52,256 bases of DNA from Candidatus Woesearchaeota archaeon (GTDB lineage Archaea; Nanobdellota; Nanobdellia; Woesearchaeales; GW2011-AR9), in assembly GCA_016185725.1 (NCBI GenBank), contig JACPNA010000020.1, positions 1 through 52,256 of the forward strand, written 5' to 3'. A program made the translations under genes and the position numbers. This document shows, in pieces, positions 1 through 52,256 of this stretch. The notes under the pieces were generated by a model. It was not told the origin of the DNA, made no database searches, and saw nothing but the letters and a program-made list of their open reading frames with translations. How positions within the stretch are numbered: position 1 is the stretch's first letter; each line of letters starts with the position of its first letter.

Positions 1-140
1 ATCCGCAACTTTTTTATATTTAGAAGTTATTATTTCCATCTGTAGTTCACCTCGTCGTTAAAATGTTTTTGGTTAAACGTTTATCGACGTGAACTACTTT
101 ATATTTTTTATGAATTTAGAAGGAGGGTTTCATATTAGCC

Positions 141-185
141 GTGTTAGTGGATGTGTACCACCAGTGAAACACACTGGTGGAAAAA
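141..185 (+). repeat. solo copy of the 45-nt 3' module of the 139-nt structured repeat
   Basis: Exact match to the last 45 nt of the copies at 3405..3543 and 45468..45606. Contains the 9-bp hairpin CCACCAGTG-AAACA-CACTGGTGG followed by A5. Confidence 0.85.
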
Positions 186-283
186 GCATATTTTAGAACG
201 GCGGAAAAATAAGCAGTATAATGAAATTCTTGCGCTAAAGCAGGGGGTTTTATACCCAGCGAAATTTCCTATAAGATATATTA

Positions 284-1483
284 TTATTTCAAGAAAAATA
301 ATTTTGTTGCTTCATAGAGTATACCGAGAATGAACAGCACAATTAGGAGATAACTGAGGAGGTTATAATGACGCAAATTATATTCTGGTTTACGGTTAGA
401 TCTTTTTTTGGCACGATGATACATCAGAATAATAATTATGCCCTCAAGACCGCCAGCAAGAGTGCCGGTTAATCCTAAAATTGAGATAAAGGAGGTTATA
501 TTGAGAAGAGTAATAAGCAAAGGAATAGAGAAAGTTAAGAGTAAAGCGTATTTTTTAGAAAGATGGAAATCGAGTTCGTAGATGTCGAGAAGAACCGTGC
601 CGAGAGCGAGGAACGAAGTGAACATGGCCAGAATGGCAAGGAGGTTAGCAAAAATTCCGAGTAGGGGATGAGAGTAGATACTTAAAGCAATAGTGGCAAT
701 GCGTTCGTTAGGAGTTAATACCGAAAAATTTTCTGCGCCAACAATGCCCACAACGATAAACGTAAACACGAGGTAGATCAGAATAGGAATTATTGATCCG
801 ATTATAAGAGCTTTTTTTAAGAGATGTTTATCTTTTCCCAATTCTTCTTGCAGTTCGGGAATGGCTGTAAAGCCCAGCGTGGCGAAAAGGATTACGCCAT
901 AGGGAAGGAATAGAAAGAGAGGATTGAACGTAGTAAGGTTATTGCTCTTAATTTTATCGTAAGAGAAAAGACCAAGGGCAATGACGACAATAATGAGGAG
1001 AGTTATTAAATACAGTTCAGCTTTGCCGGTGGCTTTAATTCCGCGAGAAATAATAAACGCAGCAAGGCAAAAAAAAATGATAGTATATATAATAGGCGAA
1101 CCCACAGGGAAAATTGCATACATGGTTGCCCCCTCACCGATAAGATAGGCGGTGAGAGCACCGTAGAGGGAAATAAATAACGATACGCCAACTATTCTTT
1201 TACCGGTTGGACCAAGATATTTTTCAGCATAACCTGTTAGTTGATGCTGGCCTTTAGTTCGCAACACGATTTCACCAACAAACAAGTTGATGAAAAGAAA
1301 AGCAAGACCAAGAATAATTATTAATAGTAATCCGTAGAGAAGACCGGCTTTCGCCACAACATAAGGGATGCCCAGCATACCAGCCCCAATAATAGTGCCC
1401 ATAAGAGTGGTGATGGCGATGAGTAATTTTTTATTGGCGAAGAAACCAGTATATTTCTTGGGTTGACCTCTTTTTTTGAACAT
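284..1483 (-). CDS. amino acid permease/transporter, polytopic (Trp/Tyr-permease-like)
   Basis: 399-aa ORF with about 11 hydrophobic helices. The N-terminal GTIIGAGMLGIPYV region is typical of amino-acid permeases. Confidence 0.6.
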   Translation of the reverse strand: MFKKRGQPKKYTGFFANKKLLIAITTLMGTIIGAGMLGIPYVVAKAGLLYGLLLIIILGLAFLFINLFVGEIVLRTKGQHQLTGYAEKYLGPTGKRIVGVSLFISLYGALTAYLIGEGATMYAIFPVGSPIIYTIIFFCLAAFIISRGIKATGKAELYLITLLIIVVIALGLFSYDKIKSNNLTTFNPLFLFLPYGVILFATLGFTAIPELQEELGKDKHLLKKALIIGSIIPILIYLVFTFIVVGIVGAENFSVLTPNERIATIALSIYSHPLLGIFANLLAILAMFTSFLALGTVLLDIYELDFHLSKKYALLLTFSIPLLITLLNITSFISILGLTGTLAGGLEGIIIILMYHRAKKRSNRKPEYNLRHYNLLSYLLIVLFILGILYEATKLFFLK

Positions 1484-1534
1484 GTTTTTAGATGATATTG
1501 TTGAGGTTTATAATGATTTTGTTAGAGAAAAACA

Positions 1535-1674
1535 TGGGGACGCTGGGATTTTCATGGTAATATTATTTTGAACCCAGACCTAAGGCTTGCTTCAGGGGAT
1601 TGTTTTTCATTGCTTTACTGCTCATTCTCCCAAATGCTGGAGGCCCCAATCCTGCCGGGTTAGACGACGTCCCC
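1535..1674 (-). tRNA. tRNA-Trp(CCA) carrying two introns (about 49 nt at 37/38 and 18 nt in the T loop at 59/60)
   Basis: Hand-folded. Acceptor GGGGACG/CGTCCCC, U8, D arm GTCT-AACCCGGCA-GGAT, anticodon stem GGGGC/GCCTT, loop CU-CCA-G, T stem CTGGG/CCCAG, A73, then a T-run. The T-loop insert forms a bulge-helix-bulge. Confidence 0.7.
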
Positions 1675-1781
1675 ACAATTTATGTTAGGATTAGAGAATG
1701 TTTATTAATTTTATTGTTGGATTATGGGATTATTTTTGTTTTACATTATATTTTTATAGTATTAATTATAGTAAGCTCGTT

Positions 1782-2681
1782 ATGATTGAATTAGATGGCA
1801 ATTATGGGGAAGGGGGTGGAGCGTTAGTGAGAGTAGCGTTAGCACTTTCGACATTAATGGGAAAAGAGTTTAAAGTCACAAATATCCGAGCAGGAAGAGA
1901 ACAGGGGGGGTTGAAAGCACAGCATCTTACGGCGATTAAGGCGTTGAAAGAGATTACTGGTGCAGAAACAAATGAAATTGATTTAGGTTCTACAGAGTTG
2001 TATTTTAAACCGGGTAAATTTAAGAGAGGTATGTATGAGATTGATATTGGAACAGCAGGCAGTATTACCTTATTGTTACAGGCGTTAATTTTACCAGCAC
2101 TGTTTGCTTCTGCAAAAGTTACATTGAAAATAAAAGGAGGAACGTGCGGGAAATGGCAAGCTTCGGTGGATTATTTACAGTTAGTGTTGCTGCCACAATT
2201 GCAGCGATTTGCGGGGAGGATAGAATTAAAAATTTTGAAGCGAGGGTATTACCCTGCAGGTGGCGGCGAAGTGGTGGTAGAGATAAGCCCAAAATATAGT
2301 ATCACCAAATTCGTAAATCTAGAAACTTTTTTAGAAGAGATTAAATTCAAAGTGCAAAAAATTGATTTGGTCAATAAAGGCAGATTAGAGCAGATAAGAG
2401 GGGTAGTAAATGTTTCTGTAGAATTGGCAGATAGAGATATTGCAGAAAGAATTGTAAGAGCTACAGAAAGCGCATTAAAAAAATATGGGGTGCCAATACA
2501 AATTAGAGTAGATTATGGGAAAAGTCAAAGTATCGGGGGAGAAATTTTATTATATGCAATTTATAGTAATAACGGTAAAATTGATTTTACTAATCCAATT
2601 ATTGTAGGTGCAGATGTATTATTAGATAAAAGCAAGAGTTCAGAAGAAATCGGCAAAGAAGCGGCAAAAAAATTAATATAG
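1782..2681 (+). CDS. rtcA: RNA 3'-terminal phosphate cyclase, N-terminal 299 codons ending at an in-frame TAG
   Basis: MIELDGNYGEGGGALVRVALALS...AQHLTAIKAL is a typical RtcA N-terminus. Start ATG at 1782 is chosen inside the longer track ORF (1698). Confidence 0.85.
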   Translation: MIELDGNYGEGGGALVRVALALSTLMGKEFKVTNIRAGREQGGLKAQHLTAIKALKEITGAETNEIDLGSTELYFKPGKFKRGMYEIDIGTAGSITLLLQALILPALFASAKVTLKIKGGTCGKWQASVDYLQLVLLPQLQRFAGRIELKILKRGYYPAGGGEVVVEISPKYSITKFVNLETFLEEIKFKVQKIDLVNKGRLEQIRGVVNVSVELADRDIAERIVRATESALKKYGVPIQIRVDYGKSQSIGGEILLYAIYSNNGKIDFTNPIIVGADVLLDKSKSSEEIGKEAAKKLI

Positions 2682-2876
2682 GAGATAGAAGGAGAAGGAG
2701 CGGTTGATATGCATTTGCAAGATCAATTAATACAATTTATGGCATTATTGCCTGGTTCGAAGATTAAAGCAAGGGGGGTTAGCGAGCATACCAAAACCAA
2801 TATTTATGTTGCGGAAAAATTTCTGCCGGTAGGATTTAAAGTTGATGCAGGAGAAATTACTGTAGGGGAAAAGTGA
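2682..2876 (+). other. rtcA: RtcA C-terminal segment in the same frame immediately after the TAG (internal ATG at 2709)
   Basis: The same-frame translation EIEGEGAVDMHLQDQLIQFMALLPGSKIKARGVSEHTKTNIYVAEKFL matches the conserved RtcA C-terminus, including the VDxHLxDQL histidine motif. A GGAGAAGGAG sits upstream of ATG 2709. Confidence 0.75.
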
Positions 2877-2914
2877 GAGTTAGATTTATAAATAAGATAG
2901 TGATTTGATATTTT

Positions 2915-3085
2915 ATGGAAGGAAAAATTTGTATTTCATGCAAGAAGAAAGTTGCTAATAATCCAGGAAGTGTGACTTTTAAATGTCCGAGTTGTACAAA
3001 ATATGATATTGTACGGTGTACGTATTGCCGAACAAATGCGATTAAATATACTTGTCCTGGCTGCGGATTTATTGGACCAAATTAA
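2915..3085 (+). CDS. small Zn-ribbon protein (four CxxC pairs), the usual archaeal neighbour of aEF-1beta
   Basis: 56-aa ORF MEGKICISCKK...CPSC...CTYC...CPGCGFIGPN. It is below the ORF-track length cut-off and lies directly upstream of aEF-1beta. Confidence 0.65.
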   Translation: MEGKICISCKKKVANNPGSVTFKCPSCTKYDIVRCTYCRTNAIKYTCPGCGFIGPN

Positions 3086-3123
3086 AATGTTGTTCTTCAA
3101 GAGAATTGTGTGCGGGGTATAAT

Positions 3124-3402
3124 ATGGCAAAGGCGGTTATTACGTTTAAAATTATGCCGGAGTCGCCGGATGTGGATTTAGGACCGATAAAGAAGGAGGC
3201 ATTACGTATTGGAAGAGAAGGCGGAGCTATTGGAGAAATGCAGATACAAGAAGAGCCGATAGCGTTTGGATTGAAGGCGGTGCTTGTTTTAGGAATGTAT
3301 AATGTTGAAGGCAGCGACTTTGACGCGATTGCAGAGAAAATGAGTATAATTGAGAAGGTGCAAAGCGCAGAAGTGGCAAAGATGGATTTGGCGCTGGGTT
3401 AA
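3124..3402 (+). CDS. translation elongation factor aEF-1 beta
   Basis: MAKAVITFKIMPESPDVDL...EEPIAFGLKAV... is a typical aEF-1beta. Internal ATG of track ORF 3052..3402. Confidence 0.9.
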   Translation: MAKAVITFKIMPESPDVDLGPIKKEALRIGREGGAIGEMQIQEEPIAFGLKAVLVLGMYNVEGSDFDAIAEKMSIIEKVQSAEVAKMDLALG

Positions 3403-3404
3403 AT

Positions 3405-3543
3405 GTCAAAGAAAACCGACCACCACCAGTCAATAGACTGGTGGCATGCTCGCCTGCGGGCTCGGGTCGGTTTTCTGACCATGCTTTTTCCACTTTAAGT
3501 GTTAGTGGATGTGTACCACCAGTGAAACACACTGGTGGAAAAA
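3405..3543 (+). repeat. 139-nt structured, GC-rich intergenic repeat, copy A
   Basis: 138/139 identical to 45468..45606. Has a 15-bp closing helix plus two near-identical 9-bp hairpins. Confidence 0.9.
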
Positions 3544-3671
3544 TTATTCTATATTTAAAAAATAGGGATAGTATGTTTAGTCGTATTCTTGCTATGGTGT
3601 GTGTAATACAACAAGAAACAGAAAGCACGATTTTTTTATCAGATAATACTACAAATAAGGAGGTACCTCTA

Positions 3672-4136
3672 ATGAAATTGACAAGTACAGCGTTTAAGGA
3701 TAAGGCGATCATTCCCGGTGTGTATACGTGTGATGGAAAGAATATAAATCCGCCATTGCAGATTTCGGATATTCCAGCGAAGGCAAAGAGTTTAGTGTTG
3801 TTGATGGATGATCCAGATATCCCGGAAATGGCGAAGAAAAATTTTAATGTGAATGTGTGGGATCATTGGGTGGTGTTTAATATGCCACCAACGATTACAG
3901 AGATAAAGGAAGGAGAAATACCAGAGGGAGTTATGGGCCGAAATACACGCGGGAATAATACGTATAGTGGACCTTGCCCGCCAGATAGAGAACATCGGTA
4001 TTTTTTCAAGTTGTATGCGTTGGATACCTGGCTAGATTTGAAGGAAGGAGTGTCAAAGAAAGAAGTTGAGGGGGCGATGAAGGGACATATTATTGAGAAA
4101 ACGGAGTTGATGGGAAGATACGAACGTGTGAAGTGA
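3672..4136 (+). CDS. PEBP / YbhB-YbcL family protein
   Basis: MKLTSTAFKDKAIIPGVYTCDGKNINPPL...DDPD...HRYFFKLYALD motifs. AGGAGG sits upstream of ATG 3672. The upstream part of track ORF 3441 runs through the repeat. Confidence 0.8.
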   Translation: MKLTSTAFKDKAIIPGVYTCDGKNINPPLQISDIPAKAKSLVLLMDDPDIPEMAKKNFNVNVWDHWVVFNMPPTITEIKEGEIPEGVMGRNTRGNNTYSGPCPPDREHRYFFKLYALDTWLDLKEGVSKKEVEGAMKGHIIEKTELMGRYERVK

Positions 4137-4178
4137 AAGTGATGATTATAAGAAATGAAAATATAAATAAAAAGAAAA

Positions 4179-5972
4179 TTAGCCGAAAACTTGTTTAAAC
4201 CAGTTTAACATTTTTTCGAGGAAACTATTCGTTTCTTTTAATTGTGCACTGATGTCAATACATTTTCCATTACTACATTGATTGCTGGCACATTCATAAT
4301 TATTTTGACATGACGCATCAATATCCTGCTGTAGTTTCAAAATTCCATCGATATTACAAAAATTAGCCATGCTATCTTGAACTAATCTTGTTCCGTAGGG
4401 CAAACAGTTGCCACCAATTTTACAACCAGTACATTTTTCTTCTTTTGGTGCTTCTATTGTTGGTGTTGGCGTAGTTAATTGTTGTTTTTCTTTTAAAGTA
4501 TTTGTTGCTGGTTTAATTTCAATTGGTTTAGATGATTCAGTTACAATTGGTTCGGTTAAACTACCGGTTACTATCAATTCCTTGCCTTGCAAATTATATT
4601 TTTTATAATTTTGTAACACTTTAGCTACTTTTCTAGTATCTTCTGGAGAATGTCCTGTTACTATCATTTGAACATACCCATTATTTTCTAAAAGTTTGAT
4701 CATGCCTTCTCCTTCTTTTAATGATTCGCCAGCACCGTTAAATAAAATGTTAGTTATATCATTATCACTAGATTTTCCTATAACTACGAGATTTGTGTGT
4801 AAGGGATCATTTATTTCGCTGTCTAATTTAGCAATATCCACAAGAGTATATCCTGAATTGGTTAATCCGGCAGCGATATCTGTCATAGCCAAATTGTCAG
4901 TAGATGGTGATTTACTACCAACGACAAAATAAGCATTTGATTTTCCTTTTTCAATCAAAAAATTAGGATAATTGGATAAATCTGAGGGGGTGGTTATTGG
5001 CGTGGTTACAATTTCTGGCGATATTGTTTTCGTGCTAACTTTGATGCCTTTTTCACCGTTTAAACAAAATGAAACAGAATGGATACCGCCAGCATAGTAT
5101 TGAGAGATAATATTCTGAATACTTAAGGTTACACCAAAAGGTAATTGATAACTTGCGCCTTCTATTAAATTTTCACTTTGTTGGCCGTTGATGGATAATT
5201 TTACTTGATTTTCTCCAATCTGCGGATTTGATTCAATGATGAATGGAACTATTTCATACGTCTTTTTCAGGCTTGTAGGAGTAGTTACACTTTTTATTTT
5301 ATAATCTGCAGTATGGGGATCGGAAACACTTTCAAAAGGATATGTTTTGCCATTTAGAAGAATGGAAAACGTAGCTTTACTATCTTGTACTTCAACGTTA
5401 CTTGTGATAATATTACCACTAGTCTTATCTAATAATTTAATAAGAGGCGATGGTTTGACGGTGCTATCAGCCCCTTTATACATTACAGTATTCCCATCAA
5501 GAATAAAGATATCATTCTTACTGATTTCTGAAACGATTACTGTTTCTGCTTCTCCCATTTTGTAAGTTCCAAGTTCTCCTTTTAAAAGAGTATTAGTTGA
5601 TTTACAGACCAATGGGCTATCTTTTTTTTCTTGTGATTTAACTGGGATTGTTCCGGTGCTGGTAAGCGAAAAAGTAGCTTGATTAATTACCCCAGGATAA
5701 TTTTGATTGACAATATCAGTTATGGTTATGATGCCACCATCAGATAAAATGTAACTTTCGCTCACTTTAAGTTTAGAAGTTGGTTCGTTATTCACAGTGA
5801 ACTTTGCTTCATTATTGTCCACATAATTTAGTGTTATACTATAGGGAATATTTCCAAGAGTATATATTTTATTTTCTCCTTCTAGTAAAGTGTTAGTTGA
5901 AGTTGTTTCTGCTAAAATATTTATACTTAACACAATCATGATTATTACGCTTAGTAAAATGTTTTTTTTCAT
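4179..5972 (-). CDS. secreted surface protein with repeated beta-domains, an S-layer-like segment and a Cys-rich C-terminus
   Basis: 597 aa with an N-terminal signal peptide. Has repeated AKFTVNNE...SYxLxDG modules, a FVVGSKSPSTDNLAMTDIAAGL segment and a C-terminal Cys cluster. Confidence 0.7.
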   Translation of the reverse strand: MKKNILLSVIIMIVLSINILAETTSTNTLLEGENKIYTLGNIPYSITLNYVDNNEAKFTVNNEPTSKLKVSESYILSDGGIITITDIVNQNYPGVINQATFSLTSTGTIPVKSQEKKDSPLVCKSTNTLLKGELGTYKMGEAETVIVSEISKNDIFILDGNTVMYKGADSTVKPSPLIKLLDKTSGNIITSNVEVQDSKATFSILLNGKTYPFESVSDPHTADYKIKSVTTPTSLKKTYEIVPFIIESNPQIGENQVKLSINGQQSENLIEGASYQLPFGVTLSIQNIISQYYAGGIHSVSFCLNGEKGIKVSTKTISPEIVTTPITTPSDLSNYPNFLIEKGKSNAYFVVGSKSPSTDNLAMTDIAAGLTNSGYTLVDIAKLDSEINDPLHTNLVVIGKSSDNDITNILFNGAGESLKEGEGMIKLLENNGYVQMIVTGHSPEDTRKVAKVLQNYKKYNLQGKELIVTGSLTEPIVTESSKPIEIKPATNTLKEKQQLTTPTPTIEAPKEEKCTGCKIGGNCLPYGTRLVQDSMANFCNIDGILKLQQDIDASCQNNYECASNQCSNGKCIDISAQLKETNSFLEKMLNWFKQVFG

Positions 5973-6112
5973 TTTTAACCTCGTTCTGTTTTGTTCTTAT
6001 TTTGTATCAAAGCAAAAATCTGCTTGGTAAATACCGCCGGCAAATGGTTGGTACTGTGTTTTTGTCACTACTCATTTTTGATTGTTTAATCAGGGAATAA
6101 AATCCCAATTAG

Positions 6113-6835
6113 TTACTTTACTAAACATCCAATTCCATCGTTTGTAATACGTGCATTGTAGCAGTCTTTGAATTCTGAGCTTCCTTCCGCGAGGGCTTTG
6201 GCGGCTTTTCGCACATAATCAGCGGAACTTCCGGTAACGAAGAGGAAGGTTAGGTCGCCTGATTTATAACCAAAAATTCTTCCCTCGTTGTTGAAGGTTT
6301 CGTTGCATGAGCCACCACATACTTTAAGTGCTTGTCCAGTAAAATAGTTGTTACAAGGCGTTCCAATATAAATTTTATTCTTTCCTAAGTTTTTCTTGTT
6401 TTGAAGATTCATCAGTTCTGAGTCTAAAACTGTTGAACCAACAACAACTTCTATTCCTTGTTTTACCAATGCTGAACTTATGTCCGAAACAGCCAACATT
6501 TCTTTTGATTCTGCTTTTTCTCCGAGAACAAAAAGCCCTTCAAATTTATTATTAACTACGAACGGTTTTGGATAATTGCCTATTTTATATTCTTCGAAAA
6601 GAAGTTCACAACCGGTATTTGTTTCTTGGGTTGTGCTATCTTGGTTCTGATGGTCTAGTCTATTCTTTACAGGATATCCCAGTCTGCCGTTATCTGTATA
6701 CACTCCCGCATCAACAGAGCTAATGAGGGGTGATGTAAATTCAGAAGTACATCCCATCATATTTACTAATGCACCAAGCGCCACATATTTTCTTAATTTC
6801 ATTTTAGTTGTCATTTTTTCTCCAGACATCCTCAA
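6113..6835 (-). CDS. putative lipoprotein with an S-layer-like domain
   Basis: Signal peptide ending in the lipobox-like MMGC. The FVLGEKAESKEMLAVSDISSAL segment resembles the one in the 597-aa neighbour. Confidence 0.65.
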   Translation of the reverse strand: MRMSGEKMTTKMKLRKYVALGALVNMMGCTSEFTSPLISSVDAGVYTDNGRLGYPVKNRLDHQNQDSTTQETNTGCELLFEEYKIGNYPKPFVVNNKFEGLFVLGEKAESKEMLAVSDISSALVKQGIEVVVGSTVLDSELMNLQNKKNLGKNKIYIGTPCNNYFTGQALKVCGGSCNETFNNEGRIFGYKSGDLTFLFVTGSSADYVRKAAKALAEGSSEFKDCYNARITNDGIGCLVK

Positions 6836-6852
6836 ACCAGGGGTTTCAGAAA

Positions 6853-6893
6853 GCGGAACAATATAAATAAGCTTGGCGGAACATAGCGGAACA
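6853..6893 (-). promoter_or_regulatory. three direct TGTTCCGC repeats bracketing a TATA-like box upstream of gene 6113..6835
   Basis: GCGGAACA on the + strand at 6853..6860, 6876..6883 and 6886..6893. TTATTTATAT (minus strand) lies at 6861..6870, about 25-35 nt upstream of the ATG at 6835. Confidence 0.45.
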
Positions 6894-6898
6894 AAGGG

Positions 6899-7894
6899 TT
6901 ATTGCTCTAAAAACCAAGCCGTCAGTTTAACTTTTCGTATTTTGCCTTCTTTGGTTGTTTCTACAATGTTTTTCTGTTCTAAAGAGCGTAAATTTCTGAA
7001 TAAGGAACTTTTTGAAAGACCTGTTTGGTAGTGGATTTTAGAAAAGTAAATTGGTTCTGTTTGGTTTTGTAAGAAGGCAACAATTTTTTGTTCATTAATT
7101 CTTAAGGTCTTAAAAATATCTGCGGTACGAGTGCTTGTTTTCTGGATTGTTTTTTCTTTTTTTTGTTTTATTGTTTTTGTCTTTTTATTGATAGTACTTA
7201 ATGATTTTTTTCTGAAATAGTGATAATATAAACTTAATCCGATGACAAAGAGTAAAATTCCAAAAAAAAGCAAGACAAATAGGGGGGAATAATTTTGAGA
7301 TTGTGAAGTTATTAATCGTGTATCTAATTTTATTTCAAGATATTGTTTTGATCCTTGTTTAATTGTAATCTCTTTAATTCCTAAACTATCTTTGTAACTA
7401 CTATAAATTTTACACTCTCCTAGGGGGACATACTCTAAGGAAAAAGAACCAAATTTATCCGTTTTCTTGGGAAAATTGACACCTAAGGCATTATTACAAT
7501 CAAAGTTAAGATTGGCTTCGGAGAGGGCTATATCTACTTTGTCTTTTACAAAACCACTTAAACTTCCTACAGGATAAAGATAAATAACTTTGATAAGTTT
7601 ATTTTCTAAGGATAGGACTGTTTCACCATAATAATCGTTGCCCGGGGTGGTAGGATTATTTACAATTATTTTTAGATGGTGATCTCCTTCAGACATTTTT
7701 AGGTTGAGATTTTGATTTTTTTCTAGGTAGTAATTAGTAATTTCTCCATTATTATCTAAACTTAGAAAGGCATTTTGAATTGGTTCTTGGGTGATGGCAT
7801 CGGCAAAAGTTAGAATTACGTTAGTAGTATCATTTTGGGCAAAAGAAAGGGGAATGGTTAGTATTAGTACGATAAAGCATATTCTCGGGAACAT
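6899..7894 (-). CDS. membrane-anchored winged-helix transcriptional regulator with an extracytoplasmic domain
   Basis: Signal peptide, about 190-aa external beta-rich region, one TM (LFVLLFFGILLFVIGLSLYY), a K-rich linker, and a C-terminal wHTH (SKIHYQTGLSKSSLFRNLRSLEQKNIVE). Confidence 0.65.
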   Translation of the reverse strand: MFPRICFIVLILTIPLSFAQNDTTNVILTFADAITQEPIQNAFLSLDNNGEITNYYLEKNQNLNLKMSEGDHHLKIIVNNPTTPGNDYYGETVLSLENKLIKVIYLYPVGSLSGFVKDKVDIALSEANLNFDCNNALGVNFPKKTDKFGSFSLEYVPLGECKIYSSYKDSLGIKEITIKQGSKQYLEIKLDTRLITSQSQNYSPLFVLLFFGILLFVIGLSLYYHYFRKKSLSTINKKTKTIKQKKEKTIQKTSTRTADIFKTLRINEQKIVAFLQNQTEPIYFSKIHYQTGLSKSSLFRNLRSLEQKNIVETTKEGKIRKVKLTAWFLEQ

Positions 7895-7948
7895 AGAGGA
7901 AGTATTATGTTTATGTTTATAAAATTTAGTAGAAATGATGTTCTCATT

Positions 7949-7958
7949 GGGGGGGGGG
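7949..7958. repeat. G10 homopolymer tract in a divergent promoter region
   Basis: cattGGGGGGGGGGcaac, between the divergent starts at 7894 (-) and 8022 (+). Confidence 0.9.
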
Positions 7959-8021
7959 CAACTCGTCTTTAAATAGAGGAATAACTTTCTAGAATAAAAA
8001 ATACAGTAAGAGGTGTAATAA

Positions 8022-8372
8022 ATGAAAAAAATAATTTTAGGTTTGTTAGCAATGTTAGGAATAATGTTATTGGTAGTGAGTTGTAGCGGACCAGTGGCGG
8101 GAGAGGCTACGGCATCTAAAGTTTGTGATGGAGATCAATTTATTTTGAAGTTGGATGTACCAGTCACTGTTAATTATGGAACAGGATTACAGTCAAAAGT
8201 TTATGCATATAAATTGGATTATATAACTAGTACACAAGCAAAGTTAACGGTAAATAATGAGGTGACTAACAAAATAGAAGTAGGAAAATCTTACACACTA
8301 AAAGATGGAACAGGAGTAAGTATTGTGAGGATATTTGGAAGTTCTGCAAGAGTGTGTGTGAATTATAAATAA
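8022..8372 (+). CDS. small lipoprotein with a single TVNNE-type surface domain
   Basis: Lipobox LLVVSC. AKLTVNNEVTNKIEVGKSYTLKDGTGVSIV is paralogous to modules in 4179..5972. GAGGTG sits upstream of the ATG. Confidence 0.75.
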   Translation: MKKIILGLLAMLGIMLLVVSCSGPVAGEATASKVCDGDQFILKLDVPVTVNYGTGLQSKVYAYKLDYITSTQAKLTVNNEVTNKIEVGKSYTLKDGTGVSIVRIFGSSARVCVNYK

Positions 8373-8380
8373 TTAGTATT

Positions 8381-9478
8381 TTATTTTTTTATTTCTTGAA
8401 TTATTTCTTTTATTGACTTTTCTGTTTTGATGCCGTTAGGCGAGAAATGGGTGTGAACGGCAGGAAGTTGTTTAAGGAATGGTTCGATTCTGGGAGGGTT
8501 GATTTTTAGTTTTCTCGCGATTTCATGCAAGTCGTAAAAGCCGAGAATATCTTTAGTTGATTCTTCTTGGAGAAGGTTAAGAAATTTTTGTTCTTGGGGG
8601 AAGGGATTGTTTTTATTCATTGTGGTAATTAGTTTTTGGTTGTGGAGTTTGCCTGTCCAGAGGGGACCGGCGAATTGAAATTCTTGTTTACAATCGCATG
8701 TTTCTTTGTTGTGTATTGATGATGTATAGTTTAAACAATTGGGACAGAATAAGAAGTATTGATGTTGTTTTACAAGGGCATCACAGCGTTCTTTACCTTT
8801 TTCGGATTGAAAATAAATGCGAAAGTAATGGTCTTTGTGATAGCTAAGGATAGGCGTCAATGCTTTGTCAAATTGAATGCCTTGCAATTGTACTTTGCGG
8901 ATGAGAATTCGTAAGCCAAGTTCGTGCATAAGATAATTTTTCATTGAAGTTGCCCAATATTTGCGTTTAGTTACAGAGGGATAAGTTCCGGTTAAGGCGG
9001 CGGTATCTGTTGCTGTAATCGCAAGAATACCATGGCGGGAAATTCGAGCAACTGCGGCAGGGAGAAAAGGATTAGGCGAGCCGAAGGGATCAATGTCAAT
9101 ATAATCAAAGCCTTTGCTTTGATTTAAGAAAAGTGATGCTTCTTGATTATGAAGAAATAAATTAGTTGGTTTTTTTATTTTGTTTAAGGTTAAATAATTT
9201 TGAATGGTTTTAGAAAAGTTTTCTTTGTTATCGTTGATGTGTAGTTCAGTAATTTTATCTTTGGTTAGCTCGTTGAGAAAACGTAATGATCTTATACCGG
9301 AACCGGCTAGAGGATCGGCTAGTTTCATATTTTTGTTAGGGAGGGAATTGAGGAGAAGGATAGAGATATTACGATTAGCTATCATTAAAGGATTATAAAA
9401 AATATCCATTTTGGCATTGACATTACCTTTAGGTAAGTCGATGTTAAGATTAATGGAATGTTCTGAAATGAGGGACAT
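8381..9478 (-). CDS. trm1: tRNA (guanine26-N2)-dimethyltransferase Trm1
   Basis: FYNPLMIANRNISI, DPLAGSGIRSLRF, DIDPFGSPNPFL and a Cys cluster are typical of Trm1. Start set at the internal ATG 9478 to avoid overlap with infB; 9544 is also possible. Confidence 0.85.
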   Translation of the reverse strand: MSLISEHSINLNIDLPKGNVNAKMDIFYNPLMIANRNISILLLNSLPNKNMKLADPLAGSGIRSLRFLNELTKDKITELHINDNKENFSKTIQNYLTLNKIKKPTNLFLHNQEASLFLNQSKGFDYIDIDPFGSPNPFLPAAVARISRHGILAITATDTAALTGTYPSVTKRKYWATSMKNYLMHELGLRILIRKVQLQGIQFDKALTPILSYHKDHYFRIYFQSEKGKERCDALVKQHQYFLFCPNCLNYTSSIHNKETCDCKQEFQFAGPLWTGKLHNQKLITTMNKNNPFPQEQKFLNLLQEESTKDILGFYDLHEIARKLKINPPRIEPFLKQLPAVHTHFSPNGIKTEKSIKEIIQEIKK

Positions 9479-9500
9479 GTTGACAATAATTGAAGAAAGG

Positions 9501-9510
9501 TTTAAAAAAA
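9501..9510 (+). promoter_or_regulatory. TATA-like box for aIF5B (near-leaderless)
   Basis: TTTAAAAAAA is centred about 26 nt upstream of ATG 9531, in the 52-nt divergent spacer. Confidence 0.35.
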
Positions 9511-9530
9511 CTTTGATCGATTTTAGAGAT

Positions 9531-11318
9531 ATGGCTCTCCGCAAAGTTTTATTGACAATTGTTGGACATGTTGATCATGGAAAGACTTCGTTGTTAGATA
9601 AGATTAGAAGTTCTACGGTGGCAGCAGGAGAAGCGGGGGCAATTACCCAAGCGATTGGTGTTTCAATTATTCCCATTGAAGTTATTAAGAAAATATGCGG
9701 GTCGTTGATGAATGTGTTTCAAGGTAAAGTTACCATGCAAGGTTTATTGGCTATTGATACGCCGGGTCATGCTGCATTTACTTCGTTGCGGAAAAGAGGG
9801 GGGTCATTGGCGGATATTGCGGTACTTGTTATTGATATTAATGAAGGATTTAAACCACAAACTTTAGAATCTATTGAGATCTTGAGAGCGAATAAAGTTC
9901 CGTTTATTGTCGCTGCGAATAAGATTGATTTAATTGACGGCTGGCAGTATGATGAGAAGAAATTTTTAATGGATAATATTAATGGGCTTGATTACAAAAT
10001 ACAAGGTTTATTTGAGCAGAAGATGTATGAATTGGTAGGGAAATTTCAAGAATTAGGGGTGGAGGCGGAAAGATTTGATAGGGTAGGCGATTATACTAAA
10101 CAGTTAGCTATTGTGCCGGTTTCTGCACGAACGGGGCAAGGTGTTCCTGAATTGCTATTAGTCTTAACTGCATTAGCACAGAAATATTTAGAAAAGCAAT
10201 TAACAATTGAAGTTAAAGGAAATGCGAAAGGAACTATTCTAGAAGTGAAAGAAGAAAAAGGTTTAGGTACAACGATTGATGTTATTATATACAATGGAAG
10301 TTTGAAGGTTAATGATTATTTGGTTATTGGGGGTATAGATGGACCAATTGTGGTTAAGATTAGAGCTTTACTCGAGCCGGTAGCATTGGCAGAAATGAGA
10401 GATAAAAAAGGTAAATTTCAGAATGTAAAAGAAGTATTTGCGGCTACAGGAGTTAAAATCTCAGCGCCGGGATTGGAAAAGGCTATTGCGGGTATGCCGA
10501 TAAGAGGTTGCAGCGGTAAGGCTGAAGAAATGGAATTGCTTAAAAAAGAAGTGCAAGAAGAAATTTCTTCGGTAGTGATAGAAGATAGTGAAGAATTAGG
10601 AGTAATAATCAAAGCGGATACTATTGGTGGGCTGGAAGCGTTAAGAAATTTATTACAAGAAAGACAGGTACCAATTGCTTCATCCTCCTTAGGGGAGATT
10701 ACGAAAAAAGATTTGGGGAAATTAGAGATGGTTAGAGAGAAGGATGAATTCTTTGGAGTAATATTAGGTTTTAATGTTCGTGTTCCTGCGGAAATTGAAG
10801 AGATGCGGAAGACGAAAAATTTGAAAATTTTTACTAATGAGGTTATTTACAAAACTATTGAAGATTATGAGAAATTCAGAGAGGGATTAAAGAAAGAGAT
10901 AGAGTTACGTGAGCTTAATAATTTAGTTAGGCCATGCAAATTTACGATTTTGAAAGGGTATGTGTTCCGACAGAATAACCCGGCAATTGTTGGTGTAGAA
11001 ATTGAGATTGGCAGGATTAAATCAGGAGATCCAGTGATGAATGGGGAAGGCAAACGGTTAACGCAAGTTAAAGCTATGGAAGAAAAACAAGAATCGTTAA
11101 CTATAGCAGAGCAAGGTAAACAAATTGCGATGTCGTTAGATAATGTTACGGTGGGCAGACAGATTCATGAAGGAGATTTCTTATACACCGATATTCCAGA
11201 AGATGATTTTAAGAAGTTGAAGGAATTAAAGAAACATCTTTCTAAAAATGAGGTGGAGGTTCTTAAAGAAATTGCAGAGATTAAACGCCGTAATAATCCG
11301 GTGTGGGGCGTGGGTTGA
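9531..11318 (+). CDS. infB: translation initiation factor aIF5B (IF2-like GTPase)
   Basis: RKVLLTIVGHVDHGKTSLLDKIRSS, DTPGH and NKID GTPase motifs. ATG 9531 gives the canonical N-terminus. Confidence 0.9.
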   Translation: MALRKVLLTIVGHVDHGKTSLLDKIRSSTVAAGEAGAITQAIGVSIIPIEVIKKICGSLMNVFQGKVTMQGLLAIDTPGHAAFTSLRKRGGSLADIAVLVIDINEGFKPQTLESIEILRANKVPFIVAANKIDLIDGWQYDEKKFLMDNINGLDYKIQGLFEQKMYELVGKFQELGVEAERFDRVGDYTKQLAIVPVSARTGQGVPELLLVLTALAQKYLEKQLTIEVKGNAKGTILEVKEEKGLGTTIDVIIYNGSLKVNDYLVIGGIDGPIVVKIRALLEPVALAEMRDKKGKFQNVKEVFAATGVKISAPGLEKAIAGMPIRGCSGKAEEMELLKKEVQEEISSVVIEDSEELGVIIKADTIGGLEALRNLLQERQVPIASSSLGEITKKDLGKLEMVREKDEFFGVILGFNVRVPAEIEEMRKTKNLKIFTNEVIYKTIEDYEKFREGLKKEIELRELNNLVRPCKFTILKGYVFRQNNPAIVGVEIEIGRIKSGDPVMNGEGKRLTQVKAMEEKQESLTIAEQGKQIAMSLDNVTVGRQIHEGDFLYTDIPEDDFKKLKELKKHLSKNEVEVLKEIAEIKRRNNPVWGVG

Positions 11319-11440
11319 TGAATTCTAAAAAGAGAAATTTGATTACGAAAGAACTTAAAGAAGGATATATTGTTAATGCCAAAATAGATAGAATAATGAA
11401 TAAAAAATGGGAAAAAATTTCTGGAGATATTATTTATTAA
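11318..11440 (+). CDS. possible 40-aa basic small protein
   Basis: Its ATG overlaps the infB stop (TGATG), and it ends 9 nt before the next gene. No recognisable motif. Confidence 0.25.
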   Translation: MNSKKRNLITKELKEGYIVNAKIDRIMNKKWEKISGDIIY

Positions 11441-11449
11441 GGTGAATAT

Positions 11450-11926
11450 ATGCAACAATTAACTATACTTAATTCACGAGATGTGAAGAAAATAAGAGAG
11501 CTAGTTGTTAAGCAGTTTGGCTATTTCCCAGAGGAGGACTATGCGTTTCTTAAGGGAGAGAATGATAAGGTGTATATGGTGAATAAGGATGTAGCAAGGG
11601 TTGATTTGAAAAAGTTGATTGTAGATAGAATGGGGTTATATTTTGCGGAGTTGCGGGAAACGGAAGTGAGGTTAAGCAAGGAAGGAGCGCAATTATTAGG
11701 AAGAGAAGCTAGAGATAATAAGAAAGAGTTGAGAAATGTGGTTGATTTAAATCAACGAGAAGTTAAGGCTTATTTTGCGGGTGTTGATTTGGTCAAGGAT
11801 TTGGGGGAGGAGAATAAGTTGGTATTATTGCAGTTTGGGAATGATGTGTTTGGCTGCGCTAAATATAAGGGGGGGAAAATCATTAATTTTATGCCAAAAA
11901 TTCACCGAGGAGAAGTTATTTTATAA
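11450..11926 (+). CDS. PUA-like RNA-binding protein (NIP7 / RsmF C-terminal-like)
   Basis: 158 aa. GLYFAEL...RLSKEGAQLLG...YFAGVDL...FGCAKYKGGKIINFMPK pattern. AAGGTGA sits upstream of the ATG. Confidence 0.5.
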   Translation: MQQLTILNSRDVKKIRELVVKQFGYFPEEDYAFLKGENDKVYMVNKDVARVDLKKLIVDRMGLYFAELRETEVRLSKEGAQLLGREARDNKKELRNVVDLNQREVKAYFAGVDLVKDLGEENKLVLLQFGNDVFGCAKYKGGKIINFMPKIHRGEVIL

Positions 11927-12798
11927 TCCCCGTTTGCGATGGGTTTTAAGAGATAATAATACGCCGCTCCGGCGATTAAGGGAGAAAGTTTTGTTCTGGT
12001 ACATATCCACTGTTGGGGGAATATTTGTTCCGGTGGCAGGGGATGATCAAAGACAAATATTTTGTATCCGCCATTGTGATGTTTTTTTCTCAATTTTTGT
12101 TGAGAATAGATAATATGAGAACGTTCAGGGTGTGCAACATCGCCTTGCTTATTGCGAATGTGATCTTCAAGAGTTTCGTAATGTATTTCTAAATGTAAAT
12201 CATTAAGTTGAGGGATGATGGAATTCCAGCTCAAGTAATGGTGAACGGCTTTGTAGCCGGATTCTTTGGGTGTAGTAACGTAATCTTTTTCTTCGATTAA
12301 ACGAAAACGAGGGTGAGAAAGAAGAGCATTTTTGGCGGCATAGCAAGATTCCTGTGTTGAGGTGACGATGTTTAAGGCGTAGATATCAGATACGGCAATA
12401 CGATGAAGTTGGGTAGGGTGGTGAATACCGGAATATTCAACATTGGCAAGAAAGCGGGTGATTTTTTCAATAATACTCTCCACGCCTTTTGTTCGGCCTA
12501 CAATATTAATAATAGGAGAGGTCTGATGAATGGAAAAATCACCATATTCTTCAATTAAACCAGAGAGGTCCAGATTATCAGAAACATAATTGGGAGCATG
12601 AACAATCTTTTTAGTGGCGAGCGGAATGGAAAAGAGAGAAAGAATGTCTTGTTCTATTACTAAGGAAAGATAGTGAGGATTACGTTCAACAATAATAATA
12701 TGTTCGTCAGATACTTTGTGATTCGTGGTACTTCTAATTATATCCAGCAGTCGATGTGCGCGTTCTTGATTTACATTGGAGATTATGGATTTGGGCAT
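11902..12798 (-). CDS. RelA/SpoT-domain (RSH synthetase-fold) nucleotidyltransferase-like protein
   Basis: IVGRTKGVESIIEKI, VSDIYALNIV, KDYVTTPKESGYKAVHH and LEIHYET align with RSH synthetase motifs, with substitutions. Confidence 0.55.
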   Translation of the reverse strand: MPKSIISNVNQERAHRLLDIIRSTTNHKVSDEHIIIVERNPHYLSLVIEQDILSLFSIPLATKKIVHAPNYVSDNLDLSGLIEEYGDFSIHQTSPIINIVGRTKGVESIIEKITRFLANVEYSGIHHPTQLHRIAVSDIYALNIVTSTQESCYAAKNALLSHPRFRLIEEKDYVTTPKESGYKAVHHYLSWNSIIPQLNDLHLEIHYETLEDHIRNKQGDVAHPERSHIIYSQQKLRKKHHNGGYKIFVFDHPLPPEQIFPQQWICTRTKLSPLIAGAAYYYLLKPIANGDYKITSPR

Positions 12799-12884
12799 TG
12801 TAATTACCTGATAGTAATGGAAAACACGAAAGATTTATAAATATTGTTATTATTTAATAGTAAAAACAAACATGAGGTTCGAAT

Positions 12885-14444
12885 ATGAATAAAAGATTAT
12901 ATTTTTTAATGACCGTACTCTTAGTGGTAACGGCTTTATTTACAAGCCGAGTTGTTGCGGATTTAGCGGAATCGCAACAAGCGTATGATACAGCGAGAAA
13001 TCAATATAATGATCTGCGCGTAGAATATAATGAGGTGATAGAGAAGTATGATAGTGTTAGTGTTAGTGGGGATATTACTCAAGTTGAAAGTTTACAGTAT
13101 GATTTTTGGGAAGTACAAAGTACGGCTAAGCACTTTGTAAGCTATAATTTAATGTATGCTGCTCAAGCGCAGAGTTCTTCAGATCCACAAGAGCAGACTC
13201 TGAGAACAGAATTTTTGGCATTAGGACATTTATTCGCACAAGTACAAGAAGATTCTTCTGCAAAGATAAATGAGTTGGAGCCGATTAGATTTCAATTACA
13301 ATTATGGCAAGATTATCAGATATTAGCAGGGCAGATAGATACGGCAAAAACGAAGGGGTTATTATTGAATCATGATATTGGGAATGCAATGGCCGTGCCA
13401 GGAAATACGGTTAAGGTCTTAGAATTGAAAGAAATGTTGTTGCTCCAGGAAGCGGTGGTGAAGACATTAAAAACATCTGCTTCCAATGTGAATCATAAAG
13501 CCATTGCTATTAAGGATACAGCATTGCAAAAAAAATTAACGAACTTAGTGGATGCGATGGATGCTGAGCTGAAAACAATTACAGAAGTGAAGGTAAGTTT
13601 AGATAGTTATATCAGCATAGTTAATAATAATCCTGTATTGATAAGTATAGGCAATAAAAGTATTACTATCGGCGGTACGTTGAGTTTTACCGTAAGTGCA
13701 TCGGATGCGGATAATGATACATTACAATTCACGATGGAAAATAAACCAACTACAGCCACGTTTGATAATAAAGTATTTAGCTGGACACCCACCGCTTCCG
13801 AAGCAGGGATCTATACAGTAACATTTAAAGTTGCGGATGGAAAAGGAGGGGAAGCAAAAGAAGCAGTAAAGATTACGGTTAGCGCAAACACTCCGTTAAC
13901 TAAGCTGCAGGAAGCACAGCAAAAATTCAATAATTATCAAGATAAATTCGAAAGTTACAAAGATGATTATTTAAGCTATAAAAAAAATTACGATAACGCA
14001 GTAAAGAATAATGATTATAGCGATGTTAAAAAGTATACTCAAGAACTTAACGGTCTTGATGATGAAGTTAAGGATTTAATCAATGATTTAAAAGATTTGA
14101 AAGATGAAGCTGATTCCTTAACAGATGGGGATGTGTTGTATGATGATGTTAAAGATTTGCAAAAAGATGCAGAAATGTTACAAACAAAGATTAAAAAAAT
14201 CTTTGATGGCGAACAGGTTAAAGAAAGTACATCACAAGCTAGCATGACTAGTAATGTTAAACCTTCTATTGAAAAACAGGTAGAAGTACAAAAATTGAGT
14301 ACAATGCCTGGGGAGGGAGTTGCTAGAGAAGATGTTCAAGATGTTAACAATAGTAATGATTTAAGAGCAAAGGCACTGCTTATCGGCGGAATTGTTATAT
14401 TAATGGCAGTGATTGTATTCTTGATGGCTGTGGTGATGTTTTAA
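12885..14444 (+). CDS. secreted, C-terminally anchored surface protein with coiled-coil regions and a cadherin/Ig-like domain
   Basis: Signal peptide, FTVSASDADNDTLQF...WTPTASEAGIYTVTFKVADGKGG Ig-like module, and C-terminal TM LLIGGIVILMAVIVFLMAVVMF. Confidence 0.7.
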   Translation: MNKRLYFLMTVLLVVTALFTSRVVADLAESQQAYDTARNQYNDLRVEYNEVIEKYDSVSVSGDITQVESLQYDFWEVQSTAKHFVSYNLMYAAQAQSSSDPQEQTLRTEFLALGHLFAQVQEDSSAKINELEPIRFQLQLWQDYQILAGQIDTAKTKGLLLNHDIGNAMAVPGNTVKVLELKEMLLLQEAVVKTLKTSASNVNHKAIAIKDTALQKKLTNLVDAMDAELKTITEVKVSLDSYISIVNNNPVLISIGNKSITIGGTLSFTVSASDADNDTLQFTMENKPTTATFDNKVFSWTPTASEAGIYTVTFKVADGKGGEAKEAVKITVSANTPLTKLQEAQQKFNNYQDKFESYKDDYLSYKKNYDNAVKNNDYSDVKKYTQELNGLDDEVKDLINDLKDLKDEADSLTDGDVLYDDVKDLQKDAEMLQTKIKKIFDGEQVKESTSQASMTSNVKPSIEKQVEVQKLSTMPGEGVAREDVQDVNNSNDLRAKALLIGGIVILMAVIVFLMAVVMF

Positions 14445-14505
14445 TTTTTTTTTGTTTGATTATTGTTTCTCTAATGATTATTAATAAATAGAGAAGAAGA
14501 AAAAA

Positions 14506-14745
14506 CTAATTCAAAACGTCTTCAATAGGCTTTTTGCCTTTTAGTTGTTTGGCTTCTTTAACTTGAGCAACTAAGTCAACACCAGCGTCTTTGAGTTCTT
14601 TGATGTGCATTTGCATTAATTGTTCTACTATCTGCACGATGCGGAGCATTTCTTCGCGTTCTTTTGTTAAAGTTGCCAGGGATCCTTTATGGAAGCCGAT
14701 TTTTTCTTCTTTAGACATTTCGGTATTTGATTCTTGTTTTGCCAT
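14506..14745 (-). CDS. hypothetical small helical protein
   Basis: 79-aa ORF, charged and helical. No motif recognised. Confidence 0.4.
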   Translation of the reverse strand: MAKQESNTEMSKEEKIGFHKGSLATLTKEREEMLRIVQIVEQLMQMHIKELKDAGVDLVAQVKEAKQLKGKKPIEDVLN

Positions 14746-14841
14746 AAGGGAGATAATTATAAGAATTATTTATTAAGGTTTTGGTTAATTTTGGACTTGG
14801 AAAGGAAAAGGTTTAAATTCTTAAAAAAAATTCTGTTTATA

Positions 14842-15258
14842 ATGGGTTTGTTGGATAAGATACTGTTCTGGAAGAAGAGGGATGAGTTTGATTTTGAAGA
14901 TATGGCTAATAAGCAAATGCCTTCCAGTGGTTTAACCATGCCTGAAGGATTAGGAGAAAATGACCCGTTTAAAGAGAAATCGATGTTTCCGGAGAATAAA
15001 TCTCCGTTTGAACCACATGAAGAGGAATCGTTAGGAGCGAGGAGTGCAATGCCACCGTCAGGAATGCAACGACAAAGTTATCCAGGAATTCAGCAACAAA
15101 GTGGACAGCAAGGGTATGGTCAAAATAGAGATTTAGAATTGATTAATAGCAAGTTAGATACGTTGAAAGCCATGTTGACAACGATTGAGCAGAGAATGGC
15201 AGAAATGGAACGAGCTTCAGGAATAGAACAGAAGAAGAAGCAAGAACGATTATGGTAA
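14842..15258 (+). CDS. hypothetical protein (disordered P/Q/G-rich centre, C-terminal helix)
   Basis: Internal ATG 14842 of track ORF 14734. The stop overlaps the lspA start by 7 nt, suggesting co-transcription. Confidence 0.5.
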   Translation: MGLLDKILFWKKRDEFDFEDMANKQMPSSGLTMPEGLGENDPFKEKSMFPENKSPFEPHEEESLGARSAMPPSGMQRQSYPGIQQQSGQQGYGQNRDLELINSKLDTLKAMLTTIEQRMAEMERASGIEQKKKQERLW

Positions 15259-15689
15259 CTAAAGAGGAGAAGTATTTGCGGTGGTTTATTAGTTTAAGTT
15301 TGATGGTAATTATTGTTGATCAATTGTTGAAATTTTTAGTGGTGAGGTTTAGACCAGATTGGGATTTTAAAATTTTATTAATTCATTTTATTTCTAATAC
15401 GGGAGCCGGGTTTGGCATATTGCAAGATAAGACGTTAATTCTGGCGATAGTTTCTCTTGTTGTGGTGTTATTGATTGTTTTTTTCTACAAGAAAATACCA
15501 CAAGATAAATGGGTGCAAGTGCTAATGGGATTGTTCTTAGGGGGGGTTGTAGGTAATTTTATAGATAGGATGTTCAGAGGTTATGTTATCGATTTTATTG
15601 ATTTTAAGTTCTGGCCGGCGTTTAATATTGCTGATGCGATGATTACGAGTTCCGTGATAGGATTAGTTATTTATTTGTGGAAAGAGTAA
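15252..15689 (+). CDS. lspA: lipoprotein signal peptidase (signal peptidase II)
   Basis: NTGAGFGILQ, GGVVGNFIDR and VIDFIDFKFWPAFNIADA match the conserved LspA blocks, including both catalytic Asp contexts. Confidence 0.85.
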   Translation: MVTKEEKYLRWFISLSLMVIIVDQLLKFLVVRFRPDWDFKILLIHFISNTGAGFGILQDKTLILAIVSLVVVLLIVFFYKKIPQDKWVQVLMGLFLGGVVGNFIDRMFRGYVIDFIDFKFWPAFNIADAMITSSVIGLVIYLWKE

Positions 15690-15690
15690 A

Positions 15691-15718
15691 TTAGAATAAT
15701 TATTTTAGAATAATTATT
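15691..15718. repeat. perfect tandem duplication (2 x 14 nt), each unit holding the palindrome AATAATTATT
   Basis: TTAGAATAATTATT occurs twice back to back, between the lspA stop and the small Cys-rich ORF. Confidence 0.85.
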
Positions 15719-15790
15719 TTGAAGGCTAGGAATTTTTTATAGTTCTTTATTGATCTCTTTATTTTAGGAAAAAATAAGAGGTGATTTTCT

Positions 15791-16045
15791 ATGGTTGAAG
15801 AGGGATTAGATGATAAAGTGTTAGGTTGTTTTCTACGATTAGCGTATCCTGTGCCAATAACACAGGATGCAAATTGTCCGCAGATAGAATGGATGGGAGA
15901 GGATTTAGTACACTGTCCTGGAGTGGGGGAATATAAATGCAAAGCGCAACGATTTGAAGATTTAGGAGAGTATGGTGGTATAAGTATTGATTATATGGTA
16001 TGTAAGGTAAGAGATCATACAACTTATCAATTTTATATTAATTAG
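15791..16045 (+). CDS. small Cys-rich hypothetical protein
   Basis: 84-aa ORF with GAGGTGA 7 nt upstream of the ATG. The competing antisense ORFs lack such signals. Confidence 0.5.
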   Translation: MVEEGLDDKVLGCFLRLAYPVPITQDANCPQIEWMGEDLVHCPGVGEYKCKAQRFEDLGEYGGISIDYMVCKVRDHTTYQFYIN

Positions 16046-16079
16046 CAACAGAAACAATAAGAATTATTTTTTATTAGTT

Positions 16080-16757
16080 TTATCTGACACATTCATGGGC
16101 TTTGTAGCCTTTTTCCCATGCTTGTTCTTTAGCTTTGAACCAGAGGCGATGGGATTCGCTAATTTTTTTAGCCCATTCGCACCGTGGTTCGTGATAGGTA
16201 TTACTGCGTTTACTGGCGACATATTTGCCAGGAATATGTTTAACGGAGGGGTTGGTTTTTGGAGAAGGGGTGATTTTTTTTGTTTCTTTAGGTTGTTCAA
16301 AATTAGTGAAGATAGTTGTATCTTGTTTAGGGGTTTTAGCAATTTTTGTTTTGGCTAGTTCGGGTTTAGGTATAGAAGGGTTTTCTTCAAAAATGAAGTT
16401 ATGTGAAGGTTGTGGTTTTTGGGTTTTTGGTTTTGATGTGTTATGGGGAATGCTGAAGAAAAAGCCGGCTAAGGATAAAAAGGTAAGAGATAGATAAAAG
16501 GTTTTATTAACGTACCAGAGGGCAAGAAGATTTAGGATGTAACATAAGAAAATTATATAAAAGTAAAAATCTCCTCTAGGGTGATGATAGTTAAATAAGG
16601 CAAATAAAGTTAAAATTAAAAGGAGAATAAAACCGAGAAGTTCTAATTGCATGAATTTTCCATCTATGGGGGTAATAATAGTAATAAGACCAAAAAAAAG
16701 TAAAATTAAGATTATACTATTAAACAATAATTTTTGGAAACTTTTTTCTAAAAACAT
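16080..16757 (-). CDS. membrane protein with a C-terminal Ada-like metal-binding (YHxxxC...C) domain
   Basis: Four N-terminal TM helices. The C-terminus is KYVASKRSNTYHEPRCEWAKKI...WFKAKEQAWEKGYKAHEC. Confidence 0.55.
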   Translation of the reverse strand: MFLEKSFQKLLFNSIILILLFFGLITIITPIDGKFMQLELLGFILLLILTLFALFNYHHPRGDFYFYIIFLCYILNLLALWYVNKTFYLSLTFLSLAGFFFSIPHNTSKPKTQKPQPSHNFIFEENPSIPKPELAKTKIAKTPKQDTTIFTNFEQPKETKKITPSPKTNPSVKHIPGKYVASKRSNTYHEPRCEWAKKISESHRLWFKAKEQAWEKGYKAHECVR

Positions 16758-16826
16758 AGATTATTGAGATAAAATTGTTATATAAACTTTTCTTGACTGT
16801 ATTGATTATACTTAAATGTGAATGTT

Positions 16827-17144
16827 CTAGAATTCGTTTTCAAGATTTTTAAGGTAGCCTTTCTTTTTTAAGAATTCTACTTCGGCTTTACCGCGATATT
16901 TGTATACTACGTCACCTTTATCATCACCGCCCAAAGCCCATGGTTCTATTAAAATAACGTCGTTTTCTCTTACCCAAAGTTCTCTACGTAATCGCCCGGG
17001 GATACGACAGATGCGTTCTTTTCCATCCAAGCAAAGAACACGCATTCTACTGCCCCCTAAACGCTGCTGGACGATACCTAGGATTTCTTTACCTTGCGGT
17101 ATCCTAACACGAATCATTTGCGGTTCTTCAGATGGTTGTGACAT
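16827..17144 (-). CDS. translation initiation factor aIF1A
   Basis: RVRIPQGKEILGIVQQRLGGSRMRVLCLDGKERICRIPGRLRRELWVRENDVILIEPW is a typical aIF1A S1-like fold. Confidence 0.9.
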   Translation of the reverse strand: MSQPSEEPQMIRVRIPQGKEILGIVQQRLGGSRMRVLCLDGKERICRIPGRLRRELWVRENDVILIEPWALGGDDKGDVVYKYRGKAEVEFLKKKGYLKNLENEF

Positions 17145-17403
17145 GTATATGCGCGAAAAGGAAAGTGATTTATAAACTTTTGTTGTTTATTAGAGATAAA
17201 AACATAAATATGTTTTGTCTAAGAATATCAGGAGAATTGAAAAGAACATTTGGCGAAATATATCTTGAGGATGCAGTTTTAGAAAGAAGAATTTTGAGTT
17301 GAGATTATGATAATAGGATTGAAATAAGCACTGGTCACTAGTCAGGTGCGGGAAAGACATATAAAGAAAGCATTTTCTTGAAGGAGGTATAAAGAGGTTT
17401 CAT

Positions 17404-18228
17404 ATGCCAAAAAGAATTGAATCGCCATCGTCAATTAATACGTTTAAGCAGTGCAAGAGGAAGTATTATTATCAATATCTTAAGAAATTGCCTACTATTG
17501 CTAATATACATCAAGTTAGAGGTAATATTGCTCATTCTATATTGGAAAATTTCTATAATATTGATATAAGCCAGTTTAATGAAGAAAATTATGCTTTTAA
17601 AGTAAGGGAAAGCGTACAAAAATTATTTGTCCATTATTGGAATGATTATAAGAAGAAATTGCAGGAATTGAATCTGAATAAGGATCAAGAAAGATTTTAT
17701 TTTGAAGAAACGATGCTAATGATATTAAATTGGGCTAATCATTTTATTGAGGATTGGAGTGATATTATGAGGAAAAAAAATGTTTCTCTGCAGGAAGCTT
17801 TTTTATTATTGACGCCAATAAGAGAGCTAGAATTGAAATCAGAAAAATATTCTGTTAAAGGGTTTATAGATGCGATCCATCATCGTGATGAGGAAGTACA
17901 TATCTTGGATTATAAAACTAATTCTAGTTTTGAATTTAAAGAGAGTATAATTTTACAATTATCCATTTATTCTTTGTTGTATAAAGAAGTGCAGGGAAAA
18001 TTGCCAGCAAAAGTGGGGATTTTCTTTTTACGGCATAAAGTTAAATGGATGAATGTGGATGAAACGTTATTGGATTTGGCGAAGAGAGAAATTGAATTTA
18101 TTCATAACCATACTTCTTGTTTTGAAGAAATTGAACATTATCCTAAAACTATAACACCTCTCTGTAAATGGAGTAGTGGACAATGTGATTTTTATGATCA
18201 TTGCAAACCGCACCAGAAATCAACCTAG
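17404..18228 (+). CDS. PD-(D/E)XK nuclease, Cas4/RecB-like, with a 4-Cys cluster
   Basis: N-terminal FKQCKRKYYYQYL, the motif IDAIHH...HILDYKT, and C-terminal CKWSSGQCDFYDHC. GGAGGT sits upstream. Confidence 0.7.
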   Translation: MPKRIESPSSINTFKQCKRKYYYQYLKKLPTIANIHQVRGNIAHSILENFYNIDISQFNEENYAFKVRESVQKLFVHYWNDYKKKLQELNLNKDQERFYFEETMLMILNWANHFIEDWSDIMRKKNVSLQEAFLLLTPIRELELKSEKYSVKGFIDAIHHRDEEVHILDYKTNSSFEFKESIILQLSIYSLLYKEVQGKLPAKVGIFFLRHKVKWMNVDETLLDLAKREIEFIHNHTSCFEEIEHYPKTITPLCKWSSGQCDFYDHCKPHQKST

Positions 18229-18268
18229 TTTTTCAGATTTTCTTAGATTATCCTATTTATTATATTTA

Positions 18269-19153
18269 TTATATTCCTAAGGCTGTGCTGCTGGCTTGGA
18301 TTATCTGATGATATATGCCTACATTATCTAGAACCCATGTTTCTACTGCGGCGCCGAGAACGAGGAAAACTAAAGCGACGAAGAGGAGATATAAATTAAA
18401 ACTAAATACTTCAAAAAAACGCTCAGAAGCGAATTCTTCCAGTAAGACGTCTTTGGATATGACGGAGCCAGAAATGGCGGCAAGGAAATAGGAAATAGCT
18501 TCTAACATCATATGAGGGAAAACGATAAGCATGATGAGTAGAAAGAGGTATAACGGATGTTGTCCTGCAAATTCTGCGGCACTGCGGGCAGTTAGACCAA
18601 AAATAGTGCCCCAGACAGAGGCATTCCAGGTGATTAAAAAAATAGCACCATCACCCGTTAACAACGCCATGATAAAACAAGCAATGAGGACAAGAAAGTT
18701 ATTGCTTAATAGACTAAAAAATAGATCACTGGTAAATTCACCAATAGAAACGGCATTGCCGGCAAATCCTTGCCCAAGACGTATTTCTAATTGTTCGCGA
18801 AATAGATTGTTTGATTGTAAACTGGGAAGAAGGATTGTACCCAAGGAATAAACAAGAATAATGCCCAGGAAGAGGAAAACATAAATGCGCACGACTTCAA
18901 TGTCATCTTTCCAAAGTTCACCAAATGTTATTTTCTTTTCAATACTTTCTTTGCGTTCTTCGATGGCAAAGATTTTGTACATCTCGGGAAGTAATAGCAT
19001 AGAAGTTAAGGCAACAGCAACTAGAGCAGGATCGCTAGGAAATAGGATAGAAGCTAAAAGTAATCCGACAATGGAGTAAATTATTCCTAAAATAAAGGCG
19101 TAACGACCTTTTTGTTCAAGCCAATCTTCGGGGAAAATGTGTTCTAAGACCAT
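18269..19153 (-). CDS. SpoIIM-like (DUF95) integral membrane protein
   Basis: Polytopic. NNFLVLIACFIMALLTGDGAIFLITWNASVWG resembles the SpoIIM family. Confidence 0.55.
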   Translation of the reverse strand: MVLEHIFPEDWLEQKGRYAFILGIIYSIVGLLLASILFPSDPALVAVALTSMLLLPEMYKIFAIEERKESIEKKITFGELWKDDIEVVRIYVFLFLGIILVYSLGTILLPSLQSNNLFREQLEIRLGQGFAGNAVSIGEFTSDLFFSLLSNNFLVLIACFIMALLTGDGAIFLITWNASVWGTIFGLTARSAAEFAGQHPLYLFLLIMLIVFPHMMLEAISYFLAAISGSVISKDVLLEEFASERFFEVFSFNLYLLFVALVFLVLGAAVETWVLDNVGIYHQIIQASSTALGI

Positions 19154-19286
19154 AAATAACCTCTTTTTAAGTAAGGATTATTTTTGGATTTATATATGTT
19201 ACGGCAAGAAAATGGTATAAAAATTACATAAGATTTAATAATTGGAATTCGTTTTGAAGTAAATACAGCTTTTAGGAGGTATTAAT

Positions 19287-19841
19287 ATGGTCACATGGAC
19301 AATTATTGGAGCTATTGGTTTAGCAGTGGTAGTATTATTTGTTATTTGGATTTATAATAGTTTGGTTAAGTTGAAATTAAGAGTGGAAAATGCATGGTCA
19401 CAGATTGATGTGCAGTTGAAGAGAAGGTATGATTTGATTCCTAATTTAATTGAGGCAGTTAAAGGGTATATGAAGCATGAGAAGGGAGTTTTAGAAAGTG
19501 TGACTAAAGCACGAACAGCGTTATTGGGTGGCAGTACTGCGGATAAGGCTAAGGCGTCTGATCAAATTTCTGGGGCGTTAAAATCCATTTTTGCGGTGGC
19601 AGAGGATTATCCAAAATTACAGGCAAGTGAGAATTTTAAACAATTACAAGAAGAATTATCCGGAACAGAAAGTAAAATTGCCTATGCCCGCCAGTTTTAT
19701 AATGATGCGGTGATGGATTTTAATCAAGCACGGCAAGTTTTTCCAAAAAATATCTTTGCGACATTGTTTGGGTATACGGCAAAAGAATTTTTTGGGGTGG
19801 AAAAGAAAGAACGCGAGAATGTAAAGGTTAAATTTGATTAA
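19287..19841 (+). CDS. lemA: LemA family protein
   Basis: N-terminal TM, then NSLVKLKLRVENAWSQIDVQLKRRYDLIPNL...YPKLQASENF...ARQFYNDAV. Confidence 0.85.
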   Translation: MVTWTIIGAIGLAVVVLFVIWIYNSLVKLKLRVENAWSQIDVQLKRRYDLIPNLIEAVKGYMKHEKGVLESVTKARTALLGGSTADKAKASDQISGALKSIFAVAEDYPKLQASENFKQLQEELSGTESKIAYARQFYNDAVMDFNQARQVFPKNIFATLFGYTAKEFFGVEKKERENVKVKFD

Positions 19842-19859
19842 ATTTTTTTATTTTTTACA

Positions 19860-20759
19860 ATGAGTTTTTACGAAGAAATTGCTGCAAATAAGAGAAGAAC
19901 AGTATTATTAATATTCTTTTTTTTAGTGTTTATCATATTTATAGGGTTAGTGTTAGGAGTATATTGGGGTAATGCGTATGGGGGATTAATTTTAGCAATA
20001 ATTGGAGGAGGGATATATTTCTTGATTAGTTATTATAGCGGAGATAGTATGATTCTGACAATGACGGGGGCGAAGGAAGCGAAGAAGCCGGAGTATACGC
20101 AGTTAATTAATGTAGTGGAAGGATTAATGATTGCGGCGGGACTGGGAAGGATGCCAAAAGTTTATGTTATTGAGGATACGGCGTTAAATGCGTTTGCTAC
20201 GGGAAGGAATCCGGAAAATTCTTCAATAGCAGTCACTACCGGTTTATTGAAAAAGTTGAATAAATTGGAGTTAGAAGGAGTTATTGCGCATGAGATGTCA
20301 CATATTAAGAATTATGATATTCGGGTAATGATGTTAGCTTCCGTGATGGTGGGTTTATCTTTATTATTATCAGATTTTTTATTACGGAGTTTTTTATGGG
20401 GCAGAGGAGATAACGACCGGGATAGTGGACAGTTAACAATTGTATTTATTGTTTTAGGATTAGTGTTGGCGATACTAGCTCCGTTGATTGGGGAGCTGAT
20501 GAAGTTAGCGATATCACGTAAGCGGGAGTTTTTGGCGGATGCGTCAGGAGCGATGTTGACACGATATCCGAAAGGGTTAGCGGATGCGTTACGTAAGATT
20601 AAGAATGATCCTGATCCTTTGGTCGATAGAGCGAATAGAGCAACGGCGCATTTATTTATTTCTTCACCGTTTAGAAAAGAAAAAAAATCTTTTATGAAAA
20701 ATTTGTTTAGTACGCACCCAGATATTGATGAACGAATTAAGAAATTGGATGAGATGTGA
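19860..20759 (+). CDS. htpX: M48-family zinc metalloprotease HtpX
   Basis: TM helices, HEMSHIKNYD (HExxH), EFLADASGA and the C-terminal STHPDIDERI. Confidence 0.85.
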   Translation: MSFYEEIAANKRRTVLLIFFFLVFIIFIGLVLGVYWGNAYGGLILAIIGGGIYFLISYYSGDSMILTMTGAKEAKKPEYTQLINVVEGLMIAAGLGRMPKVYVIEDTALNAFATGRNPENSSIAVTTGLLKKLNKLELEGVIAHEMSHIKNYDIRVMMLASVMVGLSLLLSDFLLRSFLWGRGDNDRDSGQLTIVFIVLGLVLAILAPLIGELMKLAISRKREFLADASGAMLTRYPKGLADALRKIKNDPDPLVDRANRATAHLFISSPFRKEKKSFMKNLFSTHPDIDERIKKLDEM

Positions 20760-20763
20760 TGTG

Positions 20764-21051
20764 TTATACTCCAGAGGCTAATTGTTTCATGATTTGATGG
20801 CTGAGGTATAATAATATTAAACCAACTAAAATGCCGGAAAGGTCGGAAAAAAGGAGGTTTTTAGGGAACCAATAGCTGTGAATTAAATCCCAGATGCCAC
20901 GCCAAACAAAGATAATGCTTAGGGTAATTATTATGGCAAAGATTACTTGATGGTGTTTTTTTAGATAGATAAATTGATGAAAAATGAGGCGTTCTTCTTG
21001 TTTGATTTCCTGTTCTAGATTTTTTTCAAACTTAGGAAGTTTTTTTTTCAT
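20764..21051 (-). CDS. small 2-TM membrane protein
   Basis: 95 aa with a charged N-terminus and two hydrophobic helices. Lies 36 nt downstream of the ATPase gene. Confidence 0.55.
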   Translation of the reverse strand: MKKKLPKFEKNLEQEIKQEERLIFHQFIYLKKHHQVIFAIIITLSIIFVWRGIWDLIHSYWFPKNLLFSDLSGILVGLILLYLSHQIMKQLASGV

Positions 21052-21087
21052 GGGTATTGGAGAAAATTGGGGAAAATATAAAGTTAT

Positions 21088-22434
21088 CTATATCCTTTTT
21101 ATTTCTTGCAAGCTTTTCTTAAAAAATTCTTTACGTTCTTTTATGGCAGTTGGTGAAGAACCGCCGTGCCAGGTAAAACGAGGACGCATTTGTACTGGAA
21201 AGAGGCGTTCATTAGCATCATCAAAGATAACGGCAGCGCCTTTGACTTTAGGTAGAATGTCTAGTTCTGCATCCAAGCCTTTACGCATATAGCTCTGCAT
21301 TAATTGGGCTAAGGAATCGGTATCAATTTTCGCAGTTAAGCGATGAGATATAACTGTATCGGCTTGGGTCATAACATCAGTATTAATTTTTGCAGGTTGT
21401 TGGGTGGCGAGAATTAATGATATACCGGGTTGACGACCTTCGCGGAGGATAGTAACCAAAGCGTCGGTTGCGGCGGTTTTACCTTCGCGAGGGAGAAATT
21501 CGTGGGCTTCATCTAAAGCAAGCCAGACTAAAGGTTCTTGCATTTTTTGTTCGATGTCTTTAGAAAAATAATGCATAGCGGCATCGACGGTTTTGAATTC
21601 TTCAGCTTTACGGGCAAGCATACGTTGATTAAACAAATTTCGTGAAATTAAACCTATTACGAGAGATTTTATTTCCCAACCGGAAGCAATAGTGGCATAG
21701 GGGCTTAAATCTAGTATGGTAACTTGACCGGGAGCAATGATATCTTTTAAAGGAGTTCCTTCTTGAGAAAAGATTTCCCACCCTTTAGCTTTTTCGAATT
21801 GGTTGATGATGATATGTTTTATGACGTTATCGCTTTCTTGATCATTCTTTGCTTCATTGATGAGGTCGTCCATGGAATAAATTGCCACTATTTTCTGTAA
21901 TTTTTGGATTATTCTTGTGATTAGAACACCATCGGCAGAGTTGGGGTTAATAGAGAAGGCAGTACACCAATCTTCCGGATTAACATCACTCGGTTGAATG
22001 GAGAAAGGGAAATCGGTAGGGATCCCTTCTTCTTTAAATTGAGCATAGAATCCGGAAGGGGTATATATTTTGACATCCAATCCTTTGGGATCAAAACCCC
22101 ATTCTTTAGTTAAATCGGCATCTTGAAAGTTGGGATATTTCATAGTCCAATAAATACCCATGGTATCGAGTAAGATTATGGAAAGGTTTTGTTTGATTTC
22201 CGTAGGTAAATCGGATAAGCCTTCGGCGATTGCTCCCAAACTGTAGGACTTGCCACTGCCCCTCTTACCGACGATAAGAACAACGTGTGAACCAGCAACG
22301 TCAAAGTAAACGGGATTGCTGAGAGAAGTGGTTTGACCCATCTGGATATATTGTTTCGCTAAAAGTATTGTTCCTTCTTTGCCGTATTTTTCTACGTCTT
22401 TACGAGAACGGCCAATGATTACATCAAACACCAT
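21088..22434 (-). CDS. HerA/FtsK-superfamily P-loop ATPase (DUF87-like, no HAS barrel)
   Basis: Walker A GKRGSGKSY, Walker B VWLALDEAHEF, REGRQPGISLILATQQP, and C-terminal RFTWHGG. Confidence 0.75.
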   Translation of the reverse strand: MVFDVIIGRSRKDVEKYGKEGTILLAKQYIQMGQTTSLSNPVYFDVAGSHVVLIVGKRGSGKSYSLGAIAEGLSDLPTEIKQNLSIILLDTMGIYWTMKYPNFQDADLTKEWGFDPKGLDVKIYTPSGFYAQFKEEGIPTDFPFSIQPSDVNPEDWCTAFSINPNSADGVLITRIIQKLQKIVAIYSMDDLINEAKNDQESDNVIKHIIINQFEKAKGWEIFSQEGTPLKDIIAPGQVTILDLSPYATIASGWEIKSLVIGLISRNLFNQRMLARKAEEFKTVDAAMHYFSKDIEQKMQEPLVWLALDEAHEFLPREGKTAATDALVTILREGRQPGISLILATQQPAKINTDVMTQADTVISHRLTAKIDTDSLAQLMQSYMRKGLDAELDILPKVKGAAVIFDDANERLFPVQMRPRFTWHGGSSPTAIKERKEFFKKSLQEIKRI

Positions 22435-22514
22435 AAAAGGATAGAATTAATTGATGGTTAAAAAAGTATCGAAAAATAAAATGAAAAAAAACTAAATTAA
22501 TAAGCAAAATAAAA

Positions 22515-23459
22515 TTACAAGTCTTTCAAGACATTTCTTGGATGTTTGCCTTTGAATAAAAGATCATACAACCCTCGGATTAAGGGTAATTCCAGGTGAT
22601 ACTTTTCGGCAAACTTTTCGGCAACTTTAATTGTAGTTATACCTTCAGCGACCATCTTCATCTCAACTAAGACTTCATCGAGATTACGACCTTTGCCTAT
22701 TTCTAAACCGACAAATCTATTTCGCGAATGGGCACTGGTACAAGTAACGATTATATCACCAACGCCGGCAAGACCATAAAATGTTTCTTTCTTGGCACCC
22801 ATGGCTAAGCCAATTGTTTTAATTTCATTTAATCCTTTGGTCATGACGTAGGCTTTGGCGTTATCGCCAAGGTTCATTCCGTCAAGAACTCCAATAAATA
22901 CAGCTAAAATATTTTTGAGGGCGGCAGAGACTTGCAACCCAATGATATCGGAACTTAATTCTACTTTTAAATTGTCGCTCGCAAACACTTTTTTTAACTT
23001 TTTTTTATTTTTGCCGCCAGCTAAAACTATGCCACTAAACAATCCTTGACCTACTTCTTCAGCATGGGTTGGACCATATAAACAATAAACTTCACCATTA
23101 ATCTGTTCTTTTACTACATCACTTAATAATCTACCGTCAGCAGAAAATCCTTTAGAACAGATAATTATTGGTTGATTGTTGAGATAAGTTTTTGCGTTTT
23201 TTATGGTATTTTCTACCTTATCAGAAGGTACAACCAAAATAACTAGTTCAGTATTATGTAAAATTTCTTGTATATTAGAAGAAATGAAAATATTATTAGG
23301 GATGATAACATGGGGGAGTAATTTACATTTACGTTGAGTTTGCATTTCTTGGGCCTGTTCGATAAAAAATTCCCAGACTTTGATGGAATGTTTATTATTG
23401 GCGAGATGGACGGCTAAAGCGGTGCCCCAACTTCCTCCTCCTAAGATAGAAATGTTCAT
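22515..23459 (-). CDS. gpsA: NAD(P)H-dependent glycerol-3-phosphate dehydrogenase
   Basis: MNISILGGGSWGTALA Rossmann N-terminus, then ...GPTHAEEV..., NILAVFIGVLDG and RNRFVGLEIGKG. Confidence 0.85.
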   Translation of the reverse strand: MNISILGGGSWGTALAVHLANNKHSIKVWEFFIEQAQEMQTQRKCKLLPHVIIPNNIFISSNIQEILHNTELVILVVPSDKVENTIKNAKTYLNNQPIIICSKGFSADGRLLSDVVKEQINGEVYCLYGPTHAEEVGQGLFSGIVLAGGKNKKKLKKVFASDNLKVELSSDIIGLQVSAALKNILAVFIGVLDGMNLGDNAKAYVMTKGLNEIKTIGLAMGAKKETFYGLAGVGDIIVTCTSAHSRNRFVGLEIGKGRNLDEVLVEMKMVAEGITTIKVAEKFAEKYHLELPLIRGLYDLLFKGKHPRNVLKDL

Positions 23460-23547
23460 GAGTTTTGTATTTAATAGTTAATTTAAATAGTTTATTAAAG
23501 AAAAATTGGAAAATTGGAGATTATTAATAAGAATTTAAAAAAAGTAA

Positions 23548-24345
23548 TTATTGAATTACTTCACTCTGGATCTCAAAATTTTCCGATAAAGTAACTTCTG
23601 ATAACATTACCGGAGAAGATAAGCGGGTAAAGGTGTGCTTTTCAATCTCTTTATCTTCACCGTTGACGGTGTCATAAATAATCTGAATCATGGGTAAACC
23701 ATAATAAGAGTTAAGCCATAATTCTTCTTTCTTGCCTTGAGCATTGGTATGTTCGATAATGATTGTTTGGTAATTATCGTAGGTCTGTTCGCCAATTTTT
23801 TTGGCGTCATATCCGATAGAATTGATTAAATCTGAAGGTGTTACGGCAACCTTTTCCAGGTCATAACTGATAGGGAAGGCTTTTTCCCAAACATTCTTAC
23901 AAGAAGAGGCACCCATGGAGCAGATGGCATAGCCTTCTTTCGTATTTACGTTGAAATAAATCTCATTATAGTAAACATTTAGGATATTGGATTTTCTAGT
24001 GGTAGTGTAATATTTCTTAACATTGGCTCCGTTAATAGAATATTCGTAAGAGTCGCCACTTGGAAGATCATAAACATATTTGTAAGAAGTTAGTTTTTTA
24101 CCTTTTTCAATTATTGGTTTAATATTCGCAGGGTAATCATTAGCTTCTTCTTGCGGTGGAACGATGGTTATTGTTGGTTTAGAATTGGATACAATCGGAG
24201 TTTCATCTGATGAAACTTCAGAGGAGGGAGTTGCTTTTTCTGTTGTTATTTCAGCTGGTTTTTCAGCTAATTGCGGTGAGCAGGAAATTAAAAATAAAAA
24301 CACCACAATTATGAGGGTTGTAGATGATAATTTTGTATAGTTCAT
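23548..24345 (-). CDS. putative lipoprotein
   Basis: Signal peptide with lipobox FLISC, followed by a T/S/P-rich linker. Confidence 0.65.
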   Translation of the reverse strand: MNYTKLSSTTLIIVVFLFLISCSPQLAEKPAEITTEKATPSSEVSSDETPIVSNSKPTITIVPPQEEANDYPANIKPIIEKGKKLTSYKYVYDLPSGDSYEYSINGANVKKYYTTTRKSNILNVYYNEIYFNVNTKEGYAICSMGASSCKNVWEKAFPISYDLEKVAVTPSDLINSIGYDAKKIGEQTYDNYQTIIIEHTNAQGKKEELWLNSYYGLPMIQIIYDTVNGEDKEIEKHTFTRLSSPVMLSEVTLSENFEIQSEVIQ

Positions 24346-24431
24346 AGGGAATTAAAAATATAAGCTATATTTAAACCTATCGCTTTTAACCTCTATATTG
24401 TATTTTATTGCTGTTGTGTTAGGGGGAATAT

Positions 24432-25295
24432 TTACTTGACCAAATTAAGCTTAAATTGCTGTTTGAATTCGTAATCGTAAGTGAAACTTAAACTTAAAGA
24501 ACTAGCGTAAGAGTTTTGTTCTTTGATGAAGGTTTTACAGCGTAGAGTGGCTTGTTGTTTTTCGTTAGTCATTTTGATTAGCTTTTGCGTAATTACATTC
24601 TCTCCTAAAAATTCGCATTCCATTTCTTCGCCGCCTAAGTTAGAAGTGATTAAATGTACAGTATTGACTTTACCGCGGCCTTTATTAGCAAGATTAACGC
24701 GGAATTCTACTAGACCGCCCGTACCGGAGGGGTAGGTTATTTCTTCTATTCCATCAACAGCCAAAGGACCGCCTTGACCGCCATAGGATTTTTTATCTTG
24801 TACTTTACAACCAGCATCATTAATGGAATATAAGTTAGGATTTAAACAAATGGTATCGGCAAATTCTATTTTAGATTGGTAAGAGGCTTTAACAATATAA
24901 TTTCCAGTGTAATATTGGGCATTTTGAAATAATTTATTAGAGACGCCGTCAAATTCTAAGAATTGTTTATCACCAATTGGGCTGTTAAGACTTTTCCCAT
25001 ACATGGTGGGAATTTTTTGTTCGTAAACATTTAATAAGAAATATTTATCATCTAAACCTACGATATTCACGGCAAGATTGTTGATGTCGTAAGCGGCTTT
25101 ATTGTCGGCTTCTAAAATAAGTTTAAAATTAGATTCGGGATAAATTTTATCAGGAGGTGCATTAGGCAACATACGGAAATTGAGTTCGGAAACTCCCTGT
25201 TTAAAGTTATACGTTGGACTAGTGATATTTGGTGAAGAGGTACAACCTATCAAAAACAAAAGAATTATTGCTGTTAATATTATTATTATTTTCAT
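24432..25295 (-). CDS. putative lipoprotein (beta-rich; its C-terminal C...C...YDY module is shared with the 609-aa neighbour)
   Basis: Lipobox FLIGC. Only an 8-nt gap to the upstream gene. C-terminus is ...CEF..(26)..C...SFTYDYEFKQQFKLNLVK. Confidence 0.65.
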   Translation of the reverse strand: MKIIIILTAIILLFLIGCTSSPNITSPTYNFKQGVSELNFRMLPNAPPDKIYPESNFKLILEADNKAAYDINNLAVNIVGLDDKYFLLNVYEQKIPTMYGKSLNSPIGDKQFLEFDGVSNKLFQNAQYYTGNYIVKASYQSKIEFADTICLNPNLYSINDAGCKVQDKKSYGGQGGPLAVDGIEEITYPSGTGGLVEFRVNLANKGRGKVNTVHLITSNLGGEEMECEFLGENVITQKLIKMTNEKQQATLRCKTFIKEQNSYASSLSLSFTYDYEFKQQFKLNLVK

Positions 25296-25303
25296 GGTGT
25301 AAT

Positions 25304-27133
25304 TTAGCTTAGTTCTAAAGTTTTAACGGTCATGGAAATTTCTTTACGCACTAAATAATCATATTCTACCGCACCTTCAAATTCGCGATATTGATATTCT
25401 TTAAGGTTTTTGAAATTATCAGGGAGATTAATGATACAAGTAGATAAAGGAATTTGTTCTATGAAAGAAGTTTTTAGTGGGGGTAAAGTTACGGAAGTGC
25501 CGCTTAAACAATTTTCATCGCCACTTTTAACACTAAAGCCAAGACTATCTAGTTCAGCATTATTCATGGTAAATTTATAATTTTTAATAGCGATTATTTT
25601 TCCTTTGCCGGGATTACGCAATACTGAGGAAAAAATGATCATAGATGTTGGTTCTACGATAGGATTATCTACGGGATTACCAAAGGCAAAGTCAACACGG
25701 GATAAATCTTCTGCCCCTTGAGACCATTGATTGTTGCTATTAAAATACGTGCTAAGAATTTCTTTTTTCATTTCTTCATTCTGGGAATAATCTTTAATTT
25801 CTGGTATAAAAGCACGTTGTAAACGGGAGACGCTCTTTAAACCTTTAATTTTTGCTTCGTAAACAATATTAAAAGTGCCTTTGAAAGTGTTAGGACCTTG
25901 ACAGACAATGGTTCTACGAATAGTTTCTCCGCCAACACTTTTTTCTAGAGAATTGCCTAAGATTTTAGCTTCGATATTTTTATCGCCTTGGACAAAGGAA
26001 CAGGAAAATTCTAAATCAATAATTTGTTTACGGGGATTGTTAATTTTAAATTCAATTTGTTGGAGAATGGGCTTGCCCGGTTCGGTGAAAGCATTTTTAG
26101 TAGAAAATTTTGTTTCAATAAATTCGGCTTTTGTTGGCTGGCTGATGGTGGGATCATTTGTTCCGCCAACTAATACAGAAGCGGCTTCTTTCTTTTTCTT
26201 TTCGCGCTGGTCATTAACGCATTTGGCGAAATCTTCTGTTCCTTCTTGTTTCTTTTCTTGTTTTTTACAAATGTTGTTTAGTTCGGAATCTTCTTGGCGC
26301 TTATTGACACAGCCTTGAAAGTTTTCGAATTCGGTAATACACGCTAAATTGGAAACAAAGGGGTTTTCTTTCCCGGAAATTTGCGATTGGACTTTCTCTT
26401 GAGCGGCGAGAAATTGTTCGGCTCCGGGCAGGGTTGATTTTATTTCTGTATATCCTACACTGGGGATTAACCCGATAACTAAGATTACTATCACGTATAG
26501 TATACCTACTGCTTTGAAGAATGATAAAAGATTGCTTTGTTTTTGCGAAGTGAATAATCCCAATAATGCCCACCAGGGAATAAATAAAATCAAGCTTTGA
26601 GTTAAATCAGTTAAAGGAAGATTGAATTTTGTTGTGAGTAGGCTAATTAATCCTATGTCTAAAAAGAAAATTATAATGGGAATAGCGCCAGCCTTTAATT
26701 CGTCACCTACATTACGTTCTTTATTAATAAGCTTATAATAAATAAATAAGGTCGAAAGACTGATTATGCCAAAATACAGGGCAAATGTTTGGTCGGTTCG
26801 GGCGCCAAAATAAATATACCAAGTCCAAAATAAAATAATTAAAAGTATTCCTTTGCGCTGGAAAATTAAAAGGCTGGAATAACACATTAAGATTGTTCCC
26901 ATGATTATTTTTGCGGCGGGATTAAGATAAATATTCAGAAGCCAAACAGCTAAACCAATAAAGAATAAGATGAATCCATAATCAGTAATGGTTTCAACAA
27001 CGTCAGCTTTAACGGCGGAACCGGCAACTCTAGCGGCGGGAAAATATGTTTTGCTAGTGCCAGAACCAACGTTTTTCTTAGTTGTAGCACTGGTCTTATC
27101 GATTGCACTTGTAAAAAAATCGCTTATACCCAT
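25304..27133 (-). CDS. large polytopic membrane protein with a C-terminal extracytoplasmic Cys-containing beta domain
   Basis: About 7 TM helices in the first 250 aa. This is followed by a charged Cys-containing linker and two modules ending in ...VEYDYLVRKEISMTVKTLELS. Confidence 0.7.
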   Translation of the reverse strand: MGISDFFTSAIDKTSATTKKNVGSGTSKTYFPAARVAGSAVKADVVETITDYGFILFFIGLAVWLLNIYLNPAAKIIMGTILMCYSSLLIFQRKGILLIILFWTWYIYFGARTDQTFALYFGIISLSTLFIYYKLINKERNVGDELKAGAIPIIIFFLDIGLISLLTTKFNLPLTDLTQSLILFIPWWALLGLFTSQKQSNLLSFFKAVGILYVIVILVIGLIPSVGYTEIKSTLPGAEQFLAAQEKVQSQISGKENPFVSNLACITEFENFQGCVNKRQEDSELNNICKKQEKKQEGTEDFAKCVNDQREKKKKEAASVLVGGTNDPTISQPTKAEFIETKFSTKNAFTEPGKPILQQIEFKINNPRKQIIDLEFSCSFVQGDKNIEAKILGNSLEKSVGGETIRRTIVCQGPNTFKGTFNIVYEAKIKGLKSVSRLQRAFIPEIKDYSQNEEMKKEILSTYFNSNNQWSQGAEDLSRVDFAFGNPVDNPIVEPTSMIIFSSVLRNPGKGKIIAIKNYKFTMNNAELDSLGFSVKSGDENCLSGTSVTLPPLKTSFIEQIPLSTCIINLPDNFKNLKEYQYREFEGAVEYDYLVRKEISMTVKTLELS

Positions 27134-27200
27134 TATTTCCTCTTTTTTGTATATATTAGAATAAGAAAATTTCTATATATAAAAACCTTATCATCATTAA

Positions 27201-27254
27201 GGCTCTGTAGAAAATCTATGAAAAAGTAGCCGAGGCGACTTTTTCTACGGAGCC
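27201..27254 (-). terminator. 14-bp intercistronic stem-loop with an alternative inner pairing
   Basis: GGCTCTGTAGAAAA ... TTTTCTACGGAGCC (one G-U/A-C position). The inner pair GAAAAAGT/ACTTTTTC competes with it. A T-rich stretch and a TATA-like TTTTTATATATA follow on the minus strand. Confidence 0.4.
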
Positions 27255-27279
27255 CATCGTTAAAATAGTTGAAAGATAA

Positions 27280-28467
27280 TCAACTAATCAATTCTACTCT
27301 TAATTCGCGAACATCAAGGCTTCTCTTGGGTTTAATTTTAATGGCGTTATTTCCTTCTACAGCATAATTGCTCATATCATAAATGAAGGAAGTATCTTTG
27401 GTGTCAAAGGATTGGATGTTAGCGTTAATTAAAAACTCACCTTGTTTGGAGTCGGTAATGTCGACAAAGTTCAAGGTTAGACGAACTTTTTTGGTTTTAT
27501 CTTTAATGGTATTGAATTGTTCATGAGGGATATCAAAATAATATGTGGGGTAATCGATTTCTTTCAATTTTGTTTGTAATTTAGGATGGGTTAAAAGATA
27601 TGCTCCTTGTTCAATACTAAATGTAAGCGCGTTTTCTCCTGAAACTATAATCTCAGGAGCTATTTCTACTTCTAGAATAGTTTGACTGCAATCAGGGATA
27701 TTATTATAAATTTCATGGGTGTTTAATTTTATGGTTAATCGACCAACATCGTTAGACTGACATTCTGGATAAAGCTTGAGAATCATTTTTTCCATGTTCT
27801 TTTTTTCTGTATCAGAAACTAAAAAAACGTTCTTAGAATATTGTGTGTCTAAACTAGTAATATCACCCAATGTTTTGATATCTTCTAAAACCAATTCATT
27901 AGTGCGCCAAAAGGCTAATCCGGGCGAGGATAAACTAAATACTAAAAGATTGTCATCTTTTAAAGATGATTTTGACAAGGCAATTGGTTTAACATTTTTG
28001 GTATTAATAATACCATTATAGATTTCTTCGCTGTTCAAGGTAATTATAACTCTGCCCTGAGCATTTTTAGCCATGAAGGAAAGAAGAACATTGTCGGTTT
28101 GTCCTAAATTTTTTATTTTAAAGGAGAATTCGGCGGTTTTTTTAGAGAATAAGGAACGTTTGGCGTAGATGCTATTTTTTTCAGCAATAATCTTGCTTTC
28201 GGTTTTTGTGAAAATATTAATGTCTGATAAAGTATGTTCTAAATCTTTATTAGAAAAATAATCGATTCGCCCCGGAGAGGTTTTGAATAAAACTGCGCCG
28301 GTAACGGCTATATCACTTGTAGAAGTTATAGTGGTTTTACTTTCTCCTAATAATTGAGCTCGTTCGGCAGGGGGCATGAGAACTATAAACATAATAATCA
28401 ATCCCGCAACTATGGCCAGCAATACAGCAGCGGCAGCAGCTTGACCTCTTTTAGTACTAAGCACCAT
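27280..28467 (-). CDS. surface protein with a pilin-like (class III-like) N-terminal signal/anchor and three internal repeats
   Basis: MVLSTKRGQAAAAAVLLAIVAGLIIMFIVL N-terminus. Three modules of the type GRVIITLNSEEIYN / GRLTIKLNTHEIYN / GEFLINANIQSF. Confidence 0.65.
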   Translation of the reverse strand: MVLSTKRGQAAAAAVLLAIVAGLIIMFIVLMPPAERAQLLGESKTTITSTSDIAVTGAVLFKTSPGRIDYFSNKDLEHTLSDINIFTKTESKIIAEKNSIYAKRSLFSKKTAEFSFKIKNLGQTDNVLLSFMAKNAQGRVIITLNSEEIYNGIINTKNVKPIALSKSSLKDDNLLVFSLSSPGLAFWRTNELVLEDIKTLGDITSLDTQYSKNVFLVSDTEKKNMEKMILKLYPECQSNDVGRLTIKLNTHEIYNNIPDCSQTILEVEIAPEIIVSGENALTFSIEQGAYLLTHPKLQTKLKEIDYPTYYFDIPHEQFNTIKDKTKKVRLTLNFVDITDSKQGEFLINANIQSFDTKDTSFIYDMSNYAVEGNNAIKIKPKRSLDVRELRVELIS

Positions 28468-28606
28468 ACAAGGAAAAAAACTTTTGATATATATAAACTA
28501 TTCTGTTTCAGAGAAACTAAGTGAAGAAATGAGAGAAATTAAGGTTGAGGTAATAATTGGTAATAATTAGGATATTTGTTGCACAGAATCAGCTTTTAAT
28601 GGTATA

Positions 28607-28750
28607 TTATAACTTATCAATCTTTTTTTTAAGAATATTTAATTCGTGATTAATCCGATTCATGGAAGGAGTTGTCCCACTAATAAATTTATCAAAGCCT
28701 TGCAACAATTCATTGACATTTTTATTGTTAAAATTATCTTTTCTGGACAT
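28607..28750 (-). CDS. possible 47-aa small protein
   Basis: ORF MSRKDNFNNKNVNELLQGFDKFISGTTPSMNRINHELNILKKKIDKL, below the track cut-off. No supporting motif. Confidence 0.25.
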   Translation of the reverse strand: MSRKDNFNNKNVNELLQGFDKFISGTTPSMNRINHELNILKKKIDKL

Positions 28751-28776
28751 TTTAGATTAAATTATTTTAAAACTAT

Positions 28777-29052
28777 TTAACTTTTTCTATTTTTTTCTAT
28801 ATTCTCTGTTAATATTTTTCTTTCAGAGTTTATATTCTCAAAATCATTTTTTAATTTTGAATATGATAAATTGAATTCTTCTTTTTGTTTATCCATTAAA
28901 ATTTCAAATCCGACAGCATAAATGGCGGGCAGTGTGACTATTTGCAAAAATATAAATAGTTCTTTATAGGTAGGGGATATATAAACAAAAGAACCAAGAA
29001 ATAGAGAGTAGGATAAAGCCATCAAAATTAAGAATAATTTACTTTTATTCAT
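28777..29052 (-). CDS. small membrane protein with a coiled-coil tail
   Basis: 91 aa with two hydrophobic helices and a charged C-terminus. Confidence 0.5.
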   Translation of the reverse strand: MNKSKLFLILMALSYSLFLGSFVYISPTYKELFIFLQIVTLPAIYAVGFEILMDKQKEEFNLSYSKLKNDFENINSERKILTENIEKNRKS

Positions 29053-29241
29053 GATTTAAGAAATTTATACGGGCACTTATTAAATAATTATGGTGAAGAA
29101 AAAATACTTTTTAAAAGATATGTTCTAAAATCTGCCTGAATTCTTTATTTATAGATACAAATTATTTTTACACGTGATTAATTATCAAATAAAACATAAA
29201 TCAACCCAAAGTTTTTATACTTCTGATACATTTTCTTTTTT

Positions 29242-30297
29242 ATGCAGATTATACACGAAGATTTGAAAAAAGGAATATTAACAGTAAAAGTAACTGATCA
29301 AGAAGATTTGTGGTATTTAAGCACGATTATAGAACCGCATGATTTCATTACTGGTAAGACGACGCGAAAGGTTAAAATAGGGGATGCGGAAAATGCTAAA
29401 GTGGTTAAAAAAACGTATACGCTCAAAATTGAAGCGGAAAAAATCGAGTTTAGTTCTAATGCAGATATGCTACGAGTAAATGGGAAAGTGCTGTTGCCGA
29501 TTGAAGATATACCTAAAGGCAGTTATCATACTATTTCTTTAGAGGTTAATGAAGAATTTACATTAGAAAAAAAACAGTGGTTAGATTATCAATTGCAAAA
29601 ATTAGAAGAAGCAACAGAGAAAAAATATAATTATCTTATTTGTCTTTTTGATAGAGAAGAAGTGTTGTTAGCACTAACAAAAAAATCTTCTTATGAGGTG
29701 GTTCTGAAGCTGAAGGGGGATGTACCCAAGAAAAGCCAAAATGTGGAAATTAAAAAGGATTTTCAAGAAGAGATTATTGCATTGCTTAAATCTTATTATG
29801 AACGATTTAATCCGGAAAAAATTATTTTAGCTTCGCCGGCATTTTATAAGGAGGATTTATTGAAAAAGATTGCTGAGCAAGATCTTAAGAAAAAAATTGT
29901 TTTAGCAACTTGTTCGGATGTAACGGAAAGCAATTTGACAGAGGTGATGGCTAGTCCAGAATTGAATGCGATATTGAAGATGAGCAGGTCAAGAGAAGAA
30001 CAGATTATTGTAGAAGAATTATTAAAAGAGATAAGCAGGGAGGGAACGGCAGTTTATGGATATGAAGAGGTCAAGAAAAAAGTTGAAGAGGGAGCGATTA
30101 AAATATTGTTAATCACAGATACATTTATTCAAAAGGCGCGTAATGCGGAGAATTATGATGAGTTGGATAAACTAATTAAAAAAGTTTATTCTAGGCACGG
30201 CAAGATGAACATTATTTCCGAGGGGGTAGATGCAGGTAAAAAGCTGAAAGGATTAGGGGGAATTGCAGCGTTATTGAAATATAAAATGTGGACGTAA
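29242..30297 (+). CDS. pelA: Pelota (mRNA surveillance / ribosome rescue factor)
   Basis: MQIIHEDLKKGILTVKVTDQEDLWYLSTII... and an eRF1-like C-terminal domain (AVYGYEEVKKKVEEGAIKILLITD). Confidence 0.9.
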   Translation: MQIIHEDLKKGILTVKVTDQEDLWYLSTIIEPHDFITGKTTRKVKIGDAENAKVVKKTYTLKIEAEKIEFSSNADMLRVNGKVLLPIEDIPKGSYHTISLEVNEEFTLEKKQWLDYQLQKLEEATEKKYNYLICLFDREEVLLALTKKSSYEVVLKLKGDVPKKSQNVEIKKDFQEEIIALLKSYYERFNPEKIILASPAFYKEDLLKKIAEQDLKKKIVLATCSDVTESNLTEVMASPELNAILKMSRSREEQIIVEELLKEISREGTAVYGYEEVKKKVEEGAIKILLITDTFIQKARNAENYDELDKLIKKVYSRHGKMNIISEGVDAGKKLKGLGGIAALLKYKMWT

Positions 30298-30560
30298 AAA
30301 GAAAGAGTAATATAAAACATATACTTTTGGCGTACAGTCAAGAAAAACCTTTTTAAAAAGCATATTTTAGTGAGCAAAATGATCAATAAATCGTTTTGCT
30401 TACTCAACAATAAATGTAATTATCTAATAGTATCTAATACTAATTATCGGTTGCATTTACTATTTTGGAAAACCACAACCTTTTAATAGTAGTTGTATTT
30501 ACTTATAACCAAGTAACAAAAACTAATTTATATTGAAGAAAAAGAGGGGAGGTTTTGAAA

Positions 30561-31364
30561 ATGATCGTAAAAGATGATTTATTGGTGAAGTTAAGAAGAT
30601 ATTTTGATTTGAACTTGTATGAAGTAAAGTTATGGGCGGCACTATTAAGCCGAGGAGTTTCTACGGCAGGAGAACTTTCAGATATTGCTGACGTTCCACG
30701 TTCTAGAAGTTATGATGTACTAGAATCTTTAGAGAAAAAAGGATTTGTAGTTATGAAGTTAGGCAAACCAATCAAGTATATTGCCATTCCGCCCAGTGAA
30801 GTTGTAGACAGAGTTAAGAAAAATATGCATGTGGAATCACAAGAGAAAATCAAGCGGTTAGAAACGGTCAAAGGTTCGCCGTTATTGACAGAGTTAGAAA
30901 ATTTACATACCAATGGTATTGCTTTAGTTGATCCTTCAGAGATGAGCGGTTGTTTACGGGGAAGAAATAATTTGTATAACCATTTAGATTTGTTAATCAA
31001 AGAAGCTAAGAAGAGTGTTAATATTATGACTACAGAAAAAGGTTTTATGCGCAAAGCTGAAGGGTTAAGAGCTAGTTTGGAAAAAGCAAAGAAGAAGGGA
31101 GTAAGAATTAGAATTTCGGCACCCATTACCAAAGATAATCGTAAGTTTGCAGATTCATTAAAGGGTTTAGTAGAAATTAAACATAATGATAAAGTAAATT
31201 CAAGGTTTGTTACAGTAGATGGCAAGGATATGGTATTTATGACTTTAGATGATAAAGAGGTACATCCTTCGTATGATATGGGGGTATGGGTAAAGACGCC
31301 TTATTTCACTAATGCGATGGATGACATGTTTGACCATGTTTGGGATGCGAGTAAATCAAGTTAG
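30561..31364 (+). CDS. TrmB-family transcriptional regulator
   Basis: LNLYEVKLWAALLSRGVSTAGELSDIADVPRSRSYDVLESLEKKGFV wHTH. GGAGG sits upstream of ATG 30561. Confidence 0.8.
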   Translation: MIVKDDLLVKLRRYFDLNLYEVKLWAALLSRGVSTAGELSDIADVPRSRSYDVLESLEKKGFVVMKLGKPIKYIAIPPSEVVDRVKKNMHVESQEKIKRLETVKGSPLLTELENLHTNGIALVDPSEMSGCLRGRNNLYNHLDLLIKEAKKSVNIMTTEKGFMRKAEGLRASLEKAKKKGVRIRISAPITKDNRKFADSLKGLVEIKHNDKVNSRFVTVDGKDMVFMTLDDKEVHPSYDMGVWVKTPYFTNAMDDMFDHVWDASKSS

Positions 31365-31431
31365 ATTTTTTTATTTTCATTATTTTTTCTATAAGTTAAT
31401 TTTATAAAGATAATGTCAATACCTATAAAGT

Positions 31432-32244
31432 ATGGATCCTGGGCTTATTGCGAAATTGCATCCGTTAGAACGGAAGGTTTTGCCGACTTTGAAAATATAT
31501 AATGAATTAAGCAAGATAGTTTTAGAATCAGGATTGCGGGAAGTGGAAGTTCTGCGAGCATTGCAATGGTTAGAGAATAAAGATGTTCTTAAAATAAATT
31601 CTGTGAAAAAGAATTTAGTGTTATTAGATAATAATGGGTTGAAATATAAAAAAAATGGTCTGCCAGAAAGAGCGTTTCTGAAGGTTTTAACCGAGAGTTT
31701 TCAAAGTGCGGAAATCTTAGCTAAGAAAGCGAATTTGTCTAATGATGAGTTAAGTGTTTGTTTAGGACGGCTTAAACGGAAAGTAGCAATTGAGATTATT
31801 AAAGATAAAGAGTTAATGGTTAAATTAACTGGTCAAGGTAAGAAGCTGCAACAAGAAGTAACTTTAGAAGAGAAATTTTTACAAAAGGAATTTCCGTTAG
31901 AATTGGAAGCTATAAAAGATGCGGATAAGTTTGCGTTTGATGAATTACGTAAAAGAAAAGAAATTATTAAGATTGAGGAAAAGAAATTTGTGACGATTAC
32001 TCTGATGGAATTAGGGTATAAGTTAGTGCATATGAATATTAAAGAAGATGTAGTTAATCGGTTGACTAAAGAGATGATTAAAACCGGGAGTTGGAAACAG
32101 AAAGATTTCCGGGCGTATGATGTGGAAATTAATGTGCCGAAGATAACGGCGGGGAAAAAACATTTTGATAATCAAGCGTTAGAATATATCAAAGATTTAA
32201 AGAGATATCAGGAAATTTTGTGCAATCGGCATTTTGGGATTTAG
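31432..32244 (+). CDS. pheS: phenylalanine--tRNA ligase alpha subunit, N-terminal (winged-helix repeats) part, frame 1
   Basis: The archaeal-type PheS N-terminal region ends ...[17 protein letters not shown], then runs out of frame into a TAG. Confidence 0.8.
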   Translation: [270 protein letters not shown]

Positions 32245-32930
32245 ATGCGTTATTTGTACCCCAAGATCATCCAGCAAGGGAAATGCAGGATACATTTTAT
32301 CTGGAAGGCAAAGCGAAGTTGCCTACACTATGGGAGAAAATTAAAGAAACGCATGAGAATGGCGGGGATACAAAAAGTACAGGATGGAAATATAAATTTT
32401 CTAAAGAAGAAGCAGAAAAGGTTTTACTACGAACGCATATGACGGTATTATCCGCACGAAAGCTTGCACAATTAAAAAAGGAAGATTTGCCGGTGAAATT
32501 ATTTGCGGTTAATCGGGTATTTAGAAATGAAGCATTGGATTGGAAACATTTATTTGAATTTTATCAGGTGGAAGGGATTGTTGTTGATCCTCGGGCTAAT
32601 CTGCAGCATCTTAAGGGGTATCTACGCGAGTTTTATTTGAAGATGGGCTATACTGATGTGAAAATGACGCCGTCGCATTTTCCTTATACTGAACCGAGCT
32701 TAGAAGTTTCTGTGTTTCATCCAGTTAAGAAAGAATGGGTAGAGTTAGGAGGAGCAGGAATTTTCCGACCAGAAGTGGTTGTGCCGTTATTAGGATTTGA
32801 TTGTCCAGTACTAGCTTGGGGTCAGGGAATGGGAAGAATTATCGGAGAATATTGGAAATTGCAGGATATCCGAGATTTGTATAAGAATGATTTGAAACAA
32901 TTGCGAGAAATTAAAATGTGGATGAAATAA
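32220..32930 (+). CDS. pheS: phenylalanine--tRNA ligase alpha subunit, catalytic core, frame 0
   Basis: [50 protein letters not shown] and GAGIFRPEV class II motifs. The frame is open from 32172. Confidence 0.85.
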   Translation: [236 protein letters not shown]

Positions 32931-32931
32931 A

Positions 32932-34575
32932 ATGCCAACGATAACCTTAAACAAAACAGTATTTGAACGTTTAGTAGGTAAGAAGCTATCGTTAGAGCAG
33001 TTGAAGAATAGGATTAGTATGTTAGGTACGGGGTTGGAGAAAATTGAAGATAATGAAATTCAGGTGGAAATATTTCCTAATCGTCCGGACTTGTTGTCAG
33101 AGCAGGGATTAGCTAGAGCTTTTAGTTCATTTATCGGTGTGAAAAAAGGATTACGGAAGTATGAGGTTAAAAAATCGGGATTAAAAGTGGTGGTTGATTC
33201 ATCCGTTTCTATGCGCCCATATACGGCTTGCGCTATCGTGAAAAAACTTTCTTTTAATGATGAAAAAATCAGGGAAATTATGCAAGCCCAAGAAAAATTA
33301 GCTACTACGCATGGCCGGAATAGAAAAAAGTCAGCGTATGGAATATATCCTGCAAAAGAAATTGTATTTCCGATACATTATATTGCTAAGGATGCGGCTA
33401 AAGTATATTTCAGACCGTTAGGGTTTGATAGGGAAATATCGGCAGCGCAAGTGGAGGAACTTCATCCTAAAGGAAAAGAGTATAAGGATATTGCTAAAGG
33501 GTGGAGTAAATATCCTTTTTTTAGGGATAATTCTGGAAAAATAATGTCCATGCTCCCCTATATTAACTCGCATGATATGGGAAAGGTGGATGAAGGCACC
33601 AAAGAAGTATTTATTGAATGCACTGGTACAGATTTACAGAACGTGCTGGTTGCTTTAAATATTTTTGCCGCCATGTTTGCGGATATGGGAGGAGATATTT
33701 ACAGTGTTGATGTTGTTTATCATAATAAAACTATCACGACACCTAATTTAACGCCAAGAAAAATGAAGTTGGATTTGAAGTATATCAATCAACGATTGGG
33801 ATTGAATCTTAAAGATAAGGAAGCTAAAGAATTATTGGGACGGATGGGTTATGGCGCAGGAAAATCTGAAGTGTTGGTTCCAGCATATCGAGTGGATGTG
33901 CTGCATCAAGTGGATTTGGCAGAGGATATAGCAATAGCGTATGGTTATGAACATTTTCCGGAAATTATTCCGAAAGTGGCGACGGTTGGTGAGGAGTTGC
34001 CTTTAGAAAAATTCATGGTTAAGATAAGAGAGATATTGATTGGGGTAGGATTAATCGAGGTCAAAAATTATCATTTGATTACGGCTTTAGAATTGAATGA
34101 GAAGATGAATCTTAAAGAGAAACTTATTCCGCTGAAGAATGCGTTAGGAGATTACAATCATTTGCGGAATGCAATCATTCCGAGTTTGTTGAAGACTCTT
34201 ATGGAAAATCAGCATAACGAGTATCCGCAGAATATTTTTGAAATGGGAAGAACGTTCTTTTTAGATGAGAGAGAAGAGACGGGAGTTAAAGAGATAGAGA
34301 AGTTAGCGATGGCGGTTTGTCATGAGAAGGCTGATTTTACGGAACTTAAACAAATGTTGGATTTGTTGATTTCTACGTTAGGTTGGGAATATAAAGTGAA
34401 GGAATGCGTACTGCCTAGTTATATTCCAGGTAGAGTGGGGAAGATAGTTTGTCAAGGTGTAGAGATAGGGTGTATTGGAGAATTGCATCCACAAGTGTTA
34501 GAGAATTGGAATTTAATGATGCCGACTATTGTATTGGAGTTGGATGTGGAGAAGTTGTTTAGGTTGGTTAAATAA
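32932..34575 (+). CDS. pheT: phenylalanine--tRNA ligase beta subunit (archaeal type)
   Basis: MPTITLNK...EIFPNRPDLLSEQGLARA, the B3/4 and B5 regions. Starts 1 nt after the pheS stop. Confidence 0.9.
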   Translation: MPTITLNKTVFERLVGKKLSLEQLKNRISMLGTGLEKIEDNEIQVEIFPNRPDLLSEQGLARAFSSFIGVKKGLRKYEVKKSGLKVVVDSSVSMRPYTACAIVKKLSFNDEKIREIMQAQEKLATTHGRNRKKSAYGIYPAKEIVFPIHYIAKDAAKVYFRPLGFDREISAAQVEELHPKGKEYKDIAKGWSKYPFFRDNSGKIMSMLPYINSHDMGKVDEGTKEVFIECTGTDLQNVLVALNIFAAMFADMGGDIYSVDVVYHNKTITTPNLTPRKMKLDLKYINQRLGLNLKDKEAKELLGRMGYGAGKSEVLVPAYRVDVLHQVDLAEDIAIAYGYEHFPEIIPKVATVGEELPLEKFMVKIREILIGVGLIEVKNYHLITALELNEKMNLKEKLIPLKNALGDYNHLRNAIIPSLLKTLMENQHNEYPQNIFEMGRTFFLDEREETGVKEIEKLAMAVCHEKADFTELKQMLDLLISTLGWEYKVKECVLPSYIPGRVGKIVCQGVEIGCIGELHPQVLENWNLMMPTIVLELDVEKLFRLVK

Positions 34576-34600
34576 AAATAAATAAGAGAATAATAAAAAA

Positions 34601-34987
34601 TTATTCTTCTTTTTTCTTAGATGTTTTCTTGACGGCTTTTTCTGGGATGGATTTAGTTTCTTTTGCTTTAGCAGTTGTGGGTGTTGCTTCTTTTCCTTGG
34701 CCTTTTCTTATGGCTTTAGGTTTGTCAGCAACTTTTTTTGATTCTTTATCCCAAATGGTCCAGCTTTTTTTAGCAAAGAAGGCTTTCACTGTTTCAGTAG
34801 ATGCTTTTTCTTTGATGTCAAGAATTTCTTCTAATGGTTCGAGATGACGAATGTTCACTTTTTTTCTTCTAACATCGCCATCAACAAGAACGTAATGGTT
34901 ATCCAATTCTTCAACAATAACACACTTTCTACCAGCATCGCGACCAGCAAGCTTAACGCAAATCCGTCCTACTTCGAAGATACTCAT
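34601..34987 (-). CDS. rpl14e: 50S ribosomal protein L14e
   Basis: MSIFEVGRICVKLAGRDAGRKCVIVEELD... KOW-like N-terminus and a Lys-rich tail. ATGA overlap with the L34e stop. Confidence 0.85.
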   Translation of the reverse strand: MSIFEVGRICVKLAGRDAGRKCVIVEELDNHYVLVDGDVRRKKVNIRHLEPLEEILDIKEKASTETVKAFFAKKSWTIWDKESKKVADKPKAIRKGQGKEATPTTAKAKETKSIPEKAVKKTSKKKEE

Positions 34988-35256
34988 TGTACTCCCCTCG
35001 CTTTACGTTGTAACAATAATCTCGTGCATGCAGAACATAATACTCCGCCGAATGGTCGTTCGGGACGTTTGGCGGTTTTGTTCAGGGTACGCATGATGTG
35101 CGGTCGTTCTCTGGGGACACCAGCCAATTGTTTTGCGCAAACAGCACATTTAGCTTTAGCTGGTTTGCGTTTACGGTATTGTAATTTTACAGCTCCGCCG
35201 GGAACTTTTACAAATACTCTTCTTAAAGTTCTGGATTTATATCTTCCTCTGGGCAT
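34984..35256 (-). CDS. rpl34e: 50S ribosomal protein L34e
   Basis: MPRGRYKSRTLRRVFVKVPGG...CAVCAKQLAGVP... Confidence 0.9.
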   Translation of the reverse strand: MPRGRYKSRTLRRVFVKVPGGAVKLQYRKRKPAKAKCAVCAKQLAGVPRERPHIMRTLNKTAKRPERPFGGVLCSACTRLLLQRKARGVQ

Positions 35257-35585
35257 ATTTATCTCTCCTATTCAATTTAATTTTACGGAACGATTAAGGA
35301 TCAGAATTATTTCTTCTGATCTGAGTCGCCTCCAGATCTATCTCAATTATGAGGTGTAGTTTAATATTCTAACGTTTATTTATAAAGATTTCTGGAGAAA
35401 AAATCTTTTTTTCTTAAAAGGAAGCAATTCTTATTTTTTGCACTGCAAAATAAATATGCCCAGATATAAAGATAATCATTTGCTTTATTTTTATATCCAA
35501 AAAAATTGCTTTATTTTAGTTAATGACTAGGGTAATATTATTCTTAACATAACTTTTAAATATATTGCAGTATTATAATAAGAGC

Positions 35586-36488
35586 ATGGATAAAGAGATA
35601 TTGGGTTCTTATATTAAAGCGGGTAAAGTTGCCGCACAAGTGAGAAAGGAAGGTTTGAAAAAATTAGCTATTCCGGATACTTCTTTTTTAGAAGTAATGG
35701 ATTATTGCGAGAAACGTATTATAGAATTGAAAGGACAAATTGCCTGGGCGCAATTGGCGGTGAATGAGGTGGCGGCGCATTATTGTCCGGAAGAGGATGA
35801 TACTTCAGTAAGCAAGGAAGGGCAATTAATCAAAATTGATGTTGGCGTGCATATCAATGGATATATTGCCGATACGGCGGCGACAGTAGAGGTGGGTTCT
35901 TCGAAACAATATAAAGATTATATTACAGCGGCACAAAACGCACTGAAAGCGGCGATGAAATTGGCAAGACCGGGAACGCCGTTGTATCAATTGGGCGAAG
36001 CACAAATTTCAGAGGCAGAAGCGTTGGGGTTTACGACGGTAAAAAATCTTTCTGGACATACGTTAAATCAATATAAAGTACATGGGGGGACTTCCATTCC
36101 AGCGTATAATAATAAAGATAAAAGGGAGTTACAAGATAATGAAGTCATTGCCATTGAACCGTTTGTAACGAATGGCACGGGATTAATCAAGGAAAGAAAT
36201 CCTGCGACAATTTTTATGGTGGAGCAACTACGGTCATCCCGTTCATTATACGGCAAAAAAATATTGGAATCTGTAAAATCACAAAATGGCTTACCGTTTA
36301 CAACCAGATGGTTGACAAGAACATTGGGGAAAACTCCTACGTTATTAGGATTAAAACAATTACAACAAGAGAGGATAATCCAAGCTTATCCGCCGTTAGT
36401 GGAAGTTTCAAAGGGGATGGTGGCACAGTTTGAGAATTCTATGATTGTGAAGGATACGCCGATTGTTTATACGAAAGAAGAGGATTAG
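35586..36488 (+). CDS. map: type 2 methionine aminopeptidase
   Basis: Pita-bread motifs: HYCPEEDD, IDVGVHINGYIADTA, SGHTL and IAIEPF. Internal ATG 35586, with a TATA-like box about 30 nt upstream. Confidence 0.85.
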   Translation: MDKEILGSYIKAGKVAAQVRKEGLKKLAIPDTSFLEVMDYCEKRIIELKGQIAWAQLAVNEVAAHYCPEEDDTSVSKEGQLIKIDVGVHINGYIADTAATVEVGSSKQYKDYITAAQNALKAAMKLARPGTPLYQLGEAQISEAEALGFTTVKNLSGHTLNQYKVHGGTSIPAYNNKDKRELQDNEVIAIEPFVTNGTGLIKERNPATIFMVEQLRSSRSLYGKKILESVKSQNGLPFTTRWLTRTLGKTPTLLGLKQLQQERIIQAYPPLVEVSKGMVAQFENSMIVKDTPIVYTKEED

Positions 36489-37133
36489 TTAAGGGTTATT
36501 TTTCTTTTCTTGTTTATGTTTGATTAATTCTATAATCAAAGGAATAAATGAAGCGATGATGATAATGATTATAAATACAGAAAAGTTATCTTTTACTATA
36601 GGTAAATTGCCAAAGAAAAATCCAGTCCATAAGAAAGTACTGACCCAGAGAAAACCGCCAAAGATGTTAAAAGTCAAGAATTCTTTATAATTCATTTTAC
36701 CAATTCCAGCGACAAAGGGGGCGAAGGTTCTTACGATAGGAACAAATCTTGCTAAAATGATAGTTTTCTTTCCGTGTTTAGCGTAAAATTCTTTGGTTTT
36801 TTCCATGTATTCTGGTTTGAATAATTTCATTCCGGAAAAGAATTTTTCTCCTAATTTATTGCCAATCCAATAATTTACGGAATCGCCAAGTATGGCGGCA
36901 AATAAAAGGGAAAGCCAAATGATAAAAATATTCAAATATTTTTGAGCGGAAAAAGCCCCGATAGTAAATAGTAAAGAATCCCCAGGTAAGAATGGTGTTA
37001 AAACAAAACCGGTTTCAGCAAAAATAACCAAGAATAATAAAATATAAGTTAAAATACCATATTGAGCAATGATTGTGCCGAGATATTTATCTACATGTAA
37101 GATAAGATCGACTAACTTGCTCAAATTTACCAT
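36489..37133 (-). CDS. DedA / VTT-domain membrane protein
   Basis: LFLVIFAETGFVLTPFLPGDSLLF and ARFVPIVRTFAPFVAG. Confidence 0.8.
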   Translation of the reverse strand: MVNLSKLVDLILHVDKYLGTIIAQYGILTYILLFLVIFAETGFVLTPFLPGDSLLFTIGAFSAQKYLNIFIIWLSLLFAAILGDSVNYWIGNKLGEKFFSGMKLFKPEYMEKTKEFYAKHGKKTIILARFVPIVRTFAPFVAGIGKMNYKEFLTFNIFGGFLWVSTFLWTGFFFGNLPIVKDNFSVFIIIIIIASFIPLIIELIKHKQEKKNNP

Positions 37134-37165
37134 AATTATTTGATAATTAGGTTTCTTTAATAAGA

Positions 37166-37333
37166 TTATGGTTTATTAAATTTGGGAATAACAAAAAAAG
37201 CTATTAAGGCTACAATTAAAATTATCAGCCAAAAAACTAACCCATTGATCGTTTTAAGGGCAAAAAGAATCATGTTAGCTAATAAGATTATGACAAAAAT
37301 TATTCCAAATGTTTTTAATGTTTTAGAATTCAT
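37166..37333 (-). CDS. 55-aa two-helix membrane peptide
   Basis: MNSKTLKTFGIIFVIILLANMILF...LVFWLIILIVALIAFFVIPKFNKP. Its ATG overlaps the hisS stop (ATGA), suggesting translational coupling. Confidence 0.45.
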   Translation of the reverse strand: MNSKTLKTFGIIFVIILLANMILFALKTINGLVFWLIILIVALIAFFVIPKFNKP

Positions 37334-38604
37334 TTTAATTTTTTGATGGCGTCGTTAAGAGTTAATAATTGTTCTGTGCCATCGTTCATATCACGAAGCA
37401 AGACTTTTTTCTTGGCAAGTTCGTTATCACCAATAATCATAACATAAGGAATGCCTAAAGTACTAGCATAATCTAAGTTTTTAGAGACACCTTTTTTGCC
37501 TAAACAGAAATCAGCGGCGATGTCTTTTTCGCGCAATTGTTGAACTATTTTTAAAGATTCAGTGATTGTGCCAATCGGCAAGACGTATACTTTAGAAGCG
37601 GTTTTGGTCGTTGCTTTTTTCATGGATTTCAAAGTGTCCATGATTGGTTCTAAGCCAAATGCTAAACCAACCGCGGGAATGTCGTTATTGTTGCCTACTA
37701 ATTTAGCAATCATGTTATCCCAACGACCGCCACCAGCTAATGAGGAATTTACAGGACTGTCAGGACAATATACTTCAAAGACCGTGCCAGTGTAATAGCC
37801 TAAGCCACGGGCTAAAGAAACATCAAAAACGGCATTTTCTATTTTCATTGTTTTCAAATATCCAAATAACTCTTCCAATTCTTTAATTCCTTTCAAGCCT
37901 TCTTCATTATTAATTTTCTTTTGCAAATCTTCTAAACTCATTGAATCTGTAACAATCTTAAACAAAGAATCGATTTGTTTGGCGGAATAACCGCGTTGTT
38001 CTAATTCGGAGATAACGCCTTTCGGACCAATTTTATCGTATTTATCCAAAGCAATGATTGCGGATTCTTTTTCTTTGATTCCGGCTTGTTCTAAAATACC
38101 ATTGAGTAATTTACGATTATTTATTTTTATGATGATATTTAAGTCTAGTTTTTTGAAAACATTATTTACAACACCTAATATTTCGGCATCAGCAAGCAGG
38201 GAAGCACTGCCAATAGTATCAATGTCGCATTGCCAAAATTCTCGATAACGACCTAATTTTATAGGTCCGTCTCGAAATACTTGACCCATTTCATAACGTT
38301 TGAAGGGCATTTTTAAGGTAGGATTCATGCCTGCATAACGGGCGAGAGAGGTGGTTAATTCAAAACGTAAAGCCAACTTACGATCGCCTTGGTCTTTAAG
38401 GGTAAATGTTTCTTTTAAAACATCACTATCAGCACCGGCACCACCTTTGGCAGCAAGAGTTTCAAAACGTTCTAATATCGGTGTTTCTAAGGGCATGAAG
38501 CCGTATAACTCAAATACTTCTCTTAGTGTATCCATTACTTTGTTCTTTAGTATTTTTTCTTCCGGCGGAATATCTCGTACGCCTTTAGCCGTTTGTAATT
38601 CCAT
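37330..38604 (-). CDS. hisS: histidine--tRNA ligase
   Basis: Class II motifs: GVRDIPPEE, FRDGPIKLGRYREFWQCD and GGGRWDNM, plus an anticodon-binding C-terminal domain. Confidence 0.9.
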   Translation of the reverse strand: MELQTAKGVRDIPPEEKILKNKVMDTLREVFELYGFMPLETPILERFETLAAKGGAGADSDVLKETFTLKDQGDRKLALRFELTTSLARYAGMNPTLKMPFKRYEMGQVFRDGPIKLGRYREFWQCDIDTIGSASLLADAEILGVVNNVFKKLDLNIIIKINNRKLLNGILEQAGIKEKESAIIALDKYDKIGPKGVISELEQRGYSAKQIDSLFKIVTDSMSLEDLQKKINNEEGLKGIKELEELFGYLKTMKIENAVFDVSLARGLGYYTGTVFEVYCPDSPVNSSLAGGGRWDNMIAKLVGNNNDIPAVGLAFGLEPIMDTLKSMKKATTKTASKVYVLPIGTITESLKIVQQLREKDIAADFCLGKKGVSKNLDYASTLGIPYVMIIGDNELAKKKVLLRDMNDGTEQLLTLNDAIKKLK

Positions 38605-38648
38605 TGTATTCAGTTCATTAAGTTTTAGTATATTTATATATGTTTTTA

Positions 38649-39398
38649 TTAGTCTAGAGCATTCTTATCGGATAAGGATAATGATCGGATTGTTTCTAGA
38701 GCAATATAAATGGCTTGATTCATTCCATTTTTTACTTTCTCCACATCGGCAAGGCGATAAATAATTTCTGGATTTTTCATAACTTCTTCAGGAGGTTCTG
38801 GTGTATTAACAACCAAAATAGCTCCGGCTTTTAGATTACGAAGTTGAGAAACCAAAAAAACTGCGGAACATTCCATTTCGGAGCTGATCAATCTCTGTCC
38901 AGCTAATTTTACAAAATTACTTGTTGGTTCATAAAATGCATCGTGAGTTCGATTAACACCCAGAAAAAAACGTACATTTGTTTTCTGAGCATTTAATTTT
39001 AACGCTTGGTTAATTTTATCATCTGCAGCAATTGTTACAATTGAGGGGTTATATTCTCTGGTTGTACCATCAGCACAGACCGCAGCGGTAGGTATAATAA
39101 TGTCACCAGATTGCATTTCAGGGAGTAATCCTCCACAAGTTCCAATTCGAATAATTATTTTTGCTCCAATCTGGGAAAGCTCTTCAATAGTTATGGCAGC
39201 AGCAGGACAGCCGATCCCAGTGGAAACTAAGGATAATCTAATCCCTTTATACTCACCATTACAAATACGAAATTCACGATTGAAATTTATCTCTTGAACA
39301 TTGGTCAATAGGGGAATAATCTTGTCTATTCTTCCGGGATCGCCGGGCAAGAGAACATACGGTTCAATCTTATCTATCTTTAAGTGAGGTTGAAACAT
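38649..39398 (-). CDS. nucleoside phosphorylase (Udp/DeoD, PNP_UDP_1 family)
   Basis: LLPGDPGRIDKI, STGIGCPAAAITIEEL and SSEMECSAVF. ATG 39398 lies one nt after the upstream stop. Confidence 0.75.
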   Translation of the reverse strand: MFQPHLKIDKIEPYVLLPGDPGRIDKIIPLLTNVQEINFNREFRICNGEYKGIRLSLVSTGIGCPAAAITIEELSQIGAKIIIRIGTCGGLLPEMQSGDIIIPTAAVCADGTTREYNPSIVTIAADDKINQALKLNAQKTNVRFFLGVNRTHDAFYEPTSNFVKLAGQRLISSEMECSAVFLVSQLRNLKAGAILVVNTPEPPEEVMKNPEIIYRLADVEKVKNGMNQAIYIALETIRSLSLSDKNALD

Positions 39399-39399
39399 T

Positions 39400-40071
39400 T
39401 TATTTCTCCCTAACAATCTTTACAAGATCATAAATATTTTTTAAAGTATAATCCACATAGGATTCATTTGATAATAGATTTGAAGAACTAATCAACACAG
39501 TTGTCATGCCTAATTCTTTAGCTGGTTTCAAATATTGCGGCTCGTCTTCAACAATCATTACTTCATCAGGTTTAATTCCAAATGCCTCACAAATTTGCAA
39601 ATAAGCTTCCTTCTGTGGTTTTCGAATATCTCCTTCACCAGAATAAATTCGCTCAAACTGATCAGCTATACCTAACATTCTTAATGCATTTTTTGCCCAT
39701 ACTTGTGGTGCATTGGTTAATACTACTTTTTTTGTTAAAATATTTAATAACATTTTTTGTAACAACACATCCTCATTACAATATTTAGCGGCATAAATAT
39801 TCCAAGTATTTGTAAAATACAACTCTCGCTCTAATCCAAACTCTTTTTCTAATCCTATACTAATATCTCCTTTATATCTCTCAAAAATATCTTCTCGTAT
39901 TTTCTTAGCATCTTGTAATGAAACAAAAAGCTTGTTAGATAAAAATTTTACTACATTTTGTGTAACTTCATCATAAAACATCGTATTAAATATCGCGTTA
40001 TTACTACCGCTGCCATCAAATTTGTACAATGTTCCATCCATATCAAAAATTATTAATTTATATTTACTCAT
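39400..40071 (-). CDS. HAD-superfamily hydrolase (pyrimidine 5'-nucleotidase-like)
   Basis: LIIFDMDGTLY motif I, VLTNAP and IVEDEP. ATG 40071 overlaps the upstream gene's end by 8 nt. Confidence 0.7.
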   Translation of the reverse strand: MSKYKLIIFDMDGTLYKFDGSGSNNAIFNTMFYDEVTQNVVKFLSNKLFVSLQDAKKIREDIFERYKGDISIGLEKEFGLERELYFTNTWNIYAAKYCNEDVLLQKMLLNILTKKVVLTNAPQVWAKNALRMLGIADQFERIYSGEGDIRKPQKEAYLQICEAFGIKPDEVMIVEDEPQYLKPAKELGMTTVLISSSNLLSNESYVDYTLKNIYDLVKIVREK

Positions 40072-40849
40072 TTTGTTCACTCTCCATGTATTTTATTCTT
40101 GTGTCTATTCTTTGTATATCATAACCCCCTTTCTCCAAAACTTCCAATAACTTGGAATTATATTCTTTACACAAAGAAGTAACATTCTTATCATCTTTTA
40201 AAGAAATGCTCGCCCAAGAAGAGAGATTGTTCCAATAAGGCATTAAATTATTAGTCCCAAATTGTCTTCTTCCATCAATCCCAAAAAAATCTCGTAATTC
40301 TATCCATTCATAAAATTCAAAAGTATAAAGTGAAGATAATTTGTATTTTGGGCTTAATTTTTCTTGTGCAACTTTTCCTACAAATCCAAGAACCAGTTCT
40401 TCTATCTTCAACCCTTTTTGTTCTAACAAAGAACAGACCTTAAGAAGAGTAGTTCCTTCAAAAGAACCAACATCGCCTAATATAATTGATTTGTATGGCT
40501 TCAACAAATCTAATTGTTCCTCTAAGGGTAATGCACCACAACGTTCACCAATAGTTACTTCCCCAGTAATTTTATTAGTAATTCGTGTAGCTTCCAAATA
40601 TCTCTCGGCAAGAGGAAAATAAATCCTATCTAAACTTATGAAAGGTTGATTACGTTCTGCAACTAAACAACTAAGCTTTTGTGAAACATCTTTAGATGTA
40701 GCCTCTTTCTTAATAATTCCTGGAGGGATATACGGCCAAAATTTGAACAAGAAATTTTCTTCTAATAACTTAATCTGTTCTTGTGTATTATTCTCAAGCA
40801 TATACCCTAATTTACGTTCTAAAGTTTCAACAATATCTCGTGTTATCAA
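40064..40849 (-). CDS. hypothetical protein with a phosphoribosyltransferase-like motif; start uncertain
   Basis: KSIILGDVGSFEGTTLL resembles a PRTase PRPP loop. The track ORF starts at TTG without an SD. An SD-preceded ATG lies at 40937, in another frame. Confidence 0.4.
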   Translation of the reverse strand: MITRDIVETLERKLGYMLENNTQEQIKLLEENFLFKFWPYIPPGIIKKEATSKDVSQKLSCLVAERNQPFISLDRIYFPLAERYLEATRITNKITGEVTIGERCGALPLEEQLDLLKPYKSIILGDVGSFEGTTLLKVCSLLEQKGLKIEELVLGFVGKVAQEKLSPKYKLSSLYTFEFYEWIELRDFFGIDGRRQFGTNNLMPYWNNLSSWASISLKDDKNVTSLCKEYNSKLLEVLEKGGYDIQRIDTRIKYMESEQNE

Positions 40850-41056
40850 ATAGGTGAAGACAATCAGTGCTTTCTGGCACCTTAGCCTCTAATTCTATTC
40901 TGTTTTGTAATTTTACCAATTCTTGTGTTCTTTCCATTGTATTCTCCACGTATATTGCTCGTCAGCATATTTTGTTTAAACTATCAAAAATCTCTACGAA
41001 AAAGATAGAGAGTTAGAACTAACAATGATAATGAATTGTACTAGAAAATAATAGAG

Positions 41057-41144
41057 GGCAGCTGGGGGGAATCGAACCCCCTCCGAGAGATGACTGTACA
41101 AAAATTCCACAGTCTCCCATACTAACCGTTATACGACAGCCGCC
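41057..41144 (-). tRNA. tRNA-His(GUG) with a 15-nt canonical intron and a genome-encoded G-1
   Basis: Hand-folded. G-1, acceptor GCGGCTG/CAGCTGC, C73, D arm GTAT-AACGGTTA-GTAT, anticodon stem GGAGA/TCTCT, loop CU-GUG-G, BHB (CTGT/ACAG with bulges GGA and TCA), T arm GGGGG-TTCGATT-CCCCC. TTTTTAAA lies about 30 nt upstream. Confidence 0.85.
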
Positions 41145-41303
41145 ATAGTTAAAACTAGTGTCTTGATTTCGTTTAAAAATCTTTCCTAGAGTGTTGAAAC
41201 TATTAAAATTAGAATTGTTTACAGTGAATACAATCAACTCGTTTCATAGTTTAATATAAATTGGCTTAACTTTAAAAATCTTTGCTTAGAAAAATTAAAA
41301 AAA

Positions 41304-42776
41304 TTAGATTACCAATACTTTCTGTTTTCTAATTACTTTCATTTTAATCTCTTTAGCATAGCCCAAGAATTCTCCGCCGGCTTGAATAGGAAAATCTTTG
41401 CTGCTTTTAACAATAAATTCTTTGCCTTTTAAGGGCAATAAGGGGGCTTTGCCTAAGCCTAATTGAACTAACAACAACGACCATAAGCGCAAGGCTTTAT
41501 TGAAAACAGGGGTGTGATTGTTGATACAAGCTAGACCATACACTTTGCCGTCAGTTGGGTCTACTTTGCCAATTAAAGAACGCATGCCAAACCCATAAAA
41601 AGGGATTTTTGCTAAAGTTAAATTGATGCAATTATCCCAATGTGATTTTTTTTTGTCTATAAATATATCCAAGTCATAACTGGTCTTAACGGTAAAGGCA
41701 GTTATTGCACCACCTTTGAAATAATTCCAGAAACCGGTTTTGGTTCTATCTGTACTTGATCTTAAAACTTCAGCGTCTGTACCCAGACAAAAAAATAAAG
41801 TTTCTTTCTTTTTTCTTTCAAAAGATAATTCTAGAACATCTAATTGAATTTCACGAAAATTGAATAGCGATTGCAGATATTCAAATTTGTTGCCTCGGTA
41901 AAAATAGGAATAGAAGGCATTGCCTGCACCGAGGGGGAAAAAACCCAAGGTTTTCCCTTTCAGCCATTTAGAACTTACAGCGCTTTCGAAAGTGCCATCG
42001 CCACCGGCAATTATAACATACTTATAATTTTTAATTTTTAGGGCTAAATCTTTGAACATGTCGGGATTGTGGAGATTTAAGTAGAGGATAGGGGCATTTC
42101 TTCGTTTAGAAAATTTTTTTAATAAACGACGACGATAAATATTCATAAAACCGCGAGCACCGGGATTGGTCAAGATTATTAGTTTTTCTGACAATATATT
42201 TTTGCCTAATTTTTTCTTTTCGTTTAATCCACGGAGGTAATTATAGAGATTATAACACATAGAGAGGATCACAATAATTACAGTAAGGAATGCTATTAAT
42301 AATTCAGTGATGAATAACCAACTAAATACTTGGAAGGGGGCATCATAATAAGCCAGTATTATTTGAAAAATTAAAATTAATAATAGGGCATATTGAGAAA
42401 TTCTAGTTAAGGGGGTAAATTTATCTTTTTTTAAGACAACGGCATATTTAGAAGACAGCCAACGATAACGATTAACTACTAAATCACGTAATAAGAATGC
42501 GCCTAATGCCCAAGTCCAAAATAAGCCATTAATCCAAAAAAATAGACACAATGCCAAAATAGAGATTTTATCTACAATGGGGTCTAAGAATGTGTGAACT
42601 TGATGATTGCGTTCTCCTTTGCGAAGTATGTATAATTCAATTAATCTAATGATAATACTTAAAATTAATAAAGAAAAGGCAAGAATGGCACCATATTTAG
42701 TGTTTTGCAAGAGATAATAAATTATTGCGCATAACAAAAAGAAGCGAAGGATATTGATTAACTTAATTAATCTCAT
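41304..42776 (-). CDS. fusion protein: CDP-alcohol phosphatidyltransferase-like membrane domain plus diacylglycerol/lipid kinase catalytic domain
   Basis: The N-terminal TM region has HTFLDPIVDKIS (the G/x3/D/x3/D half of the motif). The C-terminal part has LTNPGARG...VIIAGGDGTFESAV...FFPLGAGNAF (DAGK_cat). Confidence 0.65.
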   Translation of the reverse strand: MRLIKLINILRFFLLCAIIYYLLQNTKYGAILAFSLLILSIIIRLIELYILRKGERNHQVHTFLDPIVDKISILALCLFFWINGLFWTWALGAFLLRDLVVNRYRWLSSKYAVVLKKDKFTPLTRISQYALLLILIFQIILAYYDAPFQVFSWLFITELLIAFLTVIIVILSMCYNLYNYLRGLNEKKKLGKNILSEKLIILTNPGARGFMNIYRRRLLKKFSKRRNAPILYLNLHNPDMFKDLALKIKNYKYVIIAGGDGTFESAVSSKWLKGKTLGFFPLGAGNAFYSYFYRGNKFEYLQSLFNFREIQLDVLELSFERKKKETLFFCLGTDAEVLRSSTDRTKTGFWNYFKGGAITAFTVKTSYDLDIFIDKKKSHWDNCINLTLAKIPFYGFGMRSLIGKVDPTDGKVYGLACINNHTPVFNKALRLWSLLLVQLGLGKAPLLPLKGKEFIVKSSKDFPIQAGGEFLGYAKEIKMKVIRKQKVLVI

Positions 42777-42849
42777 ACATTAAGGAAAAGAAAAAGATGT
42801 TAAAAAGCTTTCTAAGATTTAGTATAACGAAAATTCCTATAACCAAAAA

Positions 42850-44484
42850 TTACATGCCCATTCCAGGAGGCATGCCGCTAGTAGGCATATGATTCATATT
42901 ATTTTTATTTGAACCGCCCATGATAACATCGTCAATACGCAGAATCATTTCGGCGACTTCGGTAGCGGAAGACAAGGCTTGAGTTTTAATTTTTAAGGGT
43001 TCTAAAACACCTTCATTCCAGGCGTCCATTATTTCACCGCTAAAGACGTTGATGCCGGCCCATTTTTTTCCTTGATCATGGGCTGCTCTTAATTTAACGA
43101 GGATGTCGAGGGGATCAAGACCAGCGTTTTCAGCTAAAGTTCGAGGGATGATTTCCATAGCTTCGGCAAAGGCTTGAACAGCTAATTGTTCACGCCCATT
43201 TAGTGTGGCCATGAATTTTCTTAAGCTTTGGGCTAGTTCCATTTCTACAGCACCAGCACCGGCGACGACATTACCTTCGTGCAAGACGGCAGCCAAATCG
43301 CCAAGAGCGTCGGTAACGGCGCGTTTTATTTCTTCGGTTACATGTTCAGTGCCACCGTATACTAAGATGGTCACGGCTTTAGGGTTTTTACATTTCTCTA
43401 CAAAGATCATGTCTTCTTCACCAACTTTTTCTTGTCTCACCAGACCGGCTTGACCGAGCTCGCTGCTGCTGAGCTCCTTCCAAGTGCTCATTATTTTTCC
43501 GCTCGTGGCGCGGGCTAGTTTTTCCATGTCGCTTTTTTTTATCCTACGAGCGGCAAGAATACCTTCTTTAGCTAAGAAATGTTGAGCTAAGTCATCAATG
43601 CCTTTTTGGCATAACAAAACATTGGCGCCAGAAGCTTTTACTTTGCTGACCATATCACGCAACGTCCGTTCTTCTTGATCTAAGAAGGAACTTAATTGCA
43701 TCGGGTCGGTAATTTGAATTTTTGCATCAATTTCTGTATTTTTTATCTCTAATGCTGCATCTAATAAAGCTATTTTTGCATTTATGATTTTTTTAGGCAT
43801 TTCCGGATGAACTATTTCTTTGTCTAAAACAATACCTTCTATCAATTCGCTTTTAGAAGTGCTTTCACCAATACGTTTTTCTATTTTAATATCATCTAAA
43901 TTAACAATAAGTTTATTATGTTCTTCAATAGCAACGCGTTTGACAGCAGTTACAATCAAATCAGCCAATAATTCTTTGCTTGCTTCGGCACCTTTGCCAG
44001 TCATGGCAGTAATAGCAATTTTTCTTAATGAATCTTTGTCATCGGGAGATACTTTTTCCGAAAGTTTTCTTAAAATATTTTGGGCTTCGGTTTCGGCGAT
44101 TCTATAGCCTTTGGCAAGAACGGTAGGATGAATATTTTGATCCAACAAATCTTCCGCTTTTTTTAATAATTCGCCAGCAAGCACGACGGCAGTAGTAGTG
44201 CCATCCCCAATAGCTCCTTCTTGAGTTTTAGCAACTTCGATAATCATCTTAGCAGCAGGATGTTCAATCTGCATTTCTTTAAGTATAGTTACGCCATCAT
44301 TGGTGATAATTACATCGCCCATAGAATCGACAATCATTTTATCCATGCCTTTAGGTCCTAAGGTGGTTCGTACGGTCTGAGCAACTGCTTTGGCGGCCAG
44401 GATATTATTACGTTGGGCATCTTTACCGGTTGTTCTCTTAGTGTCTTCTGGTAAAATGAAGATTGGTTGAATGTTGTCGGTCAT
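42850..44484 (-). CDS. thermosome subunit (group II chaperonin)
   Basis: [41 protein letters not shown] and a C-terminal GM-rich tail. Start at internal ATG 44484. Confidence 0.9.
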
Positions 44485-44587
44485 GGTTAAGAATATGCTT
44501 AAAGTAGTTTTATAAAGATTATGAAATACATAATCTATCTTTTTGACTATAGCAAACTTTATTAATCGAGGAGAATTACCAGAAATC

Positions 44588-45388
44588 ATGTCTAGAATTA
44601 TTTTTTTGGGAACTTCCGGCAGTTCGGCAGTTACGAGCAAGCAGATGCGTTCTTCTGGAGGTATTATCCTGCAGGCGGGTGACCTGCAATTTCACCTTGA
44701 CCCAGGTCCAGGGGCGTTGAACAAAGCACGGGAGTTTGGAATTAATCCTAATCATACGTGTGTGGTATTAGTTTCACATAATCATATTAATCATTGCAAT
44801 GATTTAAACGCAGTGGTAGAAGCGATGACGCATGCAGGATTGGAGCATAGGGGGTTGATTTTAGCAAGCAAGTCAATAATACAGCCTACGGAGGGGCATC
44901 CGTTTTTGACAAAATATCATCAAAAATTGGTGGAAAAAATTATTCCTATGGAAAAGCATCATAAGGTGGCGGTTGATGATGTAGAAATTCATACTTTGCC
45001 GGTGCAACATACGGATGATGCGGCGTTAGGGTTTAAGTTTTTCTGCCCAAAATTCACGTTAGGGTATACAGGAGATACGATATTATCAGCTGATTTATTA
45101 GAAGAATTAATGGGTTCAGATATTCTCATCTTGAATGTTCCTTATCCGGGAAATACGGCGGAAGGGATGAATTTAGATACGGAAGCGGCAACAAAAATTA
45201 TTGGGACTGTTCAGCCGCGATTGGCAATATTAACTCATTTTGGGATGGATATGCTTAAAGCGGATCCGATGATAGAAGCACGGGAGATTCAGAGGATTAC
45301 GGCAGTGCAAACGGTAGCAGCGTATGATGGATTGACGATTGCTCCGGGCGGATGGGAATCACTGAAATCGCCAGTGAAGGGATATTGA
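44588..45388 (+). CDS. MBL-fold metallo-hydrolase
   Basis: MSRIIFLGTSGS..., VLVSHNHINHCND (HxHxxH variant) and ILTHFG. Confidence 0.65.
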   Translation: MSRIIFLGTSGSSAVTSKQMRSSGGIILQAGDLQFHLDPGPGALNKAREFGINPNHTCVVLVSHNHINHCNDLNAVVEAMTHAGLEHRGLILASKSIIQPTEGHPFLTKYHQKLVEKIIPMEKHHKVAVDDVEIHTLPVQHTDDAALGFKFFCPKFTLGYTGDTILSADLLEELMGSDILILNVPYPGNTAEGMNLDTEAATKIIGTVQPRLAILTHFGMDMLKADPMIEAREIQRITAVQTVAAYDGLTIAPGGWESLKSPVKGY

Positions 45389-45467
45389 ATATAATTCTGA
45401 ACGGTAAAATATCAACCGTAATTATTTAATTTCTTAGCTAAATCTATCACAAAATCATAGAGATACA

Positions 45468-45606
45468 GTCAAAGAAAACCGACCACCACCAGTCAATAGA
45501 CTGGTGGCATGCTCGCCTGCGGGCTCGGGTCGGTTTTCTGACCATGCTTTTTCCACTTTATGTGTTAGTGGATGTGTACCACCAGTGAAACACACTGGTG
45601 GAAAAA
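45468..45606 (+). repeat. 139-nt structured, GC-rich intergenic repeat, copy B
   Basis: 138/139 identical to 3405..3543; the only difference is t at 45561 versus a at 3498. Lies in a convergent intergenic region. Confidence 0.9.
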
Positions 45607-45695
45607 GAATGGAATAGATGTGCTCATAAAATAAAAAAAATCCACTTTATCTTTTGATTTCAAGAAATTATAAATATCTCATGAATAGGTAAATC

Positions 45696-46583
45696 TTAAA
45701 TTAATAACCCTAATAACCAACCTACTGCCAATCCTACAAAACAGCCGGCGCCGATGAAGGGCATGGCGGGATAAAATTTGTGTTCGTTGCCGTACCATAA
45801 TAAAAGAGCTAGACCGAGCATGGCGAAGAAGGGAATGATCATACTTTGCCATAAGCCAATTTCTTTTAAGATTACGCCAGCAAAGATTAGAGGAAAGCCA
45901 ATATCTCCACCGCCTAAAACAGCAGTGCGGACTTTGCGATGTTTTTGGGGAGTAATATCTTGTTTAACTTTATGGGTCAATACATGACCATCTTTGTACG
46001 GAACTAACAAGCCGGCAAAGATTTTTGCCTGGGCTTGGGATTTAGCTAAGGTGATCATATGTTTTGATTTCCAGACGGCATAGGCATCGTAAATGGCGAT
46101 GAGAATAATAAGGATGCTTACGGACATGATGTTGAGCATAGGAACGAAGATAGCAGCTAAGCCACCATAAATAACCACTTCGGTTAAAGTTTGTATCCAA
46201 AAATTAGGCCGAAATATTTTCCAAATACCAAAGAATAATGCTAAGAAAAAGGCGATTTCTTTGCTCATGAATGCGCCTAAAGAAACAGCTAAGGAAAGAA
46301 CGACGGCGATTAAAAACCAGCCTTTCCAAATAAAATTTAATTTAAATTTAATTAGTACTAGTAATACGATTGTGCCAAAAAGAATGGCAAGGATAATAGG
46401 GACATAAGAGGTTTTTTCTTCTACGGAAGGGCGTTCACCGATAGGCAGTTGTTTGAATTCGGTTTTGCCGGTGGCGAGACTTTTTTCGGCGTCGATATAT
46501 TTATATACAACGGCTAAGCCGAAAAATTGGGCGAGGAGAAAAAGACTAAGGACCAATAGAGTAATTCTCAGGTTATGTTTCAT
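45696..46583 (-). CDS. presenilin/signal-peptide-peptidase-like intramembrane aspartyl protease (A22)
   Basis: Polytopic, with IAIYDAYAVW (YD), VLGGGDIGFPL (GxGD) and YPAMPF (PAL-like). Confidence 0.7.
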   Translation of the reverse strand: MKHNLRITLLVLSLFLLAQFFGLAVVYKYIDAEKSLATGKTEFKQLPIGERPSVEEKTSYVPIILAILFGTIVLLVLIKFKLNFIWKGWFLIAVVLSLAVSLGAFMSKEIAFFLALFFGIWKIFRPNFWIQTLTEVVIYGGLAAIFVPMLNIMSVSILIILIAIYDAYAVWKSKHMITLAKSQAQAKIFAGLLVPYKDGHVLTHKVKQDITPQKHRKVRTAVLGGGDIGFPLIFAGVILKEIGLWQSMIIPFFAMLGLALLLWYGNEHKFYPAMPFIGAGCFVGLAVGWLLGLLI

Positions 46584-46643
46584 GGATTAATTAATTTTTA
46601 ATGCCCATATAAAATGTAGTAACTACTTTAAAGGGAGTAATTT

Positions 46644-48605
46644 ATGGAAAGGTTTATAAAGAAAAAGAAAAAAAATGGATACAGAAAACTGATGGCAAGA
46701 AAAAGATCAAGCGCAAGCATCCCTATCCCAATACGAGAGAAGGCAGAACTAGAGAGGAGAATTATAGATTTAGGAGAAGAGATTAAGTTTAAAGATGAAG
46801 AGATTAAGGCGTTAGGAGAGGCAAATGGAGAGCTTAATAGTAGATTGGGGGGAGAGGAAGAAAGAACTAGACATTATCAAGAGCAAGTGGGGGGTATTCG
46901 AAAGGAATATGACGCTCTTGCAAAAGAAGTTGATGAGCTTAAATCGGCTTATGAACTAATAGGCGAAGAAAAGGGAGAGGTTGTACTACAATTAAAAGAT
47001 GTGCAAGAAAGAGATATAGCGATGCGAATCGCGTATGAACTTCTTCTTAATAAGGTTAATACAACATTATCTCAAGAAAGAGAAGAAAGAGAAAGAGCAA
47101 TGGCAGAGTCATCACAACAAATCCAAGCGCAGAGTTTGGAGTTGGAGGGGGTATTTTCACGAGCCAATTGGCTTATTTTAGGATATACTTCCCTTGTACA
47201 AAATTTAGAAGAGAAACTGTGTTTTGAACAAAGTAAAGGAAAACAATTGGAAATGGAGAGAGAACGACTTATTAATGGTCATGCGACTACTCTGCACGAT
47301 AATGAGAGGGCATTAGAGGAAATAAACGCAGAATTACAAGAAAAAATAAGGGAATATGCTGAATATAAAAGAAAACACGAGGAGTATGTGACATGGTCAT
47401 GTGATCGTAACACTACATTGGAAAAAAAACTCCGGGGGGAGGAAGGAAAAAATTTTCAGTTAGGAATGGAAATGGGAAAATTATTAGGACGAATAAGAGC
47501 AACAGAACAAGAAAAAGAAGCACTACAACGGAAATTAAAAGAGTTAATATTTATTTCTGTGGAAGATACCAAAAAAATCAGAAAACAACATCAACATTTA
47601 GTTGATTTTGTTAATGTGAAGAAACGATTTAGGAAAATGTGTTTTCCAATAGAAGAAAGATTCCTTTCTTTAGCTGATAAATTCTATTTCTCAAAAGAAT
47701 TAAATAATACTGAACTAATTAATGAACTAAACGAACAATTCCAAGAATTTTTAGAAACAGAAGATAGTAAATATCATTATACTGCGCTCAAACTAGCAGA
47801 AGAGATGTTTACGCAACACCATACCAAAACAAGGATGTTCTATGATGTTCTCAATAGTATAGTGCTTTTAGAAATGCCGGTTTATCAGCAACTACGGGTA
47901 GGCTTACTCGCGTTAACGTTAACAAAAGAGGAGGTGACGATTAATACGGAAGAAATTCGATGTGCGAACAAAATTCTTACAGAGATTTCCAAGGAAGATC
48001 CAGCGTTGAAATTGAACTATAATAATCAGGTTCTACAGACGGCGGTGTATGCTTGTTCACAGATAATGGGGGAGAATGCACGAGCTCGTTTGCTGATGGG
48101 AAGTTATATTCTTCGAGAACAGTCTCTCAAAGAAAATGTGAATCCTGCATTACTGGAAGATGCGCGAGATTATTTTGCCCGGAGCGTTGCAGAAGATCAT
48201 TCTCTGGAAGGGGCATTACGAACGATTATAGCAGATTATGCCGAGAATACTCCCTTTGAATTGTTGAGGACGAGTTTCTCTGATTTGTTCCCACAAGTTA
48301 AAGAACTTTATATGATTAGTGATAAGGGGGAAAGAGATGAGGATGTTCAGGTTGGAGAAAAAAGAGAAGAGATGCATAAATTGGATGAGAGATATGCATT
48401 AAATTTATTATTAAATTCAACAGAAGAATCAACAATTTCTGAAGCTGCTGCTATTGCCAAAAAATTACGAGATGAGAAAAAAATATCAGAGAGTATTATT
48501 ATCTATGAAAAACTTACGGAAGTTGATCCGAATAATCATAATCATCATTATTTTTTAGCTACAACGTATGAACAAGTAAATAGATACGGGTTTAGCGCGA
48601 GTTAA
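46644..48605 (+). CDS. large coiled-coil protein with an alpha-helical C-terminal half and a TPR-like tail (paralog 1)
   Basis: 653 aa. Basic N-terminus, about 300 aa of E/K/L/Q-rich heptad-like sequence, and the tail ...AAAIAKKLRDEKKISESIIIYEKLTEVDPNNHNHHYFLATTYEQVNR. Confidence 0.7.
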   Translation: MERFIKKKKKNGYRKLMARKRSSASIPIPIREKAELERRIIDLGEEIKFKDEEIKALGEANGELNSRLGGEEERTRHYQEQVGGIRKEYDALAKEVDELKSAYELIGEEKGEVVLQLKDVQERDIAMRIAYELLLNKVNTTLSQEREERERAMAESSQQIQAQSLELEGVFSRANWLILGYTSLVQNLEEKLCFEQSKGKQLEMERERLINGHATTLHDNERALEEINAELQEKIREYAEYKRKHEEYVTWSCDRNTTLEKKLRGEEGKNFQLGMEMGKLLGRIRATEQEKEALQRKLKELIFISVEDTKKIRKQHQHLVDFVNVKKRFRKMCFPIEERFLSLADKFYFSKELNNTELINELNEQFQEFLETEDSKYHYTALKLAEEMFTQHHTKTRMFYDVLNSIVLLEMPVYQQLRVGLLALTLTKEEVTINTEEIRCANKILTEISKEDPALKLNYNNQVLQTAVYACSQIMGENARARLLMGSYILREQSLKENVNPALLEDARDYFARSVAEDHSLEGALRTIIADYAENTPFELLRTSFSDLFPQVKELYMISDKGERDEDVQVGEKREEMHKLDERYALNLLLNSTEESTISEAAAIAKKLRDEKKISESIIIYEKLTEVDPNNHNHHYFLATTYEQVNRYGFSAS

Positions 48606-48637
48606 TAAAAAATTAGGAGTTACGGATTAAATAAATC
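48444..48637 (+). repeat. duplicated 3' block, copy 1 (141 nt identical plus 53 nt near-identical)
   Basis: 48444..48584 equals 49908..50048 exactly. 48585..48637 matches 50097..50149 with 2 mismatches. Confidence 0.9.
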
Positions 48638-48653
48638 TTTTTAAAATAAAAAA

Positions 48654-50096
48654 ATGACTTTAGAAAATTTCCTTATGCCTATCCAATGGTTAGGTGAATG
48701 TAAAGATAAGAGGATTGATTTATTTTCTTTTTTGGGAATAAATCCAAATGATTATTTTAAAACAGGGTTGGTTAATTATGATGAACAGGAACGTTTAATC
48801 CAAGATGTGCGGAAAAAACATGATGAAATCACAGCTAGAATTAATCAAGAAAAAGATCTTCCCTTAAAATTAAAACAATTAGGACAAACTTTGTGTGTTG
48901 ATGTTACCAAAGCAAAGGGGCTACTTGTCAATCCACAGCTGTATACAAATCCTAATCCTCAACAATCTTCTATTTCCGGTTCATATGTTGAACCAAGAGA
49001 TTATACGTTAGCAATGCAAAATATGCAGGCCACACCGCATACATTAAGTTATATTCTAGAAGTATATTTGCAAGCTATTGAAGCAATACAACAAATTCGT
49101 GAAGAAAGAAAAAATTTTGTGAGTGTATCGAGAGAACAACATGGAAGAGAATTACAATTATTAAGAACGCAAATTCAAGATGACCGAGTAAGATACGAAT
49201 TGGAAAAAGGGAAATTGATAGAAGCTAAATCTAGAGATGTGGCTGATGTTAAGAGAAAAATTGTTGAATTGCAAGAGAGAATATTAGATCTACAAGCTGA
49301 ACAACGTGTAGAATTAGCAGGAGAAAGAAAATCGAGAGAAATATTAGAACAAGAATATAAAAATAGACTTGCAGAAATAGAAAGAAAATATGAATTGTTG
49401 AAAACAGAATCTCAAGGAAAAAAAATTGGTTTGGAAAGCAATAGTAGAGCGTGGAGAGTATTATATACGGAGGATAAAGATTTATCTAAAATAGTACAAG
49501 AAGAATTGGCAGATAAAGAAAGAGAATATCAACAAAAAATTGCTGATTATGAAGCAAAAATAAAACTATTAGAAGAGGATGTTGCTAATAAAGTAGTAAT
49601 AGAGAATAAGATCATATTGAATAATTTATTAGAAAAAACCAAGGAAGTTGATTCATTAAAGAAAAGTAAGGTGGAATTGGACCAGAAATATACACGATTA
49701 ACCGCAGAATTAGAAGCTAAAACAAGGGAATTGGATGAAACAAAAGGAACATTTGAAGAAGCTAAACAACGTATGGCTAGTTTACAAAATAAGTTAGAAG
49801 AAGCGACAAAAAAATCGGATGATATTGGATTAAGAGTGGAATATGGTAATGCTATTCAAATGGTTTATTTATTATTTGAATCAAAAGAAGAACCGATAAT
49901 TTCTGCTGCTGCTGCTATTGCCAAAAAATTACGAGATGAGAAAAAAATATCAGAGAGTATTATTATCTATGAAAAACTTACGGAAGTTGATCCGAATAAT
50001 CATAATCATCATTATTTTTTAGCTACAACGTATGAACAAGTAAATAGAGGAAGCGAAAGAACAGTATTTGTTAGCAGGAAAGGGTTCTTCAGCTAG
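48654..50096 (+). CDS. coiled-coil protein with the same TPR-like tail (paralog 2)
   Basis: 480 aa with a long coiled coil. The last about 47 shared residues are identical to paralog 1. Confidence 0.7.
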   Translation: MTLENFLMPIQWLGECKDKRIDLFSFLGINPNDYFKTGLVNYDEQERLIQDVRKKHDEITARINQEKDLPLKLKQLGQTLCVDVTKAKGLLVNPQLYTNPNPQQSSISGSYVEPRDYTLAMQNMQATPHTLSYILEVYLQAIEAIQQIREERKNFVSVSREQHGRELQLLRTQIQDDRVRYELEKGKLIEAKSRDVADVKRKIVELQERILDLQAEQRVELAGERKSREILEQEYKNRLAEIERKYELLKTESQGKKIGLESNSRAWRVLYTEDKDLSKIVQEELADKEREYQQKIADYEAKIKLLEEDVANKVVIENKIILNNLLEKTKEVDSLKKSKVELDQKYTRLTAELEAKTRELDETKGTFEEAKQRMASLQNKLEEATKKSDDIGLRVEYGNAIQMVYLLFESKEEPIISAAAAIAKKLRDEKKISESIIIYEKLTEVDPNNHNHHYFLATTYEQVNRGSERTVFVSRKGFFS

Positions 50097-50149
50097 TACG
50101 GGTTTAGCGCGAGTTAATAAAAAATTGGAAGTTACGGATTAAATAAATC
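49908..50149 (+). repeat. duplicated 3' block, copy 2 (contains an extra 48 nt at 50049..50096)
   Basis: As above. The last 18 nt (50132..50149) are the 3' end of herA on the opposite strand. Confidence 0.9.
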
Positions 50150-51652
50150 GGTATTTATCGAATACTTATTGTTATTATTATTTATCTTAACATATTCTTT
50201 GAACAAGGGTACTTTTACAGGAACGGCAAAATGTGTAAAAGTTGAGGTAACTAAGGCTTCGCCTTTATCTAAAGAGGCAATATTTCTATTATCTTGACTC
50301 AAATCTTGCGGAGCACTTTCAATAACTGCTTGGCGTTCGGAGTTCATTTCTAAGCCGAGAATTATTTTTGTATTCATATTAGCTAAGATTTGTTTAGGTA
50401 TCTCTGAAGGCAGCTGAGTGATGGCGATTAGACCTATTTTAAATTTTCTTCCTTCGCGAGCGATGGTTTCAAAGATATTACTGCCTTGTTCCAAAACAGA
50501 TTTGCCTAAAACACGAGGAGCTTCTTCCAAGATAATGGAAACAACGGGTTTATCGTCTAGCAGTCCGGTGCGTTTGTAATACTTGTATTTATCAAATATC
50601 TCTGAAGAAATTATGGTGCCAACCATTATTTCAATGGCGCCGGAAAAAAAACTGGTATCGATAATGACAGTTTTGCCTTGTTCTAGGTCTTTGCACATTT
50701 CTGCGATAGTATTTTCTCCAGCAATATCATCAAAAATTCCGGTGCTAGTAATATGTCCGTTTTTAAGATCTAGGCTTAACAAAGAAATTAATCTCCTTTT
50801 GACTACAGCAAGAGTATCTTCATGAAATAGTACACCTTCAATACGTTTTTCTTCCAAGATACTTCTTATCCATAATTCTTTGAATTTTCGATGATATGCA
50901 TGCAAGCATTGGCGTTGCGGGTCACTGAAATTGATAGCTCCTTGGAAATGTTCTGGTTTCAATTTGGAAAGATTTATTTTAAGCGTTCGGGCTCCGGCAG
51001 GAGGATTGCTTGGTGTATAATAACTCACTTTTTGCTTTAGGGGATGATCTTTTAATCCTAAACCTATTCGGCCGTAATATTCATCATGGGGGTCGAGAAC
51101 TAATATGCCGGCGTAATCGTCATGGGTAATATTCCACAACATACAGGACATTAAATTTGATTTGCCTTTGCCAGTTGAGGCAGGAATTAAGATGTGATGA
51201 GAGAGAACGTCTTTACCAGAAAGGTTGATATCGAAGTCTAATTTTTGACTGCCACTTCTTAGTTTACCTAAGTATAGAGGATTTTTTGGTTGAGTGATGA
51301 AATGTAAATCTTCTTGGGAGATGGCTCTTACTTTACCGAAAAAAGGAGGTAATTTTTTGCATGTTTTGCTGTCGTTAGAAATGGTTAACAGTGGTTTTAA
51401 AAAAGCTAATTGGTAATTACGTAAGGTTTCGTCCATGATATCGTAACTGCCTTGTTCGAGATTCATGCCGGCAACCATTTCTAAATTTTGAACTGAAATT
51501 TGGCTGGCATAGATGAGATCATACACCTGGAGAATAAATTTTTCTTGGTGATGTTCGATGACAACCAGTTCTCCTAGTTCTATCTCTTGATCTGATTTTA
51601 CACGCATGATGACTTTACTGAAATCACCAGCAACCACTTGGCCTTTGAGCAT
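50132..51652 (-). CDS. herA: HerA-type hexameric ATPase/helicase (HAS barrel plus FtsK/HerA ATPase)
   Basis: N-terminal barrel [15 protein letters not shown]...GELVVIE, Walker [11 protein letters not shown], Walker [12 protein letters not shown], and [20 protein letters not shown]. Confidence 0.8.
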
Positions 51653-51765
51653 ATTTATTTTAGAATTGGTTTAGTTTTTAATAATTTATCTCCTTCAGGA
51701 TAATTTGGAAACAGTACATAAATGGAATAATAATCTTTATAAATAAGCCTCATTTTTAGTTTGAT

Positions 51766-52020
51766 ATGGAAGCAGTGGTCATTCATTATCGTCAAGGAAG
51801 ACATCATGTCAATCCGCATCAGATGGTTCTTAAGGTAGCGGATACAGTTGAAGATGCCCAGAAAGTAATTGGTAAGACGGCTAGTTGGACTTCTCCGGCG
51901 GGCAAGATTATCAGCGGAAAAATTTCAGCGTTGCATGGTCGTAAGGGTAGTGTTCGAGTTATTTTCGCTGATAAGGGTTTGCCGGGACAAGCGTTAGGTC
52001 AGAAAGTTAAAATTCAATAG
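51766..52020 (+). CDS. rpl35ae: 50S ribosomal protein L35Ae
   Basis: GKTASWTSPAGKIISGKISALHGRKGSVRVIF is typical of L35Ae. Confidence 0.8.
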   Translation: MEAVVIHYRQGRHHVNPHQMVLKVADTVEDAQKVIGKTASWTSPAGKIISGKISALHGRKGSVRVIFADKGLPGQALGQKVKIQ

Positions 52021-52140
52021 AATGTTTGGAGAAGGATAATTTCTGATAGTATAAGGGATGTTTAATTATTTTAAGTTAATTACTACTAGTTAGTAAATAA
52101 AATAGAAAAGTTTAAAAATAAAGCTTATTTTTAAAGAATA

Positions 52141-52256
52141 ATGGCAGAATTAACTTCCTTAGAAGATTGTGTGAAAGCAGAGATAAATATGTTCTCGGTC
52201 TTTGGTATCGACCTTAAGCATTATTACGTCAACGGCTGTAATCTTCAAGAAGAGGA
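52141..52256 (+). CDS. 5' end of an unidentified ORF running off the window
   Basis: ATG 52141 lies about 25 nt downstream of a TATA-like TTTAAAAATAAAG. Only 38 codons are visible. Confidence 0.3.
   Translation, partial: MAELTSLEDCVKAEINMFSVFGIDLKHYYVNGCNLQEE

Follow-up and report, generated by a model that had tools for sequence, protein, structure and literature searches.

A 144-nt mobile repeat family of Woesearchaeota with features of a gene-less IS200/IS605-type transposon

We analyzed a window of 52,256 nt from a Candidatus Woesearchaeota contig (JACPNA010000020.1) and found that a GC-rich, structured repeat within it belongs to a dispersed mobile family in Woesearchaeota (DPANN). The repeat is probably a non-autonomous, gene-less transposon of the IS200/IS605 type, that is, a PATE-like MITE that moves as a single strand through an HUH enzyme. 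We favor this reading because the ends are precise, insertion causes no duplication, the target is one-sided and the guide and cleavage motifs are complementary according to the IS608 rule. The same features strengthen the suggestion, made in an earlier note drawn from the letters of this DNA, of a non-autonomous IS200/IS605-type derivative. As an IS200/IS605-type miniature transposon the element is of an ordinary kind, in a lineage without any described before; a literature search on MITEs in Woesearchaeota returned nothing relevant. The features are listed in Table 1.

Table 1. Positions of the repeat copies and of their proposed parts in the window
Feature	Position	Strand	Details
Full copy 1	3405..3543	(-), the presumed active (top) strand	147 bits
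Full copy 2	45468..45607	(-)	151 bits
Solo left end (LE)	141..190	(-)	IP_L hairpin (158-180) plus terminal AAAAAGCATA; no right-end domain
Moderately repeated unit adjoining the solo LE	1..140	(-)	Word depth 4-10x unique flank, 4 runs
Target pentanucleotide	191..195	(-)	TTTTA on +, TAAAA^ on top strand; common to most community copies
C_R, putative right cleavage site (transposon-encoded motif)	3405..3408	(-)	GTCA on +, TGAC^ on top strand
G_R, candidate right guide	3445..3448	(-)	CATG on top strand, directly 5' of the IP_R foot
IP_R (P2), right-end subterminal hairpin	3423..3444	(-)	CCACCAGTC-AATA-GACTGGTGG
IP_L (P5), left-end subterminal hairpin	3516..3538	(-)	CCACCAGTG-AAACA-CACTGGTGG
Helix P1	3411..3475 (3411-3421 with 3465-3475)	(-)	Predicted three-way junction around IP_R and small hairpin P3
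Helix P4	3481..3543	(-)	ATGCTTTTT at 3481-3489 with AAAAAGCAT

Analysis with a repeat finder identified 3405-3543 and 45468-45606 as a 139-nt direct repeat (99% identity, 138/139 nt) and 141-189, 3499-3547 and 45562-45610 as a 49-nt family (96-100% identity). This agrees with the earlier description of two nearly identical full copies in the same orientation and of a third, partial site, which shares the last 45-49 nt. All three window copies are co-oriented, a tiny sample (n = 3), and the GC skew of the window tracks the coding strand. The hairpin CCACCAGTGAAACACACTGGTGG occurred three times compared with 0.00 expected, and the GC content of the element, 0.47-0.49 compared with approximately 0.35 for the window, confirmed that it is GC-rich. 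The 5' boundary of the copies lies at 3405. Both full copies lie 3' of + strand genes, as had been noted: copy 2 starts 79 nt past the stop codon of an MBL-fold gene (PF12706), close to the 80 nt given before, and copy 1 starts 2 nt, not 3 nt, past the aEF-1beta stop codon (TAA 3400-3402; PF00736).

The length of 139 nt given previously did not hold. The solo copy and same-population Logan contigs define an element of 144 nt, GTCAAAG...GGTGGAAAAAGCATA, followed by TTTTA. In the window, the complete 3' end (+ orientation) is visible at the solo copy only; contigs L026 and L028 read ...AAAAAGCATA TTTTA after both full copies. The window is 25 nt short after 3543, a gap made up of the last 5 nt of copy 1 (GCATA), the target TTTTA and 15 nt of flank, and those 25 nt were present in contigs of three runs (copy 1 end in L026, ...GGTGGAAAAAGCATATTTTATAGTCTGTTGTTTTT|TTATTC). 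After 45607 the gap is 54 nt and comprises the CATA of copy 2, the target TTTTA and 45 nt of flank (copy 2 end in L028, ...GGTGGAAAAAGCATATTTTATCGACATCC...GGAATCTGC|AATGGAATAG).

The search for further copies that the earlier note had proposed returned 13 loci in five MAGs and seven true metagenome loci among 10 returned. The family is thus carried by at least five Woesearchaeota MAGs, and metagenomes of groundwater, soil and sediment also contain the element (at least 20 runs, more than 10 studies). Its word depth in the source samples was 100-400-fold that of flanking DNA. In four metagenome runs the element is joined to dozens of different flanks and is thus not an assembly duplication, a possibility raised before. 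Contigs break at the element, and the Logan contigs around a permease gene end inside the repeat. A degenerate hairpin pattern had 0 matches in viral contigs, and distant blastn found none in plasmid and phage collections. A known RNA family, the other possibility raised, gained no support: searches of 3300-3700 and 1-300 against Rfam (4,227 families, either strand, E <= 10) gave only chance-level overlaps, and at the gathering score the sole match in the whole window was a tRNA at 41057-41143, off the element. ARAGORN reported no tRNA or tmRNA.

The consequence of insertion could be read directly at locus L017, where a copy splits a DGR reverse-transcriptase (RT) gene. Removal of exactly 142 nt gave GACAAAAATA|TTTTATGG, which matches the intact homologue in L029 letter for letter; intact homologue P0011 reads exactly GACAAAAATATTTTATGG at this site. 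The restored protein (...IKDKN|ILWLIK...) aligned without gaps to 12 intact homologues, and the junction is ambiguous by at most 1 nt (A). This removal restores the intact RT sequence; both ends are therefore exact, and the target was not duplicated. A role for the element as a DGR component (IMH hairpin or TR) was considered and rejected, since L017 carries the TR/VR pair of its DGR elsewhere and the hosts of the window copies are not DGR targets.

An exact insertion whose removal restores the frame, together with a fold that juxtaposes the two termini, would also suit an intron-like element excised from RNA (by a bulge-helix-bulge or as a small self-splicing unit), which would make insertions into genes harmless. 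However, most copies are intergenic, no bulge-helix-bulge motif could be drawn by eye and, because 5' flanks are unconserved, bulge-helix-bulge exon pairing cannot be general. A length of 142-144 nt is too small for group I/II introns, no Rfam intron or ribozyme matched, and precise excision is also typical of IS200/IS605 DNA transposition. We therefore consider an intron very improbable.

Alignment of 24 copies revealed a one-sided target. The 3' flank (+ orientation) was T23 T20 T18 T22 A18 and random beyond, and the enrichment of TTTTA was highly significant (P ~3e-27; background 0.0045 per site in the window). Flanks had previously been described as unconserved; this holds at the 5' end, where only A at -1 was favored (14/18), and fails at the 3' end. 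All three window copies adjoin TTTTA once corrected with L026 and L028, and the flanks of other copies diverge from that of the solo copy only after 195-199. A conserved target 3' of the element, in the orientation in which the earlier note wrote it, implies that the active top strand is the window minus strand. It follows that the solo 3' module, which had been likened to a lone right end, is a left end. No empty-site alleles of the two window copies were seen in four runs. Terminal inverted repeats and target-site duplications are both absent (RTCAAA... at one terminus and ...GAGA or GCATA at the other do not form an inverted repeat), which sets the family apart from DDE-type MITEs.

The target also bears on the position of copies next to genes. 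Each full copy in the window closely follows a + strand gene, and the T runs (GGTCGGTTTTCTGACCATGCTTTTT) that follow the 5' domain resemble an archaeal oligo-T terminator, as if the repeat were a 3'-UTR/terminator cassette or other cis-regulatory module recruited by the host. In contrast, orientation to neighboring genes across the family was mixed (co-oriented, convergent and upstream); most copies were intergenic and one lay in a coding sequence. The proximity to stop codons is explained by the target, since TAAAA often includes the TAA of a stop codon (L015, L020), and in copy number and flank diversity the family behaves like a mobile element. A cassette of this kind is hardly probable.

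IS608 of Helicobacter pylori is the mechanistic reference for IS200/IS605 elements (PMC3201880, PMC5934647). Under its rule, the left cleavage site C_L lies outside the IS and C_R inside, a guide (G) lies 5' of each hairpin foot, and the pairs are c-4:g2, c-3:g1 and c-1:g4. Predicted guide/cleavage pairing according to this rule was found at both ends of the element. At the right end, two subfamilies each allow three Watson-Crick pairs, TGAC^ with CATG in the window and TGAT^ with CATA in the other, such that the c-1:g4 pair covaries from T:A to C:G. C_R carries T at c-4 and A at c-2, as in IS608, and the G_R site lies within an invariant ATGCTCG motif. Since the two subfamilies alone differ at c-1, this change represents one evolutionary event, and c-1 also covaries with a linker base (GTCA/TGAC helix). 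At the left end AAAA/TTTT fits the rule, weak evidence given that all pairs are A:T in an AT-rich genome. P1 would sequester the tail between IP_R and C_R, and P1 and G_R-C_R pairing are therefore mutually exclusive.

Further features are shared with IS608: the target is external to the element, 5' of LE, the guides are 4 nt long, a second hairpin stands 3' of IP_L, and insertion is precise without duplication. The element differs in its target (TAAAA compared with TTAC), in its spacing (C_L to IP_L 9 nt compared with 19; IP_R to end 17 nt compared with 10), in hairpin stems that are perfect and have no extrahelical T, in its lack of tnpA and tnpB genes, and in a right-end (RE) tail that is base-paired in P1. 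It also carries T at g3; in IS608 this base is A and is inserted into the protein (PMC3201880, PMC5934647).

The element could instead be a MITE moved by another HUH enzyme, either an IS91/ISCR- or Helitron-like Y2 enzyme or a domesticated TnpA of the REP/RAYT type, with the hairpins serving as origin and terminator signals. Insertion occurs between A (14/18 in the 5' flank) and T (23/24 in the 3' flank) without duplication, a hairpin lies 9-10 nt from one end, and no Y1 tnpA was found by the motif scan of the window and L001-L025. Helitrons and IS91 elements, which also rely on HUH chemistry, behave in a similar way: they insert between A and T without duplication and have a hairpin approximately 10 nt from an end. 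However, the element has near-identical, co-oriented hairpins at both ends, it fits the IS608 guide/cleavage rule, and its size and architecture are different. Its termini (RTC...GAGA or GCATA) are not the 5'-TC...CTRR-3' of Helitrons, and its target is TTTTA rather than the GTTC/CTTG of IS91. IS91-type elements are also rare in archaea, where IS200/IS605 elements are common. REP/BIME sequences processed by RAYT (TnpA_REP) are likewise high-copy extragenic palindromes related to IS200/IS605 ends and handled by Y1 HUH chemistry; each is a single palindrome of 20-40 nt that carries a conserved tetranucleotide on its 5' side, and inverted pairs are frequent (PMC8266576, PMC3479197). In contrast, the repeat described here combines two co-oriented hairpins in one fixed unit of 144 nt, with a defined LE, RE and target, one copy that interrupts a gene, and no GTAG-type REP tetranucleotide 5' of the hairpins. 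We regard movement by any of these other enzymes as quite unlikely.

The fold of the element provided a further line of evidence. It was predicted to be strong as RNA (-66.6 kcal/mol; z = -7.6 on the + strand and -7.8 on the - strand) and as single-stranded top-strand DNA (z = -10.3), and all of the helices named in the earlier note were recovered. IP_L and IP_R have the same 8-bp stem and are co-oriented on the same strand. IP_R has a compensatory variant (CCGCCGGTC/GACCGGCGG in L010, L002 and L013); IP_L was identical in all family members, an identity imposed by the search pattern, and its conservation can therefore not be judged. In P1, four pairs were changed on both sides (AAAACCGA/TCGGTTTT, AAATCCGA/TCGGATTT, AAAATCGA/TCGATTTT). 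P4 encloses a variable hairpin (3490-3508) and IP_L and ends at the element terminus; of its 3' strand just AAAAA (3539-3543) survives in the window, and its variants are TCTCATTTT/AAAATGAGA, ATGCTTTTT/AAAAAGCAT, ATTCTTTTT/AAAAAGAAT and GGAAATTTT/AAAATTTCC.

Covariation among diverged copies, a check that had been recommended, was in keeping with these helices. In an alignment that was itself fitted to the structure, 92.9% of cells were paired, eight pairs changed on both sides compared with 4.8 +/- 1.1 in shuffles (2/500 shuffles reached eight), and the covariation score was 0.101 compared with 0.050 (slid controls <= 0.033). P1 and P4, backed by these compensatory changes, are predicted to bring the two termini together. 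Two weak hints favored the minus strand: non-Watson-Crick pairs in intact copies (A.C on +, equal to G.T on -, 3 compared with 1), and P3 loops that read GAA or GCA on the minus strand. These loops are closed by C-G, which we take to be a very stable DNA triloop type.

A structured ncRNA, read from the + strand or as a top-strand omega-RNA scaffold of the TnpB type, could account for the strong fold, for compensatory changes in P1, P2 and P4 beyond the known needs of TnpA binding and for the invariant single-stranded ATGCTCG motif; copies would then be RNA genes spread by reverse transcription or by hitch-hiking on DNA transposition. PATEs often encode omega-RNAs, and the carrier genomes encode reverse transcriptases (DGR). 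Against this, Rfam gave no match on either strand (E <= 10), the helices are equally compatible with single-stranded DNA, and no RNA-seq run with the element was listed, an absence of data rather than evidence of absence. Exact ends with no poly-A or variable-length tail are unlike retroposition. MAG JBDRIZ carries at least nine near-identical copies (1-2 differences per 121 nt) in which deletions have destroyed P2 and P3 and which have evidently still multiplied; spread therefore does not require the complete fold. The RE resembles a TnpB omega-RNA (the reRNA of IS605 right ends) in being a structured region of approximately 90 nt that extends up to the boundary, with a target that would double as TAM; in contrast, no TnpB was found near the copies, no omega-RNA of Rfam matched, and the module that the earlier note had compared with such RNAs is LE, not RE. 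Together with the mixed orientations of the copies, the lack of an Rfam match left both alternatives offered in that note, a small ncRNA and a terminator, with no support gained, and an ncRNA remains an unlikely account of the family.

The preferred reading of the repeat as an IS200/IS605-type element implies a transposase that acts in trans. In agreement with the earlier note, none was seen in the window. A regex for the Y1-transposase motif (KYRR...HUH), run in six frames over the window and 25 loci (L001-L025), returned no match; no transposase for the element was found in the window or within approximately 4-5 kb of copies (flanks of 20 loci), where the neighbors are ordinary genes. A 512-aa DDE transposase between the element halves in L016 was evaluated as an autonomous partner and rejected: it belongs to an IS1182-like IS that sits inside the P3 loop of a copy and has both a TIR of its own (CAGGTTG) and a 4-bp TSD (TTCG).

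The left edge of the window offers one candidate for a protein-coding partner. Word depth at the solo LE was 5,000-13,800, compared with 66 in unique flank. Beside it, a minus-strand gene starts at 39 (MEIITSKYKKVAD...), is preceded by the ribosome-binding site GAGGTGA and continues past the window edge, and a 1,344-nt unitig ends at window position 135. Most simply, the solo LE is the left end of a longer unit of approximately 1.4-1.5 kb, present in 4-10 copies, with this single gene. Searches of window 1-140 and of the 13-aa N-terminus against all loci (blastn/tblastn) found no other copy.

As an IS200/IS605-type transposon the element would move in single-stranded form, with a Y1 HUH transposase (TnpA) acting in trans to cut and join the DNA. 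Its proposed order on the top strand is the TAAAA^ target, LE, a 4-nt linker, RE and a tail ending in TGAT^ or TGAC^ (C_R). LE would comprise a 9-nt leader ending in TTTT (G_L), then IP_L and the variable hairpin; RE would comprise a three-way junction with the GAA/GCA-loop hairpin, the invariant CGAGCAT(A/G) (G_R) and IP_R. TnpA would bind both hairpins, G_L would pair with the AAAA of the target and G_R with C_R as in IS608, and the top strand would leave as a circle and reinsert 3' of TAAAA in single-stranded DNA. P1 and P4, which lie 0-5 nt from the termini and 4 nt apart, may place the cleavage sites and donor flanks side by side, a form of synapsis in cis.

The closest known relatives in design are PATEs, gene-less IS200/IS605 derivatives that are mobilized in trans, named in Haloquadratum and also found in Geobacillus stearothermophilus (PMC10055086). 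The element shares with them the lack of genes, an LE and RE with subterminal hairpins, multiple copies, presumed mobilization in trans, a one-sided target (TAM), a transposon-encoded end motif (TEM) and insertion without target duplication. It differs in its DPANN host, its very compact size (142-152 nt), a sequence without match in Rfam or in plasmid and phage collections, an abundance that is extreme relative to single-copy DNA, and two extra conserved helices (P1 and P4) that would pair regions beside both termini.

A bolder combination would make the element both a self-synapsing minimal substrate and, through the three-way junction of RE, a scaffold for an omega-type guide RNA; we consider the two together unlikely. 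The RNA would then be used in trans by a nuclease of about TnpB size encoded in the approximately 1.4-kb left-edge unit. If both were true, the hundreds of copies would amount to a library of RNA guides dispersed over these small DPANN genomes, and each guide would end in the flank of its own copy.

The genomes of Woesearchaeota and other DPANN archaea are tiny, and the mobile DNA in them is poorly charted. A 144-nt element in very high copy number fragments DPANN assemblies, and the window itself lost bases at two copies. The element can interrupt genes, as in the DGR reverse transcriptase, and its TAAAA specificity puts copies right after TAA stops. For the IS200/IS605 mechanism it offers a natural and very compact substrate in which the guide/cleavage code of TnpA would be directly readable, and its extra end-juxtaposing helices suggest that synapsis in cis may occur in short PATEs. 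Should there be a partner of the TnpB type, this family would become a place to look for archaeal RNA-guided nucleases whose TAM is rich in A/T.

A search for direct repeats in the window revealed two full copies of an element that match over 139 nt with 99% identity, and a third site shared with both over their last 45-49 nt (coordinates in the table below), as the earlier note had described. Three occurrences of the 23-nt hairpin CCACCAGTGAAACACACTGGTGG were counted in the window and none in shuffled sequence. The element is GC-rich (47-49% versus 35% for the window) and folds strongly as RNA compared with shuffled sequence (z = -7.6 and -7.8 on the two strands), which also bore out the first impression, and the DNA fold of its relatives reached z values down to -10.5. 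The genes around the window copies are archaeal (aEF-1beta, RtcA, a thermosome subunit, an intron-containing tRNA and a PEBP protein). An Rfam search, proposed in the earlier note, assigned the element to no family at gathering score, and nothing above chance level appeared at E <= 10. This result counts against a functional RNA, a reading we consider improbable even though an omega-RNA can reside in a PATE (PMC10055086); its retro-element form is further opposed by the lack of a tail or of end heterogeneity.

The repeat is real, abundant and structured, and represents a family that is dispersed rather than locally duplicated. When one genome per species was searched for exact matches to the hairpin, 13 loci emerged, spread over five MAGs of Candidatus Woesearchaeota. 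Nine were in the MAG JBDRIZ01, each on a separate contig, and nhmmer detected a tenth copy there. Metagenome contigs, searched with a degenerate pattern, yielded seven more true loci along with three chance matches. The window itself derives from groundwater metagenomes, and in one run (X1) the summed word depth of the element was 6,000-28,000 compared with 65 for its unique flanks; in two others (X2 and X3) it was similarly 100-300x that of the unique flanks. Assembler contigs end at the element, and dozens of distinct flanks were joined to it in the groundwater runs, which argues against the assembly duplication considered earlier. Element words turned up in groundwater, soil and freshwater-sediment datasets, at least 20 runs in all, drawn from more than 10 studies. 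Five JBDRIZ01 copies differ at only 1-2 of 121 positions, indicating recent multiplication.

The ends of the element were located in contig L017, where a copy lies inside a reverse-transcriptase (RT) gene and cuts it into two ORFs. Deletion of exactly 142 nt (ATCAAAAAATCC...GGAAAATGAGA) fused the ORFs, with ...IKKRIKDKN directly followed by ILWLIKIIL..., and the resulting RT aligned gap-free with twelve intact homologues. At the insertion place, intact homologue P0011 reads GACAAAAATATTTTATGG, which is the L017 sequence without the element; the insertion point lies between A and TTTTA and is ambiguous by one A only. Thus, the ends are exact and target duplication is absent. An RNA-level intron is an unlikely explanation, as the fit in the RT gene is already accounted for by precise DNA excision, most copies are intergenic, and a bulge-helix-bulge motif cannot form in general.

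Divergence points of other copies, the solo copy and Logan contigs from the same population show that the canonical length in the window's subfamily is 144 nt (GTCAAAG...GGTGGAAAAAGCATA), not the 139 nt first reported. The solo copy is followed by TTTTA at 191-195, and Logan contigs L026 and L028 read ...AAAAAGCATA TTTTA after the first and second full copy. Compared with the Logan contigs, the window has two gaps, both of which take out the last bases of the element, the TTTTA target and part of the flank; this accounts for the shorter length and for 3' flanks that had seemed unconserved. Either the assembly went wrong at the repeat boundaries or these are real transposon-adjacent deletions. 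Separately, single-copy-depth contigs in X2 and X3 link position 3543 back to 3402, a step of 142, with GGTGGAAAAA joined through AAT to GTCAAAG; this joint is either a head-to-tail tandem of two elements or a circle-like RE-LE (right end-left end) junction in the community.

Across 24 copies in the orientation of the earlier note, the 3' flank is a conserved TTTTA (T23, T20, T18, T22, A18) with random sequence beyond it and the variants TTATA, TTCTA and TATTTA. The 5' flank displayed a preference at position -1 only (A in 14/18). TTTTA occupies 0.45% of positions in the window, and its excess is highly significant (P ~3e-27). A one-sided target in combination with exact ends and no duplication marks an element as a HUH single-strand transposon. 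The target of IS200/IS605 elements is outside the element itself, 5' of its left end when read on the active top strand (PMC3201880). Since TTTTA is conserved 3' on the plus strand, the top strand is therefore the minus strand of the window, which would make the 3' module (the last 45 nt on the plus strand) the left end, the 5' domain the right end and TAAAA the target, the reverse of the polarity first proposed. Two weak hints also point to the minus strand as functional: non-canonical pairs in intact copies (three A.C on the plus strand, G.T on the minus, versus one opposite), and minus-strand loops of helix P3 that read C-GAA-G or C-GCA-G, the very stable DNA triloop type. The TAAAA target often contains TAA, which explains why copies lie near stop codons; a terminator or 3'-UTR role is hardly credible given their mixed orientations.

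Read on the top strand, the element has an ordered anatomy at both ends (table). In IS608, the cleavage sites and guides are C_L = TTAC with G_L = AAAG and C_R = TCAA with G_R = GAAT; each guide is directly 5' of a hairpin foot, and the stated pairs are A+17:T-4 and A+16:T-3 (PMC5934647). From these published values we derived c-4:g2, c-3:g1 and c-1:g4 as the pairing rule. Applied to the right end, C_R TGAT and G_R CATA give T:A, G:C and T:A, and C_R TGAC and G_R CATG (window subfamily, L015) give T:A, G:C and C:G. All three pairs are intact in each subfamily, and the terminal one covaries, with only two subfamilies differing there. As in IS608, position -4 of C_R is T and position -2 is A. 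At the left end, G_L = TTTT matches the target AAAA, and tolerated target variants deviate at c-3 or c-2. The terminal base of the right end has a second covarying partner, a base in the linker (the GTCA/TGAC helix noted earlier). The tail separating IP_R from C_R is paired within helix P1, which makes this helix and G_R-C_R pairing mutually exclusive. Movement by another HUH family is quite improbable: IS91/Helitron-like elements have A^T insertion without duplication in common with ours, but for these and for RAYT the termini, paired hairpins and guide code do not fit.

Features of the element on its inferred top strand, its copies in the window, and other features of the window and related loci (LE and RE, left and right ends; IP_L and IP_R, their subterminal hairpins; IP_R is also P2)
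Feature	Position	Strand	Description
Target and LE start		top	TAAAA^ then TCTCATTTT (ATGCTTTTT in window type)
IP_L	after LE start	top	CCACCAGTG-TGTTT-CACTGGTGG
3' of IP_L		top	variable hairpin, GTGG-AAAATGAGA, then 4-5-nt linker
Right-end domain start		top	P1 5' strand, small hairpin P3, invariant CGAGCAT(A/G)
IP_R	after CGAGCAT(A/G)	top	CCACCAGTC-TATT-GACTGGTGG
RE terminus		top	P1 3' strand, then TTGAT^ (TTGAC^ in window type)
First full copy	window 3405-3543		direct repeat
Second full copy	window 45468-45607		direct repeat to 45606
Solo LE	window 141-190		shared sequence to 189
First gap	window 3543/3544		25 nt missing (GCATATTTTATAGTCTGTTGTTTTT)
Second gap	window 45607/45608		54 nt missing (CATATTTTATCGACATCC...GGAATCTGC)
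Diversity-generating retroelement	L017 7805-10235	minus	RT gene is the one interrupted by the element
Template repeat (TR)	L017 9066-9175		110 nt, adjoining RT
Variable repeat	L017 9520-9629		80% identical, within upstream 299-aa gene; mismatches nearly all at TR adenines
IS1182-like DDE insertion sequence	L016 211-1911		512-aa transposase (PF13751, PF05598), TIR CAGGTTG, 4-bp TTCG duplication; nested in P3 loop of a copy whose P2 hairpin holds a second small insertion
Diverged family relic	L021 1891-1967		hairpin CCACCAGTT-TGT-AACTGGTG; P4-like helix GGAAATTTT/AAAATTTCC
Copy with internal partial duplication	L013 3768-3981		106-nt segment repeated
rtcA (RNA 3'-phosphate cyclase) in-frame TAG	window 2679-2681		GAG in Logan contig L024 (uninterrupted 392-aa protein); strain variant or base error
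Phenylalanyl-tRNA synthetase alpha, apparently split	window 32220-32244		overlapping ORFs 31432-32244 and 32220-32930 in different frames; frameshift or sequencing error
tRNA gene	window 41057-41143	minus	~18-nt anticodon-loop intron; Rfam 44.8 bits, missed by ARAGORN bacterial mode
Direct repeats	window 48403-48637 / 49867-50149		182 and 53 nt, 95-96% identity
Adjacent long coiled-coil genes	window 46644-48605, 48654-50096		C-terminal segment almost identical (...AAAIAKKLRDEKKISESIIIYEKLTEVDPNNHNHHYFLATTYEQVNR), same downstream sequence

A covariance model built from 14 copies was used to align 23. Standard pairs occupied 92.9% of cells in this alignment, which was fitted to the structure and somewhat favours the fit. 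Eight pairs were changed on both sides, compared with 4.8 +/- 1.1 in shuffles (2/500 reached eight), and the covariation score from the same fitted alignment was 0.101 versus 0.050 in shuffles and <=0.033 in slid controls. Paired variants were observed in P1 (AAAACCGA/TCGGTTTT, AAATCCGA/TCGGATTT, AAAATCGA/TCGATTTT), IP_R (CCACCAGTC/GACTGGTGG, CCGCCGGTC/GACCGGCGG) and P4 (TCTCATTTT/AAAATGAGA, ATGCTTTTT/AAAAAGCAT, ATTCTTTTT/AAAAAGAAT). On the top strand, P4 begins at nucleotide 1, and P1 stops 5 nt short of the last one, with 4-5 nt between the inner strands of the two helices; folding therefore produces two side-by-side stem domains with both termini at the junction. Such a fold would hold both cleavage sites and both donor flanks for a TnpA dimer, a synapsis in cis, and the TTTT guide could pair with the internal AAAA of P4 or with the target AAAA. 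Copies in JBDRIZ01 have multiplied although most of P2 and P3 is gone from them, so the full fold is not essential for spread.

The relic in L021 lies directly upstream of a recombined copy whose 5' start is fused to IP_L, and it indicates that older subfamilies with other hairpin loops exist; exact-pattern searches are blind to these. In L013, a methyltransferase-like ORF runs at its 3' end into the copy with the internal duplication, and the last residues of this ORF come from the element's antisense strand.

The neighbours of the element copies are ordinary genes, and a scan for the Y1-transposase motif found none in the window, consistent with the earlier note, or in 25 loci (L001-L025). 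The DDE transposase between two element halves in L016 was rejected as a partner: it belongs to an IS1182-like element that inserted independently and has a TIR and TTCG duplication of its own. For window positions 1-140, which adjoin the solo left end, depth is 4-10x that of unique DNA in four runs, and a 1,344-nt unitig terminates at position 135. A minus-strand gene starts at position 39, with a GAGGTGA ribosome-binding site before the start (MEIITSKYKKVAD...), and exits the window, giving the top-strand order LE, ~100 nt, gene. The repeated unit leaves room for one ORF of up to ~415 aa, a layout that would be expected of a tnpB-only IS605-type element.

Taken together, the repeat is best explained as a non-autonomous, PATE-like single-strand transposon of the IS200/IS605 type in Woesearchaeota, the type first suggested for this repeat and one we regard as probable. 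Its interest lies in the host lineage, the copy number and the readable guide/cleavage code, together with the end-juxtaposing helices and a candidate partner gene at the window's edge.
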